In this document: in pieces, positions 1 to 64,000 of the stretch | How positions within the stretch are numbered: the stretch's first letter is position 1 | Layout of the letters: each line of letters opens with the position of its first letter | From: Octopus vulgaris | Taxonomy: Eukaryota | Assembly: GCA_951406725.2 (NCBI GenBank) | Contig: OX597817.1 | Location: 127,534,001-127,598,000, forward strand | DNA length: 64,000 bases | Direction: 5' to 3' | Program-made: the position numbers and the translations under genes | Notes under the pieces: model-generated | Seen by the model: only the letters and a program-made list of their open reading frames with translations | Databases searched by the model: none | Told to the model about the DNA's origin: nothing

Positions 1-679
1 GTATTACCACTCTGGTTGACTCATTCATAATTGGCTGGGAGATTTTGGCTCTACTTAACCCTATGGTCAACTTTCCCCGCCTTCCTCTACATTCACTTTT
101 TAAAAATTTTAAATTAGATTTTGGTTGACACGAACCATCGCTAGCATATTAGTGCTAGTAATTATCTTTATTTAAATATTATAACTCCTACAGTAAGCTG
201 TCTGTTATCTCGAGTATGCCAACGATTCTTTCGATGGAAAGTTGTTGGTTTTAGTATGAAAACTAATCTCGTGAGTTACTTAGGTTCTTAAAAATATACT
301 CTATATATTTTTAGTAAGTATATATTTTTCACTCAAGCAGCAGTAAAGTTTAGTTATTTTAAGATAACATACTGAGCTAACACTTGAAATAATACTGTTT
401 TGACCTTATTGGACAATCGATCAATTACGATGAATTTTAAAATTACAGAAACTCTTCTCAGTGGGACAGTCTATATGTCAGTCAATAAATTACTGATGTT
501 AAATTACTCAGATACGTTCACCATATGAAAAATAATAGTGTTCGCGACTATAATGTAGTAAGCATTAAAAAAAATCATAGAAATACGCGGAAAAGGAGAG
601 ATAGTTTTGGCTTAATGACTAATGCTAACGTAATCCATCCAGGTTAAATCTTTTAGTGAAATAAATTTGATGGAATAAA

Positions 680-1380
680 TATCAATGATGCTTTGTCTAA
701 AGCTGATACTACAGAAGCTACTTTATCATGTCGTTGGTACTTTATCTTCATGGTGATCAGAGTGTTCACCTTAGCCTATAGATTCGCCTGATTGAAGCAC
801 CGAAGGTTAAATTAGCCTTCGCTTACAGCAGGTTTTCACACACTGAACCTTGTCAACAGTTTCCACCTTCAGTTAGCTTCAGCCGATATGGCTACCTGAA
901 CCAGTAGCATTTTTTCAAGATTGGACAAAGCAGGAAACTTCGGCTGTCAGAGTCAACAGAGTAAACGACTGAATACCGATCTTAGCTTTGTTCAATTGGT
1001 GACAGATATCAAGTTTTTCTTCCCATTATTCTTCGCATAAAACAAAAGATGATTGAACATATTAATTAACAGTGACTTTACTCAACTCAAAGATATATTT
1101 GCGACGCCATCCAACATTATTTGAAGTGACATATATCCATTCATTCAACAGAACTTCTTTAGTGAAACAGGCTTTGCTCCTGCTTCCCCGACTGATTGTG
1201 AACAAGGTGACGCTGCTGCAGATGGCACCAAGGTGAATCCCACCCCTGAAAATTCCAGGCAACCAGATGAGACTTTAGTTGCTGCCTTGTCAACTGATGT
1301 TGTCTATCCACAACGAGCAGATGACGTTAAACCATTCACCTCCAGCAATCCTGATTCACCCAACAAGGAAGCTGCTATAT
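680..1380 (+). mobile_element. Possible highly decayed Gypsy-type LTR retrotransposon pol/integrase relic
   Basis: Broken frames give DALSKA (cf. the DALSR motif after RNase H) near 687 and a SIGDRYQVFLP segment near 990-1025 resembling integrase C-terminal regions; many stops and frameshifts. Confidence 0.2.
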
Positions 1381-2009
1381 AGTCTATTGACATACTATAA
1401 ACTGCAGCCAAATTGCCCTCAAATCGCTGTAAAAAAAAGATAAAATAAAACTCTGGATAATGTAATCCTAGATACAATATATCTGATAAAGTTAGAAAAA
1501 ATAATCATGTTTGGAATTCTTTGATCATAGTTTTACTCAATCAGTGCTGACCTGTGGTTAAACAACAGCGATAACAATGTGTTTGAGCTACTAACACAGA
1601 AAAATATTGCAGATCAAATAACCGCGATGATCAAACCATGGTTCTAATTCTGGCATGCTAAGTGCTTTCACATAAATTCATTACATGGTTCACTATATTT
1701 CAGTGCTCATTAAAAGTCATGTGATATGAGCAATGTTTGTATGCCTGAAACTTCAGGAAATTGCACTTCAGCCATATAGCAGATGTAAGCAAGTATTTCA
1801 AATATCAGAGAGTTATGTGTGCACAAAACACGCTTTTCGTTCGTGATAGTATTTCAAATTGTTTGAACATGCTGCACAATAAATGCATTTTAAATACGCA
1901 ACTATTTGAATGGACAAATGAACTGATCAATCAGAGATCACAAGTGTAGATCGTAGCTGATAGTTATTTATTTAAGATGTTTTCAGGGAGAAACTTAAAT
2001 CGAACCGGA

Positions 2010-2450
2010 CAGTTTTTATGGTTCACATAAACTCAAGATTGTTTTAAAAATGTTAAATGGGGATTGCAATAGTTTTTAATGTCTCGTTTATAGCGACTTG
2101 AGATTGTTTAAAGATATTAAATATCAGCGCAAATGTTTGTGATATATGGCTCACAGTGAATGAAGGTTATTTAAAGATATCAAATGGTGCAGCAAATGTG
2201 TACAAAGTATGGCTCAGAGCAACTCCAGGTTATTTACAGATATTAAATCACCGGTAAAGAGGATTCTAAGTCTTGCTTCAAAGCATCTCAGCGTTATTTA
2301 ACGATATTAACTGACAGTCGTAAAAACCTATTATATATGGGTCAGAACAAATCAAACATGTTCAAAGCTTTAAAAGATGGGACGTTAAGGTGTCTAATGC
2401 TAGGAACACAGCAATTTAAGGCAGTTTAAATATACTAAATGACAGTCGCG
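2010..2450. repeat. Degenerate ~64-bp-period minisatellite, 7 units
   Basis: Core like GGTTATTTAAAGATATTAAAT recurs at about 2037, 2102, 2165, 2228, 2292, 2356 and 2420 (spacing 63-65 bp). Confidence 0.75.
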
Positions 2451-2693
2451 AATATTGGTGGTTTAGCAGAATTGATAGAATTACTTACAATATATCTTGT
2501 GATATTTAGTAACGGCCGTTTACGTTCGAAGCTCAGCTAACGCTGGAGTTAACACTGACTTCGAGTATTCTAAGTCAACGAAAAAAGGGGTGCCATTCAA
2601 ATATTAGGATCAACGTAATCAACTATACGCTTGCTCCAAAACATCTGCAACCTTGAACCTATTTTAGAAATGATTATTAATACGTTGAATCCG

Positions 2694-2753
<60 letters not shown>

Positions 2754-2755
<2 letters not shown>

Positions 2756-2958
2756 GGCAGCGAGCTGGCAGAATCGTTAGTACGCCGGGCGCAATGCTTA
2801 GAGGTATTTCGTCTACCGCTACGTTCTGAGTTCAAATTCCACCGAGGTCGACTTTGCCTTTCATCCTTTTTGGATCGATTAAATAAGTACCAGTTATACA
2901 CTGGGGTCGATGTAATTGACTTAATCCCTTCCCCCAAATTTGAGGCCTTGTGCTTATT

Positions 2959-2960
<2 letters not shown>
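2754..2960 (+). mobile_element. tRNA-derived SINE, family A (Nin/Deu-like central domain), embedded in (ATT)n
   Basis: A-box-like TGGCAGAATCG, B-box GAGTTCAAATTCC, central GACTTTGCCTTTCATCCTTT..GATTAAATAAGTACCAG; (ATT)n on both sides; many homologous copies in the window. Confidence 0.85.
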
Positions 2961-3023
<63 letters not shown>

Positions 3024-3024
3024 A

Positions 3025-3735
3025 GCAGAAGGGTAGAAAGCGGGCATAATCGTTAAAGTGTTGGACATGATAGCATGCAGCATTTCTTCCGGTTCTTTAT
3101 TTCCTTGTTTCAAATCACGCTACGGTCAACTTTGCCCTTCAGTTCGGGATCAGTGAAATAAAGTACCAGTTAAGTATTGGGTTCCATAGCATCGACTAAA
3201 ACCTCCAGTTAAAATTGCTCAGAACGTAAAGAGGAATGAAATATCGCAAATGTTTTGCCCGTGGCCCTAACAATTCTGCTAGCTCATTGCCTTAAAATTG
3301 CTGCATAATTAAACCCAAGGCCATTAATGTTTGCGAAAAGAGTTAGTCGATTGCTTCGACTACAGTCCTTGACTGGTACTTTATTTTATTGACCTTGACA
3401 CGATGAAAAGCAATGCCGACCTGGGTGGTATTTGAATTTAAATTGTCAATTGTCTGTACAAATGTTGAAAATCGTTTTGCCAATGCTATGAACTTCTACT
3501 AGCCTGCCACCTTAGTAATATTCCTTTCTACAAGGTCTGAAATTTTGCGAGAGGGGGATAGATGATTACAGTGACCACCCCAGCTTTCAATTGGTATTTA
3601 TATTATCGACCCCAAAAGGATTGGTATGACGAAGTAGACATCGGCGGAATTTGAACTCAAAACGTAAGGCTGATGCTGCTAAGTATGTTCTTTTTTCTCC
3701 GGCGTGCTAACGATTCTGACATTTCGCTGTCTTCG

Positions 3736-3779
<44 letters not shown>

Positions 3780-3900
3780 ACGCTAATAACAATAAAAAAC
3801 ATAATTTCTAAGGTAGGCACAAGGCTTCCGGACATGGGTGTGGAGAAGTCCAGCAAATCAAACCCAGCACTTGATTGGTGCTTATTTTATCGGCCTCGGT
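3025..3900. mobile_element. Cluster of decayed family A SINE copies in both orientations, with an (AGT)n tract
   Basis: Repeated GGTACTTATTTTATCGACCCC / GGCGGAATTTGAACTC motifs (minus copies) and a plus copy at about 3025-3215. Confidence 0.7.
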
Positions 3901-4660
3901 AAGATAAAAATGTACAGTCTTGTTCCTGCAATAACTCCTGTCTTTATTATTCACGGTTCGGCAAGTACATCAAGGGATCTTTTCATTTTAGTTCATTTCA
4001 ACAAAACGTTGTAGTAATTTTATATAACTATATCGATAATTACAGTATCATTGTCAATTTTTTTTTTCTCATGGCACATGATCAAAGCATATTATGTGCT
4101 ATTGGTGGTCTTTTGTCTACTAAAGTTCTATGGAATATTCACATTTTCTTTGACGAAATTATTGTCCATGTAAAGGCATGCTTTTACGTGGACAATAATT
4201 TTGCAATTGATGAACTAAGTACAGTCTCACTGTGTTCGTTTTTTAGCTATCGTTTCAGGCTTCAATCTTTTTCTTATCGAATCTCATGTACGCAATATTG
4301 TAACTGCAGATAAAAATCAATTTGCTTCGGAATTAACAAGATCACATGCCAGGTCTTTGTGTTAGATGGGAACGTAGTCTTGTCGGCAACATTAATAACT
4401 GCCAACTTGAACTTCTTCATAATACTAATTAGTATCCTAATACATTTTCTTCGACGGATAAACAGTCAAAAAGTATGTAACTTAGTACGAGGTGCATGGT
4501 GTTCATTTCCACCTACCCACAGATGTTTTCTAGAATTATTATCTATAGACTCTAGATCTTTGGTAATCCACTCCTATACTACAGACAAATACCATAGCTG
4601 GCATTGGGTTAATAGAACAGATCTATTTTCTTGACATTGAAATGATATATTTGCATTCCG

Positions 4661-5337
4661 TAAGGCGGCGAGTTGGCAGAATCATTAGCACGCCGGGGAA
4701 ACTGATTAGCGGCACATTGTCCTTGTTTACGTTCTGAGTTCGAAATTCCGCCGAGGGCAATTTTGCCTTCGATTTTTTCAGGGTCGATAAAATAAGTATC
4801 AGCTGAGCACCGGAATCGATGTTACTGTTTTACCCACTATCCTGAAATTGCTGGCTTGGTGCTAAAATTTGAAATCAATATTTTCAATGTGTCTGAATTC
4901 TCATGGCTTTTTGTTGTTTTTCATTCTCAATTTTTATTTCATATACGCCCCACTGTTTGCTCAGCTTTTGTATTACTTACCCTTCCTTGAATTCCAAATT
5001 GCTCTATTGTCACGTTCTTGAGTTTTTTCAGAACATCTTAATGTCTTTGATGAACTTCGTTGTGTGTGTGTGTGTGTGTGTTAGCATCAATATTATTGTT
5101 CTTGCTGTTGGAGCAATGGTTTCAAAGATTTGTGAACACGACCAGCAATTTCATGGCAAGGTGTAAGTCAGATACATCGATTCGATTGTTCAACTGGTAC
5201 TTATTTTATCGACCCCGAAAGGATGAAAAAAACAAATTCGACTTCGGCAGCATCTGAACTCAGAACGAAAAGCCGGAAGAGAAGCTGCTAAGTATTTTCC
5301 CGGCGTTACTAACGTTTCTGCCATTTCGCTGTCTTAG
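4661..5337. mobile_element. Two family A SINEs in inverted orientation (4661-4875 plus; about 5165-5337 minus)
   Basis: AAGGCGGCGAGTTGGCAGAATC head at 4662; reverse-complement head ending near 5337. Confidence 0.75.
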
Positions 5338-5440
5338 CAATAACGATGACAACAAAAACAAGAACAACAAGAACAAGCAGAAGACGAAGAAGAAGAAGAA
5401 GAAGAAGAAGAAGAAGAAGAAGAAGAAGAAGAAGAAGAAA

Positions 5441-7445
5441 AGGGATGCTGCTAGGGTTCATACAGCTGTAAAGATCAGCTAATGATCAATAAAGCCATAA
5501 CTGAAGACAGCCGCAGAAAGAAGAAGGGTCTAAGTATGACCTGGATCGATAACCGAGAGGCTTTTGATAATATTCTCCACACATGGATCTTAGAAACACT
5601 AGCCATGAACAAGGTAGCACCAATAATCATAGAATATATAAAACATTCCATGAATAAATGGCAGACAGTGCACGGCTCCAGACAAAAGAGTCACTTATAA
5701 AATCCAAAGCCATCCCCATTAGAAGAGGAATATTCCAAAGAGACACAATCTCTCTACTCCTTTTCTACTTGGCACTGACACCTTTGTCTTGAATGCTAAA
5801 CAGATATGGATACAACTGTTACGGCAAAACAATCAGCCAACTCTTATATATGGATGATCTAAAACTGTACGCTACAAATGATAAACAGCTGGAAACATTA
5901 CTACAGACAGTATATGGATTTACCAAAGAAATAAACATGAAATTTGGCTTAGAAAAATATGCCAAAGCAACCTTTGAAAGAGGAAAACCAAAGTAGCAAC
6001 ATCACACTAGATGAAGCAAATGAAATAACTGAATTAGATAAAGGCCAGACATACAAATGCTAAGGAATCAATGAACTAGATACGATACAACACACACAAA
6101 TGGAAGAAAATATAAGAAAAGAATACTATAGACGAGTTAGAAAACAGAGCTCAATGTGAAAAACAAAATAATAGGTATCAACACTCTAGCCGTCCCAGTT
6201 ATATGTTGCAGCTACAATATGCTTAACTGAACTCTAAATTAACTAATCAAAATAGACAGGAAAACAAGAAAAATAATGACAGGATTTAGGATGCCCCATC
6301 CAAAATCTGACATAGAAAGGTTATATTGAAAGTTTTATACAGCTCGGAAACTATTACAAAATAACCGTCATAAGACTACAGAAGTACCTTCTTACGAAGC
6401 AAGGAAGACTAATACAAATATCCACAGGACATGAATAAAACAGAAAACTGTTTTCACTTTTTAAGGAAGCTGACAAATACAAAAAAGGAGTCATAGTACC
6501 TAACAACAATGAAGAACAAGAAGAAACGAAAAAAGCTGTAAACAACTGAAATCTGGACTAAAACTGGAACAGCAACAGATCATAAAACAATGGCAAGAAA
6601 AGCCCCTTCATGGCAAATACTGAGTTAAACTAAACAGAATAGAAATAGACCATGCAAAATCCCACCAATGGCTGAGAGGCTCAGGACTCAAAACAGAGAC
6701 CGAGGGATATTTAATTGCAGCACAAGACCAAAGCCTCTCCACCAGAAATTACCAAAAGCATGTAATGAAAATAAATGCAACAAATAACTGCAGAATATGT
6801 AGAGATGGACAAGAAACAATATTGTATCTGGCTGCCTAGTCCTGGCTAAGAAGAAATATATTCTCAGACACGACAGAGTTGGGACCTACATTCACTGGAA
6901 GCTATGCCAACACTGTGGAATAACAAAAGAAAGAAGATGATATAGGCACACGCCACAAAAGGGTTACTGAAAATGAGAAAGTAACCATACTATGCCATAT
7001 ACCAATACACACAGACAGAGAAATTAAGGCCAGTAGGCCAGATATAATTGTCAGTAGTCATCAAGTAAAAGAATGCTTTCTAATCGCTGTATCAATAGCA
7101 ACAGTTGACAATGTTTCTCTAAAAGAAATGGAGAAGCTCTCAAAATACAAGGACCTGGAAATAGATGTAATTCGAATGTGGAGTCTAAAATCAGAAACAA
7201 TTCCTATCTTAGTAGACGCATGAGGTATGTTAAAAAATAATCAGACAAATACATAACAAAAAACCTGGACTGACAAGACTAAAATACAGAAAATAGCGCT
7301 ATTAGGCGCCGCACATATCCTACGTAAAACACTTTCAATACAGTAAAAAATAAGAGCATCACAACGAACCACAGCACATACCCAAGGCACACAGAGCTGT
7401 GCTCGTTAGTACAGTGAAAGCACGTGATAAAAAATAGACTACTGA
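5441..7445 (+). mobile_element. 5'-truncated, decayed R4/Dong-like non-LTR retrotransposon (RT plus restriction-like endonuclease)
   Basis: Frames with WIDNREAFDNILHTWI, GIFQRD, LLYMDDLKLY, IAAQDQSL, CRIC, RHD and RPDII motifs, interrupted by stops and frameshifts; starts after (GAA)n and ends in (AAT)n. Confidence 0.9.
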
Positions 7446-7454
7446 ATAATAATG

Positions 7455-7540
<86 letters not shown>

Positions 7541-7567
7541 TACTATTATTATTATTATTATTATTAT

Positions 7568-7602
<35 letters not shown>

Positions 7603-7603
7603 T

Positions 7604-7640
<37 letters not shown>

Positions 7641-7655
7641 GCTATTATTATTATC
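7445..7655. repeat. Compound trinucleotide microsatellite (AAT)n-(ATT)n-(AGT)n-(ACT)n-(ATT)n
   Basis: Read directly from sequence. Confidence 0.95.
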
Positions 7656-7869
7656 ATTTATTTATCAGTTATCTATTTATCTATTGCCCACATGAGCTAA
7701 ACATAGAGGGGACAAACAAGGACATACAAAGACATTAAGTCGATTACATCGACTCTAGTGCGCACCTGGTACTTATTTAATCGATCCCGAAAGGATGAAC
7801 GGTAAAGTCGACCTCGGCGGAATTTGAACTCAGAAGGTAACGGCAGACGAGATACCGCTAAGCGTAATA

Positions 7870-10218
7870 ATCCCCATGAATATGAGACGGGTAGATAGGA
7901 GTATGATAAATAAAGTAACACAAAAGAGAAATACTGTCATACCATACATCCTGATGGAGGGTACAACACAAACAAAGTATCTTCTCCGAGTCATTGCGCT
8001 GCTTGTTGAGGAAAATTACGACAAAAAATGGTGGAGCAAATGAACCATGGTGGAAATGACGCATTGAAAAGGACATAATGCGGATAAGGCAAGATTTAGA
8101 AAAATATAGTTAAGAGAAAACTAGAAAAATGAGAAAAAGACCGACCGAGAAAAATTAGAAAAGAAATATAAAATATGGAAGAACGGGTTTGATGCAGTAA
8201 CAGAGCAGTTAAAACAGAGGATCATGGCAAACAGTTCGAGGAGAACAGATTGCTAAAAAAGTAACTCGAAGCAATTCTTCCGAACGTCAGAAGGAGACAA
8301 TGGGGAAAATGTTGCTCGTGATGCAAATCAAGCCAAGGAGTTCTGGAGCGGATTATGGGGAAACAATATGGTGCATAAAAGGGATGCAATGTGGATAGGG
8401 ACTATCAAGACAGAATTACAAGGAGGAAAGAAACAAAGGAATGTTGTCATAAGCACGGGTGATGTGAAAGAACAAGTGGGTAAAATACCTTACTGGAAAG
8501 CGCCGGACCAGATGGGATTCATGGCTTCTGGCTGAAGAGATGCCACGCGGTGCATGAAAGACTAACAGCTCAATTAAATGAGTGTGTCCAGAAAGGTACA
8601 GCCCCCGCATGGATGGTGACTGGGAGGACAACACTTGTAATGAAAGATAGAAGAAAGGGGAATATTGATAGAAACTACCGTTCCATAGCATGTCTAAAAA
8701 TAATCTGGAAGATACTCACAGGAATATGTGCTGCAAAGACATACACTTTCTTGGCACAGGAAAAAATTCTACCAAGGGAACAAAAAGTATGTAGGAAGAG
8801 TTCTTAGAGTATCAAGGGTCACCTGGTCATCGATAAAAAAGTTTTGAGGCATTGTAAAAAGTGTAACAGGATTAGGTTCGGTAACACTGGAGGGGTATCC
8901 GATCTGATCGCTTCACATACAATTTAGGTAGAATAACAGAGACAAAGTCAGGCGGTCTATGATCACAGTAAATGGTGGTTTATTCTCGGTTACAAGCAAA
9001 AACTAGTGCACGTTTTCTCTAGTGGGAAACCGACAGCCGAATCCGCAGGACTGATTGCTATGCTATCTTGTTGCGAGTCAAACGATTTGTCCGGTTCGCT
9101 CCCGCTTCGTTGGTGTGAGGTTCTCAGAGTGGAAGTCAAGACACGTCCGACCGCGAACACCGCTTAAGCCAGAAAGGATGAGTTAGCGATCCGCGTTTCA
9201 GGTTTCAGTTCCTGCACATGCGCATGAAGGAAACTTCCGGTGGCCAACCGGAAGTAATCCAATTCTGCGCATGTGCGCTGAACCTTACACAGTAGCGTCA
9301 CTACAAAAGCATCATACAAACTTGTCTATGGCTTGGATTGACTTTAAGAAGACATATAATATGATACCTCATTCGTGGATCGTTGAATGCCTGCAGATGT
9401 TTAGTGTTGCTGACAACATTACACATTTTCTGATGCATAGAATGAAAGAGTGGAAAACCAAATTGTACGCAAGAAATGTATTCCTTGGAGAAGTTGATAT
9501 TAAAAGGGGAATCTTCCAAGGTGACTCGCTTGTTCCTTTACATTTAGTAATTTCACTAATGCCCATAACAATGACACTTAGGAAAGTTAACATAGGCTAC
9601 CGATGTGGGAAGAAAGGCCCATCATTGAACTATCTTCTGTTTATGGATGACCTGAAATTGTTTGGGAAATCTGAAAAACAGGGGAATCTTCCAAGGTGAC
9701 TCGCTTGTTCCTTGTAAGAACATAGGTATAGAACTTGGGTTTAACAAATGCACAGTACTTAACATGAAAAGATGGAAGAAAGCAGGCTGCAGAAGATTGC
9801 GGTTACGATCAGAAGAGACAATGGGTGAACCCGACGGTAGGAGGTATAGATATTTAGGGATTTTGGAGGTGGATGACATTCTCCACAGAGAAATGAAAGT
9901 CAAGGTCAGTGAGGCGTATCAAAAAAAGGGTGCAGATAGTGTTGAGATGCAACCTAAATGCCAAACATTTGATTACCGCAATGAACATCTGGGCAGTGGC
10001 GGTGGTCATATATAGTGTGTCCATCCTCAAATGGATTAAGGAAGAAATATCAACACTGGATAAAAGGACGTGAAAGTTGATGACGCTGTATGGGCTGCTA
10101 CATACTAAAGCAAACGTAAACAGACTGTATATGAAAAGAATGGTGACAGAGGGCTAATTAGTATAGACCACTGTATAAAGAGTGGAAGGAGAACGCTTGC
10201 CGAGTATTTTATAAATAG
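7870..10218 (+). mobile_element. Decayed R4/Dong-like LINE RT region, interrupted by a solo LTR
   Basis: WKAPD, NYRSIACL, LSMAWIDFKKTYNMIPHSWI, GIFQGDSL, LLFMDDLKLF and YRYLGILE motifs in broken frames; ends at the (GATA)n tract. Confidence 0.9.
8862..9305 (-). mobile_element. Solo LTR (444 bp), probably Gypsy-type
   Basis: TGTA...TACA termini; 4-bp target-site duplication AAAG (8858-8861 and 9306-9309); splits the LINE codons for HCKK|HHTN; AATAAA on the minus strand at about 8979-8984. Confidence 0.85.
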
Positions 10219-10219
10219 T

Positions 10220-10303
<84 letters not shown>
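10219..10303. repeat. (GATA)n microsatellite
   Basis: Read directly from sequence. Confidence 0.95.
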
Positions 10304-10304
<1 letters not shown>

Positions 10305-11137
10305 GCTCACATATGTTAATATGTGAGCGTCTGTGAAATAGAAGTATGCTGAGTGTACTTTATACGAAAGGCAAAAGGAATTATAGCAAAATAAGAACAC
10401 GAAATAGCAAATATTTTACACAATGGAAACGTGTCTGACAACATACTCACGCGCAAACAGACACACACCTTTGTGTATATATGTTCACATACACATTCAT
10501 CCACACACATGCATATGAATATAAATGCATACGTTTATATGTATATATGTATGTATATCATATCACTGAAATCGCGTATTCGTGTTGATTGTTTCATGTT
10601 TTTATTGATAAAATAGTGAAAATAGTGATTTATGTTGAGACATGAAAATAAAAGCGTAAAACTAGACAATATGCTAGATTTCCGTCACCATAACATTTGG
10701 CATTGCTTACCATAAACAACGAATTCAATCGTGTGTAGCCATATTTGGGTTTGGAATGATTTTCTGCTAGATTACAACCGAATGCTACACATCAACTAAA
10801 ATGTTATATTTGAAGGTTAAAACGAAAGTAAAATGATATATAAATCAAGGTATAAACAAATATTACACAAACATACGCGCACAGGCACACAAAAGAGCGC
10901 ACATATACACAAGACAGCCACACACTCGCGCGTACGCACGCACTAACGCGCGCGTGCGCGCACACACATGCACACACACACATACACACACAAAGAGAAC
11001 AATCCTGCTAAAAAGAAAATGTAAAAGTCGATAAATAAAACGAAAATCAAAAGCATCTGTGATCTTATTTCAGGGAACTTTTCTGCTTAAATTTTGGAGT
11101 TCTTCTGAAGAATGATTTTCTTTAAGATTTTAATAAT

Positions 11138-11194
<57 letters not shown>

Positions 11195-11195
<1 letters not shown>

Positions 11196-11567
11196 TTCCA
11201 AATTCTGCAACAAAGGCAGCCATTTTGAGGGGGAGAGGATGTGTCGATTACATAGACCTTAGTGCTCAACTGGTACTTAATTTATCGACACTGAAAGGAT
11301 GAAAGAAAAAGTAGGCCTCGGCGGAATTTGAACTCCGGGCGTAATTATAATAATGATATCAAATTTTTACCGGAAGGGCCGCTTGGAGGAGGAGATTAAG
11401 TCGATTACATCCACCTCTGTATTCAACTGCTATTTATTTTATCGACCCCCGAAAGGATAAAAGTTAAATTCGACCTCGGTGGAATCTGAACTGAGAATGC
11501 AGTGACGTGCGAAATACCGCTAAGCATTTCGTCCAAGTCGCTAACAATTTTGCCAGCTCTTCGCCTT
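11195..11567 (-). mobile_element. Two tandem family A SINE copies between (AAT)n tracts
   Basis: Reverse-complement Nin-like domain and B-box seen twice. Confidence 0.75.
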
Positions 11568-11663
11568 AATAATAATAATACGAATATTAATGCTACTACT
11601 ACTACTACTACTACTACTAATAATAATAATAATAATAATAGTAATAATAATAATAATAATAAT

Positions 11664-11713
<50 letters not shown>

Positions 11714-11715
<2 letters not shown>

Positions 11716-12237
11716 GGCTTCTGATCTTAACTGATTGGAAGTGTTATCATGTACATTGTTTTGTCTTGGTATAAAAGATGGGCTACAGCAAATATTCTGC
11801 TCAATACCACAGATTTGCTTGTCAGTTGTTTGACCTTAACCAGTTGAGCATGTCCCTTAGTGGCTGACGATATGCGCATCTCTGATCACGAGCAGAAGTA
11901 GTGGGGGAGCATCATAGCCATGTGTTGAGAGGGATTCTTTGGGGTTTGAATAATTCACTTCTGGAAACATGGGTGGTTTTTTCAACATCCTTAAACAACC
12001 CTTATTCAGGGACTGTTTGAGCGGGATGGGCTACTCAACCTGAAGAAAATTCTAACTGGGCCCCACCTGTAAGGTCATGTGCTGTTTATCTTGATATGAG
12101 ATCACCATGTCGCGCACATGTGGTTGTGATGCATGTGCCTGGTGTACCCTTATCAGACGGGTAGTCATGATGGGTATACTGGGCTTCGTATATTTTACGC
12201 CAGTGTCACTTTGATGGCATGCTCTGCTCGCTCACTC

Positions 12238-12240
<3 letters not shown>
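11714..12240 (+). mobile_element. Non-coding interspersed element bounded by (AAT)n, probably the 3' region of an (AAT)n-targeting LINE or a derivative
   Basis: Higher-GC, non-coding block inserted between two (AAT)n tracts, ending CACTC-(AAT)n. Confidence 0.45.
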
Positions 12241-12280
<40 letters not shown>

Positions 12281-12282
<2 letters not shown>

Positions 12283-13536
12283 CAATAACAATGAAGATTG
12301 CTACAATTGGCCTAGACACCTACCTGAAAAACTCTGAGGACTGGATGCTAAAACTTGTCTCAAAACATGAAAACAAGAAAGCATCATACTCAGTCACAAA
12401 ACAGGCAAAGGAATATCTAAGTGAATTCCGAATACAACCAATTTCGGAGATAGATATACAAGAAACAAGCACAGAAAAAGCTAGGCGCATGAAAACCCGT
12501 GCCAAAACTGCGGCCTTAGATATTCTGAATAATAAATGGCAAAAAAAACCTCTCTATGGCAAATACCCAAAGAGAGCGAATAATGCAGATATCGACAAAG
12601 CCCTGACCCATCAATGGCTAATGGCCTCTGGCTTAAAATCTGAAACAGAGGGGTTTATCATAGCAGCTCAAGATCAATGCCTACCAACAAGAAACTACCA
12701 GGCCAACATATTAAAGATCAGAAGCAGTCCAACGTGTCGTGTATGCAAGCAACAAAATGAAACCATTGACCATGTGGTCTCCAAGTGCAGTCTTCTAGCG
12801 CCTACAGAGTATCTCAACAGGCACGATAGAGCTGCACAATATATTCACTGGGTAATCTGTAAAAACCTGGATTTGCCCCATGAAAAAAACTGGTGGGAAC
12901 ACAAACCACCCCCAGTGCTTGAAAATGACCACATCTCACTCCTCTGGAACTTCACCATTCAAACTGACAGGAAGATAGATGCAAATAGGCCAGACATCAT
13001 ATTGAAAAACTTCAAACAAAGAACATGCCTCCTCATTGATATGACTGTCCCAATCGATATAAACGTATCTGTCAAGACCTACCAAAAACTGAGCAAATAT
13101 AAAGATCTTGAAATAGAAATCAGCAAAATGTGGAAGCTGAAGACTAAAACAATACCTGTTGTCATAGGTGCCCTGGGAATGATAGCAAAAGGGGCTGATA
13201 GCTACCTAACTCAGATACCAGGAAACCCAAAAATGGCAGAAGTTCAAAAGATAGTGCTCATGGGAACTGCTCATATCCTACGCAAAATACTCTCTATGTA
13301 ATCTCAAGGTTTAAAACAAACATAATTTTCGGTTTAAAAAAAAAAAAAAAAAAAAAAAAACCTTTTTTTTTTTTTTTTTTTTTTTTTAGACATTCATTAG
13401 TACAACATCCCCACCCCCCAAATATATGGCACACTAGGCATAACAACAACATGAACTTCCAACCCTGTTGTCTCTTGAGGTCTCTGGGTGAGACTTGGAG
13501 CCAACTTGTACAAATATAAAGCAAAAGTCAAACATA

Positions 13537-13540
<4 letters not shown>
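12281..13540 (+). mobile_element. Young 5'-truncated R4/Dong-like LINE; intact 336-aa C-terminal ORF (12291-13301) with CCHC knuckle and restriction-like endonuclease
   Basis: CRVCKQQNETIDHVVSKC, RHD, RPDIILK..LIDMTVP..KLSKYKDL; no stops in the ORF; flanked by (AAT)n on both sides. Confidence 0.92.
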
Positions 13541-13570
<30 letters not shown>

Positions 13571-14592
13571 CTCGATCGCACTATCCGACAGACAATGACA
13601 ATGCATGGTGCCCAGAACCCTAAGGCGAATGTACACAAGCTCTTCATGAAGTAGTGTAAATGTGGACGTCGGCTGATTAGCGTACAGAAGTGCATCAACA
13701 GTGAAAGAAAAAACATGGTAAAATATTTGGTAAACAGCAACCAGGACCTGTTACAGTATGCTGCTAATGCTGGAGGATTTATCAAAAATGTATTTGATAG
13801 TGCTCATGAATTCCGATCATGAACAGCCAACGAGAGAGAAGAAACCCTACTCCGCGTGGAATTACATGGTCGGTTCCACCGCGAAACTAACAAATTAAAA
13901 GACCAGAAAGTATCATGGAAGTGCCTCAGCAAGAGTAACCTAAAAACGAATATTGAAATCCCAATCATCGCTGCTCAGGATCAGGCATTGGATACCAACT
14001 CAGTGAAAAGAGATATATACCACACAAGCGCAACGAACCTCCGCAGAATGTGTGGGAAGAGGGTCGAAAACGTAACTCACATTTTTAGTGCTTGTGGAAG
14101 TCTTGAGCAGAAAGAGTATAAGCGCAGACACGACAAAGTAGCCCAAAACTTTCACTGGCTACTATGCCAGAAGTGTGGATACCAGGTAACGGGTGCTTGG
14201 TACTAATATAGAAAAGGCAATGGACGGAAAGAGAAAGGCAAAAATACCCTGGGACTTTGGTTTCCAGACAGACAAGATGTTAGATCACCGAAGGCCGGAT
14301 ATAGTAACCGTTAGGAGGGACAAACAAGAGTGCCTTATAATCGACGTGGCAGTGCCAGGAGATAAAATTATTATCATGAAGGAAAGAGAAAATACTGAAA
14401 AATATGGAGGCCTGAGAAATGAGATCGCTAAGATGTGGCAGCAACGAGAGTCAAACATAAAGTTTGTCCCTATTGTCACCGAAGCATTGGGTTCAATACC
14501 AGCCAGCCAGAAGACACATCTGGAGACTTTAGAAATACGTACAATTTAGGGTGTAGTGCAAAAGTCGGCATTACTGGGAACTACTCACATAT
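13571..14592 (+). mobile_element. Decayed R4/Dong-like LINE 3' fragment
   Basis: IIAAQDQAL, RMCGKRVENVTHIFSAC, KRRHDKVA, RRPDIV..LIIDVAVPGD motifs with frameshifts. Confidence 0.88.
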
Positions 14593-15703
14593 GGTGGCAG
14601 AAACGTTAGCACGTCGGGCGAAATGCTTAGCGGTATTCATCCTTTCGGGGTCGATAAATTAAGTACCGGTTACGCACTGGAGGTCGATGTAATCGACAAT
14701 ACCTATATCTGTCCTTGTTTGTCCCCTCTGTGTTTAGCCCCTTGTGGGTAATAAAGAAATAGGTATTAAGTATTTTCTGTCTGAGGGCCTTGGTATAATT
14801 TGACTGACTGTACAAACCCCTAGTACAACAATATCTTCAATCAACAACAGCACGATATTGGATACTGTGCGACGTCTTAAATAATAATAACAACAACAAC
14901 TCAGAACGTTTTATGTTGACAAACAGTAAAGAAAATAACGTCAAGAATTTTTTTTGCGTCACCTTAACAGATACTCCAACTCGTCATTTTAGTTAATATC
15001 AATGATTATAATACTTTTTTGTTAGCCACGGGGGCCGCCCAAAAAATATTTAGGAAGATACAAAGACGAAATGGTCAGTGGTTATTTACATATGCATATG
15101 AACACAATGAAAGAGAAACAATTAATTAAAATAAAATAAAAACGTAAGTTCCTAATGGGGAAAGTATCATCCTGGTGTGACCAAGGAGCCCCATCCTAAG
15201 GCGAAATAAGATGTTTTGTCGGACTAACGGTTATGGATTACATAGTTATTCTATAGCCTCTTTGTACTATAGCCTCTTTGTACTAGTCAGTGCTTGCAAT
15301 ATTATCTACTCTCACTCGTTGAGCAGTCACCAAACTTTAATTGACAATGACATCTCAGTTAAACTTCTCTACGACTCTAACAAGTCCTATCCCTCCTAAA
15401 ATGGTTTGCATCAAGTGCCTGGTGCAGGAAAAGAAAAACTCAATTTCATACGATGTTTTACATTGGAGGGTTTTATTTATTCAGTGACAAACTATTCGAA
15501 GAGTTTCTGACCAATCTGTTATAGGTGAAATAAAATATGTTTTATCATCGGACTAATGATTATGAATTAACATATATATATATATATATATAATCCCCCC
15601 AAAACAGAAACCAAAGAAAAGATGCAACAAGAAAAAAAACAACAACGCGTGGACGTGATACATGCAAAGTATTAGCAAACGCCCAGGGAAGAAAAGAAAG
15701 GTA

Positions 15704-15738
15704 GTTTTACGTTTCGAGCAAAGCTCTTCTTGAGAAAC
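15704..15738 (-). ncRNA. Degenerate minimal hammerhead ribozyme motif (Penelope-type)
   Basis: Minus strand GTTT-CTCAAGA-A-GAGC-TTT-GCTC-GAAAC-GTA-AAAC: stems I and II pair and stem III is the palindrome ACGT; core has CUCA instead of CUGA. Confidence 0.55.
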
Positions 15739-16169
15739 AGGAGACAGAGAAAAGTCCAAGAGAAAAGGAAGATGGCGAGAAAAAAATCGCCAACGATCCA
15801 CATGTATTTCATTTTGAAATGACCGGAAAGGAATGGGTGGAGAAAAAGTTCCTTCTAAGAGTGGAGAGTGCAAGAGAAGGAGGTATCGGTGTGTATGTGT
15901 GGCTATGGGCGTGCGCGCAAATGTGTGTGTAATAGCGTGATACCATGTGTGTGTATGTGTGGTGTTTGCGTGTTATTGACTGTTTATATGTGTAAGTGAA
16001 CTTTGTGCCTGTTAAGGATCACATAAAGCTTTTTAAAAGGATAAGGAAAAGGAGCAAAATTACTTCGAAGATTCAGGTTTTTGGCCACCCTCGGTGTAAT
16101 GACGGCAATGAAGACGAAACTCTGAAATCAATGTCGAAACATCTCCTTGTTGAAATGACATGTATATCC

Positions 16170-16234
16170 ACACATACATATGTGAGTGAGTGTGGGTGCG
16201 TGTATACATGTAAGTATTTATAAACTTTCATAGT

Positions 16235-16283
<49 letters not shown>

Positions 16284-16480
16284 ATGTATATATGGATGTA
16301 TGGATGTATGTACATGTATATACACCGATATACGCATGATATAGATATATAAGTATATCTACATATGTATGTATGTGTTTATACACGCGCACACACTCAC
16401 TCACACACAAACACACACACACATATATATATACGTACACACGCATATGAGCGTGTGTGTACTTACGTACGTACATATGT

Positions 16481-16520
<40 letters not shown>

Positions 16521-16625
16521 TATGTACTTGTGTGTGTGTGTAGTTGGGGGGTATGTATACACGCGCGCACGCACGCACACATACACACATATGTGCGCAT
16601 ATGCATACGTACTTATGTATTATAT
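16170..16625. repeat. Compound (TA)n/(CA)n/(TG)n low-complexity tract
   Basis: Read directly from sequence. Confidence 0.9.
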
Positions 16626-17222
16626 TAAATTTTGTAAATAAATGATTTCATAGGCAAAAAAATGTGTCACGCTTAAGTTCTGTGAATAACAAATGATATT
16701 TCCTGATAAACACACATCGTTTTGATATATAAATATCGTCTTTGAAAGATTGTTTATGTGCTGATGTATAAAATAAATATGAATAATACACACACACAAA
16801 CACACAGACAGACATATTTCTATACATACATTGAAAAAGTAACATGTTTTCATATATACATGCATATACACAAACATACATTTCAACACACATACAATTA
16901 TATATTTATATTGACAAACTCAAGCATCAACTTTTCTACTTTCAGAATCTAATATATCTTTTTCTCTGGCTTTATGTGTATATATGTATGAGTATTTAGA
17001 TATTTATATATACTTATATGCATATATTTGTGTGTGCGTGTGTGTGTATGTGTGTGTATAAGTGTGTACATTTTCGTTTTTTGTTTTTTGCTTTTCCCAG
17101 TGCCCCATTTACTCGACTGCCGTTTAAGAATTTAAGAAAGAATGCAAACTATGTTCACAGAAAATATAACTTGTATAATTTTAGAAACATAAAATATTTC
17201 TATACCGTTAACAATAGCTTAT

Positions 17223-17601
17223 ACTAGCAGTACAGCCCGGCGTTGCTCGGGTTTGTTTCCACCCTTTAGAATTGGAATTTTTGAAAAGTAAAACTTTTGC
17301 ATTATGTAGCTTGTTATTCTCTTTAAAGGAACATTTTTCTGATTGAAATACACCGAAAAATGGCGACACAGCAGTCGAAAAGTTGTAAAAAATAGGGATT
17401 TTCATAGAAAAAAAAAACCTTTTTGATGTAAATATTTTTTGGTGTTAACATGGTCCGATTTGAATTGTTTTCCTACGAAATGAAGACCAAGCCTTCTATC
17501 ATACTCTCAATTTTGGTCAACTTGCACCGCAGGGTCTCGGAGGAGATAGTGTTAGTTGAAGGCTACCAAACCTGCCACACACACAGAGACAACTTCAGCT
17601 T

Positions 17602-17610
<9 letters not shown>
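17223..17610 (+). mobile_element. Non-autonomous Helitron/Helentron-type element
   Basis: Begins ACTAGCAGTACAGCCCGGCGTTGCTCGGGT (sub-terminal hairpin) and ends (CA/GA)-CAGCTTTATATA; homologous inverted copy at 63745-64000. Confidence 0.6.
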
Positions 17611-17633
<23 letters not shown>

Positions 17634-17772
17634 ACCACTTTCATTCCTGTATCAACTTGTGAGTAAATGCATTATTCTAACCGTTATTCCAATCATAAAA
17701 TATTAGGTTGAGGAAAAAGTTCGTGCGCAGCGTTAAAATAATGCTACTACTGACAAGCTTTAATTCCAAGCG

Positions 17773-17944
17773 ATAAGGAAATAGGAGAGTTCAATATTAG
17801 AAGTGATTCTGGAAGAGGGAGATATAGGAAGTATAAAGAGAAATATAAGTATAAAATTATTCTATACTCATATTTCCCTTTATACTTCCTATATCTCCCC
17901 CTTTCCAAAATAACATCTTATATTGAACTCTATTATTTCCTTAT
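17773..17944. repeat. Imperfect ~85-bp-arm palindrome (inverted terminal segment of a Penelope-like element)
   Basis: GGGGAGATATAGGAAGTATAAAG versus CTTTATACTTCCTATATCTCCCC and further matches; centre near 17858; directly precedes a hammerhead motif. Confidence 0.85.
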
Positions 17945-17959
17945 ATCGTCTCTCATATC

Positions 17960-18007
17960 GTCTCTGATGATGGGATATATCTTATATCCCTGAAACAGCT
18001 GTAAGAC
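17960..18007 (+). ncRNA. Minimal type I hammerhead ribozyme (Penelope-type)
   Basis: GTCT-CTGATGA-T-GGGATATA-TCT-TATATCCC-T-GAAAC-AGCT-GTA-AGAC: intact core, stem I GTCT/AGAC, 8-bp stem II, palindromic loop III, GUA cleavage triplet. Confidence 0.82.
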
Positions 18008-18178
18008 TACTTTTCTCTTTATAAATGTCCTAGAAATCTCACACTGCCTTGGCTTTCTTGTCACATTTTATTTAACATGCACACGCTCACGCACGACCCT
18101 CATTAGACTACTTACTCATACTGTTATCGAACCTTCCATAGCACTTACCTGCGTTTTGAGTCTTCTAGATACCAAAAC

Positions 18179-18242
<64 letters not shown>

Positions 18243-18449
18243 GGCGAATACTCGTTATAAATATCACCACCAGTGGCCTAGCATGTATAAAAAGTCAAAA
18301 GACAACATATTCGTATTTCAAAATAGAAAATTACCCTTTAATAGGTAATTTTGCATGCTAGAAATAGCAGCCAACACGGCCAAAAAACCACAATTTTATA
18401 GCAAATTTCGAAGTAAATGAAAAATAAAAGCCTTTACCTTGTTATATAA

Positions 18450-18561
18450 CGGTTATACCATGGTTTCGGATCACTTTAGCAGAATAATATCGTTTGCTAT
18501 CTTTTAATAGATAATTTAGCAAGACCATATTATCTCCCACGCGAATCCTCGTCAGTAACCG
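18450..18561 (-). ncRNA. Minimal type I hammerhead ribozyme with extended stem II
   Basis: Minus strand CGGTTA-CTGACGA-GGAT-(73 nt, partly self-complementary)-ATCC-GAAAC-CATG-GTA-TAACCG: full core, 6-bp stem I, palindromic loop III. Confidence 0.85.
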
Positions 18562-18729
18562 GCCTAAACAACTAGTTTATAACTCAGAGACAAGATAACA
18601 CGTGTCCCATCATTATATGCTATAATTTTTCAAATATCGCGCGCAGGCGTATTTACAGTCAGCAATAGATACAATGCCGAGCTGAAACTTCGAGAATGCT
18701 AAGAACATATTCATATATATATATATATA

Positions 18730-19190
18730 TATATGAATAAATAAATGAATGGAGTTGAACGAAGATGTTAACAAAATTCCTTTACTCTCGACGTTTCGAA
18801 GACAATAGACTTTACCCCGAAAGTGCTGCCAAAATTTGAAGCTAATAATCCCTGCTTCTAGTCACAAGGTCAATCATTTTACAGGGAGGGATCTAGTTGA
18901 TTACATCGACACCAGTACTTGGTTTATACTTGTTTTTTTCGACATCGAAAGGATGAAAGGCAAGAATTGACCTCGGCGGATTATCGTTTTGCTTACCATG
19001 TAGGCAGTCATCGCAATTTTTGTTTGTCTTGTTGTTGAGAGAGGCTCCCTTTCTTTCCTGATGAGAAGATTGCATCTTGCACCGTTTATTCCTTTGGAAT
19101 GAAACCATGTTGTCTTCGATACATATGTCGAGAGTAAAGGAATTTTGTTAACATCTTCGTTCAACTCCATTCATTTATTTATTCATATAT
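18730..19190. mobile_element. Penelope-like non-autonomous element with ~75-bp inverted repeats (18730-18803 and 19111-19190) and an internal SINE fragment
   Basis: ATGAATGGAGTTGAACGAAGATGTTAACAAAATTCCTTTACTCTCGAC has an exact reverse complement at about 19127-19174; adjacent to (TA)n; contains a hammerhead motif. Confidence 0.7.
19053..19134 (+). ncRNA. Hammerhead ribozyme motif with one core substitution
   Basis: CTTTC-CTGATGA-GAAGA-(43 nt)-TCTTC-GATAC-ATAT-GTC-GAGAG; the inverted partial copy at 18785-18803 keeps canonical GAAAC-GTC. Confidence 0.72.
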
Positions 19191-19332
19191 AACACACAAA
19201 TTTCTGCACATGAACCCGGAGTTTCTAGCCTTGGACAGGTCGCTTCAACCGTGTTTCTGACGAGAATTTGCTGCCCTGGTATCGGTTCATCGAATTTTCC
19301 ATGTTGACGGTAAACATAGGATAATTCATTCA

Positions 19333-19419
<87 letters not shown>

Positions 19420-19609
19420 CATGTATGTATGTATGTATGTATGTATGTATGTATGTATGTATGTATGTATGTATGTATGTATGCATGTATGCATATTTAC
19501 CTTAGGATATACGTATATACATACTACTAGTGGAGCAAAGACATTTATTGAATTTCTCCAATTATAGTTGTATCTGCTTCGAGAACCATTATTGCAAAAG
19601 TTATTATTT

Positions 19610-19980
19610 CACCTTCTCTCAAAGTTTAAGAATTTTGACGACAACAAGGATTTCTCGCTGGTTAGTATAAGGTTTGTAAAACACATACAGAAATTCGAGG
19701 GATTGCTTTAGAGGAAATGTAGGTCCAAGTCTTACAATTATCCTTCGTCTATTTTTTCTATCCGAAGGGTTTTGTTGACGATTTACGCGCTATTCTTTAA
19801 ACCTTTTATCTGCTTTAAGATACGTTACAATGAAGGATTATTTCACGTTCTCTCCACGTTTATAATTCTTATAACCTCGAGAATCAAGTTATAAATTGGT
19901 GCATTGATTTGCATCCTTATATAAGTAAGTTAACTTCTCTATTCGTTATATGGCAACATTCAGATGACTCATGTCAATAA
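19610..19980 (-). mobile_element. Possible decayed Penelope GIY-YIG endonuclease C-terminal relic
   Basis: Broken minus frames give TYI(R)M and NQREI..CCRQ..KFL, loosely like the PLE GIY-YIG tail LNKRSE..SKCRH..KFLL; adjacent to the hammerhead cluster. Confidence 0.25.
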
Positions 19981-20559
19981 AAGTGTGTGTATGTATACAT
20001 ATATATACACACACACATATATATATATAGAGAGAGAGGGGGGGAGAAGGAGGGAGAGAGAAGGAAAGTGTGTGTGTGTGTGTGTGTGTCAATATGGTTA
20101 TACAATGAAATTTTCACGTGAAGTACGTTTTTATTGTTTCTCTGACAACTTCTTTAAGACTTATACATCTTTACACAGACTTTGTGATGACATCGTCTTG
20201 AGAAGTAAAGAGATAAGATACGTTTGTCTTCAAGGTGTCTATCGCATTAATGTCAGTTGCTATTTAATATTTGTATTACCTGACTTAACGAGAAAATTTG
20301 ATTCAGAAATACTTTTTATTTTCTTTGCCGTTTATGATCAAATCTACATTTTAGTTTCTATTTTTATATTTTTTTAAAAATAATTTATTGGTATTTTTAT
20401 TTTTCGTTTTCATCACATTGTCAGCTGACAAAGATAGACTTGTCTAGGAAAGTAACAATTTTTCTTCTTAAGGCAGTAATTTTGTATCCTTCCATTTCTC
20501 TTTCAGTAACTCCATGGTGGGTATCTGAGCTGTTATTTTAATCGCGACCGAGAAAGACA

Positions 20560-21410
20560 AAACGAACTTTCGCTGCTTAGCCTCGGGTGAGACCTGATTG
20601 TGAAGTTCAAATCTCGCTCAAACTGAGTTTGCTTTTCATTATTCATCAATGCAAAGAAAAAAAGACGTTCTAGTAAGAACTAGTTGAGACTGATGGAAAT
20701 TACTAACCATTCCCCAAAAGGTATGGCATATGCTCGAGAGAATTATGATAAATTTTGTCTGAATTTCTAAGGTGAAGAATCGTCATTGTTATCACGTCAG
20801 ACAAAATGCTTAGCGGTATTTTTCTTCGCTATACGCTGAGTTCAAATTCCGCCGAGGTCGATTCTTGCCTTTCATCCTTTCGATGTCGAGAAAACAAGAA
20901 TAAGCCAACTACTGGTGTTGATGTAATCAATAAGATCCCTCCCTCTAAAATGATTGACCTTGTAATCAGAAGCAGGGATTATTAGCTTCAAATTTTGGCA
21001 GCACTTTCAGGGTAAACTCTATTACACCGACCCCAATGCTTTATTGGTACTTATTTCATCGACCTGGAAATAATGAATGGTAAATCGATCTCCGCAGAAT
21101 CTGAAATCAGAACGTAAAGACGAACGAATTGCCGCTAAGTATCTTAACCGGGTGTGCCAACAATTCTGCCAGCTCGGCGCCTTAATCTAGAAAGGATTAT
21201 TATAAGACAGGATTATTGTGAGCTGACAGAATTGTGAGAGCGTCGGAAAACTGCATTGTGGTATTGCCTCAAGCTCTTTACTTTCCGAATTCGAATCCCG
21301 TCGAGGTCAACTTTGCTTTCAATATTCCCAGGGTCGATATAATAAAGTGTCAGTCAATTACTAGGTCGGTGCTGTCGACTGGCCACATTTCACGAATTTG
21401 CTGGTCTTGT
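20560..21410. mobile_element. Cluster of family A SINE copies in alternating orientation
   Basis: Repeated GAGTTCAAATTCCGCCGAGGTCGA / GCCTTTCATCC motifs on both strands. Confidence 0.7.
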
Positions 21411-22202
21411 ATCTTAACCAGAGACCAAGTGTTACGCACTAATATATTTGGACTAATTGCCTCATCTTGATTATCATTGTCACACTGTTTCAACCATTAA
21501 GTTTCAGTTGTTAAGTGTAATAGTTTAGTTAGATGACGTAAGTTCGGTCTCTGTGCTATTCAGTCCAACAATTTATAAAAGTCTGGTTCAAGTTGAGCGA
21601 TCACTTGACATCACGCGTAGGAAAATAACTTATCTGGGAACACATTTGGCATGGACAATGGAATGAAGACAATCTACTGCTGAGTGGGTTAATAAATCCG
21701 CGGGAGTAGATTCAAAATTCAACACTCTAATAATACCGCCATTCCAGCGTCTTAACAATCCCGAAATGTTGAATGTTAAAGTTGATGTCAGTAGATCTTG
21801 AACTCAGTTCAGAGAGTCGAATTGAAAACCACCCCAACCTATCTGGCAGTTCTACCCACTCTGATTTGGATGTAGTATTTTGTAAATAGGTTGTGCTGCT
21901 ATTCACAAATTTATTTACATTTTAAGAAGTAGCTTTCCTGTTACTGCCGTTCTGTAGCTTGGAAGGAAGAGGTAGCCGAATTCTTGATAGCCGACCTGTA
22001 ACAATTTTCTGTATCTTCTCTCCCCACACCCCCTGAATACATTTTTCGCAACAAATTCAGATATAATCGGAATCAAGACCCTCTTAAGCATATTTGTGGA
22101 AAAAGTAATTGAAAAATATTCATTCTACTGGAAGTTATGACGAAACAAAGCTGGTGGGGCACATTTGTATATGTATACGCAAGGCTTTATGCATGTATAC
22201 TA

Positions 22203-22415
22203 TTTTACTCTTTACTCTTTTACTTATTTCAGTCACTTGACTGTGGCCATGCTGGAGCACCGCCTTTAGTCGAGCAAATCGACCCCAGGACTTATTCTTT
22301 GTAAGCCCAGTACTTATTCTAGAGGTCTCTTTTGCCGAACTGCTAAGTTACGGGGACGTAAACACACCAGTATCGGTTGTCAAGCGATGTTGGTGAGACA
22401 AACACTGACACACAA

Positions 22416-22481
<66 letters not shown>

Positions 22482-22635
22482 GACGAGCTTCTTTCAGTTA
22501 CCGTCTACCAAATCCACTCAGAAGGCTTTGATCGGCCCGAGGCTATAGTAGAAGACACTTGCCCAAGGTGCCACGCAGTGGGTCTGAACCCGGAATCATG
22601 TGTTCGTATGCAAGGTACTTACCACAAAGCCACCG
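22203..22635 (-). mobile_element. tRNA-derived SINE, family B (ACCTTGGGCAAG core, internal (TA/TG)n, TAAAAGAG-repeat tail)
   Basis: Reverse complement of GTGGCTGTGTGGTAAG...CCGGGTTCAG...GGCACCTTGGGCAAGTGTCTTCTACTATAGCC...GGTGCTCCAGCATGGCC; many copies in the window. Confidence 0.85.
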
Positions 22636-22673
22636 TTTTGGCATTTGGTTTGCAAGATTCTTTAAGTGAGTTC

Positions 22674-22737
<64 letters not shown>

Positions 22738-22976
22738 GAGCAAAGGAGAAAAAACCCTACATTGTAGCTAGAGCTTCTCTTAAGAGCATTCTATTTTCCC
22801 TCAAATTTAAGTAGTCGGCTGGAATTCGCTGTACCGTACTTCACACAAGTGCCTTAACCAATTTCTTGCCAGAAAGATGGATATTTTCTGGTGCAATTTT
22901 CTAAAAACACCCTACAGATGGTGTCTAGTCAGACTATATCGGAATTTGTTATGAAATAACTTTTGTGAACAATATG

Positions 22977-24680
22977 TATAATTTTTTATCTCATTTTGTA
23001 TGAAGAGATTTCCTAACATGACTAATAGTTGATTAATTTTATTCTTCCGAATACAAAGTTTACGACTATATTCACCTCGAATACGGAATTCGTACGTTAG
23101 AGAATGGGAAAGCTATAATTTATGAGTGAGTTTTGAAGTGTATACATACGTGTATGTCAATATGTACCGTAAATCCTCGAGTATAATCCGCAATTTTTCC
23201 CCAAAATTTAAAGGTTAAAATCCCTAGTGCATACTATATACGAGGTTAAAAATGAAAAATATTTTCTAAGCAATGTCCGAGTCTCTATTTGCTGTCCTGC
23301 AACTTTTATTCAGACGCATTTTGTGATGTCGGGCGCGAAAATACCTTAAGCTAAGCCTGAAAGCAATGAAGTCATAAAAGAATCATAAATAACTTGCAGT
23401 AAGCAACATTTATTAAACATTATTACTGTTATTTCTTTATTTTCTGCAAACAAAATGCACAAAAAAGCTACACGTTTGCATTATGTTATATATACAATAA
23501 TAATAAAGGACGTTATCGTATACATTTTTACAAACCAAGGACGTTATATAGACCTCGTTGACTCAAGTTAGAGAAGGGGTGCGTATTATACACAAGGTTT
23601 AGGTTTTTCAGAGGTACAGCCCCCTAAAAATCCCCTGCGTGTTATACTCAAGAGCGGACTATACTCAAGGATTTACGGTATGTGTTCTATCCCACCAGTT
23701 TGTATTGTACTCTAGACACGCTGAAAGGCATTTGTAGATATTTTGATTTTAAAATACTCATTTTTTTCGAAAGTTATGAGGAAACAAAGCCGACTCTAGT
23801 GAATTTTTTGAATCTTCTGTCCACACTTCCCCGAAACGTCTTTATCACAAGAAATTTAGATATAAGCGGATTCTACGCCATGTGAAACATATTTCTAGAA
23901 AATTTCGTTAAAAAATAACCATTTTTGTGGAAGTTATGAGGAAACAAAGTAGGTGGGGTACATTTGTGTATATATGCCCATTTATTCACCATAAGTAATA
24001 CTAACATTACAATAATTACTATTATGTATCTACATAGCTTGTTTCTCTTCTCTTTCCTTTTGTATGTTACCATATTCAATTATAAAACTGTTGTGTATAA
24101 ACAAAGAATAAACTTCTTTCATTCGGTTTGCACCGAAAGAGTGTCAATACTGTGAATGACATGGGCTCAATTTTTTACGACATATGTAGTTAGTCGTGAC
24201 TAGTCGATCCTTACTTTGTGTTTTTGTTTTATTTACTTTCTTTAAAAAAAATTATTTACTTTGTGTAAAAAAAATTATTTATTTTGTGTTTTATTTACTT
24301 TGCTTGGTAATCGTTGTAGGATCGACTACTTACGACTATCTAGCGCGGATGCGCGAGTGCGCGCACCGGGACCACTCTTCTTAAGTAGTACCTATGTATA
24401 CTTATGCATTTACACTATAGGAATATATGATGCAATGATATCAAACCTATGTCAAACATGCTATCTTAAAGATGGCTTGTTCACTCTAGAATACATACAC
24501 ACACGTAAGTATACACTTCGAAACTCAAACTCATAAATTATAGCTTTCCCATCCTCTAACGTACAAATTGCGTATTCGAGGTGAATATAGTCGTAAACTT
24601 TGTGTTTGGGAAGAATAAAATTAATCAACTATTAGTCATTTCAGGAAATCTCTTCATACAAAATGAGATAAAAAATTATA
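22977..24680. mobile_element. Foldback-like element with ~180-bp terminal inverted repeats (22977-23158 and 24494-24680)
   Basis: TTTTATCTCATTTTGTATGAAGAGATTTCC...TTTACGACTATATTCACCTCGAATAC matches the reverse complement at the right end with few mismatches. Confidence 0.8.
23167..23678. mobile_element. Tc1/mariner-superfamily (Tc2/pogo-like) MITE
   Basis: 25-bp TIR CCGTAAATCCTCGAGTATAATCCGC with 2 mismatches; TA duplication at 23165-23166 and 23679-23680. Confidence 0.88.
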
Positions 24681-25966
24681 ATGAATAAATTCAAAAAAAA
24701 ATGATGAAATGAAATTAAAACAAAGCAAAAATAAAAAATAAACATGAGATGTATCGAAGCGCGTGGGTGAGTTAGAAAACGGAAGTGACTTTTGTCGTTG
24801 CTAAAACAAACAAGTTAAAGTGCTTCGAGATGAGTTTATAATTTAGTTTTCATTCAATATCTTTCTTCATCCCCACCTCCTTAACTACCTGTCTATATAG
24901 TTTCTAGTTTCTTGCTTTGCTTATTAATTTCCCTGTTCTTTTTCGATCAAACACAAGAAAGAAAAGAAAAACAAAACTGACCGTATGCAAATCCGCTAAA
25001 CCTAAACAAGTGCAAACGATTTAAACTTTGAATAAATGTGTCTTCTACGAAGATGATGCGTTTAGACAGACAATTGAAATCATGCATGCTCGTTAATTGC
25101 CGGTGTAGGCCAGCATTAGTTTCCTCTGAAAAAAAACAAAGTACATTTCGTGGTTAAGAAGTTCGCTTAACAACAGTTTGTTTTCGATTTCGATCTTAGC
25201 ACGCTTTTGGTTAGTACTGCGGTTCAACAACTTTAGGGGAGCAGAATTTAGTTGGTAAAATTCCTCACCATGAGAGGGAAAAAATGCCGTTTAACAGACT
25301 AAAAGAAAGTATTTTTCAGCTGTCGGACATGCTAGAAATAGCAGTTAAATCTTACTTTATTTTCCCCTAACAACCTGCTAAGTCTGCCCCTAATTCTACG
25401 ATGCAAATTCCGTTTTAAAGTGATCTAAACTAAAAACTGCCATCAAAATTATATGTTAACTCTCGTTCCAAACACCAGCTTAATAATGACAGTTTACTAA
25501 ATTTTCATTATTTTCGATATTAATTGATTGAAACAGAGGCAGTGTACTTCAGTAGAAAGAGGGTGTCAAAAGGGTTAGAATTCCAAAAAAATTAAAGCCG
25601 GTGAAAAAAAAAAGAATATGATAATGTCGATAATTTACAATAAATTGACAGAAGTGTTTTTTTTTCTCTCTTTCGTGTTATTTTCATTTTTATTTAAAAG
25701 AATTCCGATCAAAGACATGCTTCCTGTTACCATCCTGTGTAATTATTTCCAGGCTATGTGTATCTAGCTCTTTATAAATATTTTGTAATAATTTTGCAAT
25801 ACGAAATGATAGTGGTTTAAGAGCGATTTAGCTGTTGTTTCTAAAAGTTAAGCGGCTGCATAGAACTGCTGATGTGTCTATGTTATGAAAAAGGAGGAAG
25901 ACAGGGATTTGATAAAATGTATTTATATAGCACTGTCAATCCTAAATAGATAGATTTTATTCATGA

Positions 25967-26006
<40 letters not shown>

Positions 26007-26040
26007 AGAAGTATTAGGTGTGATGTACAGATTTAATACA

Positions 26041-26203
26041 TATGAAAGAAAAAAGATGTTCAGAATGCTGGATGGTTGTAAAAATATATATTTCTGATGA
26101 AACTACAGTAGTTGAAAGCGCTAATATGAAGAAATAATATGTGATATGTAAATAAACATATATTTTTACAACCATCCAGCATTCTGAACGCTTTTTTTCT
26201 TTC

Positions 26204-26208
<5 letters not shown>
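26041..26208. mobile_element. Small Penelope-like inverted-repeat element between (TA)n and (TG)n
   Basis: ~49-bp arms (26041-26089 and 26159-26208; TTCAGAATGCTGGATGGTTGTAAAAATATAT matches exactly); hammerhead-like motif in the loop. Confidence 0.7.
26088..26128 (+). ncRNA. Minimal hammerhead-like motif
   Basis: CTGATGA-AACTA-CAG-TAGTT-GAAA-GCGC-TA: core intact, palindromic stem III AGCGCT, stem I imperfect. Confidence 0.55.
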
Positions 26209-26237
<29 letters not shown>

Positions 26238-26466
26238 TTAATTTAGCGCTGAATTAATAACGGGTTGTGATGCTCAGTTTTGTTATTATATTGCTTTCTC
26301 TCTCATTTATAATTATATACATATATCATACCCATATGCAATAGATAGATAGCTGCGTGTTTACATGTAAACACATAATGCAACTTGTACGGAAACTTCG
26401 TGTCCCACTATGTCACTGTCGATCCAATTTACGATAATTTATGCTAATCACGCTTCAGAAATTAAA

Positions 26467-26523
26467 CCAATCAAAATTGCGCTTACAAATGTGGCGGGAA
26501 ATTTGGAGGAAATAAAGTTCGAA
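26467..26523 (+). promoter_or_regulatory. Predicted geminin proximal promoter: CCAAT box, E2F site and CHR-like element
   Basis: CCAAT 26467-26471, GGCGGGAAA (reverse complement TTTCCCGCC) 26493-26501, TTCGAA 26518-26523, 80-140 bp upstream of the predicted ATG; geminin is an established E2F target. Confidence 0.65.
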
Positions 26524-26604
26524 AGAAAAGCAGTAAACACAGCTGTTCGCCATTTGTATTTACTTCTTCGCTTCTGTCTCAGTTCTATATACTAATATCA
26601 AATC

Positions 26605-26628
26605 ATGGGAAAGAAATGCCAGTTGCCG
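26605..26628 (+). CDS. GMNN: Geminin, predicted coding exon 1 (MGKKCQLP)
   Basis: CAAATC-ATG-G start context directly after a cell-cycle promoter; donor GTTAGT; phase 0 compatible with downstream exons; no protein homology support. Confidence 0.6.
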
Positions 26629-26714
26629 GTTAGTTATTACATTTGTTTCTACTTATACTAACATAAAATATATAGTGACACATGTTATAGAATTAATGCT
26701 TGTACAAATATTGT

Positions 26715-26930
26715 TTACTAACTTATGATTTAAATAATATATTTCGCCGTTGTTCCTCCGAAAATGTAGTTCATATTATTACGGCATACCTACACAATTG
26801 TACCCCACCAAACATTCATAAAAAAATTACTAACTTATGATTTAAATAATATATTTCGCGGTTGTATAAACTTTTGTACATATTACGGCATACCTACACA
26901 ATTGTACCCCACTAACTTTCATTAAAAAAT
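26715..26930. repeat. Tandem duplication of ~110 bp in predicted intron 1
   Basis: TTACTAACTTATGATTTAAATAATATATTTCGC and ATTACGGCATACCTACACAATTGTACCCCAC each occur twice. Confidence 0.9.
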
Positions 26931-27202
26931 TGTGTTCTAATGAATTTTTTTACAAATACCCTTCAGATGCTGTATTGGAATTTAATGTGGAAAACAAAAT
27001 TACATACTGACAAATATTTTATTTTTTCAGAATTTCGAGTTATATAGACATAAAGTGTCAGTATGTATTTTTTATTTTCACATTGAATTCCGATATAATC
27101 GTAATTTTAAACCACGTGAAAGATATTTGTGAAAAAGTTCATCAAAACTTCCCTATTTTTCTGAAAGTTATGAGGAAACTAAGTCGGGGACACACTTGTA
27201 TA
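26895..27202. mobile_element. Palindromic MITE-like element (arms 26895-27012 and 27056-27202) enclosing the predicted microexon
   Basis: Arms are imperfect reverse complements; the right arm is homologous to dispersed copies at about 22050-22172, 23690-23790 and 23845-23973 (GAAGTTATGAGGAAACAAAG..GGTGGGGTACATTTGT). Confidence 0.75.
27031..27060 (+). CDS. GMNN: Geminin, predicted 30-nt microexon 2 (NFELYRHKVS)
   Basis: Branch point TACTGAC (27005-27011), U-rich tract, TTTCAG acceptor, GTATGT donor, open phase 0-0 frame; lies within a repeat, so could be coincidental. Confidence 0.5.
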
Positions 27203-30200
27203 GTTTATGCCGCAGTAACCACTAAACGAAAGAATTTATGATACTGGATTAATGTATTTTTAATTCTGATAATTTTTTTTTAATAATTTACTAATTATAT
27301 CGTTGATATTAGGATAAATTATTTTGTCAGTGTTCTATTGTAAAGTTTTTGGATATGTACGTGAACAATACCTTTACAAAATGTGACTACATTGAATTGA
27401 CATGCTGAACTCCGAATATCTACAAAAATTCCTAAGTATGGTGTTCTTTAATCATACTTTAAAGTCGGTTTAATTTTAGTTATCACTGGCTCCCTCATTG
27501 GCTCATGAAGTATTATTTACGTTACACGTAAAATCCCAGAATGTCTAGAAAAATTCTAAATTTTGCTTTTTTTTTTTTTTACTAAAGAAATTCCATTTTA
27601 TTCGTGACAGCTATTCCTAAAATCCGCCAACCATTTTTCGAAACCGCTTTCATCAGACGAGATTTTTAGAAATTTGTCTTGAAATAGACTGAATTGTTAG
27701 CTAGGAGATAATGTGTGGCGTGCTTTTAATTAGTATCCTTTCACGTGAATATGTAAACAGCATGTATTCTTGTACTCATGTTTTAAGAATGCCATTTCAG
27801 AAAAAAAAAAAAAGAAAAAAACTTGGGCGAAACTTAGGAACTGAGACGTAGAAAGTGAAAAATCATTTTCATTTGAATAGTTCTGCTTGTGAGGCATTAT
27901 TATATGCTTCTGTTTGTTAATGTGTTCGTTATTGAATACTTTCATTCTTTATTGTAGTCCAATACACGTAAACTTCTTAAATTGCTTAATCATGCCTTTG
28001 AATGTCACTTTTACAATGAATAATATCAATCTTGCTAATGTCATTGAATTTCTATTGGAATGTAATGTAATTTCTAGAACCAGATATTGTGTTTGTGTGT
28101 AGTGGGGAAATGCTAATGCAGAACTTATGCAATTGATGTTGTTATGGAAACTTGAAACTCCATTGACCTCCTGTGAAGGACTTGTACAGAGACGGTCGTA
28201 TCAGTTTTATACAATGGTATCTCAGTTTCTTACATTAACACATCATAGAAGATCATATTGATAAGTTGAATATAAATGACCAAGTGCAAACGAAAATTAT
28301 TGAAGAACGAAACTATTGAGTAACGAAAGTATTCTATTTCAGCGGTGGTGCCCCAGCATGGCCGCGGCCTTCGGGCTAAAACATTTTTAAGGATTTTATC
28401 CGTTTCCGAGTAGGTTTGTCAATTTTCAAATACTCGAACTCTGTCTTCATTTCCAACCTGAATTTTCTGAAAACCCACTATTTCTTACTGTGATTAGAAT
28501 TGCTATACCTTCTTGAAAAAGAACCGAATTGTATTGGTGATTTACTTCATGCCATTTCAATCAAGTGTTTTTTGTTTTGTTTTTAATACAATCTGTGTGT
28601 ATTGACAAAATAGTCCCTGATATTGGCCTACCACTTCATTGTAGTGTCTAAGAAGGGAACAAACCTGACCATCCATATAGAATTATGAGAGGATGTGTGC
28701 ATAGCTGTGTGGCTATGAAATTCGCTTCACAACTTCATAATTTGGGGCTTGGTTTTGCTGTCTATATGTTAATGCAAGCACATTTTGAATGGAATTGGGA
28801 AAAGGAAACTGAAAACCCAACATGTGCATGCAAGTGTGAATTTCAGTTCTGCAGGTCCTTATTGACACAGTTTGAGTCAAACACCACTGGCAATTCTAAA
28901 GTGATGAAATCTGCTGTAGCTCATTGGAAGTGAGCAAACCAATAGAAAGAAAAATCTCTAAATTCATCATGGGGATGCAATAGCTGTCCATTTGTGTTGT
29001 GTAAGGAAAAGCGTTTATCCTAGCTACTGTTTACTTAGAGTTTCTGTTGTTAAATTTGCTACTATCTCAATCAGAAACTGGTGATGTATCCGTTTCTTCA
29101 AACAAGGTTATGCTTGTTGCATTTTTTCCTTTATTTGATTTTGGTGTTTCATCTTTTGAAAGTAGTTCAAATATAGTCAGTATTAGTGGCACATGAAGCA
29201 AGTGTTGGACAATGTAACTAACTTACTCATGCTATCATGGCATAGAATTAATCTCATTTAAATATGACATATATTATTAATATGGCATTAATCTCATTTA
29301 AATATGACTAGGTCATCATTTAACATCCATTTCCCATGCTGACACATGTTTTCAGGTAATTTGGGTTATAAGCCAAAAACATTTGGAGGAAGATTCCTAA
29401 CGGATGAGTCGATGTATTGATATAAATCATAGAACTTCAAGATGAATGTGAACTGTTTTTGTGCTAAAATAAAAAGTCAAAACTACTTTTTTGGTACCTG
29501 CAAATTTATATTAATTAGACTGCATGGGACAGCTGAGATTAACTTTTTTTTTTTTGTTTGCAATACCTGCATGACCATTACTGATAGTAATTGCATTTTA
29601 TTCATTATTAACATCTTTATTCTCCTTTTTTTTAACTTTATACATGTGCAACATTATTTAAAGCCCATATGACTATTTACGTTAAAGAAAGAAAATTAAA
29701 ACTAAGCACTACATTACAGCCAGTGTTCACAAAGATGCTCCAAATAGTTGTATAAAGACACTGGTTTTGGATATTTTCTGCTCAAATCATTACAAGTCTT
29801 GCCTTTTGACTTATATACAGTTTTTTGTTAGGATCTTAATAGTTAATAAACTTACCTTTTCCTCCCACTCAGCCATTCTCTGTTCTTTGCAGAATAAGAG
29901 AGATTCTTTGCAGGACCTCCAGCCATGTTCAACAGTTGGTTCCACACATCTAGTGGGCAAAAGTGGATTAATTCCTACCAAGGTAATGTTCATTAAATTC
30001 TAAATATGATTAAAATTGCTGAAAAAAAAAAATCACTCTTTAACAGAAAATATATAGAGGCACCCTTTTCCATTTCATTGCATCAAGTCCCTGAGTGATG
30101 CACAATTACTCTAAACCTGCCCTTATCCAGTATCCTTACCTGTCCCACCATCCCTATCACTCTACCTCTCTCTCTTATCAAGACTATTTGTATAGTTCTG

Positions 30201-31730
30201 TTTGCATTCCTCTCTGTCAGTGTTTTTGTCTTGCATGCCATTACTCTCTCTATGCTCCAGGTTGCACAGTCATCCATTGCTTAGTCTTTCCATCTCTCAT
30301 CCCTATTACCTGTCACTCAATCTTTATTATGCAGAGCTGCCACCACTGTCTCTTTCATTACACTCTTCTGTTATCTAATCTGTTATCTCTCATTGCCTCT
30401 ACTGTTACCTACTCGCTCCTACTTCCCTCTACTGTTACTATCTCTCTCCCATTACAATCTGCCATTACTGTCCCTGTCTCCCTATTATATCCTCCTACTT
30501 GATTTCTCCTGTCATATCTCTGGTCCCTTCAACCTGTTCACCTTAACACTTCTATTTACTCTCTTTAGCATATTGCTTTGGATGAGTAGAGATGCCTTAG
30601 GTTATTATGGACTTTTAACCATGTGGTGCACTGGGCAATTTCACTGGTACTTGTGCATGATGAAATGCACACAATACACTCTATAAATAGGCTGATGTTA
30701 GGTGGGGCATCTAGTCATAGAACCTATACCAGAAAGATAATGTTCTTCAACCAAGATGTGGCATTGTTTTTTTTTTTTTTAGGAGAGCAGTAACTCCTAA
30801 TAAAATTTGTCTAGGAACATGACAACCTCTCCAACCAAAGTGGATTAGTGGAATACCCCAAACCTTTGAACATCCAAACTTATCTGCTATCCTGGTCTTC
30901 AGTTGACTTGGTTTCTGTTTATGATTTTCACAGACTGCAAGTAACAAATGATAAAACTGCAAATGATACATGGTATTTAGTATAACTTTAAAATTTTTAG
31001 GCAGATGCAAAGACAAACAAAATGACTTTTGTGGGATATTTACTCTTCTACTGAACAGCCTGCAGATATGTTAGGTATGTTCTCTCCTTTCTGTACATAG
31101 CATCCACCATTCCAAACAGAAACAAGATCTAGTCAGAGAAAGCTCTTGATATCCTTAAAATAGTTGAATGATCAAGGCTGGAATGCCTTTTAGTCATAGA
31201 TCTGTTTAATGTGTTGATTAGGAGGTAGGCAACAGAATTATTGGTGACTTTCAACTTGCAGTTAATTTGTTTCTAATTATCTCTTAATTGAGAACTTGTA
31301 AAACAAATGTTTTCAAAATAAACAGCAAAGGAAAGCAAACTAAGATGCTGTGTATTACAATTTAAGGTACCATTCTGTTGAATTGTAGCAGATATGAAGA
31401 TACTGAGGTAGGAGTTGCCAGCGTAACATAAGAGCTACATGCAAGTTCCTAAAACTATAAAGCTTCTTTTTGCAACAAAATGTTCTTGTAATGTAAAAGC
31501 TTTGAAATCAAAAGCTGTCTGTACTGATTTAACACATTCTCCTATACACTGCAGTTTTAATAGGAAAGACATGGATGGTAGATGTTGTTGAGGCACAATG
31601 ATTGATACTAAGGGGCAGGATTATTGCCTGTATGAACATTTAATATTACTGTCACCACTTCATGGTGATTAGAAAGCATTTGGTTATAGAAGTAGTTACT
31701 CTGACAACCAGTTTCACCCTTGTTATATGT

Positions 31731-31913
31731 CAGTAGTTCTCAACTGAGGTCCATATGGCCCTAAGAGATCCTTATAAGATTTTATTGTCACAATATTTTA
31801 ACAGTTCTTAATCATATTTAATAATTAAAGATGCAGTAGAATTTTTTGGACATTGAATTGCTGAGGGGCCACCCAAGTAAAATCAAAGAGCAAAAAAAGG
31901 TTGAGAACCATTA
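31731..31913. mobile_element. hAT (Charlie-like) MITE
   Basis: TIRs CAGTAGTTCTCAAC / GTTGAGAACCATTA. Confidence 0.6.
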
Positions 31914-32368
31914 TTGTAAGTTATGGATGTAACACAATTAACAAAGATTGTTTTTGTTACAATCCTCTTTATAATGTTAATAATTCCTTGCACAGTTCTG
32001 AGAATAAGGATTATAGGGTAACTGGTATTTGGGGTTTTTTTTTTTGTAAATTTTAATGCAATTATTGTCCTTGAAGCTTCAACTAGCTGCATAACATGTT
32101 CACTTTAGGCTATCATTAGTCTTTTGTTGCTCTCTGCTTGATATTTTCCTCACTCTAACTCTGTTGCAATGTTTCATCATGGCCTTGTTTTGATTTAATA
32201 TTAACATGCTTAAATTAACATTGAGGAAAATGAATCTAGCTAACCTAATGCAAATGCTTCAGTTGAATAAACATTTTCATTTGAATCTTGAATCTCCAAT
32301 TCTGAAATCTTATGCTTAGCATGTTGTTTTTTTTTTTTTTTAGCCAATCATTAACTTATGATTTTTAA

Positions 32369-32568
32369 CCCTTTAGTGTTTAAACTGGCCATATCCGGCC
32401 TAAATATTCAAATGGGCTATACTAGCCTCTCGCACTTAACTTACATTGACACTTTAATAATAAACAATCATCATTGAAACCTCAAAACTGTAAGATAATA
32501 CATGATTAATTAAAAAAATTTGAGTGAAAAATTATTACATTTAACAGAGTAATCTGAACACTAAAGGG
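32369..32568. mobile_element. piggyBac-type MITE
   Basis: TTAA-CCCTTTAGTGTT...AACACTAAAGGG-TTAA. Confidence 0.8.
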
Positions 32569-33936
32569 TTAACATGGGAACAGAGTATTAAACCACCTTT
32601 GATACCTATTTTATCAACTCTGGAAAAATAAAGGTTTGAAATGGACTTCTGCAATTTGAAATTGAAACAAAGGCATGTAATAGCAATGTAAGACATTTTG
32701 TCAAGTGTTCTGTTCATTCACCCATCCACCACTTGTTACTAGCCTTGATTTAATGAGAAGTCACTATGCAGCTGCTTGACTTAACAGAAATAGTAGCTAA
32801 ATCTCTTGCAAATCGCATCCTTCTCTTGTACAAAAGGTGACTTTGGATAATGCAGTCCTGGATTGCCTGTTCTCATAGGAAAGACAGGATGGTCATGGCT
32901 GGAATGCCTTTAAGTCTTTGATGAGAACTGATCTGAATCTAAACACCATTTTGTTTTACAAATATAGTTTGTCTAGAACTGCATCATGAAGTATTTCTTG
33001 TAAGTGGATAACTGGCTGCTATCACATGTATGTTGGAGCCAAATTTTTCCATGTTCACTGTTCCTTACCTCTCCCTTCAACTGCAGGGCTGTTTTGTTTA
33101 GTTAGAAAAATGTATTCAATCTCCTCTGTTGTAATACAGTTACATAATATAACAAGTGAAACCCCCCATACATTTTGATATCAGATGTCCACATTGCTTA
33201 CTTGTCATAGGTTAATCTGATCTGTAATCTGCAAGTGAGCCAATGAGAGAGCTTATACTAGGTTACTGAAACAGGTAAATCTCATCCAAATCACCCTACT
33301 ATCTTAATGTCGCATTGGATTTTGCAGTCTGTATATATGATTCCTGCGAAAAAGACAGTTGTCATAGGGCTGATGTAAAGTAAACAATAATATGGTGGTC
33401 ACTTTGAAGGTCTTAATCCTTTAATGACCAACTTAGAAGATATTGCATTGGACCAGCCAAATTCAAAAATTTTTTTAAATGTCTAAATTGCATATGAGGA
33501 CTCTGATGGTTAAATAGGGAAAGAATACCTGGTTTTATTAAACCATTAAGTTTTCTTGTTCTTTAGCAGCTGCTGAATCTGAGTCTGAAAGAATTTCTGA
33601 TCTTATGCATTTTCTTGTAGCTTTACTTTGTATGTCATCAGTGTGAGACCTAATGATCTATCATCTTATGACTTACTAAAAAGTTCAGATCTTTTTTCTT
33701 GAACCACTATATACAACTTATTCAAACCGTAGCTGTGTGTTTGTAAGGCGGGTTGCTTTTTCTGGAACTGTTATTCAGAGGTAATTATTATGCCTTATAA
33801 ATCATCAAATACAGTAAGTATATTTGGGTGTAACCTCTGTTTGGGTTATATAGGGCTCTACTTTATAAGCTTGTTTTATCAAGGGTTAATGAACCTACTT
33901 GATTTGATTCTTCTTTCAGGTACACGCACCCATATA

Positions 33937-35576
33937 CAGGAGCATAGCTAGGATGGGGCTAGCAGGGTGCTTGCCCTGGGTGCCACTCTGAGTGGGATAC
34001 AATTTAGACCAAGATCATTTTCTAATTAAGCCATTAAAAACATTTAAAAGCCGTTTCAGATTTTGCCATCCATGCCACTAGACAGAATAGGTGTTCTTAC
34101 TTGACCTCACAAATGAATATACACTTTTGTGTGCTACGCAGTTATTTTATTTTGTTCTGTTTTTCTAACAATATAATCTCTTTTCTGTAAAGATTTGCAC
34201 ACTACGGGACTGCTGATCACAATGCTATGGCAATGCTGTGCTATAATGGCTGGCACCAAAGTGGGGTTCAACAAAGAATCAGAAAAAGAACTTAATACAC
34301 TTCAATAATTGTGACAATCGTTCCCTCAGTCTAGCAGGTCTACATGCAGCCAAAAACAAAACAATATGGTTATGATCAACTTCTTTAGCACTGTTGATTT
34401 ACTATTGCCCTGGGAAACTCTTAGGTAGTTAAATATCTGGCAGCTCCATGATGGAGTGCAAGTGCTGCAGTCGGACCAGTGGCGAATTATCTCACCCTAA
34501 TTCAAGTCCTCGGAAAAAATTAGTGATAATGAAACCGAGACTTGATACCAAGAGTAATGCCTGCAATCTCTATAATTGGATGCTCTGCTATGATTTGTTG
34601 AACTTGCTGGGATTCTGGAACAAGACTCTCTCTCTCTCTTTGTCTTGCATTGATCACGTGCAAAAGAGACTTCAGGAGCCCAGTATGAACTTCACTATGC
34701 TGCTGCTGCTATCAAGTCTCTTTGAATTTATTTTGAAGATGGAGAATCTTTGATTTGTGAGTCCCTTGAAGATGGCTTTGCTCTGTGCCAGGAATGGAAT
34801 ATCGATTTTCAGAGAAGGCAAGAAAGATGTCAATCCACTGGTGAAAATATTAAGTACGCTAAACTAACCATGAGGAAAGAGTTGGAATGAACAATGGTTT
34901 AATTGTTTTCAAACTGAAATAGAAGAGTGGTTCACTTGCCTTAACAATACTGACTTTGTTTGGTTTTTCTTCTCGATGTCCGTAGTCTGTACTACGCAAC
35001 TGTTTCTGACAACTCTACCGTTAAGAAGTGCAACTGTCTTGCTTGCATATACAGTTCTGATATTAATGGAGAGCACCTTTTCAAAGAAATATTGAACTGT
35101 AGAATAAATATTGCTGACCACTTGGACAGCCAAAATGATTACAAGGCCAGAAGCCCTCCCTGAATTCATTGTTCAATTTGGAGATGAATGCATTTTTCCA
35201 AATTTGTGACTCAACATACAAATCATGCTGACAATTTCTGTTTCAATTGCCAGCTGTGAGAGGTCTTTCAGCAAGCTGAAACTAATACTTTTGTATATGA
35301 GAACCTCCATGAGCCAACAACAACTCAATTGTCTCGCCCTTCTCAGCATGGAAAGTCATGAATTTGATAGAAAAGGATTTTAGACAAATTATTGATCAGT
35401 TTGCTTCGTTAAGAGTATGGAAGATAAAATTGTAATCTTTTGTCAGTTTTTAATTAAATCTTTTATTGCAATTTTTTAAAACCAGTTATTTTCTCTGTGA
35501 GTTTCGACTTTTTGGTTGGGGTAGAGAGCAATTTTGATGGTTGCCCTGGGCACCATTTACCCTAGCTATGCCCCTG
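33937..35576 (+). mobile_element. Internally deleted, decayed hAT DNA transposon (Tip100/ZMYM1-like)
   Basis: TIRs CAGGAGCATAGCTAGG / CCTAGCTATGCCCCTG; C-terminal dimerisation-domain relic IQIMLTISVSIASCERSFSKLKLILLYMRTSMSQQQLNCLALLSME at about 35215-35355. Confidence 0.85.
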
Positions 35577-35597
35577 TGTGTGTGTGTGTATTTATAT

Positions 35598-35930
35598 TGA
35601 GACCCCCTTCAGTCACAACGCAGGCCATGTGATTGCACCTAGAATGTTACCCTCCCAGGCACAAGTCCGGGCAAGGTTGTTTATGGAAGACCAGCAGTCG
35701 CCCATGCATACCGGCCTCCCCTCTCCATGCCACCAGTGTTATCCAAGGGAAAGGCAACAGCCGATACAGCTTGGCACCTGTGACGTTGCAACTCATTTCT
35801 GCAGCTGAGTGAACTGGAGCAATGTGAAATAAACTTACTCAAGAACACAACATGCAGCCTGGTCCAGGATTTGAGCTCACAACCTCAAAATTGTAAGGTC
35901 GATGCTCTAACCACTGAGCCATGCGCCTAC
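35598..35930 (-). mobile_element. tRNA-derived SINE (third family)
   Basis: Minus-strand head AGGCGCATGGCTCAGTGGTTAGAGCAT...GAGCTCAAATCC. Confidence 0.7.
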
Positions 35931-37587
35931 ACACACACACATATATATATATATGTGGAGCAGTGATTTGAACTGCACTGTTCAGTTGTACGTACTGAGC
36001 TGCTTATTCTTTCATGTGTTGTATTGTTGCAAATATAAGCACAGACCAGCTTTTTGTGTTGGTGGTAAAAGAATTGATAAAGCTATTTGGCATGGTTGAA
36101 AAACTAAAACTGACTTACAGTAGCATTAAAATTAAAAACTTTGAGCTTAATGGAACTTGACCCATTAGCATTCAGGTTACTTTGTTAAATACAATGCTTA
36201 TTTATTCATGCTGTTTTCAATTAATCATGCATTTATTTTGTAGTATTTGTGAATTAAAAGATATGATTCATCAAGCCAGATGAAATCATAATTGTGGCCT
36301 GCAGCCATTCTGGTAGCACATAAAAAGCACCCATTACACTCTTGGAGTGGTTGGCATTAGGAAGAGCATCAGGTCATAGAAACCATACCTAATCAGACTG
36401 GAACTTGGTGCAGCTATCCCTCTCGCCAGTTCCAGTCTAACTTATGCCAGCATGGAAAGCAGATGCTAAATGGTGATGATGATCATCATTTATTTAAAGA
36501 ATAGCATTGTAAGAGGTCAGATTTGATTGGTTTGAACATAAAACAGATAGAATATTTGGGCTGGGTGTGGCCGGTTTAAATGCTAAAGGGTTAAGTCAAA
36601 AGTGTAGGGCAGTTTCATTTCTGCTGAGTCATCAAAATAAGCAAATTACAAGTCAGCAAAGAAGCCCCTCTGGATGTTTGGTCAATCCACTAGAATATTA
36701 GCCAAATTTTCATTAAAACCACGAGATATACCAGGTGCTGTACTTTACAATAGCCTTAAGAACCCCAGGGAGTTTTTGACTGAAGTGCTTTAGATCATTG
36801 ATCTGCTTGCTCAGTATTGTCTTGTGGTTAAACAGTGACTACTATAGTTTACATGAGTTTAATGTTTCACTTTTGTGGTCTTTCATTTTGGTGGGAGAAA
36901 ATAAACTGGCTACTCTAAATGAGTTGACCTATGACTTACATTCAAATTACAGCAATCTCGTGTAATAAGTGGTGTGATTTAGAAGAGACTTGGAACAGCT
37001 ATTTCTTTATAAGTTGAGTGAACATCTTGGTTGTAAGTTGGTTATATTTAGGTGGTGATTCAGTCGGTTTTTAAACACTGTGCAAAGTGCTTTGTAATGT
37101 TTAATTTAATTATGGCTGTAATCCCTATCAGCATTTTGCTTTTACCCTTTTGGGTTCCAGCCGTTAATTTCCTTTGCAATTGGCAAGGATTCAAACAACT
37201 ATATATTCCACTTAGTGAAAACCAGCTTTGTGGACAATCTTAAAAGTCAATATCTGCAGTTTTATTTTGATGCCGGGAGATTTTAATTTTTAATATAGTT
37301 TGTTAGTAAATTAGCAAATAATCTCTAAAAGAAAAAAAAAAGTTAAATTTTCTAACTTGATATAGTTATACTTTTTGAAAAAACTTTTTCCTTTTTAAGA
37401 GATAAATTTTTGAATCGTATTAATTGGAAAAATGTTTATCAAATGCTTGAACTTTCATAATACAAATAACCAATATCACAATATTTTAATGAAAATGTTA
37501 TCTATTATTTATAAAATAGTTTTGCTTTTTCTTTTGTAAGTTTATTCTAAAAATTAACTGTTTATTTCTATTATGGTGGTGAAACAG

Positions 37588-37765
37588 TCAGGAAAATCGA
37601 AGAAGTTGGTTGATTCCACACAGAGAACACTTGTTTTGCAAGACTCAAAGCTGAACCTAAACTCACCGAAACCAGAAGGGAAGGCAACAGAAAATGAGAG
37701 AAGGCCTGTGCAGACCTCCAACATAGAGAGCACAGAAAAGGAGGCTAATGAATTAATGTGTGAAA
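37588..37765 (+). CDS. GMNN: Geminin coding exon 3 (SGKSKKLVDSTQRTLVLQ...KEANELMCE)
   Basis: QRTLVLQ resembles geminin RRTLKMIQ; EANELM resembles EAFDLM; phase-1 donor GTAATT at 37766 joins in frame to 42037; the acceptor AACAG at 37587 is weak, and an in-frame ATG at 37573 is an alternative start. Confidence 0.8.
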
Positions 37766-37839
37766 GTAATTATATTTCTTTCAGCTCCTCTTCATTGCAC
37801 TTTTATTTTTCTTTTAGTTTCTATGTGTATTTTCTGGCT

Positions 37840-38367
37840 ATATATACTTTTGTTTCAGTTGGGGTCTTTTACCAAAGCGCTAAGTTACGAGGATGTAAAC
37901 ACACCAACCAGTACCAGTTGTCAATCAATGGAGATACAGATGCATACCTGTGTGTGTACATATATATTCACACAAACACACATTTCTATCAATCTGTTTC
38001 TACTAAATCCATTCATAAAGCTTCTGTTAGCTCGAGACTACTTTACAAAACACTTGCCCAAGGTGTCACATAGTGGGACTGACCTTGTAACCCTGTGTTT
38101 GGGGAGCAAGCTTCTTCCCACACAGCCATGCTTTCTTTTCCTTATGATCTTAATTTTTTTTTTACATAGTCGTAGGAGTGGCTGTGTGGTAAGTAGCTTG
38201 CTTACCAACCACATCGTTCTGGGTTCAGTTCCACTGTGTGGCACCTTGAGCAAGTGTCTTCTACTATAGTTTCAGGCCGACCGAAGCCTTGTGAGTGGAT
38301 TTGGTAGAGGGAAACTGAAAAAAGCCCGTTGTATATATGTATGTATGTATGTATGTATATATGTATG

Positions 38368-38407
<40 letters not shown>

Positions 38408-38625
38408 GGTGTGTCTGTTTGCGTGTCTGTGTTTGTCCCCCCCAACATTGCTTGACAACCGATAGTGGTGTGTTTACGTCCCCATAAATTAGCGATTCGG
38501 CAAAAGAGTCCGAAAGAATAAGTACTAGGCTTACAAAGAATAAGTCCTGGGGTCGATTTGCTCGACTAAAAGGTGGTGCTCCAGCATGGCCACAGTCAAA
38601 TTACTGAAACAAGTAAGAGTGAAAA
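37840..38625. mobile_element. Inverted pair of family B SINEs (about 37840-38130 minus; 38171-38625 plus, full length)
   Basis: Head GTAGGAGTGGCTGTGTGGTAAGTAGC at 38171 and a reverse-complement copy immediately upstream. Confidence 0.8.
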
Positions 38626-39267
38626 GTGTTTATTTCTTACAATATTTGCAGTATTGATTGGAGATAATTCGATCTGCTGTTTTATCTTTAGTTTAAAACA
38701 ACTTTCTTAATATGATTAAGATTTTTGCAACTGCATGGTTTCAAGTTTGATCGCAGTGTCCAGCATCTTTGGCGAGTGATTGATGCCATCAGTCTGTCTT
38801 GAGTGAAAATAGATGGTAGCGACTGAAACTGGTTAGATGTGTTTATGCATGTGTCTTTTTCCATGCTGGCACATGTTGGTCACGACTTCTTGAGGCGGTA
38901 TGATGAACAAATAGGATTGTGATTTTCAAGTGGTGTATAGCAGCTAATGTGGGATCTTCTGTGTGGTTGCTTAATAGAAATAGCTGTCAAACCTCCCATA
39001 AATTATTTCCCACAGCTTTAGAAAACCTCATTTAACGTCCGTTTTCCATGCTGACATTGGTTGAACAGTTTGACAGGAGCTTCCCAGGCTTCCTGTCTTT
39101 GGCATGGTTTCATCAGCTGGATGCCCTTCCTAATGCCAATCACTTTACATAGTGTACTGGGTGTGTTTACATGGCATCAGCACCTATGAGCCCACAACAT
39201 TGGACAAATTGGTTGCCTGTGTATGTAGTAGAAAAAGATAGGATGCTTATAGCTGGAATGTCTTTAA

Positions 39268-39487
39268 CCCTTTCATTACCAACTCAGCTGAAACCGGCCT
39301 TGGCTCTGAGTACAAATGTCTTGTTTTTATAAGTTTTGAATTAAAATTTTCTGCCAAACCTTAGTCTCAATTTATGTTCCTAACACTAGCTTAGTGATGA
39401 CTAAGTTATTTTACTAAATTCTTTGTTATATTTAAAATAATTGAGAGGAACACAGAGCATCTCAAAATAAATACAGTAACGAAAGGG
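39268..39487. mobile_element. piggyBac-type MITE
   Basis: TTAA-CCCTTTCATTAC...GTAACGAAAGGG-TTAA. Confidence 0.82.
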
Positions 39488-40180
39488 TTAATCAAGTCTG
39501 AACAGTCATGGTTAATGAGAGTTGGGCAAAAACTACAACCAACAACAGCAAAAAAAAAACATGTCATTTGAATTCAAATAAACCTCTTGGAAATATTACT
39601 TTCGACTTATATACTTGGATATAAGAATGCTAATTTAGTTTGTGTGTATGAGGGTGGTGGTGGTGGGTGAGTGGGTGTTTGAATTTGTCTGGTACTGTGT
39701 ATGCATTCAGGATAAGGATGATTATTGAAGTTTACAGATGGAATTGATTGAAACGTGATATAGCGCTAAATATTTTATCTCTAAAGATAAGGTTAATAGT
39801 TATGAAATTATATATAATCTTAACTACTCATCTTTAGTATTTAATTGATAACTTTGATTTATGAAATGTTTTGATGCGATCATGTAAATTTAGAGAAGTC
39901 AGTTTTTCAACCAGCATTGCATATGTGTAAACTAAACTCAATACATTAGACAAGGGATCATTTCAACTGATTTTTATTCTTTTTGTAATCTTCTTCAGGA
40001 ATTTGAACATCCATCTATGTGTTGTCATAGATTAGAATTAGGGTCCTCATTAAATCAGATTGCACTCATTGGGTTGCTTTGTTTTTTTGTTTTTTTGTTT
40101 CTTGAAATTTTGGGAGAGGGCACTGGTCAATTACATCGATGCCAGTGCCTATCTAGTACTTTATCAACGCTAGACAGGGT

Positions 40181-40682
40181 ATGGCCTGGTCAGCCTGTAA
40201 TGATATGCATAAGATCTGGTCATCAAAACTAAGTAGAGATTTCAAATTTAAAATCTTCAAAGCCACAGTCGAACCAGTTCTACTAGGTGGCTCAGAAACC
40301 TGGACGTTATCAAAGAAGCTTGAGAGGCAGTTGGATAGAACTTACACTTGCCTCCTTATGAGGGCTCAAAATCTCTCATGGAAGCGTCATCCAACCAAAG
40401 TACAAATGTATGGGAAATTACCACCTGTATCATCTCTTGTGAAAGTTAGAAGAGTCCAGTTTGCTGGACATTGTTGTAGAGTTGAAAACCAGGAAATTTC
40501 TACTCTTCTCCTCTGGAAGCCATCTGCTCATGATACCAGAGGGCACACACTCTCCTACCCAGATGTAATCTCCAGGGATACAGGCATCTAGCAACAGGAC
40601 CTCCGTAATGCTATGATGGACCGTGAAGTCTGGCGTAACATAGTAAATTCCATTGTCTGTACCACGGTCGAACAATGAATGA
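40181..40682 (+). mobile_element. RTE-clade LINE 3' fragment
   Basis: KIFKATVEPVLLGGSETWTL..LLMRAQNLSW..RRVQFAGHCCR, typical of the RTE C-terminus; ends in a short (ATGA) tail. Confidence 0.85.
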
Positions 40683-41159
40683 ATTATCAACGCCCAAAAG
40701 CATTTCATTCAACTCGCTAATGATTCTGCCATCTTACTACATTCTTGGATTTTAATATTAAGTGTACCTTTGACTCTAGATAAACTTTTGAAGTTGAAGT
40801 AGTGAATGGAGGTGGGTGGGAGTTGAAACAGCTTTCACCCTTTCGTGGTTTCCTTACTTAGGTATTCTTCAACCTTTGATTCATGAAGTAGAATTTTAAG
40901 CAATAGAATGCTTTGATCTCAGTTTTAAGTATCAAAATAGATTTACAAATTTTGCTGGCTTTAAGTGGAGGTGGATAAAGATTTAGTTACCATATCACCT
41001 TAGAATTGAATTCACTGAATTAAGAGTTCTGTTCTATTTCATTAGGGGCTTATACTCTCAGTCAGTTGTTGAACTGCTGTTCCAGCAGTGATTATACTGT
41101 TTTTTTTTGTTTTTTTTTATTCAAACATTACTTCTGAATCTTTGTCAAGCTGTGTATCT

Positions 41160-41890
41160 TCATTTGCTTCAGTCACTGGACTGCTGCGTGGGGCAATGCC
41201 TTGAAAAGCTTTAGCCAAAGAAATTGACCCCAGTTCTTATTCTTTCGGTCTCTTTTGCTGAACTGTAAAGTTACCGGAACATTAACAAACCACTGGTTGT
41301 CAAGCTGTGGAAGGAGCAGACAAGCACACACATACACACACACACTTATACAATGGGCTTCTTTCACTTTCTACCAAATCCACTCATAAGGCTTTGATGG
41401 GCCTGGGGCTATTGTATGACACTTGCCCAAGGTGCCAAACAGGTGGATTGAATCCGAAACCATATGGATTGGGAAGCTATCTTGCCACAAAGCCATACCT
41501 GCTCTCTACTCTTTTACTTGTTTCAACCATTTTACTGTGGCCATGCTGTAGCAGCGCCTTTAGTCGAACAAATCAACCCCAGGGCTTATTCTTTGTAAGC
41601 CTAGTACTTTTTCTATCGGTCTCTTTTGCCGAACCGCTAAGTTACAGGGACATATACACACCAGCATCAGTTGTCAAGCGATGTTGGGGGGACAAACACA
41701 GACATATATATATATATAGATATACATATATACGACTGGCTTCTTTCAGTTTCCGTCTACCAAATCCACTCACAAGGCTTAGGTCAGCCTGAGGCTATAG
41801 GAGAAGACACTTGCCCAAGGTGCCATGCAGTGGGACTGAACCCAGAACCAAGTGGTTGGTAAGCAAGCTACTTACCACACAGCCACTGAT
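41160..41890 (-). mobile_element. Two tandem family B SINEs
   Basis: Two reverse-complement copies of the CACTTGCCCAAGGTGCC core with tails. Confidence 0.8.
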
Positions 41891-42036
41891 TTAACTGATT
41901 TTTAGGAAAATTTGACTGTTATCTCTACCAAGTTAAGCAGTGTAGGTCAGGCTGCTTCGTTGGCTTTCAGTTGTTCTGTATTGCCTTTTTTTTTTTTTTT
42001 CTTTTGTGTAATAATGATGACAATATTTTTTTTCAG

Positions 42037-42119
42037 CAAATATTTCTGAAACATACTGGAAAGATTATTCTGAACAACAACGGCAAGCCCTTGCTGAAAC
42101 TTTAGACGAAAATAAAGCA
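42037..42119 (+). CDS. GMNN: Geminin coding exon 4 (TNISETYWKDYSEQQRQALAETLDENKA)
   Basis: Matches the geminin coiled-coil signature (human [26 protein letters not shown]); TTTCAG acceptor, GTATGG donor. Confidence 0.93.
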
Positions 42120-42837
42120 GTATGGATACATCTTCTGTTTTTTCTCTTTGATAACAAATTTGATACTAAATATAATTTGACATTACAAAATATTCCTTCT
42201 TTCATTATTAGTCTATCAACCTTTAGGGCTCCATTTGCCAAGTTTAATCATCTCATCTTCTTTTCTCTCCTTCTTCACTAATAGTGTCTTTCATTTTCAC
42301 TTCCCTTGTCTTCCACACTCTCTTTTCAAGCTCTGTCTCATCTCTTTCTCTTTTCATTTCTCATGCTTTTTCTTTGTTACATTCATTGTTATGCATTATT
42401 GAAATGGTGTTGGAACCTGACTAGTCTTTGGTTAAATGGCTTCATATTAAAAGATATTGCAGCATTTTACTATTGCTGTTGAAAATATTTCTTTCCATTT
42501 CTTCAAAGAGACTATATTATTTATAAATGCTTGCTTTGATTATTTATGTCTTATCTTTTATCTCCTTACAGTTTTATAAACCTTAAACCTAATGCCTACA
42601 CCCTCTTAGAATCAAATCTTCTAGCACATTTAGAAACACTGGTCAATATTTCACCCATTCTCACCACCTCAGTTGTCATGAGGTGATAAGATCCATGAAT
42701 TATGTCTGGTTAAGTTTATCTGGCAACTGATTGGTTCTGGTATGATCCTACTTTGCAGCTCTTTTGGCAAATATGTTTTGCTTTTCTACCATAGCTTCAA
42801 GTTGAGTGATATGTTGCTAATGAAATCTGATGTATAA

Positions 42838-43110
42838 TGCCGCCTCGACTGGATTCCGTGCAGGTGGCACGTAAAATGCACCAATTCAACCGTGGCCGAT
42901 GCCAGCCTCGCCTGGCACCAGTGCAGGTGGCACGTAAAAAGCACCCACTACACTCACGGAGTGGTTGGCGTTAGGAAGGGCATCCAGCTGTAGAAACATT
43001 GCCAGATAAGACCGGAGCCTGGTGCAGCCTTCTGGCTTCCCAGATCCCCGGTCGAACCGTCCAACCCATGCTAGCATGGAGAACGGACGTTAAACGATGA
43101 TGATGATGAA
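42838..43110 (+). mobile_element. RTE-associated 3' tail fragment (same as the 3' end of the element at 50418-53160)
   Basis: GGCACGTAAAAAGCACC...GGCGTTAGGAAGGGCATCCAGC...CCATGCTAGCATGG...(GAT)n; further copies near 36310-36485, 46715-46880, 49582-49811, 57303-57445. Confidence 0.8.
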
Positions 43111-43124
43111 TGCTATCATATGCC

Positions 43125-43385
43125 CACGGGCAACTGGCGTAGTGGTTAAGAGCGTGGCTACTAACCTAAAGATTCTGAGTTTGATTCCAAGCAGTGACCT
43201 TAATAATAATAATAATAATAATAATATCGAAAACTACCTTAGGAATGAGGACCCAGGTTTGAAATTTTTCCCAAGACTGAAGAAAGCTGGAGGGTATATC
43301 AGCTGAAATGTGTTAACAACAAACAAGATGAGGACAAATATCTGTCTAATGTACATAATTCCTCATCTCTTAAATACAGTACTGA
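43125..43385 (+). mobile_element. tRNA-headed SINE-like element with internal (AAT)n and a hammerhead-like tail
   Basis: A box TGGCGTAGTGG 43135-43145, B box GTTTGATTCC 43179-43188, then CTGAAGA-A-AGCTG..CAGCT-GAAA at 43277-43308. Confidence 0.55.
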
Positions 43386-44153
43386 AAATAAGCAGTGCAG
43401 TGCAGGAATGTGGTTGGTGGGTCAAATCCATTCATTTTTTTATTTCACCTTCTTTCGTAATTATATATTCAGAACATTCAATAAGTCCCTCACCCCATGT
43501 GTCCCTTGTATTGTCACCTCTTTGTCTAACCCTTGTGGTTCTAATAACATCACCATGTATGTGCTTATGTTTCTCTAGGCTAGGTTAGATAGTATTTTTA
43601 GTATGCTGGGCATCTTTTCTGCCACTAATGATTGAATTCTGAATAGCACTCAAGTCTAACTTGTATTTAATCTGGTTAATTGCAGCAATCAAACTTAGAG
43701 GTTAAACAGTGACATGAGTAAGATTTTAGAATTATTGCCGTTGTGAGCAGTTCATCACCTGAAGTTCAAAACCAGATTGATATATTGTTTGGTAATGACC
43801 TAGGGCAGTGAAAAGGGATGGCAAAATAAGATTTTACTGAACATTGCTGGGCTTGTAAATGAACAATTGTCTATAGTGATATTATGAAAATATTCAGGTT
43901 GCTGCCTGAGTAAGTATTTCAGCTAATGCAAAGTGAATTTGGTATAGTGTAAAATTTTACAGCTAAAGTCTTGCAAGTTGGCAAACATTATTTGTCTTGA
44001 TTTGATGTGTTGTTCAATCTCCTTGCCAAATAGTTTGTTGTTGATTTGGTCTATTCAAATAAATGTATCAATGTCTGTTTACAAAGAAAATGTGACATTC
44101 AATGTCCAAGGCAAGTTTTTCTGATATCTTTAAATATAGATGCTTCAGTTTAA

Positions 44154-44399
44154 CCCTTTTAACATAATCCTGATCAAATTTTGAAAAGTAATTTACTGCA
44201 TTATTAGCTGATCTGTGACCATTCTCAACGAAGGGCATCATCTAAATATTTCACTTAGTTTTGAAAATAGAGAATGCAGAAAGATTTAATAGAATATTAA
44301 TTTAGGTGTTGTTTAAAACATTACAAATGATTCTTGGCTAAAATTATGATGGAAAAGCCTAACTTGTAAATGAGTAGTTCTAAATTGATATCAAAAGGG
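44154..44399. mobile_element. piggyBac-type MITE
   Basis: TTAA-CCCTTTT...AAAAGGG-TTAA. Confidence 0.7.
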
Positions 44400-45969
44400 T
44401 TAATTTGATGTTTAGATTGTAAGTCAACAAAGTCTTGCGTAAAATTAGGATGGAAGGGGTTTATTTCTGATTCCAAATACATTAAAATGAACAGTTGGAA
44501 TAAAAACAAAATCTTGCTTTCAGTGCCTGGTGGCTATCGTTAGCTCTGTATGCTTCATTTTGTAATATCTTCTCAAATGAAAGCTGGAGAAATTGAAATG
44601 CTCAATTTGTATATTGTTCACAGCACTGTTCTGTCAAAGATCCAGCCACTTTAATTTCTTCTGCTCCATTCAATCTGACTGTAAATTGTTCCTATAATGG
44701 AGTACAGTATAAATCTGCAGGCTGCTGATGCAGAACATAATTTGTTAGTGCTTTTGTTGCATAACCACTACTTCATAGCTACAACTATAAGCACAGCTGC
44801 ACATTTTATTTGCACAAAATGTCTTGTCATCTGCAATATGACATATGTACTTCCAGAATAAAGATATATATGTTCACTGTAATTTGCAACTTGAATGTAG
44901 TTGAGATCTTTAGGTATGTGATAACATCTGAAAGCATTCTTCCAGATTTAACCATGCTTTTTGCAACTAAAAAACCACAAGTAGCTGTGATTCTATGTTT
45001 CCCTATAAATAGTAATGTTTGTAGCCTTTCTGCTACAGACCTCTCTCGGTACCAATCATAAAAGCCTGGGAGAAATTTTTCTGTGCTAGTATATCCTCCT
45101 GCCTATGTCAAAGAACTTTTGAACTGAACTGTGGCATGCACTTTTGTAGCAGCTTACCAAAATGCATTATCATGTGTTCTTTCCCATTTTTCTTAACATT
45201 TTCTTCCAGTCTCTTAAGTATGTTTTTCTTACACAAAAATTCTGTATTGCTGTACTTTAAAAAAAAATCTTACTGAAGTTTCTAGAAAGTCAGACTTTAC
45301 TAATTGCTTACTTAATTGAATTAAATTTCATGGGAAACATATTCTGTTCTTGTCATTTGTTTTATCTAGCATTTAAGTTACTTGATACACTCTTCCAGTG
45401 TTAAAGCCTTTTTCGTTTCATCTCTTTCCATCCTAACAAAAGTGTTGTCTTTATCTACTTCAACTTTGGTATCAGCCACCCCATAACATACCAACCTTTT
45501 ACTGTTGATTTGGTGTGCCAAGTTCACATATCACCGTTTAAAATAATGCGAACTCTTTAAGTTCAACCACATCATAATTTTCATTGTAACTGATTTAAAT
45601 ACACATCCCCTTGTACTATTGTGTTTATAATTGAAAATCTTGTAACTTAAATAATTGCAGCTGGTCATTACCAAAATGTAAAATTTGATATTTTGCTATA
45701 CCTTTCCAAGGTATATTGAAAGCCAATTGAAATAATCTCCTCATTAGAAATATAGTCAAGTTTGTGTCTGTTTTTGAAGATTAGTTGGGTTCGGTGTATG
45801 GTATGTCATTCATCAGGTTTCTTTGAGACTGTCTCTGTTGGCTTCTGCATGAAGTGATATATATGTGGATTGCTTTATTCTTGTGAAGTTTTATCAGTTC
45901 ATGTGATGACACATTTGTTCAGTGGTGAGCTAAACTCCTTTTTTTTTTCTTAATTTTTCTTTTTTTTAG

Positions 45970-46011
45970 TTACATGAGGAAAACAAACAATTAAAGGCCA
46001 AAGTTGAGGAA
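45970..46011 (+). CDS. GMNN: Geminin coding exon 5 (LHEENKQLKAKVEE)
   Basis: Long poly-T tract plus AG, GTACGT donor, phase 0-0; continues the coiled coil (human LHKEIEQKD). Confidence 0.9.
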
Positions 46012-46105
46012 GTACGTATCAATCGTTTTTTCATCCTTTAATGTATTGATAAATCAAAATATATATCTATATATATATATACATGTTTTACATTTTTCTT
46101 TTTAG

Positions 46106-46195
46106 CTGACTATTGAAAATGACATGTTAAAACATGAAAATGAAACATTATCTGAGCTGGCATCAAAAGCTGAGGATTTTGCAAATCTTGTACAG
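46106..46195 (+). CDS. GMNN: Geminin coding exon 6 (LTIENDMLKHENETLSELASKAEDFANLVQ)
   Basis: TTTTAG acceptor, CAG|GTAAA donor; LKHENETLSELA resembles human [12 protein letters not shown]. Confidence 0.92.
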
Positions 46196-47611
46196 GTAAA
46201 ATTTAAAACACATTTCCCCTTAAAAACTGTTTTTCCATATTTCTGGAGTACATTGCCTGAGTGGTTTAGTAAAATAATTAAATTTTTCTTTATTAAGCTA
46301 GTATTTGGTATTTATAACAAAGGGTTATGACAGAAGTTTTTAATTTCATTGTAAACATACCAAAATGGGTAGTTTTGTATCATAGAAACTGACCGGTTCA
46401 TGAGTGTTGGTATCAAAAGTGTAGCTGCTGCATCTAGTTGTTGTTGATTGAGCAAACCTCTTGTTTTTCCCTCTATAACTGTCTCAACTTTTCGTACATT
46501 CAGAACTACATCGTTTGATATGCATATCTTGGAATAGTTAGATGTGATTTGAAGATGATTTGTGTGCTCTTTCTTGCAAGTTGGGCAACCATGTAGAGAC
46601 TTGTTGAGTCATCAGTAGTGTTGTCATTTAGCACAAGCTTCATTAAATAATCAGTCCACTTTACAGTTATGAGCTCCTAAGGTTTGATTCCACTGCCTCA
46701 CACATCTGCATCATCATCCTCATTTAACATCCATTTTCCATGCTCGTATGGGTTGGATAGTTTGACTGTAAGCCGGGAAGCTGCACCAGATTTCAATCTG
46801 ATTTGACAAGGTTTCTATGGCTGAATGTCTTTCCTAATCCTAACAACTCCAAAAGTGTAGTGAGTGCTTTTTACGTGCCTCTCTCTCTCTCTCTCTAGTC
46901 AGCAAGTGTGCACTACAATAAACACATACAATCATTATGCCTGCTTGAATCTCATATTTTCAACCCTTTTTTTAGCACAACCAGCTTGAGAATTCCACTA
47001 GCTTAAGATATAAAACTAGTCATTTTATTAAATTATATTTGAAGTAAAAACTTTCTATCACAAGTTAAGGAATTTGTACTCAATTTGCTTTAAACACCAG
47101 CTTACTAATAAAATAGATTTTAGTAAATTGCTCCATTCTTGATATTTGCAAAATGAATGGAAAAACGGGGGGAATATATTTGTTGTTGAAATTGGCTGAT
47201 CTGGCAACAACAATAGTCTTCACTTCCAGTGCTTTGCATTCTAATATCAAATCCTACTGGGGCTGACTTTATCTTTCATTGTACTTGTTGATAAAATTAA
47301 CTTTTCCCTCGTCAAACATTTGAAAAGCTTGCCATGTATGTAAGATATCTATTATTGAAATATAGTCATGAAAGGGTTAACGTTTTTTTTTTTTTATACC
47401 AACCTGCCTGAGACTGATTCTGAGTCTCATACAAACATCCTCTTTCAAACTTTGTATTAAAGTTCCAAAGAGCAGCATATGGAAAAGTTCTAACAGAAAT
47501 ATGGTAGGAAAAGGGTCAATGAAAATAAACAATTTCTTGTTTTTAAATGAAAAAATACAACCTGACTTGTGAAATATCTTTTACACTTTTTTAAAAATGT
47601 ATATGTTTCAG

Positions 47612-47695
47612 TCTGCCATTGATGAAACAGAAAATACAGAAGACAAAGAAGGGTCTGCTGATGCTACATCTACTGAGAAAAGCCAAAGTTTATAA
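47612..47695 (+). CDS. GMNN: Geminin terminal coding exon 7 (SAIDETENTEDKEGSADATSTEKSQSL*)
   Basis: TTTCAG acceptor, phase 0, acidic tail as in geminins, TAA stop followed by AATAAA. Confidence 0.82.
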   Translation, partial: SAIDETENTEDKEGSADATSTEKSQSL

Positions 47696-47738
47696 TGGAA
47701 TTTAAAAAATGATACTGCTTTATTTTAATTTTTATGTA

Positions 47739-47744
47739 AATAAA
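47739..47744 (+). terminator. Candidate proximal polyadenylation signal of geminin; distal candidates at 48241, 48643 and 48652
   Basis: AATAAA 44 nt after the stop codon, followed by U-rich sequence. Confidence 0.5.
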
Positions 47745-49844
47745 CTTGAATTTTTTGGATGACAGTAACTATCTAGTGGAAAGTTTACTGTAGATATATT
47801 GATCTCTGATTTTTAACTTATATTTTTTAAAAACTTAGATATAATGGGTGTGTGCAGGTATAGATGCAAGCATGGCAATGTGCTTATGTAACTTGGTTTT
47901 GGGTTCAGTATAACTGTGCAACACTTTGGGTAAGTGTTTTCTTATAACCCCTGGCCAACCCCTTGCATTCTAAATTTACTAGATGGAAACGGTTGGGAAG
48001 CCCATCATATGCATACATGCCAGCATGGAAAACAGACATTAAACAATGTGTTCATGGTTTCTCTGAAAATTCTGTTGGTGTGTGTACGTGTAATCTTGTA
48101 TTTCAGATCATAGCTGGTGATCTGACACTTTAACGGGGTATAACTAGTTTTTTTTCCTGTCCTCCTTCTGAAGGCTGACACACACACACACACACACACA
48201 TATCAGTATATAGATAAGATCCGTTGCAGTATTATTATTGAATAAACTCATTTTGATGACTTTGGTGTGATCACAACTCTGAGTGTCGAAAACTGAAGAA
48301 TGAGTATGAAGAGTTTATTCAACCTTCTAAGCTTGAGATTATATATATATATATACATATAAATTCTGACATGCTTTATAATATATAAAGTAAGTTGGAA
48401 TTCAAAAGAAACACATCCACTTTGTGTTAAAAAAACTAAGATTTAGCCAATACTATTAACACAGCCAGCTGCCTTTATAGGCATTCATTTGAATTTGTTT
48501 TCTCTCAGATTGTTTAAAATAACTGATTGTTAAAAAACGTTAGCGGTTAATCTATACATAAATATTAGTTGTTTGTCTGGGTATCCTTTTTTTTTTTTTC
48601 CTTTCTTTTTAGAGGTTAAAATGTTATTTCATTATGTATTGCAATAAATTAAATAAAAACATTTGCCTGTACATTCCACATTTAATTGAGATTAAGCCTT
48701 TTTTTTTTTTGTTTACTTAATTAGAATTAGTTAGATACTCACTTTGCTCATCATTTAAGCTGTAATTTTAAGTAATTAAAATTTCTTGGCTTACTACATT
48801 TTGTGTACTTGTGTGCTCATTTTTATTATAGCTTAACCCTTTGGCTGCACCAGACTCCAATCTGATCAGCTGTAGAAACTCTGCCAGATCAGATTGGAGT
48901 CTGGTGCAGCCATCTGGTTCGTCAGACCTCAGTCAAATCATCCAACCCATGGAAAGAATAACATTGTAGGGTAGATGTGAAAGGCCAGCTCTGGCTGGCC
49001 TGAGCATAAGTAAACTATTTGGGTTGGATATGGCTAGCTGTAATGCTAAATGGTTAAATGAGCCAAAATTGTTTCAAATATTGAAACTTATTTGTCACAA
49101 AGCCTCAGGCCAGCCAAAGCTTTCTGAATGAATTTGCTAGATGGAAACTGTAAGATACCTGTTGTATAAAAGTATATATATGTGTGTCTGTGTTAGTCCC
49201 CCACCACTGCTTGACAATAGGTATTGGTGTATTTCCATTCCTCTAACGTGCCAGTTCAGTAAAAGAGACTGATGAAATAAGTTACAGGTTAGGTCCATCC
49301 AACTAAAAGTTCTTCATGGCAGTGTCAAAGAAAGGAAAAAAGAACAAACGTGACACAGAATGATATAAACATATTTCCCCATAAAAGTCTAGCAACATAC
49401 TTTGTTAGAAAGACATGCGTGAGAGAATGGGGAAAAAATATTGAGTAAGAACAAATGGTAATGTATTTTGTTAGGGTGTGACAAATGTTCATGCCACAAT
49501 ACATTTTAAAGGTTTTTAGTCATAGGCAGAAAGAAACTGAAACAAAAATTATGATCAGTCTGATAACTGAAATGAGTTATATGGCACGTAAAAAGCACCA
49601 TCCGATCGTGGCCATTTGCCAGCCTTGTCTGGCACGTAAAAAGCACCCACTACACTCACGGAGTGGTTGGCGTTAGGAAGGGCATCCAGCCGTAGAAACA
49701 TTGCCAGATCAGACTGGGCCTGGTGCAGCCTTCTGGCTTCCCAGACCCCAGTTGAACCGTCCAACCCATGCTAGCATAGAAAGCGGACGCTAAACGAAGA
49801 TGATGATGATGAGATATATATATATATATATGTTTGTTCCTTCT

Positions 49845-50082
49845 CAAACCATCCCTGGCTCATAAGGGCCGGTTTCCTTGCCAGTCCGTCTTAGTTTAGC
49901 TGCAAGGTGCGGGAGGAAAGAATGAAAGAAAGTTGTGCCGAAAGAGTCGGCAGAAGTTCGCCATTACCTTCTGCTGGAACCGCGTGGAGCTTAGGTGTTT
50001 CGCTCATAAGCACACACATAACCCGGTTTAATATTCGAATCCACATGCCTGCTGCTTTAACCACTAGGCCATGTGCTTGCAC
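49845..50082 (-). mobile_element. tRNA-derived SINE, related to 59826-60128
   Basis: Minus head GCACATGGCCTAGTGGTTAAAGCAGC..ATTCGAAT; shares CGTGGAGCTTAGGTGTTTCGCTCA. Confidence 0.65.
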
Positions 50083-50417
50083 ATACATGTATGTATGTAT
50101 ATGACTCCTGTATCCTGTTGCTATCTCTAAATCAATATTTAGGTATTACACCTGACACAACTGCAGATGTGCAAGTAAAACTGATTCAATAATTCTGCAA
50201 AGAAATTTAACAAGTATAAAAATGTGCTAGTCTGCTTATGAAAATAAATTGTGTATATCTAAACATTGATTCCAACATCATTTCACCATTTTGTTGTTGG
50301 GTCTTGTCTAGCACAACATCTGTGGGTTAAATCCCTAGGTTTTAGCTTTCACTATAACCTAATTCAGTTCCTCATACATTGAACAATCATGAATTTTTGT
50401 AATGTTTCTACAACCTC

Positions 50418-53160
50418 ATTCATCATCATCATCATTTAGCGTCCGTTTTCCATGCTAGCATGGGTTGGACGGTTCAACTGGGGTCTGGGGGAGCCCGAAG
50501 GCTGCACCAGGCCAGTCAGATCTGGCAGTGTTTCTACAGCTGGATGCCCTTCCTAACGCCAACCACTCCGAGAGTGTAGTGGGTGATTTTATGTGCCACC
50601 GACACAGGTGCCAGACGAGGCTGGCGAACGGCCACGCTCGGGTGGTGTTTTTTATGTGCCACCGACACAGGTGCCAGACGAGGCTGGCAGACGGCCACGC
50701 TCGGATGGTGTTTTTATGTGCCACCGACACAGGTGCCAGATGAGGCTGGCGAACGGCCACGATCGGATGGTGTTTGTTACGTGACCACAGCACGGAGGCC
50801 AGTCGATGCGGTACTGGCTACGGCCACGTTCGGATGGTTTTCTTGTGTGGCACTGGTACCACAAAGATACAAATTCCATTGATGTTCATCTGTTTTGATT
50901 TGATTTGATTTGATTTTCACTTGCCTCAACAGGTCTTCACAAGTGTCACAAGAAGGAAGGAAGGTATGCACGGCCACGCTCGGATGGTGTTTTTTTTATG
51001 TACCACCGACACAGGTGCCAGACAGCCACGCTCGGATGGTGTTTTTTTATGTGCTACCGACACAGGTGCCAGATGAGGCTGGCGAACGGCCACGATCGGA
51101 TGGTGCTTGTTACGTGCCCACAGCACGGAGGCCAGTCGATGCGGTACTGGCTACGGCCACGTTCGGATGGTTTTCTTGTGTGCCACCGGCACTGGTACCA
51201 CGAAGATACAAATTCCATTGATGTTCATCTATTTTGATTTGTTTTGAGGTACAAGGGCTTATCTTTGGCTAGGTATTTCTCCTGCAGCTGTCTTACCAGG
51301 AATATAGCATCAGTAGTACTTTTCCCTGGCACGAACCCAAACTGCATATCATCTAAGCTAACTCTCTCTCTAATTAATTGGGCTATAACCCTCTCCGTAA
51401 CCTTCATTACCTGATCCAGCAGCTTGATGCCCCTGTAGTTATTTGTATCTAGGGCGTCACCTTTACCTTTGTAGCAGTTGACTATTATGCTGCTACACCA
51501 GTCATTGGGTATGACTCCTTCGTGTATCACCTGGTTAACTATACGGGTGACTAAGCTATAGCCGACACTACCAGATATTTTGAGCATCTCTGCAGTAATT
51601 CCTGATGGGCCTGGGGCTTTCCCTGTTTTCATGCTTCTAATTGCCTTATCTACTAAGGAACTGTTAACTTGGATTGCTGGTCCCTCTGTTGGGTTGACAT
51701 TCGGCAGACTCTCTTTATCCCATTCATTTTCCTCATTCAGCAACCTTTCATAGTGGCGTCTCCAAGCCTCTCTCTTTGCATCCTCATTTAGCGCAAGTGA
51801 ACCGTCATCCTTGCGAACACATTTCTCTCCTACCACGTCACGATTCTCTCTCACACACCGTCTTGCAACACGAAATACCTCAAGTCTTTCATCCTCACGG
51901 CGCAGGACATTGGCAAATTTTTCCTTATCTGCCTCCCCTCTGGCTAGATAGACCTGTCTCCTAGCTTCCCTTCTGGCAGTCTGATACACTTCCCTGCTAC
52001 CACCGTTCTTCCAGGCTTTCCAAGCCTGTTTCTTTTGTCTTATAGCCCTGTCAACAATACTGTTCCACCACCACGTTATTTTGGGTCTTAAGGGGACTTT
52101 GCACCAGCCACAGATCTGGTTAGTGGCTTTCAGCAGGTTGTCCCTCAGAAGCGTCCAGTTGTCTTCTACCCCATGCGTAGCTATACCCCCTTCCATTTCA
52201 TCAAAGGCTTCAAGTAACATGTCTCTAAATCTCTGTCCATTCGCAGGGTCTTTAAGCATCCAAACCCTTCTTCTCCATGTTGGTCGTCTTCTAGTCGCCC
52301 TCTTAGTCCTGATCCTAAAGTCACTAACTACCAGTCTATGTTGTGGGGTGCATTCTTCGCCTGGGAAGGTTTTGGCATTTATAAGCAGCCATCTTTCCCT
52401 TTTTCTGGCAAGGATGTAGTCGATTTGGCTAGTATACCGGCCTGATCGGTAGGTGACCAGGTGGCTTGTCGGTTTCCTGAAGTTAGTGTTGCAAACCATA
52501 AGACTATTCGCATCGCAGAACTCCAGCAGCCTGGTTCCCTCCTCGTTGCGGGAACCATAACCGTAGCCGCCATGGAAGCCCCCCAGCACATCGTCCAACA
52601 TGCCCATTGAAGTCACCAGCCACAAAGAGAAGGTCCCTGTCGCTCGTCAATGATGTGGCATGCAGTAGGGTGTCATAGAAACAGTCTTTCTGTCCATCAG
52701 GTTGCCCTGGCTGAGGGGCATAGGCCGATATAATAGTTGCTAAACTATGATGGAGCACTAATCTAATCTTAATTATTCTGTCACATACTCTAACTACCTC
52801 AATTACCTTATCTACCCATTTTTCGGCGATAAGCATGCCCACACCCCCGACCCCGTCAGTATTCCCAGCCCAGAAAATCTTGTACCTCTGTCCTTTACCT
52901 GTGAGGAACCTAGCAGAACCTCCTCTCCACCTCACTTCTTGAATGCAGCATATATCAACCCACCTCCGTTCAAGCAATTCAACGATCTCGCCAGATCTGC
53001 CTTTCAGGGTGCCAACCATGTGGGTGGGGGTGGTATTGGCCCTAGTAGCGTCATGGACCTGAAAAGAAAACTCGCGTTTGGCAGGATTCATAGACAAACA
53101 ATAGAACTTAAGTTCAAACCGCGTACACAATACTAAACATATCTTGCAATGAATGACCAC
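50418..53160 (-). mobile_element. RTE-clade LINE, internally deleted: APE endonuclease and N-terminal RT fused to a repeat-rich 3' UTR
   Basis: CCIQEVRW, SAYAPQ, VAGDFNGHVG (frameshift near 52590), SQIDYIL, GKAPGPSGI, NYRGIKLL, QFGFVPGKSTTDAIF; ORF stops before the YADD motif; (GAT)n tail at about 50418-50435. Confidence 0.93.
50588..51240 (-). repeat. GC-rich ~63-bp tandem units, arranged as two duplicated blocks, in the RTE 3' UTR
   Basis: Unit GTGCCACCGACACAGGTGCCAGACGAGGCTGGCGAACGGCCACGCTCGGATGGTGTTTTTAT is repeated; block 50715-50900 recurs at about 51050-51240. Confidence 0.9.
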
Positions 53161-53308
53161 TACCTTTTATGGAAGGAGGTGGAGGTGGCGTACTACTTTT
53201 TATGGTAGGGGGTGAGGGTGGCGTAAGACTTTGAAGTGTACAAGGGAGACAAGGATGAGAAAATTTAGGACTTCCTGTACCGGTGGTGGGGGTGGGAGGG
53301 CGGGTGCA

Positions 53309-54128
53309 CCGCGAAACCCGGCAGCCATTCCTTTCTTAGGAGAGAAATAGTTATTAGTAGGTATAAATACCTAAATTTTGCCTAATCTATGGGAGAAGCG
53401 TGAGCGATAAAGAGCTATAAATTATAAATACATTTATTCTATATCTACGAGGCGTGAGACTGATCGATAAAATTAGAGGCAAGCTATAAGATTAAATATA
53501 TATTTAACACAAGACATGAGACAACGATATATAATTAAGATGAACTATAGAATTATATGTACATATAAAAAACACGAGGCGTGAGACTAAATTACACAAG
53601 TCATAACAATAATAATAGAGATAAAACACGGCTAACTAAAAGATCAGATCAATTGCAGATAGATTAGTAGGTACGGGATGAAATTAAATTTAGATTGCTT
53701 AACTTGGATTCATTTTTCGTATTTTTCGTAGCAAGGGCAACAGATTGAATTCAAGTGGGGCCGTTAAAAACAGTCGCTGGTTTATATGCATATAGGGTGG
53801 TGGAGAAGGGGAGTCGAATGGCGATCGAAAGAGATAGAAGACAATTGAAGAGGAACGAGAGGGGGGATGAGGTCGTGGCCCGCGAAAACCGGCAGCCATT
53901 CCTTTCTTAGGAGAGAAATATTTATTAGTAGGTATAAATACCTAAATTTTGCCTAATCTATGGGAGAAGCGTGAGCGATAAAGAGCTATAAATTATAAAT
54001 ACATTTATTCTATATCTACGAGGCGTGAGACTGATCGATAAAATTAGAGGCAAGCTATAAGATTAAATATATATTTAACACAAGACATGAGACAACGATA
54101 TATAATTAAGATGAACTATAGAATTATA
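53309..54128. repeat. Near-identical 249-bp direct repeat (53309-53557 and 53880-54128) upstream of the RTE ORF
   Basis: CCGGCAGCCATTCCTTTCTTAGGAGAGAAATA...GAACTATAGAATTATA occurs twice with only a few mismatches. Confidence 0.92.
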
Positions 54129-54181
54129 CAGACGGAAAAAGATGTCAGGTAGGCTATTGGTCTGCAATTACTGACTCTTTT

Positions 54182-54795
54182 CATTTTTCATGCTGGCATG
54201 GGTTGAACAGTTTTACCAGAGCTGGAGAGCTGCCTGTGCTTTATATCTGTTTTGGCATGATTTCTACAATGGGGTGCCCTTCCTAATGCCAACCACTTTA
54301 CAGTGTACTGTGTGCTCTTATGTGACACCACCACCCACAAAGCTGCAAGATGAGGGATGCATACAAGGATGACCACGTATTTACTTAGCAAATCACCAGA
54401 AGTCTGAAGATCCTTTTTCACCACATCATTCTATGTCTTCCTTCCACATGTTCTCTCCATGATTAGAGTTCAATACTCCTTGATGCAATTGTTTTCATAT
54501 GCATTACATGGCCATACTAGCACAGTCTTCTCTTACACGTAGCATCTGATACTCTGTACCCAACTTTACCCTCGAATCATTTACACTGTCTTGTGTGCAC
54601 ACTGACATTATCCATCCAATGGAGCATACTGGCTTCATTTCTTTCAAGCCTCAGCAGTCACAAGCAAGTCTCACTGCTATGTAGCATAGCTGTTTGTACA
54701 CAGGCATCATACAATCTGCCTTCTACTCTGAAGGAGAGGCCCTTTGTTACTAACGGAGGTAGTAGCTCTGAACATTTTTGAACTTTGCCCAACCT
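54182..54795 (-). mobile_element. Old RTE LINE 3' fragment
   Basis: Minus frame ELLPPLVTKGLSFRVEGRLYDACVQTAMLHSSET..RLERNEASMLHWM, followed by the RTE-type tail. Confidence 0.8.
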
Positions 54796-55864
54796 ACATA
54801 TATATATATGTGTGTGTGTGGGTATCTCATTGAGAATGTGTGATAGTTGTAGATGAGCGCCACCATCATAGAAATGCTGTCATGTTCATTATTTGAAAAT
54901 ATATCCACTCATGAGGAAGTCAATCGCCAGAAAACAAGTGAGGGTTGGTAGCAGGATGGGCGTGTGGCTGTAGAGAATCTTATGATAAATTTTGTCCGAC
55001 CCATACAAGCATAGAAAGCTGGATCTTATAATGAAAGATGTCCTTTGTCAATTGCAAAGAAAATACTGGCAATGTCTTTTTTTTAAGACAACAATATTGA
55101 CTTATATTAATATATTGAAACAACACTTGTATTGATATCAGGAACAATCGATGAAATTGACTAAATTACCAATACTTCTTTGCCTTCTCTGTAATAAACA
55201 ACAATGGTCACTCCTGAAGGATTTGAACTTTATTTCAAAGAATATAACTAAGTACTGCAGTTCATTTTTGTGGCATTCACCTTAATTGTTATCTCTTTTG
55301 AGATAGATTTTTCATAATAATCAGCTGATACTTGATAAAGAGTTTATCTACTAATTTTAATAACAATACCCATGTGATAACATTATCCTTGATTATAATA
55401 AGCAGCTTCCACTAATTTTCATTCTACTGCATAATGTTACACTGATCTAACTTTTACTCATACAGATGTAACAAATGGCACAGATCAATTTGTAGCTGTT
55501 TTCTAATGTCTTGGTGCTAAAATTATTATAGAAAATTAAATTTCTTTTAACAAAGGAAAAAAATAAAGATTAAACGTGTTAATCATTTTCTAATATTGTC
55601 TCCCAAAACATTGGTTGATTGGCTGAGCTTTTTCCAAGATTTATTTCAGTTATTCAATTATATATCTAAAATGAAATTATAACTTCTCTAGGAAAAGTGT
55701 TTAAATTCATTTATGAATATTGAATGTTCCTGAAAAAGCTTCAACTCAAACTTATTAAAGTGGGTGGAATGCTTCTTTCTATGAATATACTTTGGGTATT
55801 AAAGTTAGTGAGCTGGGTATGATGCCTACATTATGTATTACCAATGACATTAAACTTACAGTTC

Positions 55865-56132
55865 GGCTGTGTGGTAAGTAGCTTGTTTACCAACCACGCG
55901 GTTCCGGGTTCAGTCCCACTGCATGGTACTTTGGGCAAGCCTTGTGAGTGGATTTGGTAGACGGAAACTGAAAGAAGCCCATCGTATATGTGTTTGTGCC
56001 CCCAACATCGCTTGACAACCGATAGAATAAGTACTAGGCTTACAAAAAATAAGGTCTGGGGTCAATTTGCTAGACTAAAAGGTGGTGCTCCTGCATGGCT
56101 GCAGTCAAATGCCTGAAACAAGTAAAAGAGTA
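55865..56132 (+). mobile_element. Family B SINE, internally deleted
   Basis: GGCTGTGTGGTAAGTAGCTT head, GGTTCAGTCCC B-box, AAGTAAAAGAGTA tail. Confidence 0.8.
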
Positions 56133-58520
56133 TCCTTAACTAGGTAGGGGTTGATTGCTAATGGTTCTCATGAACACACAAGTTTAAATATATTCTCTTC
56201 ATTTTCCATGCTGGCATAGTTTGGATTGTTTGACCACAGCAGGTGAGCTCCACCAGGTTCCAGTCTCAATTGGCTTGGTTTCTGACTGGATGCCCTTCCT
56301 AATGCCAACCACTTTACAGTGTGCTGGGTGCTTTTAGCATGGCACTAGCACATTAAATGATAAAGAAAATATGTGCTTGGTCAATTACATTAAAAAGCAT
56401 TAACCATGTCTCAACATATTTTTTTCCCCCCAAGGATTTTATTAAATCAAAATTCCTTTTAGTAACAGAATTTTATGTAATATAATAATTTTCCTTTATA
56501 AGGAGGAAGTGCAATGCTTACAGTTGGCAAGTTGGGAGTCTTGATGAATTGCAAAAGAAACACTTGACCCATAGAAATAAAATGAAGGTGGGAACAAAAT
56601 TTCTAGAAGGTTGGCTGTATAGCTCTCTTGTTCAGAAGAATAAGGCTATTTGTAGAAATAGCTGAGAGTAAGCTGAACTAGAAATTCTGATATTTCATAA
56701 GTGGAATTAACCATATTCTTATTTTAGATGTGTGTGTATGTATCAAATACGCAATGCTAATGTATGTCTCCTGTGTGGATTTTACTTGAATTACCAATGT
56801 GGCTGAAATATCCATTGGCTGTAAAGTCTGGGATGCATTTTTAATATTAGTCAAATGCATGAGATGTCATTGGTAAGAGCCTCCAGATAAATCACAACCT
56901 AGAAATAGCTACAAGTCGTACCTTACAATTTTAAAAGCAGCATGGATAGTGTAGTCTTAAGTTCCTTGCACATAGGGGAAAAATAAGGGAACATCACAGC
57001 TGGAATGGTTTTGATTATTTTTACTGTCTTGCAGCCTAACAACAGATTGTGAGGTTCAACATTTGTAAACTTAAATGCATTAGTCCTTTAGCCTTTAGAT
57101 TTCTGTTAAATGTAATGCTAATCTAATCATTGTTTTGATGATGATGTTATTGTTTATTTTTAGTAAAGCATTGTAGAGTAGATGTGAGACCGGATCTGGA
57201 TTGTTTGAAAATTAAACTTGCTTTATTATTTATAAATGCAAAACAACAACACACAGGAATCAATGTAAGCTTTGATAAACTGCAATTTGACGAGGGATTA
57301 TTATCATCGTCGTCGTTTAACGTCTGTTCTCCATGCTAGCATGGGTTGGACGGTTCGACCGGGGATCTGGGAAGCCAGAAGGCTGCACCAGGCTCCAGTC
57401 TGATCTGGCAGTGTTTCTATAGATGGATGCCCTTCCTAACACCAAAGGATTACTATTTCAATAATAATACCGTAACAAGAGGATTAAATACATGTATATA
57501 GTCCAATACTCTTATAATACTACCAATGCATAATACTGATTCCACTGGCATTTGAACTCAGAGTATAGATGAGAAGCAAGAGTCTTCAAAATAGAATAAG
57601 TCTGCTCTTTGAGAAGAAACTTGCTGATGTTTCTTGGAGAAAAAGCAAATTATGATGGTTTACCATCTCTGGACATACTTAAACCAATTTTATTCCAAGA
57701 TATATTGGTTTCAAATTTTGGCACAAAGCCAGTGATTTCAGGTGGAGGGGGTGATATGTCGATTACATCAACCCCAGTGTTTGACTGGTACTTATTTTAT
57801 TTGACTCATAAAGGGACAAAAAGCAACTTTATTCCACGATATATTAATGATTAAATGTTAGAGCATCAGTTTTTATTTATTTACTTATTCATTTTAAACT
57901 TGAAACTTTTTTGAGGTTCCTATGTAGCTCATGAAAAGTAATATGAGATACAAAGGTGAAATAATTTGTTACAAAGTTTCAGTGAATAAACTTACTAAAC
58001 AATATTTTATTTATTCAAGCTCAATGGAGGTTGGCAATTTTTAAAAATATCATTTTTGCATAACAAAAGCTTGTTTGTTTTGTTTTTTATTTAAAAATTT
58101 CTTATTGCAGACTGCATAATTGACCCCCTTGTTCACTTACATTCAAATTTTTAAAAGGCTGTTGTTTTTCCTTTTTCATTTAATTATTCATAGAATTTTG
58201 TTCAAAAGCTCATCCTCTCTTAATGTAAATTTAAGTGCAATTTTCTGTTTTTCATTTAAGTGTAACTCTTTGATGTATTTTCATGAAGTGAGGATTTTCA
58301 CCAATAACAGGAAAATTCTTTGATAGGAAGAAAACAAATTCTCTTGCAGTGACTAACCAACATAAGCTAATTAATGCACTTGAAAAGAAAAATTCTTTGT
58401 AACTATTGTAATAAGGATATTATTAAATTTTTAAACTATGCAAATACATACCTATTTGCAAAGTATTGTATGTTTGAATATGTATTTCAATATATATTTG
58501 CATACTCATATGGGTATTTA

Positions 58521-58556
<36 letters not shown>

Positions 58557-59825
58557 AAATGTACAAGCAGTCATATGTTTCATAATTCATGTAAATTTTC
58601 AATAGCATTAACATAAAATTAATCTGTTAGGGTTTTCTTCTAGGCTAGCTACATTCGCTTTAGTTCACTGATTTGTTACACTGCAAATTTGCAGGTGTGG
58701 CTGTGTGGTTAAGAAGCTTACTCGGGTTCAGTCCTACTGCACTGCACCATGGACAAGTATCTTCTACTATAGCCTTAAGTCAGCCAAAGCTTTGTGAGCA
58801 GATTTGGTAGACGGAACCTGAAAGAAGCTCATCATATGATATATGCATGTGTGTGGTCTGCGTGTATCCTGGGCTTGACGACATGGTTGTAAACAAGCAC
58901 CACCATCATACAAGCAGTGAGTGCTATTTCCATTCTTCCATGAAAATATATCTCTGCCATGGTAAAATATTACCCTACTTGGAAAGTGGTGTGTGTTGGT
59001 GATAGGAAGTGCATCCAGCCATAGAAAATCTTCAAATTCTGTCTGCAGTATGCAAGCATGAAAAAGTGGAAGTTGAATGATGTGTAGTATGCACTGTTCC
59101 CTACCACCATCTTCATAATAATAAATTTATTAATTCGGATTTATTAAATATCAGATTTCAAAGAATTGGAATTTGAAACAGATACAAAAGCTTAAAAACT
59201 AAAATAAGAATTCACTAAAGCATTTTGCCTGTTCTTCAACTGGTCTACAAGCTTGAGATTATTAATTTTATAAACTTGCACTCCCCAAAGTGACACTATT
59301 TTTTTCAACTGCTGCATAGAAAAAAAAATATGTGTATGTATATAGTGTGTATATATATATGTGTGTGTGTTATTGAAGCTGAAACATTTTCACAAACAGT
59401 TACTCAGGAGCTCATATAACCAGTCACTAGACAGTTGTGATGGTACAGACTTGTAAAGAAATTTATTTAAATTGTGAGTATATTCTTCTACTTGCTTCAG
59501 ACATTTGACTGCGGCCATCCTGAGCACTGCCTTCAGTTGAACAAATCGACCCCAGGACTTATTCTGTCGGTCTCTTTTGGCAAACCGCTAAATTACAGGG
59601 ATGTAAACACTCCAACATCTGATGGGAGACAAACACAGACATACATACACAAATATATGCATATATATATATATATGACAGGCTTCTTTCAGTTTCCATC
59701 TACCAAATCTACTCACATGGCTTTGGTAGAAGACACTTGTCCAAAGGGACTAAACCTGAAACCATATGGTTGGGAACCAAGCTTCTTACCACACAACCAC
59801 ACCCGTGCCTATATATATATATATA

Positions 59826-60128
59826 TCACCGTGACCGACCAGGCTATCAGATGTTGCTACACATCGCTGGTCACAATGCACTTCGCATTGTTTTAGCCTT
59901 CAAGCGACGCCACCCGGCTGGCTAAGCGAGAAGGCCAACAGAAGAAAGAGTGAGAGAAAGTTGTGGCGAAAGAGTACAGCAGGGATCGCCACCACCACCC
60001 TGCCATAGCCTCGTGGAGCTTTAGGTGTTTTCGCTCAATAAACACTCACAACACCCAGTCTGGGAATCGAAACTGCGATCCTACGACCGCGAGTCTGCTG
60101 CCCTAACCACTGGGCCATTGCACCTCCG
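59826..60128 (-). mobile_element. tRNA-derived SINE in (TA)n; partial copy at 62180-62285
   Basis: Minus head GGAGGTGCAATGGCCCAGTGGTTAGGGCAGC...GTTTCGATTCCC. Confidence 0.75.
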
Positions 60129-60689
60129 TATGTATATATATATTAGAATTTATGGATACCAATTCAACAAATGAGAAATTTGAGCTGACTGGGCAATGAC
60201 TTTTCAAAGAATGGCATACAGTAGGATGAAAAGGGAGCTGATCATAACAGAAAAATATATGTAAACAATCATTGAATGGAAAAACTATGTAAAATATATA
60301 CTGTTGGTATGAGTAAGATTAAAAGTAGAGTTATGGTTGAGATAAAAATAACTAATCAAAATGAAATATATTAATGATTACAACTTTTGGTACAAGGCCA
60401 GCAATTCTAGTAGAAGTGTTGGTAAGTAGATTACATCAACTCCAGTGTTCAGTTGTTACTTCTTTTATTGACCCCAAAAGGATTAAAAGCAAAGTCAACC
60501 TTGGCAGAATTTGAACTTAAAATGTAAAGATGGACAAAATGCCGCTAAGCATTTTGCCCAGCATGACTAAAAAGGATAATTATAAAAAAGAAAGAAAAAG
60601 ACATAAGGAAGGAAAATCGTTCTGAGAAAGAACAGTGAGAAGAGAGAGAGAGAGAGTAATTTGCTATTTATATATCCAACGATGAACAT

Positions 60690-60975
60690 AGTTTGAGAAA
60701 ACATGGTTTTCATGATACATGGATTGTGGGCAAGCCACTCTGGGTCTTATGCAATTGATCCTGGCAGAAGTACTTTACATCTGAACCAAACCAAATCAAC
60801 CCTGGATCAGCTTGTTCAGGAACTTCTTTGGCTTTGGCTGTCAGATTTTGTCTCTTACACTTTTTATATGAGTGGTAGTGAAGGTCATTCATGGTGGCGA
60901 CTCCAAAACTCATCTCTCTCATCAAAGCTTGGATTTCCTTGCTAGGATCTTCCATCACGTTATCCTGTAAATGTT
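60690..60975 (-). mobile_element. Tc1/mariner-type transposase relic (HTH region to first catalytic Asp)
   Basis: DLHYHSYKKCKRQNLT and IWFGSDVKYFCQDQLH, cf. WFFSDEK.F motif. Confidence 0.65.
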
Positions 60976-61997
60976 GGATTAATTCTGGCGTGCAGACGCA
61001 GTCAGAACGTCTGCTATGTCACCTCCTGCTGGTCACGACATCGTAGTCTCTGTTGCGGCTGTCCATGTCACATCTTATGACATTTACAGTGTTTACAGAC
61101 CATTCATTGGTTATCCACTTGTGCGCGTTTCCTGACCGGCTACAGATGTGTCGAGGCTTGCTACGGAATTTCTAATTAGGATACTTGATTAAATATATTC
61201 ATGACTTTGCGTCTGCTTTTCTGTGGGTTTGTCTAAGTATTTCATTTATTTTTGTTTTCCTCGCTGATGGAGGAAAAATCCTTTTAGATTAATCCCGAGA
61301 TCGGAACCGATTCAGGGATAACTAAAATGAATTTTCGTTAGCTTGCTTTCCTTGTTTCGACACATATAGTGAAAATATTTTATGTGTTTGGACAATTTAG
61401 CATCTATTTTTCAACATATTGGCAAAGAAAATTTTCTTCTTTTGCCCTTATTTATTGTTGTGTGTGTATATATATGTATATGAAATTCACTCATAAGACT
61501 GGTCGGTCTGAAACTATAGTAGAAGATACTTGCCCAAGGTGCCAGTGAAACTGAACCCGGAGCCATGTGGTTGTGAAGCAAGCTTCTTACCGCACAGGTA
61601 CGCCTTATATATATAAGGAGACACCCGTGTGATATACACTTAACACGTTATATTATTGCTCATCTATGATTGAAAGGATCTATAATCAAAAGGTATTCCA
61701 TCTATGACCAGTCCATCATTATTTACGGTGTCCATATTTTTTTAACATGGTAGGTTGTAAGACGGACGTTTTGATGCTATTTCTACCACAGAGACTCCTA
61801 ACTCATTCATGTGTATACACATATTACATATATAATTATATAAACATATGTGCATGTGTATGCAAACGTGTTTAAAAATGTATGTGCATTTAAATATAAA
61901 TTTGCATGAATATATATATGCATACATGTATTCGCATGTGTAACTATGTATATATATATAGAGAGAGAGATAGATACGTATATCATCATCATCGTAT

Positions 61998-62042
<45 letters not shown>

Positions 62043-62068
62043 TATACATACATATATATAAATATATG

Positions 62069-62100
<32 letters not shown>

Positions 62101-62644
62101 AATATATGTATATATATGTACATATATATATATAAATATATGTATATATATATATAAAAATATGCATACATATATATATCACATGACCGACCAGACCAGA
62201 TGTTGTTACATCGCTGGTCACAATGCGTTCGCATTGTTTTAGCCTTCGAATGACGCCACCCCACTGGCTAAGCAAGCAGGCCAATACATATATATATATA
62301 TATATGCACATACATTGGTTGGGTGCAATTTAGATGTATGAGTAATGAAATATTCAATATATTGCTAAAAGCATGAGTGGTGATGATTGTGTATGTATAC
62401 GTGTGTCTATATATGTGTGAGAAACCATGAAATTAAAAAATTAAATCCATAGAATGGTGTGGACAGGCTGCTTGGTACAGTCACTGAGGTTAATTACAAT
62501 TATTATAAGTGAGCGATCAGAGATGAATAATATAAAAACTAAATGAATTTTTAGTGGTTGATTATTTTCTTATTTGTTTTATTGGTGATGGCAAAAAGCA
62601 GGGTAAGTTTTTATTGTAGCTTCATATGTATTGAGTGGTGTGTG

Positions 62645-62677
<33 letters not shown>

Positions 62678-62823
62678 GCGCAGATGTGCTGTGTGGTAAG
62701 AAGCTTGCTCCCAACTACATGGTTCCGGGTTTAGTCCCATTGCGTGGTACCTTGGGCAAGTTTCTATTGTAGCCTTGGGCCGACCAAAGCCTTTAGTGTG
62801 CATTTGATAGACGGAAACTGTTG

Positions 62824-62859
<36 letters not shown>

Positions 62860-62862
<3 letters not shown>

Positions 62863-63305
62863 CATCATGAAATATATACATATATTTTTTTTATTCTTTT
62901 AGTTGTTTCACTCATTTCACTACGGCCGTGCCAGAGCACCACGTTACAGAGTTTTTTAGTCGAAGAAACCGACCCCCAGGACTTACTCACGGTAAGCGTA
63001 GTACTTATTTGCCGAACCACTAAGTTACTGAAACCCAAACACACCAATATATATATATATACGTGTGTTTGTCTTTGTGTCTGAGCTTGTCCCCTCACCA
63101 TCCCTTAACAGATGATGTTTGTGTGTTTGGGTTTCTGTAACTTAGTGGTTCAGCAAATAAGTACTACGCTTACCGTGAGTAAGTCCTGGGGTCGGTTTCT
63201 TCGACTAAAAAACTCTGTAAGGTGGTGCTCCGGCACGGCCGTAGTGAAATGACTTGAACAACTAAAAGAATAAAAAAAAATATATGTATATATTTCATGA
63301 TGAAA
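62860..63305. repeat. Local inverted duplication, ~185-bp arms (62860-63045 and 63118-63305), of a family B SINE tail plus flank
   Basis: CCCCAGGACTTACTCACGGTAAGCGTAGTACTTATTTG and TTTCATCATGAAATATATACATATA have reverse complements in the other arm. Confidence 0.88.
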
Positions 63306-63745
63306 GTGTCATGGATCCACACATAATTGTGTCTGGCTTGAAGATCAGCGCAAAGGATTATCTGGACATCCTGAAGAACTCCCTGTCAACTTGGATTGAG
63401 CAGAACAATGCTGTGCTTATCCAGAATTCTGCACCATGCTATGGGTCAAAAGCATCACAGGCCTTCCTTGGTGAGAAAGTGCTATTTTTTGTGAGGGCTA
63501 ACATCTGGTCAAGTGATAGCCCAGATCTCAACCTTCTCGATTACTTTTTACGGAGCGTACTTAAAGCAAAGACCAATGCTTCACCACTCAAGTATCAACA
63601 GTTTGAGGACCTGCATCGTGCCTGCGACACGCAAAATCAAAACGGCGGAAGTTGCAGCAGTTGCAAAATGATTTGGTTCTCATGTGGAGATAGTAATTGC
63701 CGAAAAGGGCGGCCATATTGATAAATGTTTTTGTTGTAATAAATC
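63306..63745 (+). mobile_element. Tc1/mariner (maT/DD37D-like) transposase C-terminal relic
   Basis: YLDILKNSL, LIQNSAPCY (cf. QQDSAPCH), WSSDSPDLNLLDYF (cf. WPPNSPDLNPLDY). Confidence 0.8.
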
Positions 63746-64000
63746 TATATATACAAAGCTGAGGTTATCTGTGTGTGGCAGGTTTGGTAGCCTTCAACTA
63801 ACATTATCTTCTCCGAGACCCTGCGGCGCAAGTTGACCAAAATTGAAAGTATGATAGAAGGCTTGTTCTTCATTCACGAGAAGATAAAATTCAAATCGGA
63901 CCATGTTAACACCAAAAATTATTTACATCAAAATGGTGCTTTTTTTCTATGAAAATCCCTAAATTTTACGATTTTTTTACTTATGTGTCGCCATTTTTCG
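63745..64000 (-). mobile_element. Non-autonomous Helitron/Helentron-type element, truncated by the window end
   Basis: Reverse complement of 17355-17610 (GGCTACCAAACCTGCCACAC, CGCAGGGTCTCGGAG, TGTTAACATGGTCCGATTTGAATT). Confidence 0.65.

Follow-up and report, generated by a model that had tools for sequence, protein, structure and literature searches.

In C-terminal EN+ Penelope-like elements (PLEs; Neptune, Hydra and Penelope/Poseidon), the 3′ pseudo-LTR ends carry type I hammerhead ribozymes with a palindromic helix III (PMC4209133, PMC8557442, PMC11167929). According to the available text of PMC4209133, these palindromes vary, many unrelated hammerhead families coexist per genome, and the hammerheads mostly occur as single motifs, sometimes 100-700 bp apart on opposite strands. 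Their cleavage as dimers is weak (PMC4209133, PMC6765202). PLE insertions are described as highly 5′-truncated and often accompanied by an inverted 5′-truncated copy; just one of their ends bears a tail, of 30-40 bp, and a (TA)n bias has been published for Neptune, Hydra and Naiad PLEs (PMC8557442). [quoted passage not shown] Hammerheads are also carried by the non-LTR retrozymes, tandem 150-450-bp repeats with one hammerhead each that are expressed as circles; the available text of the paper describing them makes no mention of cephalopods (PMC7229834). Penelope elements are abundant in coleoids (PMC8967140), and in the Octopus vulgaris assembly PLEs account for 6.83% with 190 families, alongside 1102 unknown families (PMC13282606).

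The locus described here lies in a 64-kb stretch of O. vulgaris DNA, which was analysed as a whole and is called the window below. It consists of three non-coding units, in which no coding remnants were evident by eye in six frames. Unit 1 (17634-18183, plus strand) is bordered on the left by a (TA)n tract at 17602-17633 and separated by a (TA)27 tract (18184-18238) from unit 2 (18239-18713, minus strand). A (TA)11 tract at 18713-18734 follows, overlapping the 3′ end of the inverted arm of unit 3, and a (TA)35 tract at 19335-19404 forms the right border. Every outer border at the locus is thus (TA)n, as an earlier note on this DNA had proposed. The units are also unrelated in sequence, again in agreement with that note: in six pairwise tests among the three, the best alignment was equalled by 10 of 200 shuffles. 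The same TA-rich stretch also hosts a Helitron-like element and a further PLE-like end.

Each unit carries a type I hammerhead motif. A descriptor scan recovered all three exactly where the earlier note had placed them, at 17960-18007 (plus), 18450-18561 (minus) and 19053-19134 (plus), with the palindromes AGCT, CATG and ATAT as the loops of helix III. A strict scan of the window gave two hits, both with intact cores (17960-18007 and 18450-18561), and no hit with a palindromic helix III was obtained in any of 100 shuffles. When one core mismatch was allowed, with a palindrome of at least 6 nt and a helix I of at least 4 bp, three hits were found in the window and none in 40 shuffles. Shuffling permuted two-letter blocks inside 500-nt blocks. 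The three motifs are therefore real, beyond chance. Two of them are imperfect, hammerhead 3 having GATA for GAAA and hammerhead 1 a U-U at the base of helix II. The motifs lie 176, 211, and 57 or 200 nt from the 3′ end of units 1, 2 and 3, respectively. A search with Rfam at E values up to 1 returned 71 matches, none of them a hammerhead; they were mostly microRNA models sitting on TA repeats or on the fold-back of unit 1. Since Rfam reports no hammerhead, the identification draws on the descriptor and on the variation among copies. Two further palindromes had been named elsewhere in the window. The ACGT motif could be recovered under a looser rule as a minimal motif at 15704-15738 (minus), where it carries one core mismatch; the same rule yields an AT-rich hit at 57132 that is probably a chance match. 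The GCGC motif was not found in the window, its two-mismatch matches numbering 6 versus 2.3 expected, with none intact. No second hammerhead-bearing copy of any unit is present in the 64-kb window. An ORF beginning in the hammerhead core, as in anole Poseidon, was not found: in units 1 and 3 the frames run for fewer than 14 codons before a stop, and the core of unit 2 offers no ATG. Exact-pattern scans gave 0 loci for the unit 1 motif in metagenome contigs and 0 loci for the family 3 motif in viral contigs, as expected of animal repeats.

Several features are common to the units and the C-terminal EN+ PLE ends described in the available text of the papers cited above: a type I hammerhead whose helix III is palindromic, truncation at the 5′ side, an inverted 5′-cut copy, a tail that may be optional, AT-rich or (TA)n targets and the coexistence in a genome of several unrelated hammerhead families, for the most part single motifs. 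The units differ from the published ends in having no ORF attached, a tail of 143 nt rather than 30-40, two motifs whose helix II measures 53 and 81 nt, and local DNA captured between inverted copies. EN+ PLEs also form direct pseudo-LTRs by partial tandem arrangement, whereas the locus has none and family 2, to which unit 2 belongs, has four head-to-tail contigs. We conclude that (TA)n at this locus probably served as a landing pad for non-coding 3′ ends from three unrelated PLE-system families, each end consisting of a pseudo-LTR with hammerhead plus a tail, and that these were inserted singly and have no joint array function. Within this reading, truncated autonomous PLEs are marginally favoured over short non-autonomous families. 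The earlier note had linked the units to PLEs and to targeting of (TA)n, and this link holds in so far as the anatomy (inverted 5′-cut copy, optional tail, palindromic helix III) and the multicopy state of units 2 and 3 support it. A reading as non-autonomous mini-elements with fixed ends is not likewise supported, family 3 extending upstream of the copy at the locus.

On the model of published PLE work, a source copy elsewhere would be transcribed, and the RT/GIY-YIG protein of an autonomous PLE would nick (TA)n and prime reverse transcription close to the RNA's 3′ end. The tail would be optional because priming would occur at one of two or more internal sites. Early arrest of synthesis would leave 5′-cut copies, often with a second short inverted copy made from the other DNA end, and in unit 3 a nearby 177 nt would have been copied into the gap at microhomologies. 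The TA tract, split by each insertion, would flank it at either side and stay open to insertion of a further family. In the source transcripts, the hammerheads would probably cut as homodimers via the helix III palindrome, or weakly as monomers. We only infer a PLE driver, because units 1-3 have no RT or GIY-YIG attached and no GIY-YIG was found in the 17 window ORFs scanned (46 listed). EN+ PLEs encode a telomerase-like RT and a GIY-YIG endonuclease in a single ORF, and we class the 5′-cut units as remnants of the PLE system rather than as autonomous PLEs.

Unit 3 had been viewed as a single mini-element but is a compound insertion of three pieces. The first (18728-18805, minus strand) is a 78-nt inverted 5′-cut copy of family 3, a mirror of 19110-19191 with 63 nt identical. 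Of the hammerhead it contains only the 3′ half; GAAA is retained, whereas the 4-nt loop and the tail are missing. The second piece (18804-18980, plus strand) is a SINE-derived captured segment of 177 nt, duplicated in inverted orientation from 20848-21023. This likely donor, part of a SINE copy on the minus strand 1.9 kb away, is 91.5% identical to the segment (14 substitutions, 1 gap), compared with 71-75% over shorter lengths for the remaining copies of that SINE in the window. The segment is joined to its neighbours at microhomologies of 2 nt and 1 nt. The left part of the segment is low in copy number in sequencing contigs (depth 200-300), in keeping with a local duplication. The third piece (18980-19334, plus strand) is a 5′-cut direct copy of the high-copy family 3, comprising 73 nt upstream, hammerhead 3 (19053-19134), a body to 19191 and a probably optional 3′ tail of 143 nt (19192-19334) that starts at an AC-rich stretch and ends in a hairpin. 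Hammerhead 3 has a helix I of 5 bp, extendable past a bulge, a helix II of 6 bp plus an inner hairpin, and a helix III of 2 bp with the ATAT loop; cleavage is predicted after 19129 (GUC). A fourth hammerhead in 19192-19334 was considered and rejected, the core-like word being altered in 98-100% of depth (19263). The two arms are identical over 63 nt and the captured piece differs from its donor by 8% (14/176 sites), a discrepancy with P of about 0.005-0.016 if they are equally old. An origin of unit 3 in one event therefore needs gene conversion or another donor.

Copy data were drawn from sequencing runs, of which 24 were listed and 20 carry part of the stretch, from 10 studies with 5 organism labels. 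Contigs of four runs (X1, X3, X7 and X14; 4271, 4066, 1782 and 474 pieces aligned, respectively) were aligned to 18229-19344 at 80% likeness, covering units 2 and 3. X1 may come from the source sample of the window. None of the 24 runs is on record as RNA; X14 is an RNA run by guess, and its contigs, which span both hammerheads 2 and 3, are silent on RNA ends, strand and level and hence uninformative on expression. Units 2 and 3 are multicopy repeats. For family 3, summed depth in X1 was 220,000-350,000 over 18989-19254 compared with 50 for the contig identical to the locus, which, to a rough order of magnitude, puts the family at thousands of copies. Since 12 contigs of X7 continue upstream of 18980 with a common sequence, the direct copy in unit 3 is 5′-cut. 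The tail belongs to family 3, because contigs bridge the short inner TA at 19187-19192. Past 19190, the end point of the inverted arm, depth falls 3.3-, 3.4- and 6.0-fold in X3, X7 and X14, the pattern that two RT start sites would give (available text of PMC11167929); no drop is seen in X1 (0.9-fold).

The copies also speak to the state of the ribozymes. In all four runs, 99.9-100% of the depth has A at position 19120: the core of family 3 is intact, and the copy at the locus carries a private core mutation and is probably inactive. In family 2, both sides of the helix II pair 10.2-11.2 change from G-C to A-U (18547 C>T in 70-95%, 18469 G>A in 47-76%). Judging from the depth and distance columns, X14 record 11 appears to carry both changes together and record 10 to have neither. 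Wobble pairs are replaced by U-A at 18472 (U.G to U-A in 97-100%, family 2) and at 19101 (47-69%, family 3); the change A>T at 18473 (45-100%), on the other hand, would disrupt a G.U pair predicted in helix II of family 2. Among the variants listed, the one compensatory pair and the conserved core are suggestive of selection on the ribozymes but fall short of a full covariation test.

Unit 1 is composed of 139 nt of unknown origin, a fold-back of 172 nt, hammerhead 1 and a 3′ tail of 176 nt. Hammerhead 1 (17960-18007) has a helix I of 4 bp, a helix II of 8 bp above the U-U mismatch and a helix III of 2 bp with the AGCT loop, with cleavage predicted after 18003 (GUA). The fold-back (17773-17944) adjoins it upstream and is a near-perfect inverted repeat, Watson-Crick in 75 of 86 columns. 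Its mismatches on the hammerhead strand are five A.C, one G.U and four transversions; these types do not suggest a selected RNA hairpin, and the fold-back is more likely to be a DNA structure made at insertion. The left part of unit 1 was also tried as a diverged inverted tail, which was unsupported (136, 373 and 814 of 2000 shuffles were as good).

Unit 2 is a copy of the multicopy family 2, as seen from contig depth, with a 13-bp hairpin at its end. Hammerhead 2 (18450-18561, minus strand) has an intact core, a helix I of 6 bp, a structured helix II of 81 nt and a helix III of 2 bp with the CATG loop; the predicted cut lies between 18456 and 18455 (GUA). Contig depth 3′ of the hammerhead (about 18239-18445) exceeds that of the hammerhead-bearing part 9- to 19-fold. 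Across the bins flanking 18456, depth drops 19-, 18-, 17- and 9-fold in the four runs, and point depths in X1 are 48,400 at 18430 versus 1,200 at 18469. In all four runs the step lies within about 10-25 nt of the predicted cut; point depths and two joints suggest that the drop sits near 18445. Summed depth is 24,000-117,000 for the tail and 1,800-8,000 for the hammerhead part, from which we roughly estimate hundreds to thousands of copies of the tail and tens to about a hundred of the hammerhead part, an order of magnitude only as summed depth is not copy number. In one X3 contig, a copy of family 2 terminates on TA (18315); for loci elsewhere, the (TA)n bias is seen in single contigs only. 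In folding, unit 2 surpassed every one of its 100 shuffles (z -3.6), and unit 3 did no better than shuffles (z -0.3). Among the 15 joints listed for both families, eight join opposite strands (four per family), five are skips and two are head-to-tail, each joint being carried by one or two contigs per run at 80% likeness, where repeats create false joints. The head-to-tail joints, 18635>18255 (one contig in X1, two in X7) and 18634>18232 (one in X1), both belong to family 2 and amount to four contigs with a period of 381-403 nt and one common breakpoint.

These features raise the possibility that family 2, at least, is a true non-LTR retrozyme with a monomer of about 380-400 nt. Such an identity would be compatible with the insertion of PLE-system 3′ ends, and we hold it only tentatively. 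On this route, which we regard with the same reserve, tandem RNA would be cut by the hammerhead and circularised, and PLE enzymes would re-insert it with the cut RNA as the usual template. The animal non-LTR retrozymes (available text of PMC7229834 and bioRxiv 10.64898/2026.07.22.740005) are likewise non-coding, a few hundred nt long and equipped with a type I hammerhead. The helix III of 2 bp with a tetraloop is the form described for invertebrate retrozymes, and the 381-403-nt joints of family 2 compare with 350-390 bp in mussel retrozymes (PMC7229834). A dependence on PLEs has been proposed for them, and the 2026 preprint derives animal retrozymes from PLE pseudo-LTRs. The depth step close to the predicted cut in all four runs and the folding of unit 2 also favour this possibility. 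However, the units at the locus are monomers of three families rather than one tandem, their cleavage is only predicted, and their inverted structures lean against the retrozyme reading. No tandem exists at the locus: 18639-18712, tried as a second copy of the unit 2 3′ end (a 400-nt internal repeat), was rejected as 495 of 2000 and 86 of 500 shuffles were as good, and family 2 runs on 5′ of 18635. Family 3 has no tandem joint among the 15 listed, and its member at the locus lacks the folding signal. The depth step could alternatively reflect RT stalling at a structure, or a sister family sharing only the tail. No positions where many molecules start or end were found in the contig data of the four runs. 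Finally, the one PLE studied in vitro needed no cleavage for insertion (PMC11167929).

A more far-reaching combination can be envisaged, in which several abundant undescribed octopus hammerhead families would use PLE enzymes, self-cut RNA would be the normal insertion template of family 2 (with copies starting just 3′ of the cut), monomers of roughly 400 nt would form tandems or circles, and the coexisting families would have mutually incompatible helix III palindromes and thus be orthogonal dimer-gated ribozymes. We consider this combination improbable as a whole. If it is true that the ends of family 2 peak at the cut site, this would support use of cleavage in vivo; the full combination, if correct, would provide genomic evidence for a role of PLE hammerheads in vivo.

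The different palindromes had been proposed to act as family-specific dimerisation keys. As thermodynamics this stands: the predicted helix III energies of the homodimers are -11.1, -11.2 and -7.0 kcal/mol, compared with -1.2, -1.6 and -1.2 for the mixed pairs, and the helix III hairpins of the monomers are at +2.4 to +2.9 kcal/mol. Since the mixed pairs are so weak, the three motifs could not activate one another, and as different palindromes cannot cross-pair, no hammerhead at the locus has a partner. As a special property it does not stand, because any two different palindromes behave in this way. Lunse et al., writing on PLE hammerhead dimers, reportedly may already discuss palindrome diversity. 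It is very unlikely that the array functions or is mobilised as a unit, or that the palindromes are selected keys blocking cross-activation between coexisting families. All three hits with a 6-nt palindrome in the 64 kb do lie within 1.2 kb, and the homodimers are predicted to pair more strongly than the mixed pairs, but this orthogonality is automatic and varied PLE palindromes are already reported in the available text of PMC4209133. The units are one to two orders of magnitude apart in depth, which collapses where they border, so they do not travel together. Moreover, their orientations differ, one core is broken, and the Helitron-like element and the further PLE-like end share the TA-rich stretch. 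The presence of several families with different palindromes in one genome permits a direct comparison of homodimers and heterodimers.

The last alternative takes the units for MITE-like DNA transposons that target TA and have terminal inverted repeats, with the hammerheads as passengers or chance matches. It would suit the 63-nt perfect inverted repeat, TA flanks and lack of coding in unit 3 but is largely refuted: the right arm stops at 19191, with 143 nt of the element still to follow, and includes half of the hammerhead, terminal inverted repeats are absent from units 1 and 2, the hammerhead motifs do not occur in shuffles and a core base is conserved in family 3. MITE and TIR DNA transposons have their inverted repeats at both termini, and the inverted terminal segments that the earlier note had seen in two units have to be withdrawn: the arm of unit 3 is internal, as is the inverted repeat of unit 1 (17773-17944). 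For unit 2, nothing better than 19 nt at 79% was found as a terminal inverted repeat. Such inverted arms should not be taken for TIRs.

The locus is well explained by known PLE biology, and the three families are cephalopod additions to a known class. In the open-licence literature, we found no description of octopus hammerhead families or of palindromes as family keys; the three families do not seem to have been described, yet they mostly follow ordinary PLE habit. Octopus PLEs of the Naiad group (Naiad_Ovul, Naiad_Obim and Naiad_Omin; PMC8557442 supplement, available part) share the host group and the (TA)n preference with the units. In contrast to the units with their canonical hammerhead motifs, Naiad elements are without a canonical hammerhead and have an N-terminal endonuclease, and by eye their 3′ ends in that supplement bear no resemblance to the units. 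None of nine short unit motifs occurs in the available part of the same supplement as an exact match, line breaks possibly hiding some. The available part of the PMC13282606 supplement makes no mention of hammerheads or ribozymes, and the units may be among the catalogued O. vulgaris 'Penelope' or unknown families of that study.

The surrounding window is AT-rich animal DNA, rich in microsatellites, SINE copies and LINE remnants. The SINE is presumably an octopus SINE. Of the 120 relatives listed for a LINE ORF (12282-13298), one from Octopus bimaculoides has the highest identity, 77% over 58% of the query; the rest of those listed reach at most 61%.

A further Penelope-like element (PLE)-like 3′ end was found next to TA sequence at 15593-15940 on the minus strand. 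It carries a minimal hammerhead motif at 15704-15738 (minus strand) that is of the ACGT form and has one core mismatch. The landing pad, the (TA)n-rich stretch that takes PLE ends, therefore reaches left of the three-unit array. Inspection by eye of the non-coding stretch at 16070-16237 (plus strand), which has (TA)17 at its end, revealed a possible, very degenerate minimal hammerhead at ~16095-16145, absent from the descriptor scans. The element at 17220-17601, which we take to be Helitron- or MITE-like, adjoins the (TA)n at 17602. Its second copy lies at the window end (63739-64000), is 87% identical and likewise terminates on TA.

Each of the three units is closed by a predicted hairpin and then a short C-rich end (18124-18183, 18239-18298 and 19275-19334), with the same terminal ACC(C) in units 2 and 3. 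In the supplement to PMC8557442, the 3′-terminal regions of the Naiad_Ovul and Naiad_Obim PLE consensus sequences of octopus show the two hammerhead core halves with their order swapped; for Naiad_Ovul they bear the label HHR_half_core. The swapped halves might represent a permuted hammerhead.

In unit 3, the inverted arm (18728-18805, minus strand) is missing precisely the 4 nt of the helix III loop, at 18791-18794, which gives the motif the minimal ACGT form. This loss was not among the common indels listed for the contigs aligned to 18229-19344. The captured piece (18804-18980) was present in contigs of sequencing run X7 with one difference, and from this the unit 3 insertion seems to be common to the window's source and organism D. 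In run X1, the contig identical to the locus over 18830-19009 had a depth of 50, and the contig that corresponds to the donor copy had one of 84.

A hairpin within helix II of hammerhead 2 in unit 2 (18498-18521) reappears in the tail of the unit at 18332-18355 with 83% identity and a compensatory change, and is possibly a repeated protein-binding site. Contigs of runs X3 and X7 jump from one copy to the other (18355 to 18527 and 18529). Wider alignment around both hairpins was not significant, as 109 of 2000 shuffles were as good.

Elsewhere in the window, domain matches in ORFs revealed broken LINE remnants at 8484-14549, with RVT_1 (9187-9696) and zf-RVT (12282-13298), and at 51225-53166, with RVT_1 and Exo_endo_phos (51228-53166). 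The latter remnant adjoins a GC-rich tandem repeat with a period of 62-63 nt (50582-51192).
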